In this document: piece by piece, positions 1 to 64,000 of the stretch
How the letters are laid out: every line of letters starts with the position of its first letter
Position numbering within the stretch: position 1 is the first letter of the stretch
Source of the DNA: Schmidtea polychroa
Lineage: Eukaryota
Direction of reading: 5' to 3'
Assembly: GCA_044892525.1 (NCBI GenBank)
Contig: CM097887.1
Coordinates: 23,126,001 to 23,190,000, forward strand
Length of the DNA: 64,000 bases
The notes under the pieces: generated by a model
Seen by the model: the letters and a program-made list of their open reading frames with translations, nothing else
What the model was told of the DNA's origin: nothing
Database searches by the model: none
Position numbers and translations under genes: made by a program

Positions 1-3000
1 TTGCTCGTTGTTACCTACTTTCATGAGTTTGTGTAATGGTGTGTCTCCGTAATGATCTGTTATTGTAAATAATATTGGCCATTGGCTTTTGACTACTCGC
101 AATAATGGGTGTGTCCTTTCTCTATTTGCATAGTTTTCGATCATCGTTAATAATCCTCCTAATATTTCGAAGTCTAATCGATCTTTTGCCCATCCGGGTA
201 ACTTGATTTTTACTTCCTTTACAATTTTTTCCGCTTCCGATGGTTGTATGCCCAATCGTCCGATGATGGGTTCTGCAAGTTGTTGCATCATGTTTATTCT
301 GTAGGTTTGCGAACGTGTAGTTAATGTACAGCCTTCTGGTTGACTGGTGGCTGTTTTTGGAATTGATTTGCATCGTGCCACGTTTACGTATATTGGCCTG
401 GTGAATGGGTTATTTACCAATTTCACTCTTACGTTGGTTTCGCCTACGAATAGAATCTCATATGGCCCTTTTCCGTTGCGTTGTAACTTTTTTGTGGTTC
501 CTGGAATTAATTCTGGTGTTTCTATCATTACCCAATCACCTGTTTGAAAAGTGTGTTGCTTCACGTTTTTCTTTCGATCGTGTAAATCTTTATAACTTTC
601 CTGGTAGAACTTGATATTTAACCCCGCGGTTTCCCAAATTTCCTGCATTCTCTCTTTGAATTTCGTAACATAATCGTCTATCTCCATGTATTGCGATATT
701 GGTGGTTGGTATTCCAGGTCCATTGGCATGTTGCATTCTCTCCCGTACATTAATTTAAATGGGCTCATTTTTGTTGACGCATGAATTGACATTCTATAAG
801 CCATAAGACATAGATTTATGTATTCATCCCAATCTCGCTGGTGACGATCGACGTAATTTGACAACATTTGTATGAGTGTTCCGTTAAATCTTTCCGTCAT
901 CCCATTGGTTTGAGGGTGATATGGAGATGTTCTTAGTTTTGCGATTTTGAAATAGTTTGTTACTTCGTTCATTATCTCGCTCATGAAATTAGTTCCTTGA
1001 TCTGTTAATATTTGTTTTGGCGTTCCATATCGGCAACATATTTCTTCCACTAAGATTTTTGCGATTGTTTTAGCTTTTTGGTCTGGCATCGCGAATGCTT
1101 CTGGGAATTTCGTAAGAAAGTCTGTGATCACTAGAATGTAAACATTTCCTTTATCTGACTCTGGTAGTGGACCAACTACGTCCATGGATATCATCGTCAT
1201 CGGCTCTATTGGTACTGGCATTGGCGTTAAAGGCGCTTTCCATTTTGATCCAGTATTTTTCCGTGTTGCACATGTTAGGCAGTTTTTCACCCACTCGCTT
1301 ACGTCTTCCGTCAAGGTTGGCCAAAAATATTTTTGTTTCATTCTTGCTAACGTCTTTTTCGATGACATATGTCCTCCCAATCTACCATCGTGATATTGCG
1401 TTAGTAAATCCTTCCGTCGGTTTTCTGGCACACACATTAATCTCTTCTCTCCATCCATTATCAGTAACCAATCTTTCTCTATAATATATCGATGTCGGTG
1501 TTTATCCATATGTTCTTTTAATTTTTGATCTTTCGCATATACCTCCGTCTTTCCGGTTTTTACATAATCGATAATCCGTTTCAGTTCTACGTCTTCTTGT
1601 TGGTCCTTTCGCAATTGACAGAAATCTAAATCTTCCGCTACTATTAAGCATATGCGTTGCATTGCTGAATCCACCAAATCTGGGAAAATAAATCTTGACA
1701 TACAATCGGCGTTGGCATTTGCTCTTCCCGCTTTGAATTTTATAAATGGGGAGTATTCTTGCAATTGCATGGCCCATCTCATCAGTCTACTGGACGCTTC
1801 TTTATGTTGCCCTAACCACACTAATGGTTGATGATCTGTGGTTATACATATCTCATGTCCCCATAGTAAATATCGGAAGTGTTTGATAGCTTGTATTATA
1901 GCCAATGCTTCTCGTTCTGTTACCGAATAGTTCTTCTCGTGCTTTTTGAATGTTCGACTGTAATATCCAATTACTCTTTCTTTACCTTCGTCGTCTAATT
2001 GTCCCAAAATCGCGCCTGCCGCGTACCCGCTTGCATCCGTTGCTAATAGAAATGGTTTCTTGAAATCGGGGTGTACGAGGATAGGTGCTTTGATTAGTTT
2101 GTCTCTCAGCGTTTCAAACGCCTCTTGTTGTTCCTTCCCCCAAATGAACGAAATGTCTTTCTTTACTAATTCCTGGATTGGTTTTGCAATTCCTGCATAA
2201 TTTTTGATAAATTTGCGATAGTATCCGCATAATCCTAGAAATTCCTGAACTTGGGTGACAGTTTTCGGTGCTGGACATGTTTTTATTTTCTCAATGTTTC
2301 TTGGATCTGGCTCCTTTCCTTTAGCTGACACTATGTGTCCCAAAAACGTGACTTTTTCCTTTGCCCAATCGCATTTTGATGGTTTGAGTTTGAGTTTCCA
2401 TTGTCGTAATCGAATAAATTTCTTTTTTAATTCCCTGATTTTGGTGGTTGGGTGTACTTCTACTTCCTCAACATTCTTATCTGGGTATTTGATTCGGATT
2501 CGGTATCTCTCTTGGGTATCTTGTGACCACTCATGGTTTCGCCACTTCCCGATAATTTGCTCCAGTTGTTCCGGGTACCATTCGTTGTATTGTCGGTATT
2601 CTTCTATAGTTTTTACTATCTCTCTCAGATAATGGATATTATCCGATATTTTTAAAATGAAGTTAGCTAATGTTATTACTTGTCGTTTTTGATTTTTCGC
2701 TCCCTTTATTAGGATATCGCCTAATTGTTTATATCTTTCTCTCTCTTCTCGTTCTCTTGCTTCCGTCGCTTCCTCGCCGTCCATATCAGCATATTCACGT
2801 TCCTTTTTCCTCATTGCATGAATATGTCTCGCTTCATTTTCGCTTTCTGATGTGACATCCGTCTCGCTTTCGTCATCTGATGTCTGTTCCCTTGCTTCCT
2901 CTTCATATTCTGGAGGTCCCTCTTCTTCCTCCTCCGATTCACTTTCTGTCTCGCCAATGTCTGTTTCTACGAAGATTCCTTTCCGGATTTCCCATTCCTT

Positions 3001-4629
3001 ATTCTCTGCATTCCACACTCTTTCCCATGGGGTTCGTCTGCAGGATCTGGTACTTAGTTTCGTGATTTTTCCTTGTAGTTCCTTTTCTTTTAACCATTGT
3101 TGGTGGATTTCAACTATTTCTGTAGATTTTTGATATAACGTTTTCATCCGGTCTCGTATTTCTTTGTGATATGTTACATCTCTTGTTCGAAATTCATCCA
3201 TTGGTACTATCCTGATTATCTGATGATTGTCCCACATACCCATTTCGCTTAACGAGGTGTCGTCCTCCGCTCGTAATATTATTTTATCGTACATCATGAC
3301 TACATCATCTACCATACCATCACTACTTTCGCTACGTACCTTTTCCGTTATCTCTTGGTTTATCTTTGATACCAAGTCATCCACTGTACTCTGATTGCTC
3401 ATTTTTATTCGTCGTTTCTCTTCGTTCGGTAACCATATGGTTATTTCTAACTTCTGTGGTTGGGTCTCCTTTAACCTTCCATATTTGTGAATCAAATTTA
3501 TGGTTCTCCAATCACTCATTCGGAGCATTTCTGTATCTCGCAACCGGCTCATTAGTTCGTACATGGCTGGGGCTCGTCTGGTGATGAGTAAATCCCAGTT
3601 GTCTTCCACTTGTTCTTGAACTTGTTTGATCAGCTTGTCCAGGTTTCGTCTCAGAGTACATTGCTTTATTTGTTCTAATTTCAATTTGATATTAAAATCA
3701 TATTCCGCCTTGGCATCTTTAGCCCAATCGTAAAGGTTGGCTGGTTGTTTTTCTTTGTGCAACTTCAATATTTGCGTTTCTCCTGGCCATATTAGTGCGT
3801 CTACTAAGTGCATATCTGGTTTGATCTGTTCACCTTGGTATTGATACAGATATTCTTTCTTTCTCGAACTTCCCAAATGTTCTCGTATCCAATCGAAAAG
3901 TTCGTCGGTGACTGTATTTTTTATCCACATTCTTTCAAGTCCTCTACTCGTTCCGATTTTTATTACACACCGCGTGGTATCGGCCTGCTTCATTTTTTCC
4001 ATATACTTTTTTATAATTGATTTTTCCTCGTTTGGTATTAGATCTTTCTCGTTTCTTTCCAATTTCATCACTTTTTGTACGAATCGTCTGAATGGTATTA
4101 TATCGATGAACTCTTGGTTCCTCACTACTACTGGGAGTATTTCAGCTACTTGTTTTATCGCTTCCTCCCTCTCTTTTCTCAACTTTATTTCGATATCCCC
4201 GTCTTCACTTCCGCTGGTTGTCTCGCTTTCGCCTTCTTCCTCTTTGATTTCCCCTTTTGGAGGTTCGCTCATTTCATTTAGCTGTAGTATTTCTCCACCC
4301 AAACTGCTCACATAGTCTTCATCTGATGACGACGTACTTTTTATCCTTTTCATCATGTTAATGTGCAAATTTCTCATCCTTGGTACTCGCTTTAGTTTCT
4401 TTCTTTCAAATATCGTTGTTTCTTTTGATTCTAATTCTTGTAGCATTTGGTGGTTTAGTTGACTGGTTTGTTCCTTGCTCTTGTTATTTTCATCTTCTGT
4501 CTCGGTTTTCGCTTTATTATGTTCTTTTTCGATTTTATCTTTTATCTTTTTCCAGAATATTTTCTGAATTCTCTGGTTTCCTTTTAAAATCGTGGTTGAA
4601 TTCTCTGTTTTCATTTCCGTTGTTGTCTT
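1..4629 (-). CDS. pol: Pol-type polyprotein, 1543 codons open to window edge: acidic/coiled region, ubiquitin-like domains, RT C-terminal part only, RNase H, integrase, ankyrin motif
   Basis: Manual translation found no stop from 4629 to 1 (not in the ORF track because it has no stop in the window). Motifs: LKLKPSKC..FLGHIV, FLGLCGYYRKFI, LATDASG (RNase H), YHDGRLGGH..CLTC, SMDVVGP, LTDQGTNF, YHPQTNGMTERFN, GPY, DHYGDTPLH. Confidence 0.92.
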
Positions 4630-5923
4630 TTACTAACTTCATCATATTTATTCGCAATGCTTGTTCTTGTCGTTGTTGGTTGCGTTCTTGTTTTATCCTC
4701 TCTTCCTCGGCCTGTAGTCTTTGCCATTCTTGTACATGTTGATGCACTTCATAATTGTTGAGATTTTCGGTACTCCTCATCATACGTATATTCTGGGTTT
4801 GTTGTGGTGCTGATTCTTGTCTTGGTCTCATCATTTGTTGCATCATCTGTTTCATCTGCGAAATTTCCTGCATAACGTTCATTTGTTTTCCTTCGTTAGG
4901 GTTACTTTGTCGTTGCGGATTCGCCATATAATTATTATTTCGCGGTGGTGGTCGTTGTTGTTGGCCCCTTTCTCGGCAATCTCTGGAGATGTGACCTGGC
5001 TGACTACAGTTAAAACAACCTCTCAATTGGCATACATTTTCGGTATGTCCACGCCGTCCGCAACGATTACAATTTGAATTTCTATAACAATCTCTGTCCC
5101 AGTGTCCTGGTTTACCGCATGTTCGGCATTGCTTGTTATCGTTCAAATTTCGTCGATTATTAAAATTGTTCTCATTATTCAGGTTGTTGCGATTACCATT
5201 ATTCCCATTTGATCGTCCTTGTGGTGGTTTGAAAATTTGATGCGCTCCTGGTATAAATTGATTCATTTTCGGTTCTTGATTGTTGTTATCTCCGTTATCC
5301 GCTTTCGCTATTGCTGTCGCTATCCTCCCATCCTCTTGCATAATATTCACTTGAGCTGGAAGGTGGAGCTCGCATCTTGTAGCCCAATCTATGGCTTCCT
5401 CTAATGTTTTGCACATTTGACAACCTACTGAGGCTCTTACTTCTTCTCGGCGTAATCCCTCTATGAAATAACCGATCAGATTTTCCTCGGGTAATTTTCC
5501 ATTCATTGCTTTCTTCGCTAATCTCCGCAATTCACTGGCATACAATGTTATCGATTCGTTTGCTCTTTGTTTCCTATTTGCTAGTTCGCCCAACGCCTGG
5601 TTGATTGGCTTACTGGCTCCGAAGGTTTTCTTCAGGAATGTTTTGATATCTTCCCACTTTTCTAATTTCGTATCTCTCTCTTTAGCTTCTAAATATACTT
5701 CTAATGCGCTATCGCACAAAAACAACGGCATCCTTTTGCTAATTGCTTCGGGTGTCCATCCACACACTGTGATATACACTTCAAAATTAGTTATAAATGT
5801 TGCTAACTTGTTTGCATTTCCGTTGAACGGTTCTCCTCGGAACTTTTCTTTATACTCATCGGTTTTTACGGCATTCGTCATGATTGGTGTTCTAGATTCG
5901 TCTGTTTCTTTTAAATTATCCAA
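4535..5923 (-). CDS. gag: Gag (capsid-like region plus three CX2CX4HX4C knuckles and N/Q-rich linker); frame open upstream to 6219
   Basis: CRTCGKPGHWDRDC, CNRCGRRGHTENVC and CFNCSQPGHISRDC; retrotransposon gag-like RKQRANESITLYASELRRLA; overlaps the pol frame (+1) at 4535-4629. Confidence 0.92.
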   Translation of the reverse strand: MDNLKETDESRTPIMTNAVKTDEYKEKFRGEPFNGNANKLATFITNFEVYITVCGWTPEAISKRMPLFLCDSALEVYLEAKERDTKLEKWEDIKTFLKKTFGASKPINQALGELANRKQRANESITLYASELRRLAKKAMNGKLPEENLIGYFIEGLRREEVRASVGCQMCKTLEEAIDWATRCELHLPAQVNIMQEDGRIATAIAKADNGDNNNQEPKMNQFIPGAHQIFKPPQGRSNGNNGNRNNLNNENNFNNRRNLNDNKQCRTCGKPGHWDRDCYRNSNCNRCGRRGHTENVCQLRGCFNCSQPGHISRDCRERGQQQRPPPRNNNYMANPQRQSNPNEGKQMNVMQEISQMKQMMQQMMRPRQESAPQQTQNIRMMRSTENLNNYEVHQHVQEWQRLQAEEERIKQERNQQRQEQALRINMMKLVKDNNGNENREFNHDFKRKPENSENILEKDKR

Positions 5924-6219
5924 GGATGTGACTAAACTTTGGGCTGCTAGTTCTTCGGTTGACGTTGCTAAACTATTAGTTATGTCGGACAGACTTTCTC
6001 TGCTTCGAGATCGACTAGGGGTATATCCGAGATTTTCTTGGTCAAATATGGGTACTTGATTGGTTCTTCTTGCTCCTTGTGATATTCCTCTTTGATGTTT
6101 AATAGATCGTCCTCTTTTGAGTTGTTGTAATTTGTCTCCTGAAAATAATACGTCTCCTGACTTACTTGATGATCTGAGATGGGGTTTATCCGTGATTCTT
6201 TTCTTACGCTTCTTTGTAA

Positions 6220-6540
6220 TTAGCGGCTACTGAACCGGACGAGTTCGGATCTGATTACGTTTCCTTCGAAAAGTATCCTGTATGAATCTGCTACTGAGAT
6301 CCTGAGGAGATTTACTAGTCCTTGGCAGATGGCTGCTAATACTATGAGGTTGAATATATCGGTGATTCGTTCGAAGTTGGAGATGTCGCTATCTGTATCT
6401 TCTTCCGTTCTGGAGTCTTCCGGTTGCTGTGTTTCTCGGTGCGGGTTCTGAATGGATTTATTCTTGGTCGATTGTCGATTTCCTCGAATTCCTGTTGTGC
6501 AGGTTCTGGATTGTCTTGGTTGACTGGATTGGTTTGATAT
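6220..6540 (-). CDS. ATG-less ORF0 in the gag frame, starting at a splice acceptor and ending in a single TAA
   Basis: tttttttcattttAG|ATA TCA AAC at 6541/6540; open for 106 codons (includes hydrophobic DIFNLIVLAAICQGLVNLL); the same frame continues after the TAA into gag. Confidence 0.45.
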   Translation of the reverse strand: MSNQSSQPRQSRTCTTGIRGNRQSTKNKSIQNPHRETQQPEDSRTEEDTDSDISNFERITDIFNLIVLAAICQGLVNLLRISVADSYRILFEGNVIRSELVRFSSR

Positions 6541-7246
6541 CTAAAATGAAAAAATGATCTCGTGTTGCATTTGCTTACACGACTTCATCATTCTTTCTAC
6601 AACATTCAAACACAGACACCTTTTAGGTTTCTGTTTGTGCTTCCCCTATCTTTTGTGAAATCCTTTCCGCGGGTTATAATTTCCCATCAGCCCGTATTTT
6701 CCGTCGATTTTAAATTATCTATATGGGGTAGTAACAATTATCTATAAAGTCGTAATAATTATCTATTCGTTATCAATTATAGTAAAAATAGGTCGTTGTC
6801 GGTCTCTGCTTATTACCCCCCTTCGTTTTCCTCTTCCTTTGCGCTGTTGTCGCTATTTTACTTTTCATATTTACTATTATCCCACTCGGTTCTACTCTGG
6901 AACCGATAAAAATACATTTTCCCGGTTTACCCAAAAAAAATTCCGTAGAGTTTCTCTACTTCACTGGGATCCCTTTAATTAGCTAGTTACTTTCTTCTTC
7001 TACTCATTATCTCCATTTCACCTATTCTTTATTTTCTCATTATTTCTTTAATTCATTTTCTTCTTCTCCTTCCTTTTTCATTATAATTTTATTATCTTTT
7101 CCCCGAGCTCGTTTATTTCCTCTCTAAACTCAAATTTTCGTAATTATATTCAATTTGTTTCTAGCTAGCTTTAATATTCCCTTTCTCTATTAATTTAAAT
7201 ATTATCTCATTGTAGCTTAACTGCTATTTCTCATTTTTCTAGGCCT

Positions 7247-7465
7247 TTACGACTGGCTGGCACTATTCAACAGCTCAATCTTCTTCCTTCTGATCGGTTG
7301 GACTATTCAACAACTCGATCTTACGACTGGCTGGCACTATTCAACAGCTCAATCTTCTTCCTTCTGATTGGTTGGACTATTCAACAACTCGATCTTACGA
7401 CTGGCTGGCACTATTCAACAGCTCAATCTTCTTCCTTGACCGGCTGGACTATTCGACAGCTCGGC
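7247..7465. repeat. 74-bp tandem repeat, about 3 copies (dimer of ~37-bp subunits), in the Gypsy leader
   Basis: ttacgactggctggcactattcaacagctcaatc... starts at 7247, 7321 and 7395. Confidence 0.9.
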
Positions 7466-7838
7466 TTTAATATTCCCCGCTCTGCATGCTTCTACTTCTC
7501 TTTTCTTCTTTTACCCTAGATTACCATTTTCTCTGTCTACTTTTAATTTGTCGACTTAATCTTTACCGCTTGAGAGTGTTTCCCCTTTCCCCCCTTGCTC
7601 GAAACGCACGACGATCGCGATGATCCGTTTCCACATTAGCATGGTGATCAGTCATGCCGCAGAAACTTCTCATCATATGCGATGGTACCCCGCCCTACGC
7701 TTCTTACTTGGGTTGATCAGTTATCCCCTCCCAACGGGTTCTTGCAATAAAACGTACCGCCCGAAGGTGGCTCGGTTTGTACCCCTGCAGCCTATATTGG
7801 GACTAATTCCACGTTAGTTTTATTCTTCTCCATTCGAT

Positions 7839-7848
7839 CTCATAACCA
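7839..7848 (-). promoter_or_regulatory. Candidate primer-binding site (TGGTTATGAG)
   Basis: Lies 4 nt after a candidate LTR end ...TTTAATTACA (7853) that follows AATAAA motifs at 7901-7910. Confidence 0.3.
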
Positions 7849-8034
7849 AAGATGTAATTAAAAGAGATAAAATATCTAATTCATAACAACAAAAAAAATT
7901 TTTATTTATTCTGAGACTAAAATTAAACATTAAAGTTACTTCACACTTAAAAGTACATATATTCGTATTCAAAGGTCTTTTATCAATTTAGTGCGCATAT
8001 ACGTCACTGCATCTGGTTAGTTGTTTTAATCACC

Positions 8035-8510
8035 TTAATAAACCATATGGGTTTCTTTTATCCCATTTTTATATATTGTACATCGCTTCAGATCTTTCAC
8101 GCACTCTTCACAATGACTGAGGTGTCCACAAGGTAAGAATAGTGTGCGTATAGGGCGAAGATTGCAAGACAGACAGGTTCGCAATTTGGTGAGTTTCTCT
8201 TGTATCTTTTGTTCGATTGCCTCTGATATTGTATGTAGTTGATCTTTTATTCGCTCGTATTCTAGATTTAGGGCCGGGTTTTTAGTCGTTTTAGGTACCA
8301 TTGATATACTGTTTCGTGATTTATCTTTTCATCTGAGTGGCTTAAACCTGCGGCCAATAACACGTGATTAGGTACGACTGGTGTATGTCCGATTGCTTGG
8401 AGTAAAATGCTGTTGATTCGCTTTCTTTTTTGTATGAGTGTTTTAATAGGGTCGTTTTCTATATTAATGAAATTAATTAATTGTTGCATCTGTTCTGCGA
8501 ATTCCGTCAT
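8035..8510 (-). pseudogene. IAP-type RING finger protein, frameshifted (about 158 aa if repaired)
   Basis: ORFs 8268-8510 and 8035-8301 join by restoring one A in the A-run near 8282. CLSC-x11-CGH-x3-CEEC-x6-CTIY matches IAP RING spacing with the last Cys changed to Tyr; C-terminal aromatic residue present. Confidence 0.8.
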
Positions 8511-9377
8511 GTCTATTGAGAAAAGGAAAAAAAAATTTTTTTTAATAATATACAGCTAATTAATGGTTATTTCATCAAACATTTTCTTTTAATTCGTTAT
8601 AATTTATTTTATTTTTATCCTATTTCCCGATTATTTACTTTATTTATATCTTTAATTCTATTATTTTCTAATCGTAATTTCTAATAGGATTCGATAGGCA
8701 TTAGTCAATTTGCATTCGCCCACTAATTGACATCGATAATCCCGGTGAATTCACATTATTCGACAGAAATTCCATATTACATCCCGGCTGAGCCCCCAAA
8801 AATTATGCTGGGGTAGTGCTTGGTTGACTCTGCTCAATCTACATCCTTGTCTAGGGGGTGCGTGTCCATATCATTACGCTACATACGCCCGTGTCAACCC
8901 GGAGCAGGACCCCGCACAACTTGCCCTCCAACATAGCACCCGCGAATTGCTTCACGTTGGAAATGTGCTATGCCGGCGAGACTCCAGTAAGCAGGTGAGC
9001 CCCTACCTTAGGACTACTCCTTACTGAGGCCTCGACTTCCCTTTTCTGACGGCCGATGGAAGGACTTACGTCTGTTTACCTCATCAGATTCTCTCTCTAC
9101 CCTGACCCATTATTCGGCACAAAATTGACCACTGCCTCTCGAACTCAAAATTTACTCTCGCTTTGCGAACACTACTCTGAACCTTTACCACAGCTAGTTA
9201 GATTTAAACAACAACAAAAATTTAACCAAAAATTTCTTTATTTTATTATCATGATACATTAGATAATTATACACTACATAACAAGTACACTTGGTGGAGA
9301 ATAGATTAAGAAGAAAAGGAGTCATGATAGTATATTTGTCCATTCGCACCCTGCACGGTTGTATTGTGTTGCGGCCC

Positions 9378-10121
9378 TCACTTCTCCCACCCCGCATCCG
9401 CCAATAGCTCATCTAGATCAAAAAACTCGGAGGCATTCTCCTCCCAAGTCACACCAGCGGCAGATATGATTCGCCCTGGGATTCCACCGGTCAGATCGAT
9501 CGTTACGGGTGGATCATTCGAAGCACTTGGGTGGTTGGCAGATAGTTCTCGTTGTTTGACAATTGCTCGTTCACGTTGGCGCTTCTTACGCTCCGCTCTG
9601 GACAATTGGCGACGCTTAGGTTTTGAGGGGTTAGCAGACAAGATTGCCGAGGACGTCGTGGCTGAATGCGATACCTTGCCAGTGCCGGGAGTAGGTACGT
9701 CCGATGGCCTGGGGGAGAGGTCGGCCTCCACACATTCCTGACAAGATCTTTTCGACAAGGGTGGCGAACTAAATGAAGGTTCATGGTGAACGGGGAAGAC
9801 ATTGTCCGCTTCTTTAATCGGAATACTAACGATCCTTCGGGTTGTAGCGGCTTGAACGTAAACTTTATGTAGAGCTTCGGACTGCTCTTTGATTAGGCTA
9901 CGCTGAGCTCTACTTTCGCTTATCAAAGCATCGCGACAATGCTCACTGCGGTACAATTTCTTTTGAACTTCCTTCATTTGTACTGGGCTAAACCATGTAC
10001 CTTCCAGATCGTCGATTTTCTTTTTATATCGACCGATCTGGGCCTGTAATTCTCGGATCACGGTGTTTTTGTCGGCACAGGAGAAACAGGGTTTGAGCGA
10101 CGGCTTCGAGCTTGGCAACAT
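9378..10121 (-). CDS. Accessory ORF (247 aa): CxxC plus coiled coil, Ser/Pro linker, basic NLS-like segment, acidic-aromatic C-terminus
   Basis: Intact ORF with ATG 9 nt after acceptor tttctttgttacAG (10131); KPKRRQLSRAERKKRQRER; EENASEFFDLDELLADAGW; AATAAA at 9237-9247. Confidence 0.75.
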   Translation of the reverse strand: MLPSSKPSLKPCFSCADKNTVIRELQAQIGRYKKKIDDLEGTWFSPVQMKEVQKKLYRSEHCRDALISESRAQRSLIKEQSEALHKVYVQAATTRRIVSIPIKEADNVFPVHHEPSFSSPPLSKRSCQECVEADLSPRPSDVPTPGTGKVSHSATTSSAILSANPSKPKRRQLSRAERKKRQRERAIVKQRELSANHPSASNDPPVTIDLTGGIPGRIISAAGVTWEENASEFFDLDELLADAGWEK

Positions 10122-11986
10122 TTTTGATAACTGTAACAAAGAAACAATGAGAATAAGAATTAAGATCGGCGATTTCTACTAAACTAGTATGGACACAATC
10201 ATTGGTTGATTTTCGTAAAATTAAGTAAAAGGAAAAAAAAATAAATAAATGATATAGTTTCGTTAGAAATAGTGTTAATTGCATTCAGTGAATTTTTAGA
10301 TGTCCATTTAGGGTGTAGGAGAAATTAACATTTGAATAATACTCTGCCAAAAATTTATGGTTATACTTAAAATATCCATTACCTACTGTTATCTGAGATT
10401 TTCAAATATTTACGTGAAAAATGACTCGCGAATGTATTGACATAATGGACATTAGATTTACAGTTTACCATAGAAATGGTTTAGGAAGAATCAGGAATGT
10501 TTGCATGATTGAATAATTAATGTTCATTTTTGCACATAGCTTTTCGACTACAGATATTTATTTTTGAAAAACGTAAAACAAAATTCTCCAGTGCCGCGTG
10601 AACGATCCTTAAATTAATGGCCCCAAATTGTAACTCATATTTGAATATTAAATTCAGAAAACCCGTTTAATCAACGTGCTACTATTAGATATTTAATAAG
10701 TCGCGTATGATCAGATTTCTATCCCCACCCTAAAAATCAATTTATTTATTTTTCATTATGGAGTCTACTGGTGCAATCAACCTATAAAATTTAGTCGATT
10801 ATTAACAGTCATCCGACGACGCATGAATCACTCGTAGAAATCATTAGCCACATGAATCGGAAAGATACGTATCGATTGGAGATAATTATGTCATGTGCGT
10901 GTGCCTCAGTTTTTGTTCTCACCGTCATTAGCGGGCTGGGAAAAGGATGCATGCGGCATATGTCAATGTGTATTTATATGTGGCAATGCGTGTGATTTGC
11001 CTTGTCTGCTTTCTTACTATCTATGTCAACGGGTTGCAGCTGATCGTCTCACACTGCGAGTTGGAATTATTTTAGTTATTCAATATGTTCTCTATGAGTA
11101 ATTCTCACCGCGCATGAACGTTGGAATTTTATTCTCGCGATGTGCAGTTCCCTCCGTTTTTCAACTTGGATGTTGTGATTTCGGGGAATATTCCCAGCAG
11201 TTCATTCAACAGAAATCTCTCTTATTTTGGTCGAAAGAGTCATTTATAGAAAGAACCTCGCGTTGCCGCTATCGTGGATTTTCAGGAGCAATGGAAAAAT
11301 TACAGCGTTTGTTGACAATTATATTTATACTAAAAATCTTTTGTTGAATAAATCTTCATTTATGCTCTCTATATTCTGATTTCGCATTTGATGAACATAT
11401 TTGTACGCGGTAAGTTTTGATAGAAAAATATTTTTCTGCTAAAAGATAGAATGTCAGTTGATGTCAATATACGATTTCTGATGTCAGTGTGATGTTTACT
11501 AAGAGTTTGTAGCCACCTCAGTCATTTTCAATTCAGATTTGCTCTACTTTTCAATATTGGAATATATTCCTCTGTACTTTAAACTCGTGCTTGCAGCATT
11601 ATATTTCCCTCAGCGACGGACCCGTGAGGAAGCCCCCACATTCCGGCCCACGTCAGCTGCGTGATTGAAGAGATCCACACCCGCCGGCTGAGCTCCCGAA
11701 GGCTCCTCATACCATGGCGTGGGTCTCCTCAACTCCACGTTTCTCAAAACAAATAATTTTAGCATAATCAATACGTTCGATGACAAAACATAACATAAAT
11801 ATTTATATATCATTAACCTTTAAATTAATTTACGAACTATAAAATCATTAAAAATTGAAATCGAATGGAGAAGTTTTTATTCAAAGGTTAGGTTAATATA
11901 ATAGAAATATTTAATCCTTCAAAAAACAAATTTCATAACAGCAATACATCCTTACTTCATTATTTGAAAAATTCTGTAGTTCCAAA

Positions 11987-12549
11987 GGCTGAGCCGAAAT
12001 ATAAACTGATCAAATCGGTTATATGAATGAGTAGTCTATAGAACTGTCCCTAATAGTCGTCTGAGTATGGTTTGGTTTTCCTGATTGTCGAGTACCTATA
12101 ATTGGTTTGGTTTTAACATTTTTATATAGTTAATACTATTCTTACCTATAATTGGTTTGGTTTTAACATTGACTATAGTGAATTTGCTGTTTACTTATAT
12201 AGGTATTTTTTGTTTATGCGGACCAATCAGAATTGAGTACCGCCTTATTTTATTCATTTAATTTATTTTCCTTGTTTTTGGGTTATTTCTTCTTATTTTC
12301 TTTATTAAAATTATGTTTTTATTTATTTTCCTTAATTTCCTTATTATCTACTACCTTTTACGTTATTTTTCGTCATTCTATTGTCCTATTTAATTGTTCT
12401 TATTTTTATGTTTTTTGTTTTAATTCTTATTTTCTAATTATTGCTTTTCTTATATTCTATTCTCTTTTATTCCTCAATCTATTTATTTTATTTTATATTT
12501 TTCTTTAGTTAAGTTTAACCTGATTTCCCAACTATCTTTCGGCTCAGCC
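11987..12549. mobile_element. MITE-like element with 13-bp terminal inverted repeats
   Basis: GGCTGAGCCGAAA at 11987 and its reverse complement ending at 12549; non-coding interior with a duplicated 29-mer; no clear TSD. Confidence 0.55.
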
Positions 12550-13359
12550 CAACACCTGGGAAGAAGACGCAAGAGACTTATTCGATCTTGATGTGATCTT
12601 CGTCGGAATTTCCCCGACAACTCTATAACAAGTGTGTGAATGTCTTAACGTTGTGATTGTACGAGTAGATTACCCGTTGTTGAATTTTTCTTTTGTGTGA
12701 TATTAGGACTGTAGTGTGAAGCTACCCCAGGAGCTGGTGATGATCGATTTCGTAATAATGTGTATTTAAAATAAATCTTTTGCGTTAACTAGTAAAGCGA
12801 GTTTGCGAATTATTATGCTGCATTTGTGTTGTAAGATTGAAATGGGTGAAAATGGTATATATAGGTTTTACTATTTCTAATCATATTTCTCAAGTTACCT
12901 CGTACGCTGGTTACGCCAGGCTGTATGCGGCGAGGTAATTTCCCATGAAGGTTTCATATCACGAAATTTTGAGATCTGGGTCCTTCAAGGCTTTTAACCA
13001 ACATTTATTATTAATTCATGTATATATAATTATATATTTATTTATTCATATTTTTATTTATTTGAGTTGCTACCCATAGGGTTCTTATTACAAACGTATT
13101 TGTATTGGAATTTTTACTATACTATTTTATATTATATTTTATCGAATTTCTGATTTAAATTTTCTAAACTAGTTTTCTATATGAATTGCTTATGAATTAA
13201 TCAATTATTGTTTTATGGGTTTTGACTATTTTGGTTTTAATTTATTTTGTTTACGTTTATTATTTATTTAATATTTTGGTAAGATTTACAGGTACACAAA
13301 ACAAATAATTGAGGATACTAAATTTTATTTATTTATCACAATTCTTAATGTTTTATTTT

Positions 13360-13640
13360 CTCTCTGGTAGCTGGTCACGACTTTCTTGAGCTCCGATTCT
13401 TCTCCATTGATGAAGTTGATATAGTTCCAGAAGAAAAACAGTTAACGACTCGCTGTATTTCGAAAGCAATGCAACCTATTTCACAGGTAATGGACATTTT
13501 TGTAGATAATAACCCTGACGAAAATCAATGCTTAACGGTTACGCGAACTATTGATAGCGCTATCATTTGCTATAAAGAAATTTATATGGAAAAAATGCTG
13601 CACGAGTTCAGCAAACTTTAAACAAGTTTTTAACTGCAAC
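13360..13640 (+). pseudogene. Possible pogo/Tigger transposase C-terminal relic
   Basis: TIDSAIICYKEIYMEK resembles the CYxEIYxEK tail of Tigger-type transposases. Confidence 0.35.
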
Positions 13641-13894
13641 ATTACGAGAACCAAACCAGAATCAGTCTACAGAAACGGTAATCGATTTAGAATCGTCAAG
13701 TTCATCAAATTAGAATTAAGAAAAAGAAAGTTACAAACTGTTTCTGTGTAGGGTTTAACACACGAATATATTCGTCGAATACTATTCGAATAATCTCTAC
13801 AGTAGATGGATTGGGCACCGCTAGCACAGTACCCCCCGCCCCCCGGTCGTAAAAAATTAAAAAAAATTTTTTTAAAGGTCAAATTTTAAACAAA

Positions 13895-14270
13895 GACATA
13901 TGACTCATCAAGGTCATTGAAACAAAGACCATGACTCATCCAATGACTCATCAAATTTCTCGAGGTCATTTAAACAAAGACCATGACTCATCAAGGTCAT
14001 ATGACTCATCAAAATTTTCAAGGTCATTTAAACAAAGACCATGACTCACCCAAGGTCATATGGCTCATACTATGACTCATCAGGTCATATGATTCATACT
14101 ATGACTCATCAAGGTCATTTTCAAGGTCATATGCCTCATCAAGGTAAAAAATTCCCAAGGTCATTTTCAAGGTCACCTGAGTCATCCTATGACTCATCAA
14201 GGTCATTTTCAAGGTCGCATGACTCATCCAAGGTCATATGAGTCGTCGCGATGAGTCATCAAGGTTATAT
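13895..14270. repeat. Subterminal array of ATGACTCAT and (TC)AAGGTCA motifs
   Basis: At least ten ATGACTCA/TGAGTCA motifs interleaved with at least ten AGGTCA motifs, often as ATGACTCATCAAGGTCAT; TTCCCGCCAA (E2F-like) at 14326. Confidence 0.9.
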
Positions 14271-14427
14271 CATTATTTTTAAAAAATATTATTATTTTTA
14301 AAAAATATTATTATTTTTTTCAAAGTTCCCGCCAACGAAAATTATTTATCGATAGCTCATTTTAAAGCTCAATCCAAGACCTTTCGAATGAGCCATATAT
14401 CTTGTTATTACGATTATTCTTTCTAAA

Positions 14428-14500
<73 letters not shown>
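14428..14500. repeat. (ATT)n microsatellite
   Basis: Direct inspection. Confidence 0.95.
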
Positions 14501-14501
<1 letters not shown>

Positions 14502-14656
14502 AAAAAAATGTTTTTTAGTTTTGTTGAGTTTTTAATTAAATAAATATTAACGTCAGAGTTTTGATGTTCTGAAAAACAATTATTTATGTTGCGGCCCGCC
14601 GGCTCATAATACTAGTCTAATGCGGCCCGCAGGCCAGTTTGAGTTTGAAACCCCTG
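14500..14656. mobile_element. hAT (Charlie/Buster-like) terminal fragment inserted into the Polinton arm
   Basis: Minus strand reads CAGGGGTTTCAAACTCAAACTGGCCTGCGGGCCGCA from 14656, a typical hAT terminus with GCGGCCCG repeats. Confidence 0.65.
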
Positions 14657-14910
14657 ATCTATAGGTTCATCTATAGGTTCATAGATTTCCTCATCAATTT
14701 CTTGAGTTTCTTCCTCATCATCAAATCCTGTATCTTGACTCTCAACTATCCAGCCGATATTTAAGGCATTTGTAATAGATAATATGTCCTCAATTTTCAC
14801 ACCAGCTATTTCTGCTAACTTTTCCAACAAAAAGTTGATTACAAATTCTAAATAATAAATAATTCGGTAATTAATTAATCATGTTAACCTTTTTCTGCAG
14901 TCATTTTCAT
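14657..14910 (-). pseudogene. Polinton small acidic-tail gene, 41-nt intron (14848-14888), 3' end cut by the hAT insertion
   Basis: MKMTAEK-E|FVINFLLEKLAEIAGVKIEDILSITNALNIGWIVESQDTGFDDEEETQ after GT-AG splicing; TATAAA about 27-32 nt upstream of the ATG. Confidence 0.5.
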
Positions 14911-15036
14911 CACTTTAAAACTATATTATAAGTTTGTTTATAGATTTTCTTTGTTAAATTTGCATGTCATTTGCATTTATGTTGCAATTAATAAAGAGAA
15001 AAACAAATATGACTAATACATTTATTAAATAGAACA

Positions 15037-15429
15037 TTAAAATATTTGTGAAAGTCTAGCAGACATAATTTTCCAAATAGGAGAATATACATCATTATTA
15101 TCAACTTTATATCCCTGGATTGCAATTGTTATATACCAATTTTCATTTTCTTTGAAACTGATTTCATCAAAAGCATCATAAAATCTTGCATATCTATTGT
15201 TGAACCATGCATGTTGATTACACGATAGATTCGAATCTAACCGTTTAAAAACATCATCAATAGTTTTGACATCAATCATTGAAAGCGTGCCGGATAAGAA
15301 TTGAAATTTAGTTGAAATTAGCTTGACTGGTGCAACCAATTTCATATTGATTTCTTCTTTCAAAAAATACATTTTATAGTTGTGGAACATTTCTTTAGGT
15401 TTTTCGGTGCATGAAATTTTCTTGGTCAT
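15037..15429 (-). CDS. Polinton-associated protein (130 aa), possibly an OB-fold ssDNA-binding protein
   Basis: Intact ATG-stop ORF; C-terminal WYITIAIQGYKVDNNDVYSPIWKI resembles viral T7 gp2.5/DUF2738-like SSB strands (by eye only). Confidence 0.6.
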   Translation of the reverse strand: MTKKISCTEKPKEMFHNYKMYFLKEEINMKLVAPVKLISTKFQFLSGTLSMIDVKTIDDVFKRLDSNLSCNQHAWFNNRYARFYDAFDEISFKENENWYITIAIQGYKVDNNDVYSPIWKIMSARLSQIF

Positions 15430-15462
15430 AGTGAATAATGATTAAATTGAAATGTTACAGGG

Positions 15463-15540
15463 TTTTTATACCTTTGACTCATGCCTATCAACCAATCAGA
15501 TTATAGCATGTCTTTGTTTAAATTTGCATGTCATTTGCAT
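15463..15540 (-). promoter_or_regulatory. Pol II-type promoter: two octamers, CCAAT, AP-1, TATA
   Basis: ATTTGCAT at 15522 and 15533, CCAAT at 15493, TGACTCA at 15475, TATAAAAA at 15470-15463, ATG at 15429. Confidence 0.65.
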
Positions 15541-15751
15541 TAATGCTGCATTTATGTTCTATTAATGTGACATATTATTATTAATGTTTTATTATTAATG
15601 TTTTATTATTATTACTATTTATATTACTATTTATATTATTTCTATTATTATTATTTCTATTTATATTATTATTACTATTTATATTATTACTATTATTACT
15701 ATTTATTACTATTTCAAATCTAAAAACGCAATAGAAACAAAAATACATTTA

Positions 15752-16162
15752 TTAATATTTATCAACAATCCGGGAGTAGTGAAACCTTCTCAGAGTTTTC
15801 ACTAACTCCCATTCGACATATCGCCGATATCGATCGGCACAACATGAACATCCGAACATATTTTGATACTCCGGCTCCATTTGTTTCATGGTTCTATTAA
15901 TCTTGATATCCCATAGGAATTGATGGAATACCTCCATGGTTCTAATTTGAGTGGAATAGAATATGAGATCCGGAATGATTTCTGGTTCTCTATCCTTGAT
16001 TATTTCTGCAATTTGAGGATAATAATATTTTATCCTATTCAGCATTACTTCTAAATATTTTTCTAAAATAATAAATATAAAAAATGTGAAAATAAAAATT
16101 TTAAATTTACCATAGTCGTCAATATCTTTCATTAGATTTGCTGCGCTTGGTATTTTGTACAT
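15752..16162 (-). CDS. Polinton orphan gene with a CxCC motif and a 48-nt in-frame intron (16063-16110)
   Basis: MYKIPSAANLMKDIDDY-E|KYLEVML...FGCSCCADRYRRY. The low-complexity GKFKIFIFTFFIFIIL stretch is exactly a GTAAAT...TTTTAG intron. Confidence 0.6.
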   Translation of the reverse strand: MYKIPSAANLMKDIDDYGKFKIFIFTFFIFIILEKYLEVMLNRIKYYYPQIAEIIKDREPEIIPDLIFYSTQIRTMEVFHQFLWDIKINRTMKQMEPEYQNMFGCSCCADRYRRYVEWELVKTLRRFHYSRIVDKY

Positions 16163-16221
16163 TTTGTTGAATAAATGAATCCTAAACAAAAAACCGTTTG
16201 TTTAAATCAATCAATAACCAA

Positions 16222-16656
16222 TTAGAAATCGACCAATGAAATTATCTCATTTCGAACATTGTCAACAAATTCTCTATACTCCAAATTTCTCAACCCCAAC
16301 ATGACAACCTTTCCACTAGCAAACACGTTGACACATATAAGGTTATATTTTAATAGTCTTATTGCCGGAAACAATTCCGGTTCAAACATACAATCACATT
16401 TTTTCGACATGTTATATAGATTGATACTATGTCCCATATCCATAGTAACGGTAATTGATTGGATTATAATATTATTTATTCGATATTGCAATTTATTATC
16501 CAAAGGTTTCTTACATCCCATGATTCGGCATTTACCAGTCTTGAAAAATATTATCGGATATTTCCCGCTTCTATCGATAATTTGCTGGGGTTTCCCTGAT
16601 GGGAACCTCATATTCGATACATCAAAATTTCCTCGATAATTTATATTTGCTAACAT
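16222..16656 (-). CDS. Minimal TATA-binding-protein (TBP)-like protein, 144 aa, two repeats
   Basis: Repeat 2, IQSITVTMDMGHSINL..MFEPELFPAIRLL..VNVFASGKVVMLG, aligns to TBP IQNMVGSCDV..IRL..YEPELFPGLIYRM..LLIFVSGKVVLTG. Repeat 1 retains NI..IIFFKTGKCRIMG. Confidence 0.88.
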   Translation of the reverse strand: MLANINYRGNFDVSNMRFPSGKPQQIIDRSGKYPIIFFKTGKCRIMGCKKPLDNKLQYRINNIIIQSITVTMDMGHSINLYNMSKKCDCMFEPELFPAIRLLKYNLICVNVFASGKVVMLGLRNLEYREFVDNVRNEIISLVDF

Positions 16657-16759
16657 TATTAAATCATTTATGAAAGTTAGTCTTTATATACAAATTGAGC
16701 ACGAGTTCAATAAATCATCGAATATAAACAAATACACATATATTTTTAAAATTTTTGAA
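16657..16759. promoter_or_regulatory. Bidirectional promoter between the TBP-like gene and the ATPase
   Basis: TATATAAA on the minus strand about 28 nt upstream of the TBP-like ATG; TATAAA at 16723 about 32-37 nt upstream of the ATPase ATG (16760). The background is AT-rich. Confidence 0.45.
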
Positions 16760-16892
16760 ATGGAATTAAGAAATGATGCAGTATACCAAATCGTTGGTCC
16801 GAGTGGTAGTGGAAAAACATTATTTGTTTGCAAATTACTAAAATCAAATTTATTCAAAACAAAATTCAACAGGATTTATTGGCATAGGGGTG
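16760..16892 (+). pseudogene. A32/FtsK-like packaging ATPase N-terminus, truncated
   Basis: MELRNDAVYQIVGPSGSGKTLFVCKLL..FNRIYW: Walker A plus the downstream F-x-x-I-Y-W strand of Polinton ATPases; sequence switches to piggyBac after about 16892. Confidence 0.75.
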
Positions 16893-18601
16893 TAGATTTT
16901 GTAGTTCAGAAGAAGAGGACATTACTGACAAGAGTACAGAGGCAGAAGATAACTGTAGTTCCAGTTATCAAGACGAAATTGCACCTGTTCAAATACCAGA
17001 CCCACTCGACCTACCATGGAGTTTTTCTTTAAGGTCTCATCCAGCGTTTCTTTTTTAAGGCGATTCTGGTATAAAGCTTGACAATTTAAACAAAGATAAC
17101 CCTATCCAACTGTTTGAATGTTTTTTTTTACTGACGAGCTTATAAATAAAATCGTTGTTGAAACAAATCGTTATGTGGAGCAGTATCTGAACTATAATAA
17201 AGACAATATAAAAAATCAATTTCGAGTAAAAGAATGGACAGCAACTATTATTATTCAGGGAATCTGCATAAATCCAGAGTGTAGATTATATTTTACGAAA
17301 CGAGAGAGCATCGAAACACCATTGCTTTGTAAACAACAAGGAGTTTGATGCTAATTCACCAAACCGAAGATTATTCAAAATTCAGCCGTTTATGTTCCTA
17401 ATCAAAAGATTTCCATTGACGAATCATTGATTGGGTGTAAAGGCCGGCTCGCCTGGAAACAATATATTCCCTCAATAAGAAAGAGATTTGGAATGAAAAT
17501 ATTTGTATTGTGCGAAAGTGAAACTGGTTATGTATACAATTTTTTTATTTATACTGGCTCGAGTACCCAGCATGGGAATTCCATTTACCTGATGAACCTG
17601 TATTTGGTAGAGTCGTATTGGAGTTATCACATTCGCTTCTGAACAAGGGTTATTGTTTATACGTTGATAATTATTATACCAGTCCCGATCTTACTGATAA
17701 ATTAATAAAAAGACGAATAGATTTTGTTGGAACGATGAGAGTAAATAGAAAGGGAATTCCAACTGAAATAAAATCTAAAAAATTACAAAAAGGAAATCAT
17801 ATTGCAATGTACAGAAGAAAACAAATGATAATGAAATGGAAGGATAAAAAAGATATAGTAAAATATAGTAATAGCACGATTCATGACGATAGTAAAAAAT
17901 TAGTAAAAGGAAAAAGCGGGTTCAAGGTGGAAAAACCGACTGTAGTGTTAGATTATAACTCAAGAATGGGAGACGTAGACTTGGCCGATAATATGCTCCA
18001 TTTTTACACATCGGCAAGATGTCGCCTAAAAAAATATTATATGAAAATATATAGGCATTTTTTAAATGTGGCTTCTCTTAATTCATTTATTTTATACAAA
18101 AAGCTAGGAGGACGGAAAAACCGCCTCAACTTTCTCTTAGATTTTTGGGAACAAATCGTAGAACAATATGCCACAGAAAAGGAGGTTTGTGGAAGAAGAC
18201 CAAAAATACCGAGACCATTGCGATTCCTTGAACGACATTTCATTGGTCTAATACCCCAAACTACGAAAGAAAACCCCACAAAACGTTGTGTAGTATGTTC
18301 CGAAAATGGGAAAAGGAAAGAGAGCAGGTATTGATGTGCTGATTGTTATACTGGACTTTGTCCAGCAACATGCTTCAAAATTTATGATACGAGAGACGAA
18401 AGAAATTGACCTAAATTGACGAAATATGTTAAAAATATATCATAAATATTACTTTTGTTAACATATTATCTTAATAAATATCATCGAATAAGATATTTTA
18501 TTTTTGTAACACTATGCCCAAGATGTATATATACGCTAGCGGATAACAAAACTCGCCGCTGAGGAGCGCATTTCGTTTGACGAAATAAACCACTTAAGAG
18601 G
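16893..18601 (+). mobile_element. piggyBac-family element, 5'-truncated, transposase with stops and frameshifts
   Basis: FFTDELINKIVVETNRY, SIDESLIGCKGR, LYVDNYYTS, VGTMRVNRKG, YNSRMGDVDLAD, C-terminal RCVVC..KESRY; right end ...AAGAGG followed by TTAA at 18602. Confidence 0.9.
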
Positions 18602-19149
18602 TTAAATAACATTATATTAAAAATAACTATTAAACCCATCATCATCTGACATCAGGGATGCTGAAAACAACAATAATACTAAAAATAGAAATTGTTTTAC
18701 ATTTAAAAATAGAAAATTGTTTACAACATAACAAATGTTAATGCTAAGAACTACAAAATTTTAGTATATAAACCAACGTTGAGATTCTTGGAATCTCAGC
18801 ATATACATCAATAACCACTGAACTTAAATTTCGGCCAGCACTTCACTGAATTTCTGGAAATTAGCTCTTTCCAACTCTATATCACATATATCATTAGAGT
18901 TTAAAAGATATCAATACTAATTGTGAGGAAGGATTAATTCCGATAGGTCATGCTGTAAGCAGAGCGCCCTGGCGCATGACACGCAATGAAAATCGCAACC
19001 GATAGGATGCGGCTAGCGTTTTGAGAAATCAAGTGTTCTTACCTGGATCGCCATCTGCTGTTATGATTACTATCGGCTTCGCTGATTTATATATTTGCAG
19101 ATAGAAGACTGAAAAGCAAATTTATACTAATGGGACAAGTCCCTTGTTT

Positions 19150-19500
19150 TCTTAGGTTAAGAAGACCATGTTTTCACATCAATATTGTCTTGTAACTTTG
19201 GTACCATGTTTAAACATTTGATCATATAATCTCACTCCAGTCTCATTCGACAATGATAATGATTGCTTCCCCATTTTCTCCTGTAGCCGTTGTTAAAGTT
19301 GGTACTAAAGCATTTAACAAATTCTCTTCTATAATTCTTTAATCAAGTTCGGAGTCAATTAATGCATGAACGGAGTATTTTATGAATTGTATTAGGTTCT
19401 TTCGGCATTTGTTTTATTTTCTAATCAACTTTATCTACTTATCTGCATTATCTAGTACACCACAGCGCTTTCCAGCTTCTTTGTAGAGGTGCCAAATTTA
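19150..19500 (-). pseudogene. Gypsy gag/protease relic
   Basis: Decayed VHALIDS (aspartic protease-like) downstream of the LTR at 19517-19928. Confidence 0.4.
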
Positions 19501-19516
19501 TTTAAAATCACTATAT

Positions 19517-19928
19517 TGTAACAAATGTAGAAAATTATATATATTCAGGGAACCCATTAATTGTTAAATTATTGAGCTTAGAAAGTAAAACGAGATACAA
19601 AATGAAAATGGATATTTCCGATTTTCAAATATTATTTCCGGATTTTCAAAAATCTATAATTTTAAAAATCAATAAAGTCAATAAAAAATAAAGTCGATAA
19701 AAAAATAAAATCGATAAAAATAAAATCATAAAAATAAAATCAATTAAAATAAATCGATAATATAGATGGAAAATATGCAATAAAATCAATAGTGCTAAAA
19801 TGATTAATTATCAATATATAAAAACTAAGATTATTATATTATAAATAAAAACACAACACTAGTAAATAAATATACGAAATAAACAGTGGTCAATGAATAT
19901 TAATGAATATTAATAACACTATGTTACA
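19517..19928 (-). repeat. LTR (412 bp)
   Basis: TGTAAC...GTTACA termini; purine tract AGGGAGGAAA immediately upstream on the minus strand. Confidence 0.65.
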
Positions 19929-20895
19929 TTTCCTCCCTGGCACCTTACAAATTTTATTATAAAAAAAAATCTTGTTGGCACAGACCAAAAATTGTCTAAG
20001 AGAATTCGTTTTATTAAACACACTCACATTTACGAATAGTCAGTTAAAGCACTTTCTATTTAAATAAATGATTTTCCGGTCTGTTGGAATTTATAAACTG
20101 ATTTTTGTACAATTTTTTATTACTGCTATTATTATTATCAAGAGTAGGACAAAATTCTGTGGGTTTCGGTATTTGATTTTCCAGGTTGACTGATAGGTCC
20201 ATATCCTCGAATTCGCTGGCAAAAATGAACTGGTTGTTTAATTCCGGATTAAATCTCGGTGACTGAACGCTGGAAATGTAGACGGAGATTTTAAACTTAA
20301 ATTTATCAATAAATGAAAACAATAAACTTTTAACCACGAGCGCTATATTGACGATTTTTTTCAGAACTGCAAGTGACGTGTATACCACGTCGATAGTATT
20401 TGTCGCAAAAACAAAAACAAAAGTAGACTATTGATTAATAAAATTTATTGTTGTTGTGAATAATTATTTATATTCGTGTAAATCTTTTATGTAAGACCCT
20501 GCCCTCGCGCTAAGCACTGGTCAAACCTCTGAGCTCGCTGACGCGGTGAGGCGTCGATGCCTTACGATATTTTATATAGTAGAGCGCGGCTCAGCTACCG
20601 AAAATTAAATCATAGCGCAAGTGGTTAAAATAAATTTGTACATTTAGCACTCAAAATTGCAAATAATATCCAAATTAAATATATTATTGAATCAATATAT
20701 TGATAAAATTTTTTGATGATTTTATAAACATTTATTGAATTAAATATAAAATATTGAATNNNNNNNNNNNNNNNNNNNNNNNNNNNNNNNNNNNNNNNNN
20801 NNNNNNNNNNNNNNNNNNNNNNNNNNNNNNNNNNNNNNNNNNNNNNNNNNNNNNNNNNNNNNNNNNNNNNNNNNNNNNNNNNNNNNNNNNNNNNN

Positions 20896-20912
20896 AAATA
20901 AATAATAATAAT

Positions 20913-20990
<78 letters not shown>
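20896..20990. repeat. (AAT)n microsatellite next to an assembly gap (N at 20760-20895)
   Basis: Direct inspection. Confidence 0.95.
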
Positions 20991-20992
<2 letters not shown>

Positions 20993-21299
20993 CTGCCATG
21001 TGACCCCTCTGTGATCCAGACGTTAATAACTTTTATTTAAAACTTCTAAGCATAAAGTTGTATACTACTATGTACCTTCTAAAATCGAGAATGTGAGTGC
21101 ATATTATCTTTGACTAAGTATTTGGTTTGAATTCTAATGTGAAAAGACTTCCATTTTAGCATGTGATTTAATATTTTTAAACATATCCAAAATGAAATTG
21201 TGAAATTTTTACAAAATGACATTTATCAACTAAAATAGAATATTTTCCAGCAAAATGCCCATATTAATATTAATCCACCTATTTAATCCATGATAAAAA

Positions 21300-22100
21300 G
21301 AATGCATGACATTTTCACACATTTTTTATGATAAAATCTTTTGGGTCTTGGAGATTATTTGGTTTTCTTGTGAATACTTTTGTATTTGGATGTCGCAAAG
21401 AAAAAAGTCGAGCGGTGATATTTCAGGTCACCTGGAAGCTCTAATATAGAAACTTGAAACACCCAAAATGAGCATGAGCTCCATCCTATTGGGAAATTAA
21501 TATTAAAATCATTATGCGACCAACTTGCGGTGTGGAGCAAAATTTAGCTATATCCAAATAGATTTTGCCACTAATATTCTCACGAAAAAAGAATGAATCC
21601 TAAATATGTGACATGGAAATACTTATTCAAACATTCACTTTTGGAGTCGGGGGAGATTGTAGGATAATCTATTTAGGAAGTTCAATGCCAGAAATTTTAC
21701 AATTGTGCCTGTTAAATGAAAAGTTGATTCATCAACACAACTAAAATTGATCGCTGCCGATCAGATTAATTAAAGGTTCACATATTGAGGTTCTTTCAGC
21801 ATAATCTTCCTCATAATGCTGATGGGAACTTTGAATTTTGTAAGTTCAACGTTGAAGATTTCCTAAAAAACATTCTGTACTGTTTTCAAATCGTATCAAA
21901 CTTCCTTAGCAATATTTCTTATTGATGCATAGTTAAAATTGTTTTCATACATTTCATAAGTTATTTCAATTTTTCACTATCAAGTAATGATGATCTTCTG
22001 GATCACAAACACTGCCAACTTCTTTAAATTTTGCGAAAATTATCTTCACATTCTTCTCTGTCGAAATTGTTTTTCAGTGCAATTCTTGTAAATGTCTTCT
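21300..22100 (-). pseudogene. Tc1/mariner (DD37D/maT-like) transposase relic
   Basis: CVDESTFHL, FQ*DGAHAHF and a decayed PDL..DFF motif. Confidence 0.6.
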
Positions 22101-23526
22101 AACCAAAGTTGTTGATTCAAACTTCACCGTAAGCATAATCACAATTTAAATTAACTCTATTGTAACGCAAATTTAATAAAAACAAATATGTGTAAAATTT
22201 TGCAATGTTTCTTTGGATGTTTAAAAATATTAAATTTCAAAATAAAATATTTACTTTTTATAAAATTATTATTCCTATGTATATTGTTTTATTTCTAATG
22301 GGTGTAATGTCAGATTTAGTGAATATTATTTAGCGTTAAAAGGAATTTCAAAGTGAAGTAATAAAAGTGTAATGTTATTTCATGCTGTGTTTCGGGAAAA
22401 ATTTCATCTACTTTAAATAGCTGCTATCCAAATATTTTAAAAGCCTAATTACGGTATCGGTGGTAACTAAATGGTTTCAAATCGACAAAGTTAAAATTCA
22501 AACTTATGGAAAATGTTTATTACATCAAGGTCTTGTTTTGCTTCTACTACTAATCTCCACTTTGTATTGCATGATATTTTCTTGCACTATTAATAAATGA
22601 CCTGATTAAGCGGAATTTAGGAAATATAAGTTAAACATTCCAGAAATACTATAAAGCTAGAAGTCAAATTAGAGATATTGAAGCAAATTGGTCATGGGCG
22701 GCAAAATTATCAAGATTCGTTAAAGAATGAAGAAATTGATAATCTCTTAGTAACACCACTATAATATATGTAGTAAAATGGTTAAACTGGAGTCGCTTAT
22801 AATCATTTGAATAGAAGAACAAAATTATAAGTGGTATCAAATTGTTTATTGTTTTTAATTGTGATGATTTGATTAGTGTGGCGCATTTTCCGACTCATAT
22901 AAAATCTGTATCATTTTCCGTATCAATTGATCTTTTAATCTTTCTCAATAAAAGATCAATTAGATTTTGTACTATTATTCTTTCGCATACTTACCTTGCT
23001 TCTCTAGCACATTGATCATGACTATTTATGGTGTTTTTTTATTTTGGACATTTTGTAAACATGCTATCATTTTGACTTGATTGAATTTGAATTTTTGTTT
23101 AATTTTTGGGTTGCGTATAGTTTTAATTGGAAAGATTATATCTATTGGTATTGATTGGGTACTTTATAAATATTCATAGGTTGAATAAATTGAAAAGAGA
23201 AAATGATTCCAAATGATCATGGAAACCGTCAAAAGTTGCATTTAGAGATACTAAACAATTTATTGACTATATGTGATATTAAACCAGTTAAAAATTCGTT
23301 AAAAACATGTAAAATTATCGATTTGTAATTATGTAATCGTTTGTTAAAAAAACAAAACATTGAAATTAAATTTATCAATAAATGAAAACAATAAACTTTT
23401 AAAATAAATTTGTACATTTAGCATTCAAAATTGCATATAATAGCCAAATTAAATACATTATTGAATCAATATATTAATAAAATTTTTGATGATTTTAAAA
23501 ACATTTATTGAATTAAATATAAAATA

Positions 23527-23727
23527 TTAATTTATTGAATGATTTATTGAATGATTTATTGAATGATTTATTGAATGATTTATTGAATGATTTATTGAAT
23601 GATTTATTGAATGATTTATTGAATGATTTATTGAATGATTTATTGAATGATTTATTGAATGATTTATTGAATGATTTATTGAATGATTTATTGAATGATT
23701 TATTGAATGATTTATTGAATGATTTAT
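23527..23727. repeat. 12-bp tandem repeat (TTATTGAATGAT), about 16 copies
   Basis: Identical units without spacers; the flank is homologous to 20625-20760. Confidence 0.95.
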
Positions 23728-23953
23728 CGAATGGCGCCTTGATAACATTTTAAAATTATATATTTCTTATAATTTCAGAGTTAATAATTAATATTTATAC
23801 CGCTAAGAGTTCAGCGATGATGGGAATTGATAAATGAAAATATAACACAAGTCAATCGATTTACTAGTAAACATACTACATATTTTGCAAGAGTTATATA
23901 ATCTTAAATTTTACAATTCCTATCAATTTTCAAAGATTTATAATTCTCTATTG

Positions 23954-24480
23954 TAGCGGTTTCCAAAGTGAGAGTCGCAAACGATTGTCAGGGGAGGCGC
24001 AAAAACTTTTAATAAAAATTATTTTCATATCATAATTTTTACAATTAAATAAAATTTCATATCGTAACTTAACAGCAAAAATGCAATAGATGAATTTTTC
24101 TTTTTATTTTTCTTTCATTTTTATCCACATATTTAATTCCTTTATAAAAAAAATCCGCAGAGGAGATTTTAAAAATGGTGCTTTTTAAGAACGGCTGCTA
24201 GGTGCATGAAAGAATAACTTGAAATTTAAACGTCACTCGTGGTTAAACTGTCAACTGAAGCATATTAGATTGTTTTAGATTGTTTTTATCGTGATTTCTT
24301 TATGAAAATAATCGTTAGTATTATTTTATAAGTATAAATCATTATTATTTATTTTTTAGCCGAATGGATAAGTTTTTGAGTGGTTACAAGACAAAAGTCG
24401 ATAATAATGAAGATACTGATGCTTATACAAGTGGTAAAAAAAGCAATAAAGAACAAGGAGACAAATCTTCCAAGAAAAGG
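23954..24480 (+). mobile_element. hAT Buster/Charlie-like 5' end fragment
   Basis: TAGCGGTTTCCAAAGTG terminus; MDKFLSGYKTK...KKRQ transposase N-terminus at 24364. Confidence 0.5.
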
Positions 24481-25199
24481 CAATAGAAGAAAAAATTAAT
24501 TCAAAGTCGGTTGATAAAAGATTGTGGTTAATCCTGGAGTTAAATCGCGTCTGTGTGCGCGTTGGTCTTGAAAGCGGACTTATTTTTTATGTGTGCCCCG
24601 ACAGACGCGAACAATGTATTTTTTAGATGTTAAAACGTGTTTTGGAAAATTTTGAATGTTTTGGATTTTATTTCGAATTTTGGAATTGATTTTCGGATTT
24701 GTTTGGATTTGGAAGTTGTTTAAAAAGGTGAATTTTTAAAAATTGTATTTTTTCTAATTTTAAAAAGTTTATTAAAAAGCGACTTGCAGTTTGAAAAAGG
24801 AATGTCTGAACGGAATTTGGAATATGAAGATTTGAAAAGATCAAAGATTGTTGAACAGAGCGAATTTGTTATTTACTCACCTTTGTTCTTTGAAGATATT
24901 TATATGACAACCGAAACTAATGATACTTTCAAAATGTTTTATGATATTTCTTGTAAAAATGGATCTAACGGAGCTGAACTTTGTGATGTGTTACCTGAAA
25001 GCAAAATCGAATTGCTAATTCACGATGACAGTGATGGATCTGAGTCTGCGATGACAATTAACCTGATTGTAAGAAGTAAAGAACTAAGAACTATATAGAA
25101 AATATGTTACTTTATTAATTGTTATTTTAACCTTAAATTTTATGTCATATTAAATCTTGACTAAATCAGAACTTTAATTTCCTGGGCTTTAGAGCTGCA

Positions 25200-26000
25200 G
25201 ACTTGTTAATTACTTCATCGAAATCAATTCCTTTCGCCAAATCACTTTCAATTGATAATATTACAAGATGAGAAAGCCTTGACTATCCCGTGGTAGATTG
25301 CAAATAGTTCTTTATAAACTTTAGCTTTAAAAAACTCCTCTCATATGAAGCCACAGACACACAGATCGTAAGAAATAATTGTAGGCTTATTGAGAGATGT
25401 GGGAGAGATTCTAGGAAGTCCCATTCAGCTAGTAATTTTAAAACGTAAAGCACTGACAAGTCTTTAGTTTCTCCATGATCAATCTCTGCTACCTTCGGGT
25501 ACCTCCTCAGTCTTGGTATTTCTAATAAAAGCTCTTCCTCTGATAACTCATCATAAAAAGTGGTCAATTTTGAAATGGACACCAGTAACTCTTCCTCAAT
25601 GGCAGTTATCAAACTCTTGGCTTGAACAACCTCAAACATGGCTGCTACTTCCTTGAAGGCTATTGATCTGATATGGAGTTTCTTGTTTTCTTATTACAGG
25701 GTTAGTCTAACATCTCACCTGTCATCCTCTTCTTGAACGTGGGTCTGCTCTCTATTGAAATTCCATATTGGCCTGATTTTAAAATCGCTTGTTTAATTGC
25801 CAACTCCACAATATGATTATACTGATAAAACGTATATAAAACGTCTTAGCGTCTCTAGCTTTATCGCCACCTTGTCAAGAGTTACGTCCTTAGTCTGAAG
25901 GTACAGCTATGAAAGATTAACTTGTGTCATTGAAGATCGTTGATAATTCAATTCAGTCATTTTAACTTCGACAATGTTTGTAATCATGAGACACATATAA
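25200..26000 (-). pseudogene. hAT transposase C-terminal relic (dimerisation domain)
   Basis: LQLFLTICVSVASYERSFLKLKFIKNYLQST matches the hAT consensus SxASxERSFSxLKxIKxxLRST. Confidence 0.8.
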
Positions 26001-27103
26001 ATTCTTAACGCAGTCATAACGTTTTTATTGAACCATATTTTCAATTTTCAACACCGTTTTTGTACCTCTTCTTTAGTGCGCCGACATATTTGGTTTCAGT
26101 GAGAAATAGATAAAGATATTTTTACATGTAAATCTTAATTGATTTAAAAATTTTGATTTGTAGCTAAAAATATTAGCAAGCGTTCTGTTTGGATATGTTT
26201 ATCTACGGTGCTTTATAACATATGACTGTACTCCATACCTAACACGCGAGGAAATTCTTAGTGGGCGTCAGATTTTATCTACTTCAATTACAATTAACTC
26301 CATTTTAATTGCATTTCTTTCCATCAGTTTCAACTCAATATTTTATCCAACCTTTGTTGCAGGACTATTAAAAGGTCTGAAATCTATAAACCGTTGAATA
26401 CAGTAGTAACTAGTAAGCGAAATGGCCAAATTTGGTATAACTTGTCAATGAAGAGATATATATTAAAGTTTAGGCATTCGCATGAAAGAGCACGAATCGA
26501 GCTATAACATGTTGGTTCAACAATTTAGATAGGCCCAAATTTCATGGCTGGCTAAAGGCCCAATCAGATTAACGAGTCATATCCAATTGAGCATGTGTGC
26601 TTACTATCTACTACTGACTACATTGGCTATTTGGTAAACCAGCACTTCGATACAGTATATTATAATGTATTGATTATTTGATTACATATTAATTAAATTA
26701 TCGATCAGATAATTTAATTATGATAAATATTATCCTTAATCAATAAGTTGATAAATCAATAATATTTGTGCTAATAGATAATATGAATCCACAATTCAAT
26801 CAATGAAATCATTTTGTTCATTTTTTACCGCTGTGTTCCCCTAGAGAATTTCATTTATTTTCATTTAGATTTCAACTATGTTTTTCTTTATTTATTCCAT
26901 TCACGATACCGCATTTCTCTTTTTCAGGAATTATAAAAACCAATCTAAATCCAAATGAAGATATATTATATTATTTAGTTAGAATTTCGATCAAATCGAT
27001 TTGATAAATATAGAAAATATGATATAAGTGGTGAATCCCTACTCAAAGTGAAACTTATCGACCAAGAAGTCCATCAACGAGAATATATATATTATTATAG
27101 TAA

Positions 27104-56925
<29,822 letters not shown>

Positions 56926-57362
56926 TTATTTAATAATATTAAATTAAAATTATATATCATTAACAATTAAAATCTATATAAATAAACAAAGTCTTTAAAA
57001 TCTAAATACTTCAGAATTAATTTTAAGAATTTTTCATAACCAAATTATTAAAAATCATTTGAAAAGGGCAGTGCCAAAAATTCGTGAATATCAAAAAAAC
57101 ATCAGTATCTTTACTGATTCATAGTAAAGTTTTTTTATAAATTCAATGTCAATTGAAAATAAATCAGAGGTGAAAATTGAAAAAAATTCTTACAAATTAT
57201 TGTAGTTTGTTGAATTATTATTATAAGGTATTATAGTTTAGTATTTTTATTTAAAAATGAAGAATTAAATAATGAAATTTATTTACAAGTTAATCGGAAA
57301 GACAACATTCTTAATAAGATAAAGCAGCCTGTCAGTGGAGAGACAATCGGAAATGAAAAAGG

Positions 57363-57925
57363 TGTAACAAAAAACAGTTAACTAACAAAAAGTAAATGGA
57401 TTTTAATTAATTTGATAATTTGTTTGAAATAGCGAAATCCCTAAGACGGCAACTCTGTGGAAACCAAAATATATCAGTCGACAAATAGAAAATTATTAAG
57501 TGTTATTCAATGCAAAAACAGAAATGGACATCAAGATATTACTGATGGGTTCCGAAAGGAAGAGAATTAAACCCAACTGCACGTGTTCACGTATTAAATA
57601 ATAAAATTCAACAATTATTCAGTAGAATTTTGCACGAGATTTTACACGCTAAATTAACGGGAAATCGATGAATAAAGAAAACGTGGTTTTGTATTTTGTG
57701 TTTGGGTTACTAGAAACGTAACGACATTCAATTGGTAGGAATAGGTGGGGACCTGAATAGAAAATCGAACATAAACCTCCTATCGGTAGTCCGTGAACCC
57801 AAGGAGTGCGCGACAATTATAGTGCGATAGCGCGCTCACTTTTTGCGAGCACTCACCCACTTGATACAGTACCAACGTTGATCGCTCAACGGGTATCAAG
57901 CGGAAAAAATGTTATTTGTATTCTG
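57363..57925. repeat. Dispersed ~560-bp repeat, second copy at 62543-63063
   Basis: Near-identical sequence from TGTAACAAAAAACAG to TTATTTGTATTCT; the second copy lacks about 40 nt. Confidence 0.92.
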
Positions 57926-58351
57926 GGTTACGCTGGAAACAGCATGAAAGGGTAAAATGCATGTCTATCTGTAATCTCACCATATGATAATGGATCCACC
58001 AATAATAATATAACTTCAGAAAGCATGGATACTTGAATTGGCGATTGTACTGAGATTGTTGATGAACTCGCATTTAGGAATGTAGACTCCAGTATCGTAC
58101 TACAGTGACAGCCAAAATTGGTTCAATGTTTTTTATGTCTTTAGATAAATGTAAGCAGCAAAGTTAATCATTCACAAATTTTTGTAAGATTTTCACTAAT
58201 TTTTTCTGTGTGTATATGAAACAGTTTGAATGTGTTATTGTTTAAACTATTCTCCTCTACGATAATTGGCGGAATTTTAATTCAAATTAGTCATTGAGTA
58301 AATTTTTGCACTGCTATATTCATTTGAAATTGTAGTCTTATAAAAACTTCT

Positions 58352-58923
58352 TGTTAGGGTTGGGTCTGGGCTCCCTTAGTGCGGGCACAGAGATTTGAAT
58401 AATAACAATTACCATAAATAAATAAATAATAGAAATAGAAATAAAAGGAATAAAAACAATTAATATAAATAGATAGGAAATATAATTAGTAATAAATAAA
58501 TATTTAAATAATAAAAATAGAAATTTTCATATATAATATATAAGGTCAGAATTTAAGCTGACCAGGTAACAGTAATTTTAATAAATAAACTTGCGTAGGT
58601 GTGGTTGTTTTTCACGCAACGCACCTTAGCCAAATACATATATAAACAGATAACAAGATTGAAAAACAGACAGACAGATAAAGAGAAAGAGAGAGAGAGA
58701 TTAACAAAAGTAGAAAAATACAGAAGAAGAAAAAGTTGAATCAGAATTTCATTATTTGCGGAAAACAGCGAAAAGAAGTCGAATCCGTACTACGAGAATT
58801 GATTAATGAAAGTGATAATTTTACAAAAATATAATTAACGTTTTCATCGTTACTTTACCGGATAAAGCAATTCTGCTAAACAGAAATCGGTTATCGAGTT
58901 AATCGATTAAATTATTTGTAACA
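58352..58923 (+). repeat. Solo-LTR-like segment
   Basis: TGTTAG...TGTAACA termini and an internal AATAAA; no TSD seen. Confidence 0.3.
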
Positions 58924-59220
58924 GCGTAAGCAGGGCTTAATTAGTATTCGACACACTGCGCATATTTATTAATTAATTTTAATGGAATATATTAGTTGTT
59001 GATTTATACACTGTCTTCTATAAGGTGACCAAAAGGAATGAATGGGGAGCTAAAAATTAAAGGAAAGTCAATATCATTAAGTGTCATTAGATGATAGACT
59101 ATAAAAGGAGATACAACTTAAATGAAAACAGAATTTTTAGAATTTCTAGAGGAGAAAGAATTTGTAAAGTAAAAAGAAGATGGTTATTATTTAACAAGTT
59201 GGATAGTTTCTGACTCCTCA

Positions 59221-59820
59221 TGTTCTTTTCCAATCAAATAACTAAGAACCAACACAGAACAATTTTATTCAATCTTTATTACAATTCCAAGTTGTCACTC
59301 GATTTGCACGTAATTTTCGTCGACAATTGTTATCTTAAGGTAGGTTGCTCAACGGATAATCACTTTTCTGGTACGATAATTAATAATGTTCCTTAGATTT
59401 ACTTGATTTCGTAATTCCACGCTAATTTTGCTTCTTCGACCAACTAGTCTCTTCAGCTTTTCCTTTTATACTTTTTTAAAAGCATTATCAATATTCCATC
59501 AATTACTCCGGGGATTACCGACATTTCTTAATAATTATTGGCATTTACCCAACCGTTATTTTAATCCTTGTGGGAATTTCCGCTAGCCCTTTAACGTATT
59601 GGTTCTTCTGGAAGGTATTATTTGTTATCCTACTAATTTCCTTCCTACATGGCAGCTAGGTCGAATTCACTTCACTTTTTAATTACTCGGGTCTTAGTGC
59701 TCTCCGGGTGTTTATCTGATCGTTTGGATTTCCCGTTGTCTCGGGCTTCAAATTAGTGATTAATTAATATTTTATTAGTTTGTTATTTTGTTATAACTTT
59801 TTCTAGGGATCCCTCACTAA
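59221..59820 (-). repeat. LTR-like segment
   Basis: The minus strand has AATAAA motifs, ends in AACA, and is followed by TGAGGAGTCAG. Confidence 0.35.
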
Positions 59821-62542
59821 TTTTTTATTATTGTATTTGCATATGTCTCATGATTTCGTGTTCAACCATACCAATTTCCCGCGATTAATATTAATTTGTA
59901 CATTTTATTAATTTTTCAATTAATTTTGGCATTTTTGTTATTCCTGTGTTTTTTATTTCTCTTCCGTTTTATTTTGTGATTTTTACATTTCCCCAATAAA
60001 AGGAAACAAAAGTTGTAAATCAAAGAGGAATAAAATTAAAACGAAACTCAAGCTATCGAATAAATTTAAGTCAAAGCTAAGAAAGCAACTAGATCTAATC
60101 TATAGATTATTGAAACCAGAAATAGTAGTCAAGAGGTTGTGAGTTCCAAGTTGTATTGTAAACGTGCTATTCATCCAAAAGAGTTGTAATAAGCACTCAA
60201 TTTGTTATTGTAACAGATAATTTTTGGTGTCTCTGTAAATTGCTATTATTAATTGTGTTATTCAATAAAGTTTATACTGTCTGGAGCTCGTTATTGTTAT
60301 TAAAGGAGTGCCTAGAGTATGTTGACAAAATCATGTAACAAGTACATTTCTCTCTTACATTTCTCTCTTAATTTAAAAATAATAAAATAAAATAAAATAT
60401 TTAAAAATAGCAGCAATTTGTGAGGAGCTTACCAGTAATCGAATGAGTTAAAAAACTTTGAAATCAATCAACAACTTTGATAAGAAATAAAAAAACTTTT
60501 AAAAATATGTTCTCAAGTAAATTGTTGGTGGCGATTTGTAAAGAGATTGTTACAAATCAAATGAGCTATAAATCTTTGAAATCAGTCAGTGGATTAATGA
60601 AAAATCCAAAAATAAAACTCTAATTTTATGTTTAATATTGTATATTAGGAGGATGTCATGGATTCCCATTGGAAAAATTTTAAAAGGGGGTATAAAAACT
60701 TTTTGGAGGTCGTCGGTAATTTCCCTTTGGTGTTACTGGCTCACATTATTTTTGATAACATTAGTCGAAATAACAGGTCCTTTTTATAAATAAAATCATT
60801 TATCGCAACCAAATTAATAAATAGAATCCCCAATAGATCGATTTCCTTTTATAAAGGCAACAAATGTAAATTACACTTTCGCATCTTTATTTATGTGTAT
60901 GGTAGGTGTTTCACAGCCTCGAAATCTCTCCAGATCATGGTAAGCATGACCCGCTACATGGGCTTCCTTGTGAGATCTCTCCTAGCTTGTTCCTTCTTCC
61001 TAGGTTTGAAGCGTCCCTCATTTTGCGCCTACATATCTTTCATCTCGATTCCTCGTTGGTTTGCTCGATCGGTTGGGGAGATATCCAAACTGAATAATCA
61101 ATTTTCTGCTGCAATATGTTCGTATATATCGGTGTGTTGATGGTTCATTCCCAACTACCGGGTCTTCACTTTCTGACCATGAATATTTAGCTGATCAAAG
61201 TTTTTGGCATAAAATTCACCGAATTCTAATCAAAATGTATGTGTTTGTCTATATACCCTGATTTTGGTGTGCTGGTATGTGTGTATGTGTTCTAGTGCAT
61301 TAAACAAATTCGAATTTTTAAATCAACTTATTTTCTAATTTCGTTTTTATCAATTTTAATTGCAATGTTTGAATATCTAACATTTAATTCATTTTTATAT
61401 TTTATTTCCTTTTTTAAAATCCGACTCCAAATATTTTATTCTTAATTCTTATTTTCATTTTCTCCATGAATTCCAATTTGTTATTTATTCATGTTATTTT
61501 TCTGTTTCTTTGGTGCTTTTATGATTTTTTTAATGTTTTTTGATATTGGTGTTGTATCTAATTCTTTTATCATGTTTATTTTGTGTCTTTTCGTGTTTAG
61601 ATTTTTAATCAACTTGGGCCTGTGTTATTGTACTGTATTCGACACATTTTGCTCACAATCAGTTTTTGCCAAAAATAGTAAGGGTCTCAGAGATTTTAGT
61701 ACTGGATTTAGCCTCTAGAAAAAAAAAGTCAGTGCTCCTAAGGGCCACAGTAAAAATTTGTAAAATTTATGAGAATTTTTTTTAAACTTTAATATGTTTG
61801 GTACATAGAATTATGTTCACTTTAAAATATGTTTAGTGTACTTCAAAACATTCATTGCTTTTGAAATTTACTATATTTGATAAAATAATAAATAGACATT
61901 AAAAATATGGTTGATAATACCCTCGTTCTGGTGCATTATTTATGAATAACTATAATTTACAGACATCGCACAATCATTGAATATGTTACTGAGTAAATTA
62001 CTTCTTCGCATACAAATTCGTCGATTGTGAAATAAACGTAATTTATTAAACAGTACTTTCTACTTAGATCTACGAGGAGATGCCCCAATGTCAGTGAGAG
62101 CAACAAGCGCTCATTTTCACATCGAATCACAACTATCAACCACAATTATTATATTCATATTTTATATAAACCCAACTATTATAATTTGCTTAGCTAAAAT
62201 AATGGTTTGCATTATATCTATGACAAATTTACTTTTCGGAAGGGAATTCTCTTAAACATGTGCAATTCCATACGAAATTCATAGCAATGTCGGAAATAAA
62301 TATAATAGGTCAATGGATAATTGTAAATTAGTAAATATTTTCTTCAAAATATTTTGACTACTGATTAATTATTCAGTAGACTTTCAAAATCTTTAGTTTG
62401 ACAAGCGGGTGATTTTTTAGGAAAACGGAAAAGAAAGAAATTTAGTGAGGTGATTGAGGGAAATTTCCCATTGTTATGGACATCTAAGTGATAACAAGAA
62501 ATAAATTATAATGAGTAAAATGATTGAAGAAACGAATGACAA

Positions 62543-63063
62543 TGTAACAAAAAACAGTTAATTAACAAAAAGTAAATGGATTTTAATTAATTTGATAATT
62601 TGTTTGAAATAGAGAAATTCCTAAGACGGCAAATCGTGGAAACCAAAATATATCAGTTGACAAATAAAAAATTATTAAGTATTATTCAATGCAAAAACAG
62701 AAATGGACATCAAGATATTACTGATGGGTTCCGAAAGGAAGAGAATTAAACCCAACTGTACGTGTTCTCATATTAAATAATAAAATTCAACAATTATTCA
62801 GTAGAATTTTGCACGAGATTTTACACGCTAAATTAACGGGAAATCGATGAATAAATAAAACGTGGTTTTGTATTTTGTGTTTGGGTTACTAGAAACGTAA
62901 CGACATTCAATTGGTAGGAATAGGTGGGGACCTGAATAGAAAATCGGACATAAACCTCCTATCGGTAGTCCGTGAACCTTTTTGCGAGCACTCACCCACT
63001 TGATACAGTACCAACGTTGATCGCTCAACGGGTATCAAGCGTAAAAAATGTTATTTGTATTCT
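62543..63063. repeat. Second copy of the 57363-57925 repeat, embedded among other short duplications (62086-62345 versus 63061-63400)
   Basis: Direct comparison. Confidence 0.9.
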
Positions 63064-63717
63064 CTTAAACATGTGCAATTCTACACGAAATTTATAGCAA
63101 TGTCGGAAATAAATATAATAGGTCAATGGATAATTGTAAATTAGTAAATATTTTCTTCTAACTATTTTGACTACTTATTAATTATTCAGTAGTCTTTCAA
63201 TATGTTTTCAAGTTTAATTTCGATATAGTATTTCGAATATTTAATAAAACATAATAAAATAAAATATAATAAAGACTTAAATGGATTTTAATTAATTCTC
63301 AATGTCAGTGAGAGCAACAAGCGCTCATTTTCACATCGAATCACAACTATCAACCACAATTAATATATTCATATTTTTTATAAACCCAGCTATTATAATT
63401 TAATTACACGTCATTGAGTATCCTATTGTCTTCGTCTGTCGACCTGGGAGTTGTTACGTGTAAACATTGGTCTCACAAGCCCCGTTTGGAACCGCGACGA
63501 AATCTTCCTCTCTAACAGACTTTTCATGCCATGTGCAATGCATTCTGTTATCGGAATGGTTACATATAGTAATCAACAAATTAATTGAATGTTGCGCTCA
63601 TTTTTACAAATTAATAATGTACTACTCACAAAATAAAAAGTAGTAAATAAAATCCGAAATTTATTCAATATAAATAACGATAAAAATTTCCAAAAATATA
63701 CACCAAAATCGTTGGGA

Positions 63718-64000
63718 TTACTCTTGATCTGTTGCATCGTCACTATCATCACTGTCCCCAGACACGGAATCATCCCCGGATACTTCATTATTGGCCTCTT
63801 CCAATTCTGCCAATCGTTTCTTCAAGTTTTGCTCATCGTGATCCGACACGACTTTCGGCTGGAAATATTATCAATAAACAACTTAAAATCAATTATTATT
63901 ATTATTATTATTATTATCACCGGTTCCAATAACTTAAATGAACCATTTTTCTGTTCAATTGCCTCTTTAATCACAGTAATTGCTTCATTGAGTGTCGACA
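63718..64000 (-). CDS. EIF2S1: eIF2-alpha, last two exons (63921->64000 and 63718-63858)
   Basis: LNEAITVIKEAIEQKNGSFKLLEP|PKVVSDHDEQNLKKRLAELEEANNEVSGDD..* aligns with the eIF2a C-terminus ([47 protein letters not shown]); 62-nt GT-AG intron. Confidence 0.92.

Follow-up and report, generated by a model that had tools for sequence, protein, structure and literature searches.

The window (the whole 64,000-nt stretch of Schmidtea polychroa DNA that was analyzed) holds a copy of a 30-kb Burro-type Gypsy element, other copies of which encode a single 4,732-aa polyprotein; in the window copy, this frame is broken. Three ubiquitin-like (Ubl) segments, Ubl1, Ubl2, and the N-terminal half of Ubl3, lie in one open minus-strand frame (window 1-4629), where an earlier note on this DNA had placed them. 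The features are listed from 5' to 3' of the element.

8806..12554, minus strand: 5' LTR, TG...CA (LTR comparison)
8035..8555, minus strand: upstream RING (C3HC4_3) accessory ORF (PF13920, E 1.2e-09 and 7.6e-11 in two scans)
4535..6226, minus strand: Gag, Retrotrans_gag with three CCHC knuckles (PF03732, E 2e-10; PF00098, E 2.8e-11)
4626..4627, minus strand: 80-bp deletion leaving Gag and the Ubls in different frames (natural copy compared)
4351..4365, minus strand: candidate protease site ahead of the Ubl1-Ubl2 module (recurrent five-residue motif)
3985..4218, minus strand: helical segment preceding Ubl1 (helices at low pLDDT, no Pfam match, pN/pS 0.13)
3748..3984, minus strand: Ubl1, predicted beta-grasp, 79 aa, without a Gly-Gly end (AF2 model, ESM Atlas, pN/pS)
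3460..3747, minus strand: helical segment, Ubl1-Ubl2 interval (predicted helices, pN/pS 0.05)
3190..3459, minus strand: Ubl2, predicted beta-grasp, 90 aa, lengthened helix, without a Gly-Gly end (VIA-align, sub-threshold Pfam, pN/pS)
2812..2826, minus strand: candidate protease site at the boundary of the Ubl1-Ubl2 module and the Ubl3 module (same motif, same place in the sister family)
2518..2751, minus strand: helical segment preceding Ubl3 (alignments to distant families; 51% identity with the sister family)
2419..2517, minus strand: Ubl3 N-terminal half, cut by a deletion in the window copy only, 77 aa elsewhere (PF11976, PF00240, Atlas, copies)
2419..2420, minus strand: 4,965-bp in-frame deletion junction (comparison with a natural copy)
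913..2403, minus strand: C-terminal RT remnant, RNase H, and integrase (PF17917, PF17921, PF00665)

The window copy is defective and would not produce the Ubl-bearing proteins. Its Gag frame stops at 4535, and the RING accessory ORF, 178 codons long in the comparison copy, is split by a 1-bp loss. The 4,965-bp deletion removed the rest of Ubl3, the Bcl-2-like region, Env, the protease, and the N-terminal RT, and it fuses the Ubl3 N-terminal half in frame to the C-terminal RT part. We note that the truncation of Ubl3 described earlier, and its closeness to RT, hold for this copy but not for the natural element: Ubl3 is whole in all 56 other fetched copies, and the Ubls, which do follow Gag, are separated from RT by a Bcl-2-like/Env/protease block. 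The junction (2419/2420) has one exact match in the whole genome. Assembled contigs from four sequencing runs span the stretch, with loose ends at 2412-2419 in three of them, and are uninformative on expression. A partial 3' LTR, 99.6% identical to the 5' LTR, sits outside the window, 7.4-9.8 kb ahead of its first base, and a 4-bp target duplication (CAGG) flanks the copy.

The comparison copy is 29.9 kb long with LTRs of about 3.9 kb (99.87% identical). By a count made by eye, the 4,732-aa frame is intact in about 59 of the 142 copies scored. The polyprotein order is Gag-Ubl1-Ubl2-Ubl3-Bcl2-like-Env-PR-RT-RH-IN-ankyrin. Env (PF24664, E 8.7e-69) is in frame between the Bcl-2-like region and the protease. 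The earlier note spoke of RING and ankyrin genes; both are encoded, but the ankyrin repeats (PF12796, E 2.1e-18) are part of the same polyprotein, C-terminal to integrase. The Bcl-2-like region is weakly matched in this family (family 1; PF00452, E 0.11) and better matched in families 3-5 (E 5e-6 to 2e-3), and all 51 PDB matches of a five-family profile were Bcl-xL/Bcl-2 (E 0.003-0.01). No Pfam match at E 0.05 was found for the 140-aa segment between PR and RT, where Burro-like elements have a dUTPase-like region. The ORFs flanking the polyprotein are TRAF-like and RING, with a BIR-RING ORF also in the sister family (family 2). No BIR match turned up in family 1 when pieces of its polyprotein and seven accessory ORFs were scanned, and the 371-aa accessory ORF showed no similarity to the family 2 BIR-RING ORF. 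A MATH domain lies between Ubl2 and Ubl3, inside ORF1, in family 2 and in P0003; the family 1 polyprotein has none, its MATH sitting in a downstream RING-TRAF ORF. An HMMER search of representatives returned P0003, P0004, and one unrelated protein, while word-indexed homologue searches returned no matches.

Ubl1 and Ubl2 are predicted, with moderate confidence, to adopt beta-grasp folds, as first proposed, with models favoring this fold and sequence alone being weak for both. In an AF2 model of moderate quality (mean pLDDT 51, Ubls 50-73, from an input alignment that included other Ubl rows), VIA-align matched Ubl1 to SUMO-2 (Z 8.3, rmsd 2.6, 71 aligned) and Ubl2 to the FAF1 UBX (Z 8.1, rmsd 2.1, 72 aligned), Z near 8 being a level that VIA-align itself labels common. 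SUMO, UBL, and UBX matches fell within 1 Z unit of one another. In the ESM Atlas, Ubl1 was closest to UBX clusters (0.90), and whole Ubl3 scored 0.90 to Rad60-SLD/ubiquitin clusters. Ubl3 is likewise predicted to be a beta-grasp from this match and its sequence (PF11976, E 0.0067 in the window, below cut-off; PF00240, E 0.0035 for the whole domain). Single-sequence AF2 of the three-Ubl region (mean pLDDT 38) gave strand-strand-helix starts at all three segments, and a fold search with that model returned long helices only.

Neither Ubl1 nor Ubl2 had a Pfam ubiquitin-clan match at cut-off, and sub-threshold matches to OTU1_UBXL (E 0.0022), UCH_UBL1, UBX, and UN_NPL4 were seen for Ubl2 in family 1 and its sister. 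Separate Ubl1 and Ubl2 profiles, made without the P0003 MATH that otherwise dominates the matches, found no ubiquitin in the PDB, and pairwise profile comparison with host ubiquitin was weak (E 0.047 and 0.2). With a joint profile of 10 segments from four families, the best 60 of 376 PDB matches were only ubiquitin, ISG15, RAD23B/ubiquilin UBLs, and ubiquitin-derived chains. In leave-one-group-out comparisons, seven of eight Ubl1/2/3 segments outscored every one of 200 shuffles, and one shuffle of 200 reached the score of the eighth, so the three ubiquitin-like segments stand above chance. The Ubl1 residues as first listed were one Lys short, the sequence reading SSRKKEY.

All three Ubls are under strong purifying selection. 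Among 57 copies, shared variants (nonsynonymous/synonymous) numbered 10/61 in Ubl1, 14/51 in Ubl2, and 16/55 in Ubl3, giving pN/pS of 0.04, 0.06, and 0.08; singleton variants had pN/pS of 0.29-0.69. Constraint on the Ubl1-Ubl2 linker matched that on the Ubls (pN/pS 0.05), so what is selected is the module as a whole rather than a ubiquitin-like surface. In a comparison of families 1 and 2, the Ubls are 40-42% identical and the segments flanking Ubl1 25-28%. Chance resemblance or neutral filler, which would account for single-segment scores under Pfam cut-offs, has a negligible probability given the joint profile, the leave-one-out result, the VIA-align matches, this constraint, the 56 copies, and the presence of Ubls in five families; these last results also contradict neutrality and absence from other copies, which were among the outcomes that were to count against the earlier note.

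Two or three Ubls occur in each of five related families, every one behind a small helical domain; three of these families, with 49-50% RT identity, have two such units apiece. The helical segment preceding Ubl3 aligns to the helical part of the units in three distant families. These units likely arose by an old duplication within the Burro lineage. The helical segments had no Pfam or other family match. Their identity as TFIIS N-terminal domains (PF08711) gained no support: the score of 12.8 against four host TND sequences equaled that of reversed and shuffled controls, and the helices are modeled too poorly for a structural comparison.

Hallmarks of ubiquitin function are largely missing from these segments. 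Gly-Gly was absent at the ubiquitin position in all 12 segments compared, which agrees with the earlier view of integral, non-conjugatable domains. The single nearby GG is in family 2 Ubl2, with no counterpart in family 1 or P0003, and in Ubl3 of families 1 and 2 a lone Gly stands a few residues beyond the last strand. At position 44 (Ile44 in ubiquitin), Ubl1 has Gln or Tyr, Ubl3 Gln, and Ubl2 Met; in families 3-5 the residue is Lys, Arg, Thr, Ile, or Met. One of 12 segments retains Leu8, and the Leu8/Ile44/Val70 hydrophobic patch is not conserved, the alignment register being least certain around position 70. The segments are 13-22% identical to host ubiquitin. The lack of Gly-Gly and of a kept Ile44 patch makes conjugation and Rad23-style proteasome binding unlikely. 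The ubiquitin fold by itself implies no role in the ubiquitin system.

A five-residue motif may mark where the polyprotein is processed. Defined post hoc after sequence inspection, it occurs seven times in each of families 1 and 2, where its sites bracket the Ubl modules and one also lies at the RNase H/integrase border, and 0, 0, and 1 times in families 3-5. If the element's protease cuts there, two Ubl products would result. One would contain Ubl1 and Ubl2, together with the TRAF-type MATH in the sister family; the other would contain Ubl3 and the Bcl-2-like domain and might stay anchored in a membrane through the hydrophobic signal segment of Env. Partners of the Ubls could then be host proteins of the ubiquitin pathway or of death signaling, or the TRAF-like and RING proteins that the element itself encodes, and such binding could keep the particle-producing cell alive. 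We lean, at somewhat better than even confidence, toward this interpretation of the Ubls as non-conjugatable docking modules of ubiquitin fold in the Burro accessory region, whose host or own partners aid cell survival.

A less probable interpretation, though the strongest of the alternatives, is that the Ubls serve the element's particle in a structural or assembly role, binding Gag or nucleocapsid or stabilizing their neighbors, with no link to host ubiquitin signaling. Coronavirus nsp3 Ubl domains may offer a parallel for such a role. The Ubls come directly after Gag amid acidic stretches, their ubiquitin recognition surfaces are lost, and helix and Ubl are under equal constraint, all of which are consistent with this idea. 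However, the Ubl1-Ubl2 module of family 2 has taken in a TRAF-type MATH, and all five families have Ubl3 or an equivalent ahead of the Bcl-2-like domain, and these placements argue against it.

It is unlikely that Ubl2 (or Ubl1) is a UBX-like domain that recruits the p97/Cdc48 segregase to element proteins. The FAF1 UBX is the top structural match of Ubl2, and the sub-threshold Pfam matches and Ubl1 Atlas clusters point the same way, as does Lys or Arg at the Gly47 position of Ubl2 in families 1 and 2. UBX domains use a Phe-Pro-Arg loop plus a beta-1 Arg, but in Ubl2 the loop place reads Tyr-Asp-Lys, Tyr-Asn-Arg, or Tyr-His-Lys, an aromatic-x-basic echo only of the motif, beta-1 has Trp or Lys, and Ubl1 has a ubiquitin-type turn. 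The near tie among SUMO, UBL, and UBX matches also weakens this assignment. A predicted complex between Ubl2 and a host p97 paralogue's N-domain scored 0.08, which weighs neither for nor against it. Slightly more doubtful still is a broader version in which Ubl2, as a retroelement UBX mimic within a repeated helix+Ubl module evolved by Burro, would bring p97/Cdc48 to a TRAF/Bcl-2/IAP complex and block death and immune signaling in particle-making cells. If true, this would be a retrotransposon steering a host segregase.

Proteasome binding of the Rad23/Dsk2 type is improbable. The joint profile does match RAD23B and ubiquilin UBLs (E 5e-4 to 9e-4), and Ubl2 has Met at position 44. However, Rpn1, Rpn10, and Rpn13 recognize the Ile44 patch, and the residues at positions 44 and 8 described above run against the proteasome link via Rpn1/Rpn10 that the earlier note had suggested; a Pfam scan of the polyprotein gave no UBA match. 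Very improbable is a role as processing signals for host deubiquitinases or UBL proteases, like that of pestivirus ubiquitin/UBL inserts, which act as cleavage signals. The polyprotein setting and the lone Gly after Ubl3 fit such a role, but the missing Gly-Gly, with a nearby GG limited to family 2 Ubl2, does not. Likewise, the low ubiquitin identity contrasts with a BEL/Pao element of the same genome that bears real ubiquitin with both GG ends intact.

Compared with type II Ubls (UBX/UBXL, Rad60 SUMO-like, and Rad23/ubiquilin UBL domains), the Burro Ubls share a predicted beta-grasp, the absence of a conjugation tail, and a position within larger proteins. They differ in their low identity to ubiquitin, in lacking the Ile44 patch and UBX FPR loop, and in each lying behind a helical domain. 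Like the inserts of cytopathic pestiviruses, they are ubiquitin-fold domains within a viral-type polyprotein, but those inserts are recent host-gene captures (PMC2850149), while the Burro Ubls are old, divergent, fixed in families, and without Gly-Gly.

The closest known systems are the Burro elements themselves, which, according to the text of Arkhipova & Yushenova 2019 (PMC6431247), have thousands of copies in planarian genomes, long LTRs, and a total length of about 30 kb or more, and encode Gag-to-Pol polyproteins of about 4,900-5,100 aa, about half of which is unexplained. By that text's description, Burro1/GYPSM1 resembles the present element in its length of about 30 kb, one polyprotein near 4,800 aa, three CCHC knuckles, ankyrin repeats, a Ubi2/SUMO-like motif before the BCL2-like region, and an in-frame Env that separates BCL2 from protease. 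Family 1 differs in lacking MATH in the polyprotein and a BIR match. A Dugesia tigrina Burro-like element in the same text shares a MATH in an accessory ORF rather than ORF1, a Ubi2/SUMO-like motif, and Env, but has 5,140 aa, two knuckles, and an upstream MATH ORF, compared with 4,732 aa, three knuckles, and a downstream ORF in family 1.

The earlier note had left open whether its domain set was annotated in Burro. The text of PMC6431247 gives one Ubi2/SUMO-like (PF11976) motif for Burro1/GYPSM1, between MATH and BCL-2, which is the Ubl3 position, and it already presents Burro as a "tinkerer" with ubiquitination and apoptosis. In the searchable literature, the motif appears in that paper only, the searchable parts of PMC8532177, PMC11410931, PMC13524379, and PMC8797187 add no domain annotation for Burro Ubls, and tandem multiplicity is absent from these texts; the Repbase entry, Grohme et al. 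2018, and Fig. 2A of PMC6431247 could mark more. PMC8532177 reports that BURRO1 RNA goes up in smedwi-2(RNAi) animals. Relative to the Burro1 text, two more Ubls lie upstream here, and since these are also found in the MATH-bearing sister family and P0003, Ubl1 and Ubl2 are probably present, though unannotated, in Burro1. A one-line annotation thus becomes a strongly selected set of two or three repeated units, probably divided between TRAF-linked and Bcl-2-linked products, whose small expressible domains have testable partners. This adds detail to a known element, and it would describe a new kind of system only if a host partner, such as p97, were shown. With one Ubl and the ubiquitination/apoptosis idea already known from Burro1, the tandem multiplicity is the added part, and its novelty is modest.

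The window (G000:C3:23126001-23190000) carries a defective Burro-type Gypsy element (family 1), in which three predicted ubiquitin-like segments, Ubl1 to Ubl3, share one minus-strand frame (window 1-4629) extending beyond the window to 2,516 aa. The element has TG...CA termini and a 4-bp target duplication, and its 5' LTR and partial 3' LTR share 99.6% identity.

8806-12554, minus strand: 5' LTR
8780-8800, minus strand: after the 5' LTR, a primer-binding-site-like sequence resembling the tRNA-Pro site of gammaretroviruses
8035-8555, minus strand: RING ORF
4535-6226, minus strand: Gag
3748-3984, minus strand: Ubl1
3190-3459, minus strand: Ubl2
2419-2517, minus strand: remaining N-terminal half of Ubl3
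downstream of the Ubl segments: RNase H and integrase

Damage was defined by comparison with a natural 29.9-kb family 1 element (the comparison copy; G000:C1, about 261.957-261.987 Mb, LTRs 3.9 kb). Relative to it, three pieces are missing from the window copy: 80 bp at 4626/4627, whose loss shifts the frame behind Gag; 4,965 bp at 2419/2420, lost in frame; and a single base pair of the RING ORF. The junction of the 4,965-bp deletion has a single exact match genome-wide, and an intact Ubl3 is present in every one of the 56 other copies retrieved (19 from the top ranks and 37 chosen by hand, out of 142 scored). The truncated Ubl3, put forward in the earlier note, and its contact with RT are therefore private damage produced by this deletion, not design. 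Beside it, window 2419-2800 is a mosaic (78-84% identity to the comparison copy versus 91-98% elsewhere; 96-99% to genomic stretches L112 or L101), which suggests recombination between subfamilies.

Other differences lie in the LTR and flanks. About 1.3 kb of the window LTR (10183-11500) is unlike that of the comparison copy; the first kilobase of that stretch (up to 11184) is repeated in the partial 3' LTR, and the stretch represents an LTR variant. A 265-codon LTR ORF (9378-10175, minus strand), found in both LTRs of the comparison copy, matched no family in a Pfam scan. Long inverted repeats pair the flank at 12554-23136 with the element's far flank (6.4 kb, 99.7%; 1.9 kb, 95.6%; 1.2 kb, 99.8%), and the comparison copy is likewise adjoined by a 6.6-kb inverted pair. 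The comparison copy lies within a (TTA)n microsatellite and has a 4-bp duplication there (genomic stretches L021:4140-4165 and L024:4082-4115); no such microsatellite surrounds the window copy. At 15037-17032 (minus) and 17522-18334 (plus) lie several short ORFs, among them a TBP-like one (16222-16683, by eye) and an ATPase-like fragment; a piggyBac-like transposase fragment was also picked out by eye.

A search with the Ubl1-Ubl2 region gave 824 candidates; the 142 scored were all 93-100% identical, and about 59 of these (counted by eye) fall inside a 4,732-aa frame. The polyprotein of the comparison copy is ordered Gag, Ubl1, Ubl2, Ubl3, Bcl-2-like, Env (PF24664, E 8.7e-69), protease, RT, RNase H, integrase and ankyrin, with accessory RING (upstream) and RING-zinc finger-MATH (TRAF-like; downstream) ORFs. 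Four further families in this genome have Ubl-like segments: family 2 (4,791 aa, RT identity 89%) possesses the full set, its Ubl2 and Ubl3 separated by MATH, and each of families 3-5 (RT identity 49-50%) has two.

For single segments, sequence evidence of ubiquitin likeness is thin. Ubl3 fell below cut-off (PF11976, E 0.0067; PF00240, E 0.0035), Ubl2 had sub-threshold matches to UCH_UBL1, UBX-like and NPL4 models, Ubl1 matched none of the ubiquitin-clan Pfam models searched, and four-sequence profiles of Ubl1 and of Ubl2 did not find ubiquitin in the PDB. Taken jointly, the evidence is good: a profile of 10 segments drew 376 PDB matches with E no higher than 1, of which the best 60 consist entirely of ubiquitin, ISG15, UBL domains and ubiquitin derivatives, and under leave-one-group-out profiles seven of eight omitted segments outscored all 200 shuffles. 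ESM Atlas placed Ubl1 near UBX clusters and Ubl3 near Rad60-SLD/ubiquitin clusters (both 0.90); as the features shared numbered fewer than 170, these placements count as leads.

An AF2 model of Ubl1 and Ubl2 contained two beta-grasp domains (pLDDT 50-73; whole-model mean 51), although its 13-row alignment included other Ubl rows and may have favoured the ubiquitin fold. Foldseek's top matches were di-ubiquitin and ISG15 (E 1.8e-5). VIA-align matched Ubl1 to SUMO-2 (Z 8.3, rmsd 2.6, 71 aligned) and Ubl2 to FAF1 UBX (Z 8.1, rmsd 2.1, 72 aligned), with ubiquitin-fold subfamilies tied within 1 Z unit; its 50 rows are ubiquitin-fold chains or tags, judged in part by entry title. The segments are real domains, with a predicted beta-grasp fold.

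Ahead of each Ubl lies a helical segment roughly 80 aa long, unmatched in family searches. In families 3-5 the two units are alike both in their Ubl parts (E 1.6e-10) and in their helical parts (E 1.9e-4), and the unit ahead of Bcl-2 in families 1-2 is alignable with both. This mutual resemblance points to an old internal duplication as the probable source of the units. The segments are 13-22% identical to host ubiquitin, and none of 12 has Gly-Gly at the ubiquitin position, as the earlier note had observed for the window's three. Leu8 is retained in one of 12 and position 44 is Gln, Tyr, Met, Lys, Arg, Thr or Ile; judged by these residues, the Ile44 patch has been lost. In families 1 and 2, Ubl3 carries a single Gly just past its final strand (L022:4910-4915, L031:4318-4323), a possible candidate UFM1/ATG8-style processing site.

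Variants common to at least two of 57 copies, counted as alleles rather than tree events, gave pN/pS of 0.04 for Ubl1 (N/S 10/61), 0.06 for Ubl2 (14/51) and 0.08 for Ubl3 (16/55), compared with 0.05 for the helical linker, 0.10-0.24 for other flanks and 0.29-0.69 for singletons. The whole module is under constraint, the Ubls not alone in it. The refuting condition on neutrality and absence set in the earlier note therefore fails: the Ubls neither evolve neutrally nor are absent from other copies.

Families 1 and 2 each contain seven instances of a five-residue motif that was defined only after the sequences had been seen (300 shuffles: mean 0.7, maximum 5); families 3-5 lack it. Sites of the motif include after the protease core, at the RNase H/integrase border and around Ubl1+Ubl2:

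4351-4365 and 2812-2826, minus strand: five-residue motif flanking Ubl1+Ubl2 (families 1, 2)

Cutting at this candidate site, the element's protease would release two products. One would hold Ubl1 and Ubl2, joined in family 2 by a TRAF-type MATH domain; the other would unite Ubl3 with the Bcl-2-like region and have the hydrophobic Env signal segment at its end. Position, selection, spread and the loss of tail and patch are observed properties of the Ubls; their putative role is read from neighbouring domains. Given the company of MATH/TRAF-type and Bcl-2-like domains, they are most likely docking modules within a kit that counters cell death and acts in ubiquitin signalling, a reading we hold at slightly better than even. 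A structural place in the element's particle is a weaker but appreciable alternative. UBX-like recruitment of p97 is unlikely, a proteasome shuttle more so, and a processing signal for a host protease quite improbable; chance likeness is negligible.

A dispersed BEL/Pao-type LTR family in the same genome carries near-canonical di-ubiquitin in frame ahead of Gag, each unit ending GG:

L131:5508-10000 (G000:C1:15639508-15644779): BEL/Pao-type di-ubiquitin copy
L133:4685-10000 (G000:C3:69466685-69472563): BEL/Pao-type di-ubiquitin copy

Captured host fragments precede the di-ubiquitin: a DSPc phosphatase in these two, while L066, L069 and L070 show, by eye, pieces that are Rab-like and proteasome-alpha-like. 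No YxDD motif was seen in the two ORFs checked. Elsewhere, a p97/Cdc48 paralogue forms one 787-codon open frame (L129:1-1764; G000:C2:57996243-57998006), with intron-containing copies at other sites, and near-identical genes with a TFIIS-N domain (PF08711; IWS1-like by eye) form a cluster (L136, L139-L146; G000:C2:164-172 Mb, C31).

Beyond PMC6431247, the texts that could be searched gave no further account of a Burro ubiquitin-like motif. One of the three Ubls is already published, and two extend the annotation of a known kind of element. As far as the literature could be searched, these two, the repeated helix+Ubl unit across five families, the Ubl selection data and the Ile44 patch loss are new. 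The description of Burro elements (PMC6431247) fits the comparison copy's domain order and accessory ORFs, which makes a planarian the presumable host. Burro1 has MATH in ORF1 and a BIR; the window's family has neither MATH in ORF1 nor a BIR match, which places the window element in a family sister to Burro1 rather than in Burro1.

What the first reader, a model, noticed from the sequence alone, without database searches (positions are those of the whole stretch)
6541..10132. Complex-retrovirus-like expression design: each ORF has its own acceptor, and the accessory ORFs have their own poly(A) signals
Seen on the minus strand: pyrimidine-tract acceptors at 10131 (9 nt before the ATG, phase 0), 8513 (2 nt before the ATG) and 6541. 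Consensus donors GTAAGT at 9069 and GTAAGA at 7707 each lie in a GC-richer island. AATAAA occurs at 9237-9247 and 7901-7910, right after the two accessory ORFs. Established: MMTV sag and HIV nef are LTR-overlapping genes expressed from spliced RNAs. Inference: this Gypsy makes subgenomic mRNAs for LTR-borne accessory genes by alternative cis-splicing or SL trans-splicing.
Basis: partly seen in the sequence, partly recalled or inferred. Interest (0 to 1): 0.72.

Follow-up and report, generated by a model that had tools for sequence, protein, structure and literature searches.

The report
Giant retrotransposon's spliced accessory gene cassettes
A decayed copy of a giant, virus-like jumping gene of a type known from planarian flatworms carries two extra genes ahead of its core genes, each with its own splice-entry and end-of-message signals, which suggests that they are made as separate short messages, although no RNA evidence could be obtained.

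Summary
The motifs are at the stated places. The element is an internally deleted, Burro-like giant Gypsy (gag with three zinc knuckles, weak ubiquitin-like and ankyrin-like matches). Two signals beat chance: the acceptors at 10131 and 8513 are the only 2 of 36 strong acceptors in the window that open a frame of 80 codons or more, and both poly(A) doublets top 46 AATAAA sites for T-rich downstream elements. The donors are chance-level motifs, and the 6541 tract is one arm of a hairpin with no ATG for 659 nt. ORF-A (247 aa) has 10 distant homologues; several keep an arginine-rich motif, and three gene models enter it four codons before Met. ORF-B is a frameshifted cIAP-type RING gene. Best reading (0.45): two cassettes made as short, spliced, separately polyadenylated mRNAs; the donors 173 and 199 nt after each poly(A) signal may hold it shut for genomic RNA, as in HIV-1. 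LTR location is unresolved and splicing is not shown. The scan earlier noted a Burro element elsewhere in this genome (e1-7879936), not this design. Upstream accessory ORFs and an IAP RING are already reported for Burro.

The parts
12145..12227 (-). Candidate upstream promoter and first donor: ATTGG (CCAAT box) at 12227, TATATAAG at 12201, GTAAGA at 12145
11601..11750 (-). GC-rich structured island with a GGCTCAGCC motif (also at 11994, 8793, and reversed at 12549); preceded by AATAAA at 11881
   Evidence: z -2.64, 4 of 200 shuffles as good; the 8-mer GCTCAGCC occurs 3 times on the minus strand of the window, all here, plus 1 reversed
10922..10978 (-). Candidate mini-exon for ORF-A: TATAAATA 10978, ATG 10928, phase-0 donor GTGAGA 10922 (792-nt intron to 10131)
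   Evidence: Sequence; one of 6 GT donor-like sites in the interval; inference only
10131..10165 (-). Polypyrimidine tract and acceptor AG of ORF-A, phase 0, 9 nt before ATG
   Evidence: Tied second of 381 YAG; unstructured, z +1.98; homologous gene models share a 4-codon leader before Met
9378..10121 (-). ORF-A, 247 aa, open: two long helices (15-98), arginine-rich helix 169-185, SIM-like VTIDLT at 206, acidic-hydrophobic end
   Evidence: 10 distant homologues; AlphaFold helices H15-40, H46-98, H175-195, pTM 0.31; motif scan
9210..9289 (-). Poly(A) site of ORF-A: four TGTA, AATAAA doublet 9247/9242, TTTTTGTTGTT at 9220
   Evidence: Ranks 3-4 of 46 by downstream T; 2 of 399 AATAAA in the window have four TGTA upstream
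8782..9200 (-). GC-rich island with hairpins and donor GTAAGT at 9069, 173 nt after the poly(A) signal
   Evidence: z -2.91 for 9050-8901; donor reached in 1835 of 5000 shuffles
8513..8545 (-). Polypyrimidine tract and acceptor AG of ORF-B, 2 nt before ATG; TATAAATA at 8648 and ATGCAAAT near 8715 lie upstream
   Evidence: First of 381 YAG; 0 of 5000 shuffles; unstructured, z +1.19
8035..8510 (-). ORF-B: unknown helical N-terminal part and C-terminal IAP-type C3HC4 RING; frameshifted near 8280 and with a non-Cys residue at the eighth zinc-ligand position in this copy
   Evidence: zf-C3HC4_3 E 1.2e-9; best solved relatives cIAP1/cIAP2 RING, E 4e-9; frames
7885..7910 (-). Poly(A) site of ORF-B: AATAAA doublet 7910/7906, TTTTTGTTGTT at 7895; about 50 nt before a possible LTR end (ATTACA, 7853)
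   Evidence: Ranks 1-2 of 46 by downstream T; terminus scan
7480..7850 (-). GC-rich island with donor GTAAGA at 7707, 199 nt after the poly(A) signal
   Evidence: 584 of 5000 shuffles; HIV-1 spacing is 195 nt (PMC3694450)
7247..7468 (.). Three 74-nt tandem repeats in the gag leader
6530..6610 (-).
   Evidence: z -3.41, 0 of 200 shuffles; best of 50 windows scanned
4535..6226 (-). gag frame: Retrotrans_gag and three CCHC knuckles; first ATG at 5881; 5' part interrupted in this copy
   Evidence: Pfam E 2e-10 and 2.8e-11; three knuckles
1..4629 (-). Polyprotein frame: ubiquitin/SUMO-like segment, deletion junction near 2420 (no protease or YxDD motif left), end of RT, RNase H, integrase, ankyrin-like start at the window edge
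   Evidence: PF11976 E 0.001, below gathering score; RVT_1 positions 176-205 only; RNase H and rve; DARPin matches E 0.04-0.9; loose ends at 2412/2419

Best explanation
The stretch is the 5' region of a Burro-like giant Ty3/Gypsy element, here a decayed, internally deleted copy. It holds two accessory cassettes of the same build: a polypyrimidine tract and AG just before the ATG, the ORF, a 3' UTR of about 125-135 nt, an AATAAA doublet, a T/GT-rich element, then a GC-rich island with a 5' splice site. In active copies each ORF is most likely made as a short mRNA: a small upstream exon (from the TATA/donor at 12201/12145 or from a promoter in the preceding island) is cis-spliced to the acceptor, and the RNA ends at the cassette's poly(A) site. 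Genomic and gag-pol RNA must read through these sites; U1 snRNP bound at the donors 173 and 199 nt downstream would hold them shut, as the HIV-1 major donor does. ORF-A is probably an RNA- or DNA-binding regulator (coiled coil plus arginine-rich helix), ORF-B an IAP-type ubiquitin ligase. Shown: the motifs, their rank against chance, the domains, the homologues. Inferred: use of the sites, cis-splicing, U1 suppression, protein functions. Whether the cassettes lie in a long LTR or between LTR and gag is open.
For: Acceptors: only 2 of 36 strong YAG in the window open 80 codons or more, and they are these two; shuffles 0 of 5000 and 120/32 of 5000; both unstructured. Poly(A): top 4 of 46 by downstream T, shared TTTTTGTTGTT, four TGTA before 9247, near-equal UTR lengths. 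Homologues: in 3 of 10 ORF-A gene models (P0005, P0008, P0009) unrelated upstream sequence is followed by the same four residues and then Met, which is what a phase-0 acceptor 12 nt before ATG would give. Donor spacing 173 and 199 nt vs 195 nt in HIV-1. Burro features: three CCHC knuckles, weak PF11976 and ankyrin matches, upstream accessory ORF and IAP-type domains in the literature. One contig each in X1 and X5 joins 8781 to 7778, linking the upstream island to the gag leader (only 23 letters on the short side).
Against: No spliced or polyadenylated RNA was seen. The donors are chance-level motifs, and their spacing test is post hoc (1835 and 584 of 5000, joint about 0.04); the next AATAAA candidate (11881) has no such donor. 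The gene models are automated predictions, which favour strong acceptors whether used or not. Planarian-type AT-rich DNA has many T-runs; 10131 only ties with 12556. ORF-B is broken here. Flatworm SL trans-splicing uses the same kind of acceptor (PMC12582326). TGTAAT at 8781 and ATTACA at 7853 bound the ORF-B unit like a separate element.
Confidence: 0.45

Rival explanations
1. Operon-like expression by spliced-leader trans-splicing: a read-through precursor is cut at each poly(A) site and the flatworm SL, which ends in AUG, is added at 10131 and 8513. At 10131 the SL AUG would be in frame with ORF-A.
For: Flatworm SLs end in ATG and share acceptors with cis-splicing (PMC12582326 passages). 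Phase 0 at 10131. Between the TATA box at 8648 and 8513 the only donor-like site is 10 nt after the box, which resembles an outron.
Against: At 8513 an SL AUG would be out of frame and meet a stop at the third codon (sequence). The gap between the ORF-A poly(A) site and 8513 is about 730 nt and holds a consensus donor. The host's SL use was not tested.
Confidence: 0.2
2. One reading: both ORFs lie in a long LTR (for example 13092 or 10330 to 7853), are duplicated at both ends like sag or nef, and all three ORFs, gag included, are reached by alternative splicing 9069>8513 and 7707>6541.
For: TGTAAT at 13092 and ATTACA at 7853, followed by TGG after 4 nt, would give a 5.2-kb LTR; the 7906 doublet then sits where an LTR poly(A) signal should, with a donor 199 nt downstream as in HIV-1.
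Against: Other 6-nt terminus pairs fit as well (8781/7853; 12918/11715) (and sequence). 6541 is a weak, base-paired site with no ATG for 659 nt. In this model the 7906 site is the LTR's own signal, not ORF-B's. An RNA spliced 9069>8513 from an upstream promoter would carry ORF-A first.
Confidence: 0.15
3. One or both cassettes are foreign pieces (a solo LTR or captured mini-gene of another element) carried by a sub-lineage of copies, with signals that serve their original element.
For: The ORF-B unit is bounded by TGTAAT (8781) and ATTACA (7853); a contig form that skips 8780-7779 is in X1 and X5; this genome has other LTRs with captured genes (earlier notes e1-7907883, e1-8073268; unchecked).
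Against: No target-site duplication flanks 8781-7853. The two cassettes share one build and UTR length. IAP-type RING/BIR cargo is a described Burro trait. No such termini bound ORF-A.
Confidence: 0.15
4. The signals are chance products of AT-rich spacers and the ORFs are translated, if at all, from unspliced RNA.
For: AATAAA occurs 46 times on this strand in 13.5 kb and donors are at chance level.
Against: The acceptor-plus-ORF and downstream-element ranks and the shared junction in 3 of 10 homologous gene models.
Confidence: 0.05

Closest known systems
Burro / GYPSM1 giant Gypsy-like elements of dugesiid planarians (Jurka 2007; Grohme 2018; reviewed in PMC6431247, section 7 read in full)
   Same: Retrotrans_gag with three CCHC knuckles, weak PF11976 Ubi2/SUMO-like match between gag and pol, ankyrin-like segment after integrase, tandem repeats, accessory ORF upstream of the polyprotein, apoptosis/ubiquitin cargo.
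   Different: This copy lacks protease, most of RT and any BCL2/env/dUTPase segment (deletion near 2420); gag and pol frames are offset; the upstream ORFs are an arginine-rich protein and a RING gene, not MATH/TRAF. The review says nothing on splicing or poly(A) sites of Burro accessory ORFs.
Burro1 B-IAP (Lee et al. 2026, Dev Cell; seen only as passages in PMC13465017)
   Same: An IAP-type RING carried by a planarian giant retrotransposon.
   Different: B-IAP is described as RING plus BIR; ORF-B shows no BIR match and stands upstream of gag as its own cassette. How B-IAP is expressed could not be read.
Complex retroviruses: HIV-1 and foamy virus poly(A) suppression by U1 at the major donor (PMC3694450 passages); Rev/Rex arginine-rich regulators (recalled)
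   Same: Donor about 200 nt after a poly(A) signal; small regulator-like ORF with an arginine-rich helix (one homologue matches Pfam REV at E 0.0013, below cut-off).
   Different: Two internal poly(A) sites upstream of gag, accessory genes 5' of gag rather than 3' of env, Ty3/Gypsy pol. No homology to Rev beyond composition.
MMTV sag and HIV nef (LTR-overlapping genes; recalled)
   Same: Possible only if the LTR is long and ends at 7853.
   Different: sag and nef end at the LTR poly(A) site and have none of their own; ORF-A has its own; LTR location is unproven.
Plant Ogre elements (PMC6431247 passage; intron recalled)
   Same: Extra ORF in a long Gypsy element.
   Different: Unrelated proteins and lineage; no separate poly(A) cassettes known to me.

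Membership tests
Ty3/Gypsy LTR retrotransposon | gag, then RT - RNase H - integrase order | tested here: met
   Retrotrans_gag, RVT_1 end, RT_RNaseH, Integrase_H2C2, rve in this order
Ty3/Gypsy LTR retrotransposon | Two LTRs with TG...CA ends, PBS and PPT | tested here: inconclusive
   The 3' end lies outside the window and no genome is held; three terminus pairs compete
Burro / GYPSM1 | Gag with retrotrans_gag and two or three CCHC knuckles | tested here: met
   feature from PMC6431247
Burro / GYPSM1 | Ubi2/SUMO-like (PF11976) segment between gag and protease | tested here: inconclusive
   PF11976 E 0.001, 19.3 bits vs cut-off 23.8, cut by the deletion junction
Burro / GYPSM1 | Ankyrin repeats and BIR in the polyprotein | tested here: inconclusive
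   DARPin matches E 0.04-0.9 on the last 18 residues before the window edge; no Pfam hit
Burro / GYPSM1 | BCL2-like, env-like, protease and dUTPase segments in one ORF of about 5000 aa | not testable with these tools
   This copy is deleted there; contigs of X1 and X7 go on with other sequence at 2412-2419 but cannot be fetched
Burro / GYPSM1 | Accessory ORF upstream of the polyprotein | tested here: met
   ORF-A and ORF-B; different cargo from the MATH/TRAF ORF in PMC6431247
Burro / GYPSM1 | Total length over 30 kb, sequence identity to Burro1-4, planarian host | not testable with these tools
IAP-type RING ligase (cIAP1/2, B-IAP) | C-terminal C3HC4 RING with eight zinc ligands | tested here: inconclusive
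   PF13920 above cut-off, cIAP RING best; seven ligands present, eighth position not Cys, gene frameshifted in this copy
IAP-type RING ligase (cIAP1/2, B-IAP) | BIR domain in the same protein | tested here: not met
   No Pfam match on the 80-aa N-terminal part at E up to 1; best PDB match E 1.1
Rev/Rex-type regulators | Arginine-rich RNA-binding motif | tested here: met
   10 R/K in 17 residues in ORF-A; 9-11 in P0003-P0006; compositional only
Rev/Rex-type regulators | Leucine-rich export signal and sequence or fold homology to Rev | tested here: not met
   No NES-like pattern in ORF-A; no PDB sequence match to the profile at E up to 1
Rev/Rex-type regulators | Binds a structured element in its own RNA and promotes unspliced RNA | not testable with these tools
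   Needs binding and reporter assays
LTR-overlapping genes (sag, nef) | ORF duplicated in both LTRs and ended at the LTR poly(A) site | tested here: inconclusive
   LTR limits unresolved; ORF-A has a separate poly(A) site

The most novel reading that the evidence does not exclude
ORF-A is a Rev/Rex-like regulator evolved independently in a Ty3/Gypsy lineage: made early from a short spliced mRNA, it binds a structured RNA element of the leader (for example the 6610-6530 hairpin) through its arginine-rich helix and shifts output from short cassette mRNAs to full-length RNA by controlling poly(A) read-through or export, while interchangeable cassettes such as the IAP RING supply host-modulating cargo. 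That would be an early/late switch of complex-retrovirus type outside Retroviridae.
Probability: 0.15. Interest if true: 0.8.

Novelty: new variant of a known kind. Interest (0 to 1): 0.45.

Why it matters
Burro elements are abundant in planarian genomes, and Burro1 is reported to protect stem cells through an IAP-type cargo (PMC13465017 citing Lee 2026). How such elements express accessory genes placed before gag is not described in the papers I could read. If the cassettes are separately spliced and polyadenylated, the element can express host-modulating genes without making genomic RNA, even from deleted copies like this one, and it needs a poly(A)-suppression device like that of HIV-1. The ORF-A family gives a concrete candidate regulator, and the sites named here give primers-level predictions for RACE and long reads.

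Tried and rejected
No whole genome is held, so other copies and the 3' LTR could not be read. Sequencing runs: no RNA holder listed among 15 rows; this is no evidence on expression. Four runs were laid (X1, X8, X7, X5; all contigs): neither predicted junction is among the 15 of 79 joints shown, 64 being hidden; X8 and X7 are RNA only by guess. Summed contig depth differs 10- to 100-fold between blocks in X1, X5 and X8 (high over gag-pol, 6469-7854, 8779-9240, 11551-12474; lower over ORF-A; lowest over ORF-B, 10165-11550 and 12475-13398); the tool warns that this is no copy number, so I use it only as a lead that the cassettes vary between copies. The X8 profile follows the X5 profile, so it says nothing on subgenomic RNA. 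Word-based homologue searches found nothing for ORF-A alone (0 of 885 candidates) or the ORF-B N-terminal part (0 of 49). No related loci in viral contigs (gag) or metagenome contigs (ORF-A; gag); the ORF-A alignment was too variable for that search. ESM Atlas: nothing at 0.9 for ORF-A; bacterial hits for the ORF-B N-terminal part had low recognition and were set aside. Folds: ORF-A model against viral structures, 0 of 373 matches at E 0.001; ORF-B N-terminal model (pLDDT 60) best Z 5.8, generic helical hairpins, so a CARD-like reading found no support. No Rfam match in 5800-13800, no tRNA gene in the window to test a PBS. A PBS at 11714 or 7848 could not be assigned to a tRNA. Solo-LTR reading of 8781-7853: no target-site duplication. 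Grohme 2018 and Lee 2026 are not held; either, or their supplements, may already describe these ORFs or their transcripts. Searches for a prior description gave none; most subscription papers are outside the library.

Full report
What is there. The minus strand of 1-6226 is a Ty3/Gypsy gag-pol. The gag frame has Retrotrans_gag and three CCHC knuckles. The next frame (4629 to the window edge) has a long unannotated part with a weak PF11976 Ubi2/SUMO-like match (E 0.001, below cut-off), then only the last 30 model positions of RVT_1, RNase H, integrase and an ankyrin-like start at the edge. No protease or YxDD motif is left, and contigs of runs X1 and X7 leave the window's sequence at 2412-2419, so this copy is internally deleted. 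This domain set matches the Burro/GYPSM1 giant elements of planarians as reviewed in PMC6431247 (section 7 read in full), which also reports an accessory ORF upstream of the polyprotein in a Dugesia element and suggests that these elements are proviruses. I call the element Burro-like; several defining features could not be tested.

Observation check. The acceptors of the two accessory ORFs beat chance: 8513 is first and 10131 tied second of 381 YAG sites by pyrimidine content; local shuffles reach them in 0 of 5000 and in 120 or 32 of 5000; over both strands of the window 36 sites reach 16 of 20 pyrimidines, 6 have a near ATG, and only these 2 open 80 codons or more. The poly(A) signals also stand out: the four hexamers of the two doublets are the top 4 of 46 by downstream T content, both are followed by the same 11-mer, which occurs only twice on the window's minus strand, the 3' UTRs are 130 and 124 nt to the first hexamer, and 9247 has four TGTA upstream, as 2 of 399 AATAAA in the window do. 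The donors do not beat chance as motifs (11 seen, 8.9 expected). The third acceptor is weak: 13 of 20 pyrimidines, no ATG for 659 nt, and its T-run forms the 3' arm of a long hairpin (z -3.41, 0 of 200 shuffles, the best of 50 windows scanned), whereas the two accessory tracts are unstructured (z +1.19, +1.98).

The two proteins. ORF-A (10121-9378, 247 aa) has no Pfam match. phmmer over 1.84 billion representatives found 8 relatives at E 3e-8 to 2.5e-4 and a profile added 2. All 10 are unnamed database proteins, and 9 of them are chimeras in which the ORF-A-like part is fused to unrelated host domains; this is what automated gene models do with a repeat that sits in introns. The family keeps two long helices (model pLDDT above 90 over much of 21-90, pTM 0.31) and, where the models extend far enough, an arginine-rich stretch: 10 R/K in 17 residues in ORF-A, 9-11 in P0003-P0006. 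One homologue matches Pfam REV at E 0.0013, below cut-off, which I read as composition. A SIM-like motif (label recalled) is in ORF-A and 2 of 10 homologues; ORF-A has no leucine-rich export pattern. In 3 of 10 models, three unrelated upstream sequences are followed by the same four residues and then Met. The simplest cause is a phase-0 acceptor 12 nt before the ATG, like the phase-0 acceptor 9 nt before the ATG here; these are predictions, not transcripts. ORF-B (8510-8035) ends in a C3HC4 RING closest to cIAP1/2 (E 4e-9). It is frameshifted near 8280 and its eighth ligand position is not Cys; contigs of three of four runs differ in length from this copy at the break, in 13-40% of the laid depth. 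No BIR was found. Burro1 is reported to carry a RING-plus-BIR protein that protects stem cells (passages in PMC13465017 citing Lee 2026; the paper itself is not held).

Do the cassettes belong to the element, and where is the LTR? One contig each in X1 and X5 joins 8781 to 7778, a form without the ORF-B unit that links the upstream GC island to the gag leader; only 23 letters support the short side and the ends are not those of an intron. An 8-mer recurs four times in the GC-rich parts from 12549 to 8793 and nowhere else on the scanned strand. The LTR cannot be placed: TGTAAT at 13092 or 8781 pairs with ATTACA at 7853 (5.2 kb or 0.93 kb, no target-site duplication for the latter), and a shorter LTR ending in CA-TGG at 11715 also fits, with CCAAT and TATA boxes at 12227/12201, a donor at 12145, AATAAA at 11881 and a structured island after it. 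I give the long-LTR and the internal placements about equal odds.

How it most likely works. Each cassette reads: tract and AG, ORF, short UTR, poly(A) doublet, T/GT element, GC island with a 5' splice site. I infer short, cis-spliced, separately polyadenylated mRNAs. The donors lie 173 and 199 nt after the two signals; in HIV-1 the major donor 195 nt downstream suppresses the 5' poly(A) site through U1 (PMC3694450 passages). A donor falls 50-300 nt downstream in 1835 and 584 of 5000 shuffles (joint about 0.04, tested after the fact), and the next candidate signal, 11881, has none. This is a hypothesis with modest support. Spliced-leader trans-splicing is the main rival: flatworm leaders end in ATG and share acceptors with cis-splicing (PMC12582326 passages); it fits 10131 in frame and 8513 out of frame. 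A foreign origin of the ORF-B unit and pure chance are less likely.

What is not shown. No transcript was seen; splicing, cleavage, U1 control and protein functions are all inferred. Other copies could not be read as sequence, so conservation of the signals within this genome is untested.

Novelty and score. Burro elements, upstream accessory ORFs and IAP-type cargo are known. I found no description of separately spliced and polyadenylated accessory cassettes, or of an arginine-rich regulator, in searches, but the two key papers were not available. Papers seen: PMC6431247 (section 7 and passages), PMC8532177, PMC13465017, PMC11410931, PMC13238120, PMC12582326, PMC3694450, PMC8797187 (passages); sag, nef, Rev/Rex, SIM and TGTA labels are recalled. 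Verdict: new variant of a known kind, interest 0.45; the boldest open reading, a Rev-like switch in a Gypsy element, has probability 0.15 and would deserve 0.8.

Noticed in passing
window 6264-6315 (-): One X1 contig skips a 52-nt stretch that begins GT and ends AG on the element's strand (checked), close to the size of a 45-nt host intron at 33668-33624. It could be a copy made from spliced RNA or a plain deletion.
   Followed up: partly
window 6530-6610 (-): Long hairpin just upstream of the gag region (z -3.41); candidate packaging or regulator-binding element.
   Followed up: partly
window 12549, 11994, 11693, 8793: A GGCTCAGCC motif recurs only in the GC-rich parts of the element's 5' region; possible transcription-factor site.
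   Followed up: partly
window 10227-10242 and 8521-8536: An identical 16-nt T-rich tract lies at the ORF-B acceptor and about 100 nt upstream of the ORF-A acceptor.
   Followed up: no
window 12093-12120 and 12143-12170: 28-nt direct repeat just after the TATA box; only the first copy on the minus strand ends in a consensus donor.
   Followed up: no
   Followed up: partly
window 27104-50110 (-): Exons of a host AGC-type kinase (Pkinase and Pkinase_C; S6K-like by recall) spread over 23 kb with repeat-filled introns.
   Followed up: partly
window 44832-45548 (-): Intronless frame joining a Ras/Rab-family piece (E 5e-18) to a proteasome-subunit-like piece (E 0.0025); looks like a mosaic of captured mRNA fragments.
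   Followed up: no
window 35029-36468 (+) and 17522-18334 (+): Pogo/Tigger-type (DDE_1, HTH_Tnp_Tc5) and piggyBac-type (DDE_Tnp_1_7) transposase frames.
   Followed up: no
window 52579-55500; 23470-23793; 13876-14260: A 21-nt satellite with strong GC skew, a 12-nt tandem array, and a cluster of ATGACTCA-rich repeats.
   Followed up: no
P0001, P0004: Two ORF-A homologues carry a PPPY motif that ORF-A lacks.
   Followed up: no

Follow-up and report, generated by a model that had tools for sequence, protein, structure and literature searches.

The window analysed here, a stretch of 64,000 nucleotides from Schmidtea polychroa, carries on its minus strand a RING accessory gene without BIR domains (8026..8510) that encodes 161 amino acids in intact copies and is broken in the window copy. 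Its start codon lies at 8510-8508 and the stop codon of its family at 8026-8028. The product joins a helical, family-specific N-terminal domain of about 110 amino acids (8176..8510, minus strand), made of four short helices and one long helix that runs into the RING, to a C3HC4 RING (PF13920; 8038..8175, minus strand) with a tail tyrosine equivalent to Phe616 of cIAP1. Translation of the minus strand at 8175-8071 gives the spacing C-x2-C-x11-C-x-H-x3-C-x2-C-x6-C-x2-Y with a helical region ahead, as an earlier note on this DNA had described it, and the lack of a BIR domain that the note asserted is confirmed by Pfam, which matches the window frame to zf-C3HC4_3 (E 1.2e-09) and detects no BIR in it. 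Upstream, a pyrimidine tract and a YAG two bases before the ATG (8513..8535, minus strand) form a likely splice acceptor.

Alignment to a natural copy (L003) shows a 1-nt gap near 8284 in the window copy together with 8 substitutions, one of which replaces the last zinc ligand, Cys, with Tyr (8071-8073), while another creates a stop at 8035-8037, three codons ahead of the family's stop. The frameshift and the lost cysteine had been recognized correctly from the sequence, and the premature stop, overlooked at that time, is an additional lesion. The gap sits in a homopolymer run and is found in 2 of 30 close copies (the window copy and L020), so slippage or an assembly error may account for it; the window copy is non-functional whether or not the gap is genuine.

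The carrier of the gene is a 22.4-kb internally deleted copy of a ~30-kb Burro-type Gypsy LTR element, and the description of the gene as retrotransposon-borne holds, since it lies inside an LTR-bounded element and is linked to a primer-binding site (PBS). The RING gene is located about 270 bp downstream of the PBS, which follows the 3,749-bp LTR. This PBS, which we take to be of the tRNA-Pro type, occupies 8781..8798 on the minus strand, 7 nt after the LTR end, and the 5' LTR (8806..12554, minus strand, TG...CA) is preceded by a 4-bp target duplication, CAGG. The LTR contains a conserved frame of 245-265 amino acids (9378..10175, minus strand) without a Pfam match. On the other side of the RING gene, gag (4535..6226, minus strand) consists of Retrotrans_gag and three CCHC knuckles and has a frame break near 4626, and the rest of the polyprotein (1..4630, minus strand) comprises a Ubl-like region, RNase H, integrase and the start of the ankyrin repeats. 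About 5.0 kb has been lost in frame near 2418, and with it the BCL2-like region, the env-like fusion domain, the protease and most of the reverse transcriptase. The part beyond the window (L031) holds further ankyrins, a frame of 128 amino acids, a complete TRAF and two coiled-coil frames, and the element closes with a shortened 3' LTR that ends at G000:C3:23116200; about 1.9 kb at the 3' end is also absent. The two LTRs differ at 9 of 2,379 shared bases, which indicates a young insertion. Both ends of the 22.4-kb element are bordered by the 4-bp target duplication, and the empty site is preserved in an inverted copy of the region.

Several further observations concern this neighbourhood. The surrounding DNA forms an inverted duplication, at least 7.5 kb long and 97% identical between its arms (window 12554-20000 versus L032); the element occupies one arm, and the empty site in the other (L032) has a single CAGG. 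The LTR frame of 245-265 amino acids is kept in elements of families A (the family of the window element) and C, with 64-68% identity between A subfamilies and saturated dS, and the family-B LTR holds a shorter frame at the corresponding place, with no Pfam match. A 74-bp tandem repeat of about three copies is found at window 7247-7468, in the leader that separates the RING gene from gag, and occurs in more copies in other subfamilies. The TRAF gene beyond the window is complete and intronless (RING, zinc fingers, coiled coil and MATH; L031:5088-6521, minus strand), with a dN/dS of 0.12-0.17. Elsewhere in the window are a Tc5/pogo-like transposase (35029-36468), a piece of an IS4/piggyBac-like transposase (17522-18334), a Ras-family exon (44832-45548), a TBP exon (16222-16683) and a strongly G-skewed repetitive stretch (53001-55488).

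Complete family-A copies measure about 30 kb, with an LTR period of 24.6-26.4 kb plus the 3.7-kb LTR, and the order LTR-PBS-RING-gag was found in 9/9 further family-A elements mapped, 4 of which have a frame of 4,732 codons from stop to stop. This agrees with the long LTRs and the single polyprotein of 4,700-5,100 amino acids that mark Burro-type elements. The complete polyprotein contains gag, Ubl-like, weak BCL2-like and viral fusion domains, followed by protease (PR), reverse transcriptase (RT), RNase H, integrase and ankyrins, and separate frames for a full TRAF and for coiled-coil proteins lie after it. The env-like fusion domain stands between gag and protease in a natural copy (L097; PF24664, E 7e-71). 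The ankyrin and TRAF matches are clear, those to Ubl (Rad60-SLD, E 5e-4) and Bcl-2 (E 0.06) weak. For the suggestion that the RING works together with the element's Ubl domains, no evidence was found, the weak Ubl matches lying inside the polyprotein. Between family-A elements such as L096 and L108, dS is 1.1-1.8 across the LTR, leader and RING block and 0.04-0.28 across gag-pol, a pattern which suggests that LTR-leader modules have been exchanged between family-A lineages.

Intact copies, which the earlier note had proposed to seek, proved abundant. All 40 scored DNA matches are full-length (79-100% identity), and an open frame of 161 amino acids was present in 23 of 30 close loci fetched, the other 7 being broken. 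Among the best 150 protein matches of 3,571 candidates, a ranking that favours intact copies, 141 have no internal stop. An exact pattern for the LTR-PBS junction, which covers families A and C, occurs 650 times as opposed to 0 for the reversed control, and 105 of the 111 copies examined have a PBS-like 18-mer no more than 1 kb upstream. For family A, from which 8 of 71 loci were left out as lacking an intact frame, Nei-Gojobori dN/dS is 0.122 over the whole frame, 0.064 in the RING and 0.13-0.16 in the N-terminal part, based on 55 non-independent pairs of 11 copies less than 93% identical; single pairs give Fisher p values of 7e-9 to 3e-31. Family C yields 0.10 (13 copies), and of the 20 C/D loci, 2 yielded no frame and another 2 were set aside because of their length. 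While the flanks accumulate many gaps, the length of the RING frame stays constant. Both domains are under purifying selection, in hundreds of copies. A neutral passenger, or a host pseudogene that happens to lie next to the element, is a barely credible reading of the frame: three lesions in the window copy and the 7 broken copies among 30 close ones would suit such an origin, but the gene sits inside an LTR-bounded element with a target duplication and an adjacent empty site, its dN/dS is far below 1, and it is retained in three families. Neither of the outcomes against which the earlier note had set its claim, universal decay or an unlinked host pseudogene, was observed, as intact copies are under selection and the gene is element-borne. 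The window copy is a dead copy within a non-autonomous element, and it marks a real, selected accessory gene of several families.

The distribution of this gene reaches well beyond family A. Family C/D, with about 140 matches, encodes a 159-aa orthologue of 41-45% identity, and its polyprotein is 85-88% identical to that of family A. In family B, a RING frame of 160 amino acids follows directly after the same PBS in both complete elements mapped, and these elements also carry a BIR+RING frame; the two RING genes are about 19.5 kb apart (2/2 mapped). The family-B RING protein shares 25% identity with the window gene over 151 aa without gaps, and its frame is open in 150/150 copies among the matches listed. 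A profile of the non-RING part of A and C scores the B N-terminus at 34.8 bits, a value reached by 0 of 500 shuffles, and the helical N-terminal domain is conserved in the three Burro families; the RING is the sole Pfam domain in the A, B and C proteins. The pyrimidine tract and YAG before the ATG recur in 63/63 intact family-A copies, 30/30 family-B copies and 16 of 18 C/D copies. Because orthologues stand at the same position in A, B and C/D, the gene is older than the split of the families, and it coexists with the BIR+RING protein.

A BIR search of the genome gave at least 150 scored matches, mostly frames of 392-393 amino acids with BIR and RING downstream of TRAF. These family-B frames fit the description of B-IAP, the captured BIR+RING protein through which Burro1 is reported to protect planarian stem cells (Lee et al. 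2026, as cited in the accessible portion of PMC13465017). No BIR-like sequence was found in A and C elements (0 of 13). As far as the accessible text of PMC6431247 describes them, the giant Gypsy-like LTR elements Burro and GYPSM1 of planarians share with the window's family the size of about 30 kb, the single polyprotein with gag, Ubl-like, weak BCL2-like and env-like regions, the last between gag and protease, then PR-RT-RH-IN and ankyrins, and the TRAF/MATH and coiled-coil accessory frames. In contrast, the window's family has MATH solely in the separate TRAF frame and no BIR, and a small RING gene between PBS and gag goes unmentioned in that accessible text. The traits of Burro1, a BIR frame and MATH in the polyprotein, are absent from the window's family, with Burro1 set apart by description alone, whereas family B resembles Burro1 in carrying the BIR+RING frame. 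Published accounts already cover Burro elements, B-IAP and the cargo related to apoptosis and ubiquitin; a BIR-less RING gene upstream of gag is undescribed in the literature searched, although the text or supplements of Lee 2026 or Grohme 2018 may describe one.

B-IAP and the product of the new RING gene are alike in being element-borne and in having a PF13920 RING whose ligands are equally spaced. However, B-IAP possesses a BIR, is encoded 3' of the polyprotein, has both the CPxC proline and the linchpin arginine, and groups with host IAPs, while the RING gene lacks a BIR, lies 5' of gag, and has an unrelated helical N-terminus and a lineage of its own. In the RING tree, which comprises 62 columns with long branches and is midpoint-rooted without an outgroup (the TRAF outgroup dropped out), B-IAP clusters with the host IAPs that contain introns (97/94), and the new family is placed separately. 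A constrained clade of the new family and B-IAP is rejected on these 62 long-branched columns (p-AU 0.012), and one of the new family with all IAPs gives an AU p of 0.18 (62 columns). It is accordingly very unlikely that the RING gene is a recent truncation of a Burro1-type B-IAP that lost its BIR. The shared PF13920 RING, the equal spacing and the relatedness of the elements would be in keeping with such an origin, but family B carries both genes, the joint clade is rejected, and against the N-terminal profile the pre-RING region of B-IAP does no better than shuffled sequence, its score being reached by 344 of 500 shuffles. The RING protein is not an IAP, having no BIR, and is not a truncated B-IAP. 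The same shuffle result led to the rejection of a UBA-like N-terminus similar to the B-IAP pre-RING region. The intron-containing host IAP genes, at G000:C2:155085001-155115000 and C2:76559501-76579500, have RINGs that group with B-IAP, which suggests that they represent the donor lineage of B-IAP.

Among solved structures, the RING is closest in sequence to cIAP2 (E 6e-11), cIAP1, BIRC7 and XIAP, followed by MYLIP (E 1.4e-06) and CGRRF1, and matches to the MDM2/MDM4 RING are distant (E ~1e-3). In the AlphaFold model (pLDDT 88.8), four short helices are followed by a helix of 32 residues and then the RING. In fold, the modelled RING is closest to that of IDOL (Foldseek E 2.5e-05; with VIA, 63 residues superpose at Z 9.1 and rmsd 1.2 A), with the RING of BIRC7 level at VIA Z 9.0, and it also matches many viral IAP and BIR-less RINGs. 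Since IDOL and IAP RINGs fit equally, the label "IAP-type" given in the earlier note expresses a resemblance: the best sequence matches to cIAP and XIAP agree with it, but the fold tie with IDOL and the rejected B-IAP clade do not. Likewise, the spacing said to typify IAP RINGs is present but is not specific to them, as IDOL/MYLIP fits the model equally well. The proposed phylogeny against host IAPs places only B-IAP among them, and membership of the new family in an all-IAP clade stays compatible with the alignment. Compared with the defining features of IAPs (BIRC), the C-terminal C3HC4 RING, the x11/x6 spacing and the tail aromatic are present and the BIR is lacking. The RINGs of cIAP1, cIAP2, XIAP and BIRC7 share the spacing and a tail aromatic in register with cIAP1 Phe616, but the new family has no detected BIR, UBA or CARD and has mostly lost the proline and the linchpin arginine; the family-A tail is one residue longer than that of IAP RINGs. 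IDOL/MYLIP, the top fold match, is a weaker sequence match than the IAPs and has a FERM domain that the new family lacks.

The N-terminal domain by itself gave no ESM Atlas match, no Foldseek match at E<=0.001 (low-confidence model, pLDDT 70) and, by VIA, helical matches of Z<5 alone. With the single RING protein as query nothing was found in the homologue search, an exact look-up of five genome proteins found none, and a profile search retrieved two unnamed 160-aa family-B-like proteins and one snail IAP (E 4e-4, among longer proteins), and nothing else.

The residues of the RING surface bear on function. A proline in the CPxC motif is important for RING activity. In cIAP1, Val573 contacts the E2, Arg606 serves as the linchpin, and Phe616, contributed by the partner chain, holds the donor ubiquitin (accessible text of PMC6349121). 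In RNF38, E2~Ub binding drops 21-28-fold when the linchpin is Asp, Ala, Thr or Val, and Lys is the next most active residue after Arg, and XIAP, with Tyr at this position, is still a weak ligase (PMC12326332, accessible text and Table 1). Heterodimers with one inactive RING are established, according to the available part of PMC7005916. Across 84 distinct natural proteins (59 from A, 9 from B and 16 from C/D), the Phe616 position is Tyr in all 84, the CPxC proline is kept in 1, and the linchpin is Arg in 8 and Lys in 50. Family A has Lys at the linchpin in 49/59 and Ser or Ala at Val573 in 57/59; family B has Asp at the linchpin in 9/9 and family C has Ala, Thr or Val, and both retain a hydrophobic residue at Val573. 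Among the controls, proline and arginine are both kept in 14/14 B-IAP RINGs and in 7/7 host or snail PF13920 RINGs. The last four zinc ligands, which lie outside the search pattern, are preserved in 63/63 A and 30/30 B copies, and R122 and E153 are conserved residues specific to the family. The complete set of cIAP-type contacts of an active E3 (Val573, Arg606 and the CPxC proline) was not found. An invariant tail tyrosine combined with the loss of proline and arginine implies that selection keeps the fold and the tail that acts in trans, and not the activation surface that acts in cis.

Tentatively, we favour the reading that the product, of 159-161 amino acids, may act as a partner RING in the manner of MDMX, with itself a weak capacity for priming. 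An LTR-driven, spliced subgenomic mRNA would express the RING gene, with the YAG before the ATG as acceptor. The product would then dimerise, through its RING and tyrosine tail, with an active RING ligase, the most likely partners being IAP-type RINGs, either Burro1-type B-IAP or host IAPs; for families A and C, which have no BIR protein of their own, an IAP partner must come in trans. The self-ubiquitination or targeting of the partner would be altered, while the product itself would prime ubiquitin transfer weakly, and the net effect could be that self-destruction of the IAP is limited, or that the IAP is redirected to a target held by the helical domain. Such a partner RING would favour cell survival during replication of the element. 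MDMX, BARD1 and BMI1, as presented in the accessible text of PMC7005916 and PMC12326332, are RINGs that dimerise and prime E2~Ub poorly, which is the mode proposed here; RING homology to MDMX is distant, so that the analogy is functional and the partner hypothetical. On splicing, contigs of four presumed-RNA runs cover the family-A leader in patches and contain no GT-AG joint. One joint near the acceptor starts where the PBS ends, and a divergent subfamily is the better explanation for it. A complex prediction for the homodimer scored 0.01, which is uninformative either way.

Some observations weigh against the partner reading. Lys, the linchpin in 49/59 proteins of the window's family, is the next-best residue in RNF38, and XIAP remains a weak ligase with Tyr, as far as the accessible data for both go; the hydrophobic residue at Val573 persists in families B and C; A/C elements (0/13) have no BIR protein; the importance of the CPxC proline rests on general background and on its conservation in the control RINGs; and R122 and E153 could favour self-pairing over pairing with an IAP. 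A weak or E2-specific active ligase is a strong rival and quite possible, if somewhat less so. On this account the protein would be a homodimeric E3 whose helical domain picks a substrate, either a host restriction or silencing factor or a protein of the element, and a non-UBE2D E2 would tolerate the changed RING surface. The intact zinc ligands and tail tyrosine and the position of the RING as the most constrained part in family A (dN/dS 0.064) agree with activity, as do the tolerated Lys and Tyr linchpins of the partly available RNF38 and XIAP data, the many viruses that carry BIR-less PF13920 proteins, and the success of families A and C without B-IAP. However, the linchpin varies freely (K, R, T, D, A, V, S) between conserved neighbours, Asp, the family-B residue, ranks low for E2~Ub binding in the accessible RNF38 data, and the proline is lost in 83/84 proteins. 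Of the earlier description as an E3 or dominant-negative RING, the second half, a dominant-negative or partner role, fits the residue pattern better, and the active E3 less well.

A role outside the ubiquitin system, in which the RING would serve the element directly, as a scaffold stabilised by zinc that assists in assembling particles, handling RNA or transcribing from the LTR, is improbable. It would accord with the way the gene travels with the LTR and leader block, as between two copies the RING protein is 73% identical (dS 1.3) while their gag, RT and integrase are 99% identical (dS 0.04-0.14), and with an N-terminal domain that has no match in the libraries searched. Against it stand the invariant tail tyrosine, whose known role, in the accessible literature, is activation of E2~Ub by the dimer, and the neighbouring cargo (TRAF, Ubl, BCL2-like and B-IAP), which points to ubiquitin and death signalling; the 1-nt gap at the same place in two copies may also mean that the gene is dispensable in cis.

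Returning to the partner RING, a bolder and rather doubtful extension is that Burro elements encode a two-RING switch similar to MDM2/MDMX, in which the ancient BIR-less pseudo-ligase, retained by three families or more, would pair with the anti-apoptotic B-IAP or host IAPs and control their self-destruction. If so, families without B-IAP would tap or parasitise the stem-cell-protecting function reported for Burro1. Apart from this extension, the Burro1-like elements have a second, older RING gene in common with more distant families without a BIR protein, and its signature under selection, an intact dimer tail with a degenerate activation surface, is unusual. If it does act as a partner RING, a transposon would here encode a regulator of IAP ligases. 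Knock-downs of whole Burro transcripts may have hit two RING genes together.

A comparable gene occurs in a different kind of element. A Polinton/adintovirus-like element (L258, L310) carries its own 163-aa BIR-less helical+RING gene (G000:C1:210078481-210078969), together with an adenain protease (PF00770), a frame that presumably encodes a polymerase and a 426-aa frame that we assume to be capsid-like. In the RING tree this RING lies near the new family (80/88). A common origin of the two genes is unsupported, as the N-terminus of the Polinton-like protein scores at shuffle level (217/500). The Polinton-like RING gene has at least 150 scored matches, including a tandem array with a period of about 1 kb at C1:8.68-8.73 Mb, and its RING also combines the loss of the proline and the linchpin arginine with a tyrosine tail.

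Follow-up and report, generated by a model that had tools for sequence, protein, structure and literature searches.

A reduced TATA-binding protein gene in a Polinton/Maverick-like fragment of Schmidtea polychroa and a candidate promoter motif in related elements

Many double-stranded DNA viruses of eukaryotes are taken to descend from Polintons/Mavericks or to be closely related to them, and to our knowledge, the control of expression in these elements has essentially not been described. Their described core gene set has no basal transcription factor. An open reading frame (ORF) in a 64,000-nt stretch of the Schmidtea polychroa genome (contig CM097887.1, positions 23,126,001–23,190,000; hereafter, the window) raises the question of whether such an element can carry a TATA-binding protein (TBP) of its own and, if so, on which promoters that protein would act. 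The initial annotation of this ORF, made from the sequence alone, had read it as a minimal TBP encoded by a Polinton/Maverick-like element.

The ORF occupies exactly positions 16222–16656 of the minus strand, begins with ATG, and runs uninterrupted for 144 aa, as had been described. It matched the Pfam TBP profile PF00352 at 50.0 bits (E = 2.6e−13; cut-off, 22.9), all matches in a search of PDB sequences were TBPs (best, 9e−9), and the profile of its family matched solved TBPs at 5e−20. The AlphaFold2 model of the protein had a pLDDT of 95 and a pTM of 0.83, and its top 44 PDB matches in Foldseek were TBPs (E of approximately 1e−8), with both lobes aligned at TM values of 0.68–0.78. An hhalign comparison with canonical TBP spanned residues 3–125 at 98.9% probability, and the S4–S5 segment of repeat 1, including its Phe, aligned with that of the cellular core. 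Canonical TBP is a pseudo-symmetric, ten-stranded saddle composed of two tandem repeats, and the cellular core has approximately 180 aa with two helices per repeat. In the model of the ORF, by contrast, the C-terminal repeat is complete, whereas the N-terminal half (residues 1–60) consists of four strands and zero helices. Because the N-lobe is made of strands without a helix, this half is, according to the model, a reduced repeat from which helices H1 and H2 have been lost. The statement in the initial annotation that both TBP repeats are present is thus correct in that both lobes align by fold, but the N-terminal half lacks both helices and the PF00352 match is limited to residues 63–124, corresponding to one repeat. 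The protein begins at strand S1, and the reported lack of an N-terminal extension was confirmed. On this evidence, the ORF is a genuine but reduced TBP homologue that has kept the saddle fold.

Residue conservation was counted in an alignment of 47 TBP-family members, all of which have the same short architecture and match PF00352. Three positions that align with the DNA-intercalating Phe residues of solved TBPs are near-invariant (F38 in 46/47, F96 in 47/47, and F112 in 47/47), in accordance with the earlier count of at least three, and two intercalating Phe residues are retained in the C-terminal repeat of the ORF, as in the cellular core. The fourth is ambiguous: F18 is Phe in 41/47 members, yet in the hhalign alignment, the canonical position falls opposite a Pro that is invariant. 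The stirrup is also strongly conserved (E92, 46/47; P93, 45/47; E94, 46/47; L95, 40/47; F96, 47/47; P97, 39/47), and the EPELFP segment of the ORF agrees with the canonical TBP P0186 at every aligned residue. Further strongly conserved positions are the DNA-contacting residues N4, I5, and N6 of strand S1 and Q66, S67, and T69 of strand S1', together with three Cys residues specific to the short family (C43, C48, and C108) and a near-invariant Ser that aligns with the central Asn of the canonical second repeat. A chance ORF was considered as an explanation of the TBP gene and rejected on the basis of this conservation across the whole family.

In TBP–TFIIB complexes, the C-terminal stirrup of TBP is the contact for TFIIB, and the N-lobe helices account for a large part of its convex, regulatory surface. 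A conserved TFIIB-contacting stirrup in a protein whose N-lobe helices are missing could therefore also mark a decoy or shut-off factor, which would bind host TFIIB (or TFIIA/NC2), or idle on host TATA boxes, and dampen host transcription, for example of antiviral or apoptotic genes, rather than activate the genes of the element. We regard such a function as unlikely, and the strongly conserved DNA-contacting features, namely the three Phe residues and the S1 and S1' residues, would be needless in a pure protein decoy.

The family to which the ORF belongs is large. It comprises at least 100 clusters of proteins of 145–160 aa; relatives of the ORF formed 56 clusters at 90% identity, and the family search gave 60 representatives at E ≤1e−30 and approximately 120 full-length matches in a single stretch (50% clustering). 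The closest relatives share 36–97% identity with the ORF, none of them departs from the short viral form, and linkage to Polinton genes was seen in those that were checked. A homologue of a Polinton core gene adjoins the TBP gene in 43 of 67 fetched loci, and the linked core genes, which encode a protein-primed PolB, an rve integrase, an A32-type ATPase, and an adenain-type protease, were found on many independent contigs (loci L001, L002–5, L007/8, L013, and L022 among them, with PolB/integrase linkage in L001, L002, L013, L022, and L046). The expected linkage to Polinton genes in other copies was thus observed. It takes two gene orders, in which the TBP gene either adjoins the ATPase gene or follows the protease gene. 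In TBP-carrying relatives, DNA_pol_B_2 (117.7 bits), rve (46.4), Pox_A32 (31.1; cut-off, 22.8), and Peptidase_C5 (30.3) all scored above the Pfam cut-off, and some of the rve integrases have a chromodomain. The relatives also encode a highly conserved protein of 403–427 aa that had no match in Pfam or among PDB sequences, and that we designate capsid-like from its size, position, and conservation. With this gene set, the relatives resemble Polintons/Mavericks and adintoviruses, from whose described core genes the TBP gene sets them apart. Neither the TBP family nor the capsid-like protein had relatives among the IMG/VR viral contigs, and a search of public assemblies for exact copies of the TBP protein of the window gave no match.

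In L007, the neighbors of the TBP gene include a Bcl-2 homologue and a RING finger gene; these are of host-manipulation types and would suit the decoy function considered above. As regards adintovirus affinity, these two L007 genes stand alongside the finding that, for the other transposons of the window, the best relatives with a name come from invertebrates. The pogo/Tigger ORF of the window has a best match of only 58%, and its named matches are scattered across invertebrates.

The short TBP differs from the cellular core not only in length but also in sequence (identity of approximately 20–30%) and in being encoded by a mobile virus-like element instead of a cellular locus. In the same search that recovered the relatives, the ORF shared approximately 30% identity over 115 residues with P0186. 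A recent retrocopy of host TBP or TRF, which would have contradicted the initial annotation, was rejected on the basis of this distance, the short architecture of all 47 aligned members, and the Polinton linkage of the relatives. Judging from the sequences collected here, the short TBP belongs to the regular gene complement of a large Polinton/Maverick (adintovirus-like) clade.

In the window itself, the Polinton assignment applies to a remnant. A terminal fragment of approximately 3.1 kb (13801–16897) is all that was detected, and it is joined to a degraded piggyBac; the initial annotation of a Polinton element, well founded for the relatives, therefore holds here for a fragment. When the proteins of four related elements were used in tblastn searches, only the TBP ORF, a 130-aa ORF, and the first 46–51 codons of the ATPase gene were matched; PolB, the integrase, the capsid-like protein, and the protease had no match anywhere in the 64 kb, and the window lacks the remainder of the element. 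The metagenome contig L006, which is 92% identical, matched the window at 16055–16892 only. At the left end of the fragment, a putative terminus on the plus strand (13801–14330) begins with AGTAG and contains a G+C-rich stretch and subterminal tandem repeats, with arrays of periods 29–58 at 13908–14270; 12 of the 13 TGACTCA heptamers in the window lie within 13901–14258. The terminal inverted repeats of Polintons/Mavericks start with 5'-AG and are accompanied by a target-site duplication, whereas the window has a single candidate AG end, at 13801. The AGTAG reported approximately 2.4 kb from the ORF is therefore present, but the window contains no inverted copy of this end and hence no confirmation of the extent of the element by terminal repeats, and position 13801 is a plausible rather than a proven terminus.

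On the other side of the TBP gene, the 5' remnant of an A32/FtsK-type packaging ATPase gene with a Walker A motif (16760–16897, plus strand) starts at an ATG, at 16760, that is common to the relatives, and is 78% identical to residues 1–46 of the L007 ATPase. The head-to-head arrangement of the two genes was correctly recognized in the initial annotation, but only 46 codons of the ATPase gene are left; the other approximately 160 codons were removed in a single truncation, and the remnant matched Pox_A32 only weakly (18.5 bits, versus 31.1 in full-length relatives and a cut-off of 22.8). It is abutted, without a transposon end at the junction, by a 5'-truncated piggyBac-type transposase gene (16898–18334, plus strand) that is broken into at least three reading-frame pieces, in which positions 9–72, 134–185, and 196–349 of the DDE_Tnp_1_7 profile are matched in separate ORFs. 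Two further ORFs lie on the minus strand, on the terminal side of the TBP gene. The 145-codon n145 (15752–16189), between n130 and the TBP gene, has no Pfam match, is poorly conserved, and is possibly damaged: its protein matches the L006 copy at only 59%, and divergence from L006 in its 5' region reaches 14.7%, with four indels whose lengths are not multiples of three. The conserved 130-aa ORF n130 (15037–15429) is a frequent neighbor of the TBP gene, with homologues adjoining it in at least 17 loci and D53, F83, W98, G106, P117, and A124 invariant in the alignment; it had no match in Pfam or among PDB sequences, and an AlphaFold model built from 2 sequences was unusable (pLDDT of 37). Scanning the window for Rfam families and tRNA genes gave no hits.

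The intactness of the TBP ORF, despite the truncated ATPase gene and at least one other decayed gene in the same fragment, could be taken to indicate a host gene, either a recent TBP/TRF retrocopy or a copy domesticated and kept intact after the death of the element. The dN/dS check against L006 gave 0.13, which would be in line with this reading, although it is based on small counts (11 substitutions). However, the ORF has diverged from L006 by 2.5% and the adjacent intergenic DNA by 3.0%, so that the ORF is conserved no better than its flanks, and a 435-nt ORF can remain open by chance at approximately 2.5% divergence. In addition, residue 106 of the window copy is a Leu found in it alone, at a position occupied by Pro in 46/47 relatives. 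These observations, together with the approximately 30% identity to canonical TBP and the short, Polinton-linked form of the closest relatives, make a host gene very improbable. The private change at this otherwise conserved Pro suggests, instead, that the window copy is probably a decaying relic. The TBP system of the window, an end-piece of 3.1 kb with a truncated ATPase gene and a substitution at a near-invariant Pro, is predicted to be nonfunctional, and the function of the family was considered from its relatives.

The divergent promoter region between the TBP and ATPase genes (16657–16759) contains two TATA-like words. TATAAACA lies on the plus strand at 16723–16730, 37 nt upstream of the ATPase ATG, and TATATAAA lies on the minus strand at 16683–16690, 34 nt upstream of the TBP ATG. 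In the same fragment, TATAAAAA occurs 41 nt upstream of the n130 ATG, and a second TATAAACA word is located on the minus strand at 14935–14942 with no intact gene downstream; the first ATG ORFs that follow it on this strand are a few codons long, suggesting that the expected gene is no longer intact. Among the relatives, TATAAAC was found 32–37 nt upstream of the ATPase ATG in 14/18 cases and within 70 nt in 16/18. When gene classes were compared, it preceded 16/18 ATPase and 7/10 capsid-like genes, and 0/12 integrase and 0/45 TBP genes. Overall, 47 of 111 sites were located 30–45 nt upstream of an ORF start, versus 3.0 ± 1.7 on random placement, and the following base was A in 41 of these 47. 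In the TBP-carrying elements, TATAAAC(A) had a fixed position, 32–45 nt upstream, before the ATPase and capsid-like genes and before small neighboring ORFs, and approximately half of the TBP genes, including the window copy, have an ordinary TATA box upstream. The survey covered TBP-carrying elements, and within these the link between protein and motif is a correlation. The position-fixed TATAAAC(A) before virion-module genes of TBP-carrying Polintons is, as a putative promoter element, new here. Two properties of the motif bear on its reading: TATAAA is also a good site for host TBP, so that an element-specific factor is not obviously required, and the motif presumably overlaps the core of forkhead-type sites.

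The location of the motif also bears on what the short TBP does. A TATA-like word at a fixed position before the element's own genes offers a direct target, which counts against a decoy. It is likewise relevant to a role as an architectural DNA bender, in which A+T-rich DNA at the termini or close to them would be bent by the protein to assist protein-primed initiation or packaging by the ATPase, rather than transcription. The TBP gene is indeed 0.4–2.7 kb from the contig or element end in the window, L002, L007, L013, and L022, and it often adjoins the packaging ATPase gene; however, the motif most like a TBP site lies just ahead of genes, with a constant spacing to the start codon, rather than at the termini, and conservation of the TFIIB stirrup would have no role in DNA bending. 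We consider this function improbable, a little more so than that of a decoy.

With modest confidence, we instead lean towards a model in which the element-encoded, virus-type minimal TBP drives TATAAACA promoters via host TFIIB and Pol II. In this model, the elements, which encode no RNA polymerase, would use host Pol II, and the TBP gene would be expressed from a host-type TATA promoter. The short TBP would then bind the TATAAACA boxes of the morphogenesis genes and recruit host TFIIB and Pol II through its conserved stirrup, while loss of the N-lobe helices would detach it from TFIID-type partners and regulators. The remodeled N-lobe would touch the box in its 3' half, and this contact may account for the C at position 7, which is unusual. 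The proposal in the initial annotation that Pol II is redirected to element promoters thus gains indirect backing from the conserved TATAAAC(A) upstream of the ATPase and capsid-like genes, in the form of a correlation. More tentatively, and with greater doubt than belief, we suggest a two-tier program in a widespread Polinton/adintovirus-like clade, in which TBP and other genes would be expressed from host-type TATA promoters and TBP would in turn activate the virion-module genes from TATAAACA, together with host TFIIB and Pol II.

Virus-encoded TBPs are known from other systems. The best viral fold matches of the ORF were TBPs of nucleocytoplasmic large DNA viruses (Heterosigma akashiwo virus, mimivirids, marseilleviruses, and the asfarvirus B263R type), at E-values of 5e−8 to 1e−3. 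These share the virus-encoded TBP fold, but the viruses have their own multisubunit RNA polymerase and TBPs of 190–560 aa, whereas the Polinton-type contigs have no polymerase subunit; from this, we infer that any partners have to be TFIIB and Pol II of the host. Beta- and gammaherpesviruses are nuclear DNA viruses that likewise lack their own RNA polymerase, and their late-gene factors of the BcRF1/ORF24/UL87 class have a TBP fold and act with host Pol II on a noncanonical TATA in virion-gene promoters. The short TBP may resemble them in combining a TBP fold with a TATA variant on virion genes, the motif here being derived from sequence alone, and BcRF1 and U58 gave weak fold matches to the ORF. 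In contrast, the herpesvirus factors have no detectable sequence relationship to it, are several hundred residues long, and act in a multi-protein viral complex. The short TBP may therefore be seen as an analogue that works like these late-gene factors, with no claim to membership of their class. In the literature on Polinton- and adintovirus-related genomes, the sole TBP-like precedent found was a gene label, "TBP", in the legend of Fig. 5 of Starrett et al. 2021 (PMC8502044), given for midsize linear dsDNA (MELD) viruses with an adintovirus-like PolB. The comparison with that work is one of gene labels, which the legend gives without architecture, distribution, promoter motif, or function; the earlier statement that no such system had been characterized was therefore nearly right.

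A conserved element-encoded TBP, together with a core promoter word specific to a gene class, would amount to a testable model of Polinton gene regulation, and would place 10–20-kb elements without a polymerase beside giant viruses and herpesviruses as carriers of virus-encoded TBPs. At approximately 145 aa, the protein would be the smallest natural TBP saddle and would serve to separate promoter recognition from regulatory surfaces. The short TBP family may also serve, in annotation, to recognize this Polinton clade in the genomes of invertebrates and in soil or wetland metagenomes. If the two-tier program is true, no basal transcription factor would have been assigned to Polintons before the short TBP. 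The protein would then be the equivalent, in a small genome, of the TBP mimic that serves herpesvirus late genes, and would show, as an experiment of nature, which parts of TBP are dispensable.

The candidate TATA-binding protein (TBP) gene was confirmed as an unbroken 144-codon ORF with an ATG start on the minus strand (positions 16222–16656). Its product matched PF00352 in Pfam at 50.0 bits (E = 2.6e−13; cut-off 22.9), with the match covering residues 63–124 only, corresponding to one repeat, and a search of PDB sequences retrieved TATA-binding proteins only (best 9e−9). A first protein search yielded 56 clusters of relatives, all of which contained PF00352, with lengths of 100–190 aa (mostly 144–160 aa) and identities of 36–97%. 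An exhaustive profile search with 50% clustering gave 60 representatives at E ≤1e−30 and approximately 120 full-length, single-stretch matches, and the canonical two-repeat TBPs ranked lower in the list. When 47 members were aligned (alignment A1), eleven columns were invariant, nineteen further columns were at least 90% conserved, and 47/47 sequences matched PF00352. The ORF shared approximately 30% identity over 115 residues with P0186, a canonical cellular TBP from the same protein search, and 20–24% with solved TBPs. Given the many clusters of the short family and this low identity to cellular TBPs, a recent retrocopy of a host TBP or TRF was therefore ruled out. Judging from these comparisons, the ORF is not an orphan but a member of a conserved short-TBP family.

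The structure predicted by AlphaFold2 from the 47-sequence alignment had a mean pLDDT of 95 and a pTM of 0.83. When this model was searched against the PDB with Foldseek, all 44 matches with E ≤0.001 were TBPs, and the alignments spanned approximately 170 columns of the 177–190-residue TBP core (TM 0.68–0.78, normalized to the query). Among predicted viral structures, the best matches were giant-virus TBPs, and the herpesvirus TBP-like late factors BcRF1 and U58 were among the weak matches. In the model, residues 61–141 form a complete repeat (S1′, H1′, S2′–S5′, and H2′), whereas residues 1–60 form four strands; the ORF is short because its N-terminal half is predicted to contain strands only. 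HMMER aligned family positions 36–148 with residues 59–185 of archaeal TBP, matching the S4–S5 hairpin of repeat 1 and treating its helix H2 as a deletion, and hhalign against canonical TBP spanned residues 3–125 with 98.9% probability. The initial annotation had described two TBP repeats without an N-terminal extension. The extension is indeed absent, and the fold search aligned the TBP core, but of the two repeats only the C-terminal one is complete, the first being without helices. On the basis of the model, we call the product a minimal TBP, in which the saddle sheet is full or nearly so and the N-lobe helices are probably gone.

The residues of the DNA-binding face supported the proposal that Phe is retained in at least three of the four intercalating positions: F96 and F112 of the second repeat were invariant (47/47 each), and F38, the second Phe of the first repeat, was Phe in 46/47 members. 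The candidate fourth residue, F18, was conserved in 41/47, but hhalign aligned the canonical column with the invariant P23. On strand S1, N4, I5, and N6 were kept in 45, 47, and 46 of the 47 members; strand S1′ carries Q66, S67, and T69, with Ser at the central Asn position of solved TBPs. The TBP stirrup is the contact for TFIIB in TBP–TFIIB–DNA complexes; here, E92-P93-E94-L95-F96-P97 is identical to the aligned canonical segment and its residues were kept in 46, 45, 46, 40, 47, and 39 of 47 members. Cysteines C43, C48, and C108 were present in 47, 43, and 47 of 47 members, and only C108 has a Cys counterpart in the aligned canonical TBP.

The suggested linkage to Polinton core genes was evident in other copies. 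A 22-kb contig (L001) encoded the TBP, an A32-like ATPase, an rve integrase, a 410-aa capsid-like protein, and a DNA_pol_B_2 polymerase. Four JGI contigs (L002–L005) encoded the polymerase, ATPase, an integrase with rve and chromodomain, a 420-aa protein, and an adenain-like protease, and the TBP gene was at the end. The same core genes occurred in L007 and L008, in which a terminal arm carried a Bcl-2 homologue, the TBP, and a RING-finger gene, and the full core set was present again in L013. Scores in the relatives exceeded the curated Pfam cut-offs (DNA_pol_B_2, 117.7; rve, 46.4; Pox_A32, 31.1; Peptidase_C5, 30.3 bits). After a pattern scan of JGI metagenomes had added 54 loci, 43 of the total of 67 loci had at least one core-gene homologue beside the TBP gene, and the remainder were mostly contigs of <3 kb. 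The TBP gene occupied one of two positions: close to the ATPase, which is also the arrangement in the window, or at the opposite end, following the capsid-like gene and protease. The capsid-like protein (mean column identity, 61%) had no match in Pfam or among PDB sequences, so we infer its identity as a capsid protein.

In L007, the Bcl-2 homologue (8091–8576) and the C3HC4 RING-finger gene (10662–11075) share the terminal arm, the former directly upstream of the TBP gene; these animal-type host-manipulation genes suggest a branch infecting animals. The protein-primed PolB of L013 (10726–13179, minus strand) has an Endonuclease_7 (recombination endonuclease VII) match immediately N-terminal to the polymerase domain (27.9 bits; cut-off 23.6). 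A further conserved protein family (103–189 aa) was found alongside the TBP gene at 17 or more loci (L001:5274–5642, L014, L015, L016, L022, L023, L028, and others; in the window, the 130-aa ORF at 15037–15429, minus strand). It matched nothing in Pfam or among PDB sequences and may be a TBP partner.

Across the entire 64-kb window, the proteins of four related elements matched only the TBP ORF, the 130-aa ORF, and the first 46–51 codons of the ATPase; no similarity to the polymerase, integrase, capsid-like protein, or protease was found. The ATPase remnant (16742–16897) was 78% identical to the L007 ATPase. A 92%-identical metagenome contig (L006) matched 16055–16892 and then, unlike the window, continued into the ATPase. 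Immediately past 16897 begins coding sequence of a degraded piggyBac-type transposase (16898–18334), which is truncated at its 5′ end and broken into three or more frame pieces. No transposon end separates it from the ATPase, and a single rearrangement or deletion joint, not a simple insertion, has cut both elements. The opposite flank opens with AGTAG at 13801, then a G+C-rich stretch and subterminal repeats in tandem, but no inverted partner occurs in the window. The few matches, the ATPase/piggyBac joint, and this putative terminus thus delimit an approximately 3.1-kb terminal fragment (13801–16897) of a Polinton-type element, rather than the element originally envisaged; the ATPase does start divergently from the TBP gene, but it is truncated.

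The fragment contains every one of the 13 TGACTCA heptamers in the 64-kb window, twelve in the subterminal repeats (13901–14258) and one (15475–15481) upstream of the TATA box of the 130-aa ORF. Six also cluster near the TBP-side end of the divergent relative L013 (963–1215). TGACTCA is an AP-1/bZIP-type word, and the cluster may be a terminal enhancer-like array. The sole large “inverted repeat” around the fragment consists of long (TTA)n/(TAA)n microsatellites (14429–14500 and 20901–20994, the second adjoining an N gap at 20760–20895) and was rejected as element termini.

The fragment has partly decayed. In addition to the single truncation of the ATPase, the 145-codon ORF between the 130-aa and TBP genes (15752–16189, minus strand) differs from L006 by four indels, none a multiple of three, and the gene expected after a second promoter word lacks an intact ORF. 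The TBP and 130-aa ORFs are open. Compared with its nearest relative, the TBP copy has four residue changes, including L106 (Pro in 46/47 members), and one in-frame indel. A rival reading is a host-domesticated copy. The dN/dS against L006 was 0.13 (7 synonymous and 4 non-synonymous changes), yet the ORF was no better conserved than adjacent intergenic DNA (2.5% and 3.0% diverged); therefore, the constraint was most likely exerted before integration, and a recent relic is the best reading of the local copy.

The window is A+T-rich (25–32% G+C from 12 kb onward) and filled with eukaryotic transposon remains (gag with zinc knuckle, pogo/Tc5, hAT, and piggyBac); tRNA and Rfam scans gave no matches. 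An intact 464-codon pogo/Tigger-type transposase ORF with DDE_1 and HTH_Tnp_Tc5 (35074–36468, plus strand) has best public relatives with only 58% identity, the named ones scattered over invertebrates. Other minus-strand content (634–1311, 4535–5923, 25283–25639, and 44832–45548) comprises retrotransposon integrase-like and gag/zinc-knuckle ORFs in the 1–8 kb region, where AT skew is strongly negative, a hAT dimerization domain remnant, and an ORF partially matching the Ras family. A 21-bp satellite (52644–55375; approximately 129 copies, 84% matches) shows strong G-over-C and A-over-T skew, producing long spurious ORFs in three frames.

Many genes of the relatives are preceded by the word TATAAAC, which was first spotted within 60 nt upstream of genes in L001, L002, L007, and L013. 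Among 111 sites in 18 non-redundant loci, 47 had the next ORF start 30–45 nt downstream, compared with 3.0 ± 1.7 (maximum 9) in 1000 trials of random placement. The next base was A in 41/47 of these sites, and the following one was A in 34/47. Within 70 nt upstream of the ATG, the word preceded the ATPase in 16/18 loci (14 of the 16 at 32–37 nt) and the capsid-like gene in 7/10 (39–57 nt); it preceded the protease in 2/10 (8 and 17 nt), the 130-aa family gene in 1/14 (36 nt), the integrase in 0/12, and the TBP gene in 0/45. Instead, a plain TATA-type hexamer occurred upstream of 22/45 TBP genes. The 103-nt divergent spacer of the window contains both types: TATATAAA (16683–16690, minus strand) 34 nt before the TBP ATG, and TATAAACA (16723–16730, plus strand) 37 nt before the ATPase ATG. 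These results show a TATA-like word at a fixed position, specific to gene class and restricted to virion-module genes. The motif also resembles the core of forkhead-type sites, and a host factor may act at these positions.

The initial annotation knew of no characterization of such a system. In the literature searched, we found only a “TBP” gene label in the Fig. 5 legend of Starrett et al. 2021 (PMC8502044) and its preprint, with no accompanying text, and no paper tying TATAAAC to Polintons, Mavericks, or adintoviruses. The reduced architecture, how large and widespread the family is, and the promoter word were all absent from that literature.

Giant viruses encode TBPs together with their own polymerase, and herpesviruses have TBP mimics. 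Functionally, the closest analogue would be found in beta- and gammaherpesviruses, in their TBP-like late-gene factor; the comparison concerns only how the systems may work. The TBP-fold protein is conserved, retains intact DNA-face and stirrup residues, and is linked to Polinton genes. Rival roles for such a protein are a decoy for TFIIB or host TATA boxes, and a DNA bender with an architectural part in replication or packaging. Under the reading favored here, it would serve transcription of the element as follows. No RNA polymerase gene is evident in the elements (contigs of 11–22 kb), so host Pol II would have to transcribe them. An ordinary TATA promoter would drive the TBP gene, and the element TBP would then bind the TATAAACA boxes and recruit TFIIB and Pol II. 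Because the 3′ half of the box lies under the N-terminal repeat in solved TBP–DNA complexes, the unusual C at position 7 of the box would be faced by the remodeled N-lobe. The N-lobe helices of cellular TBP are surfaces used for TFIID and other regulators, and their loss would remove these surfaces, probably yielding a factor independent of host control.
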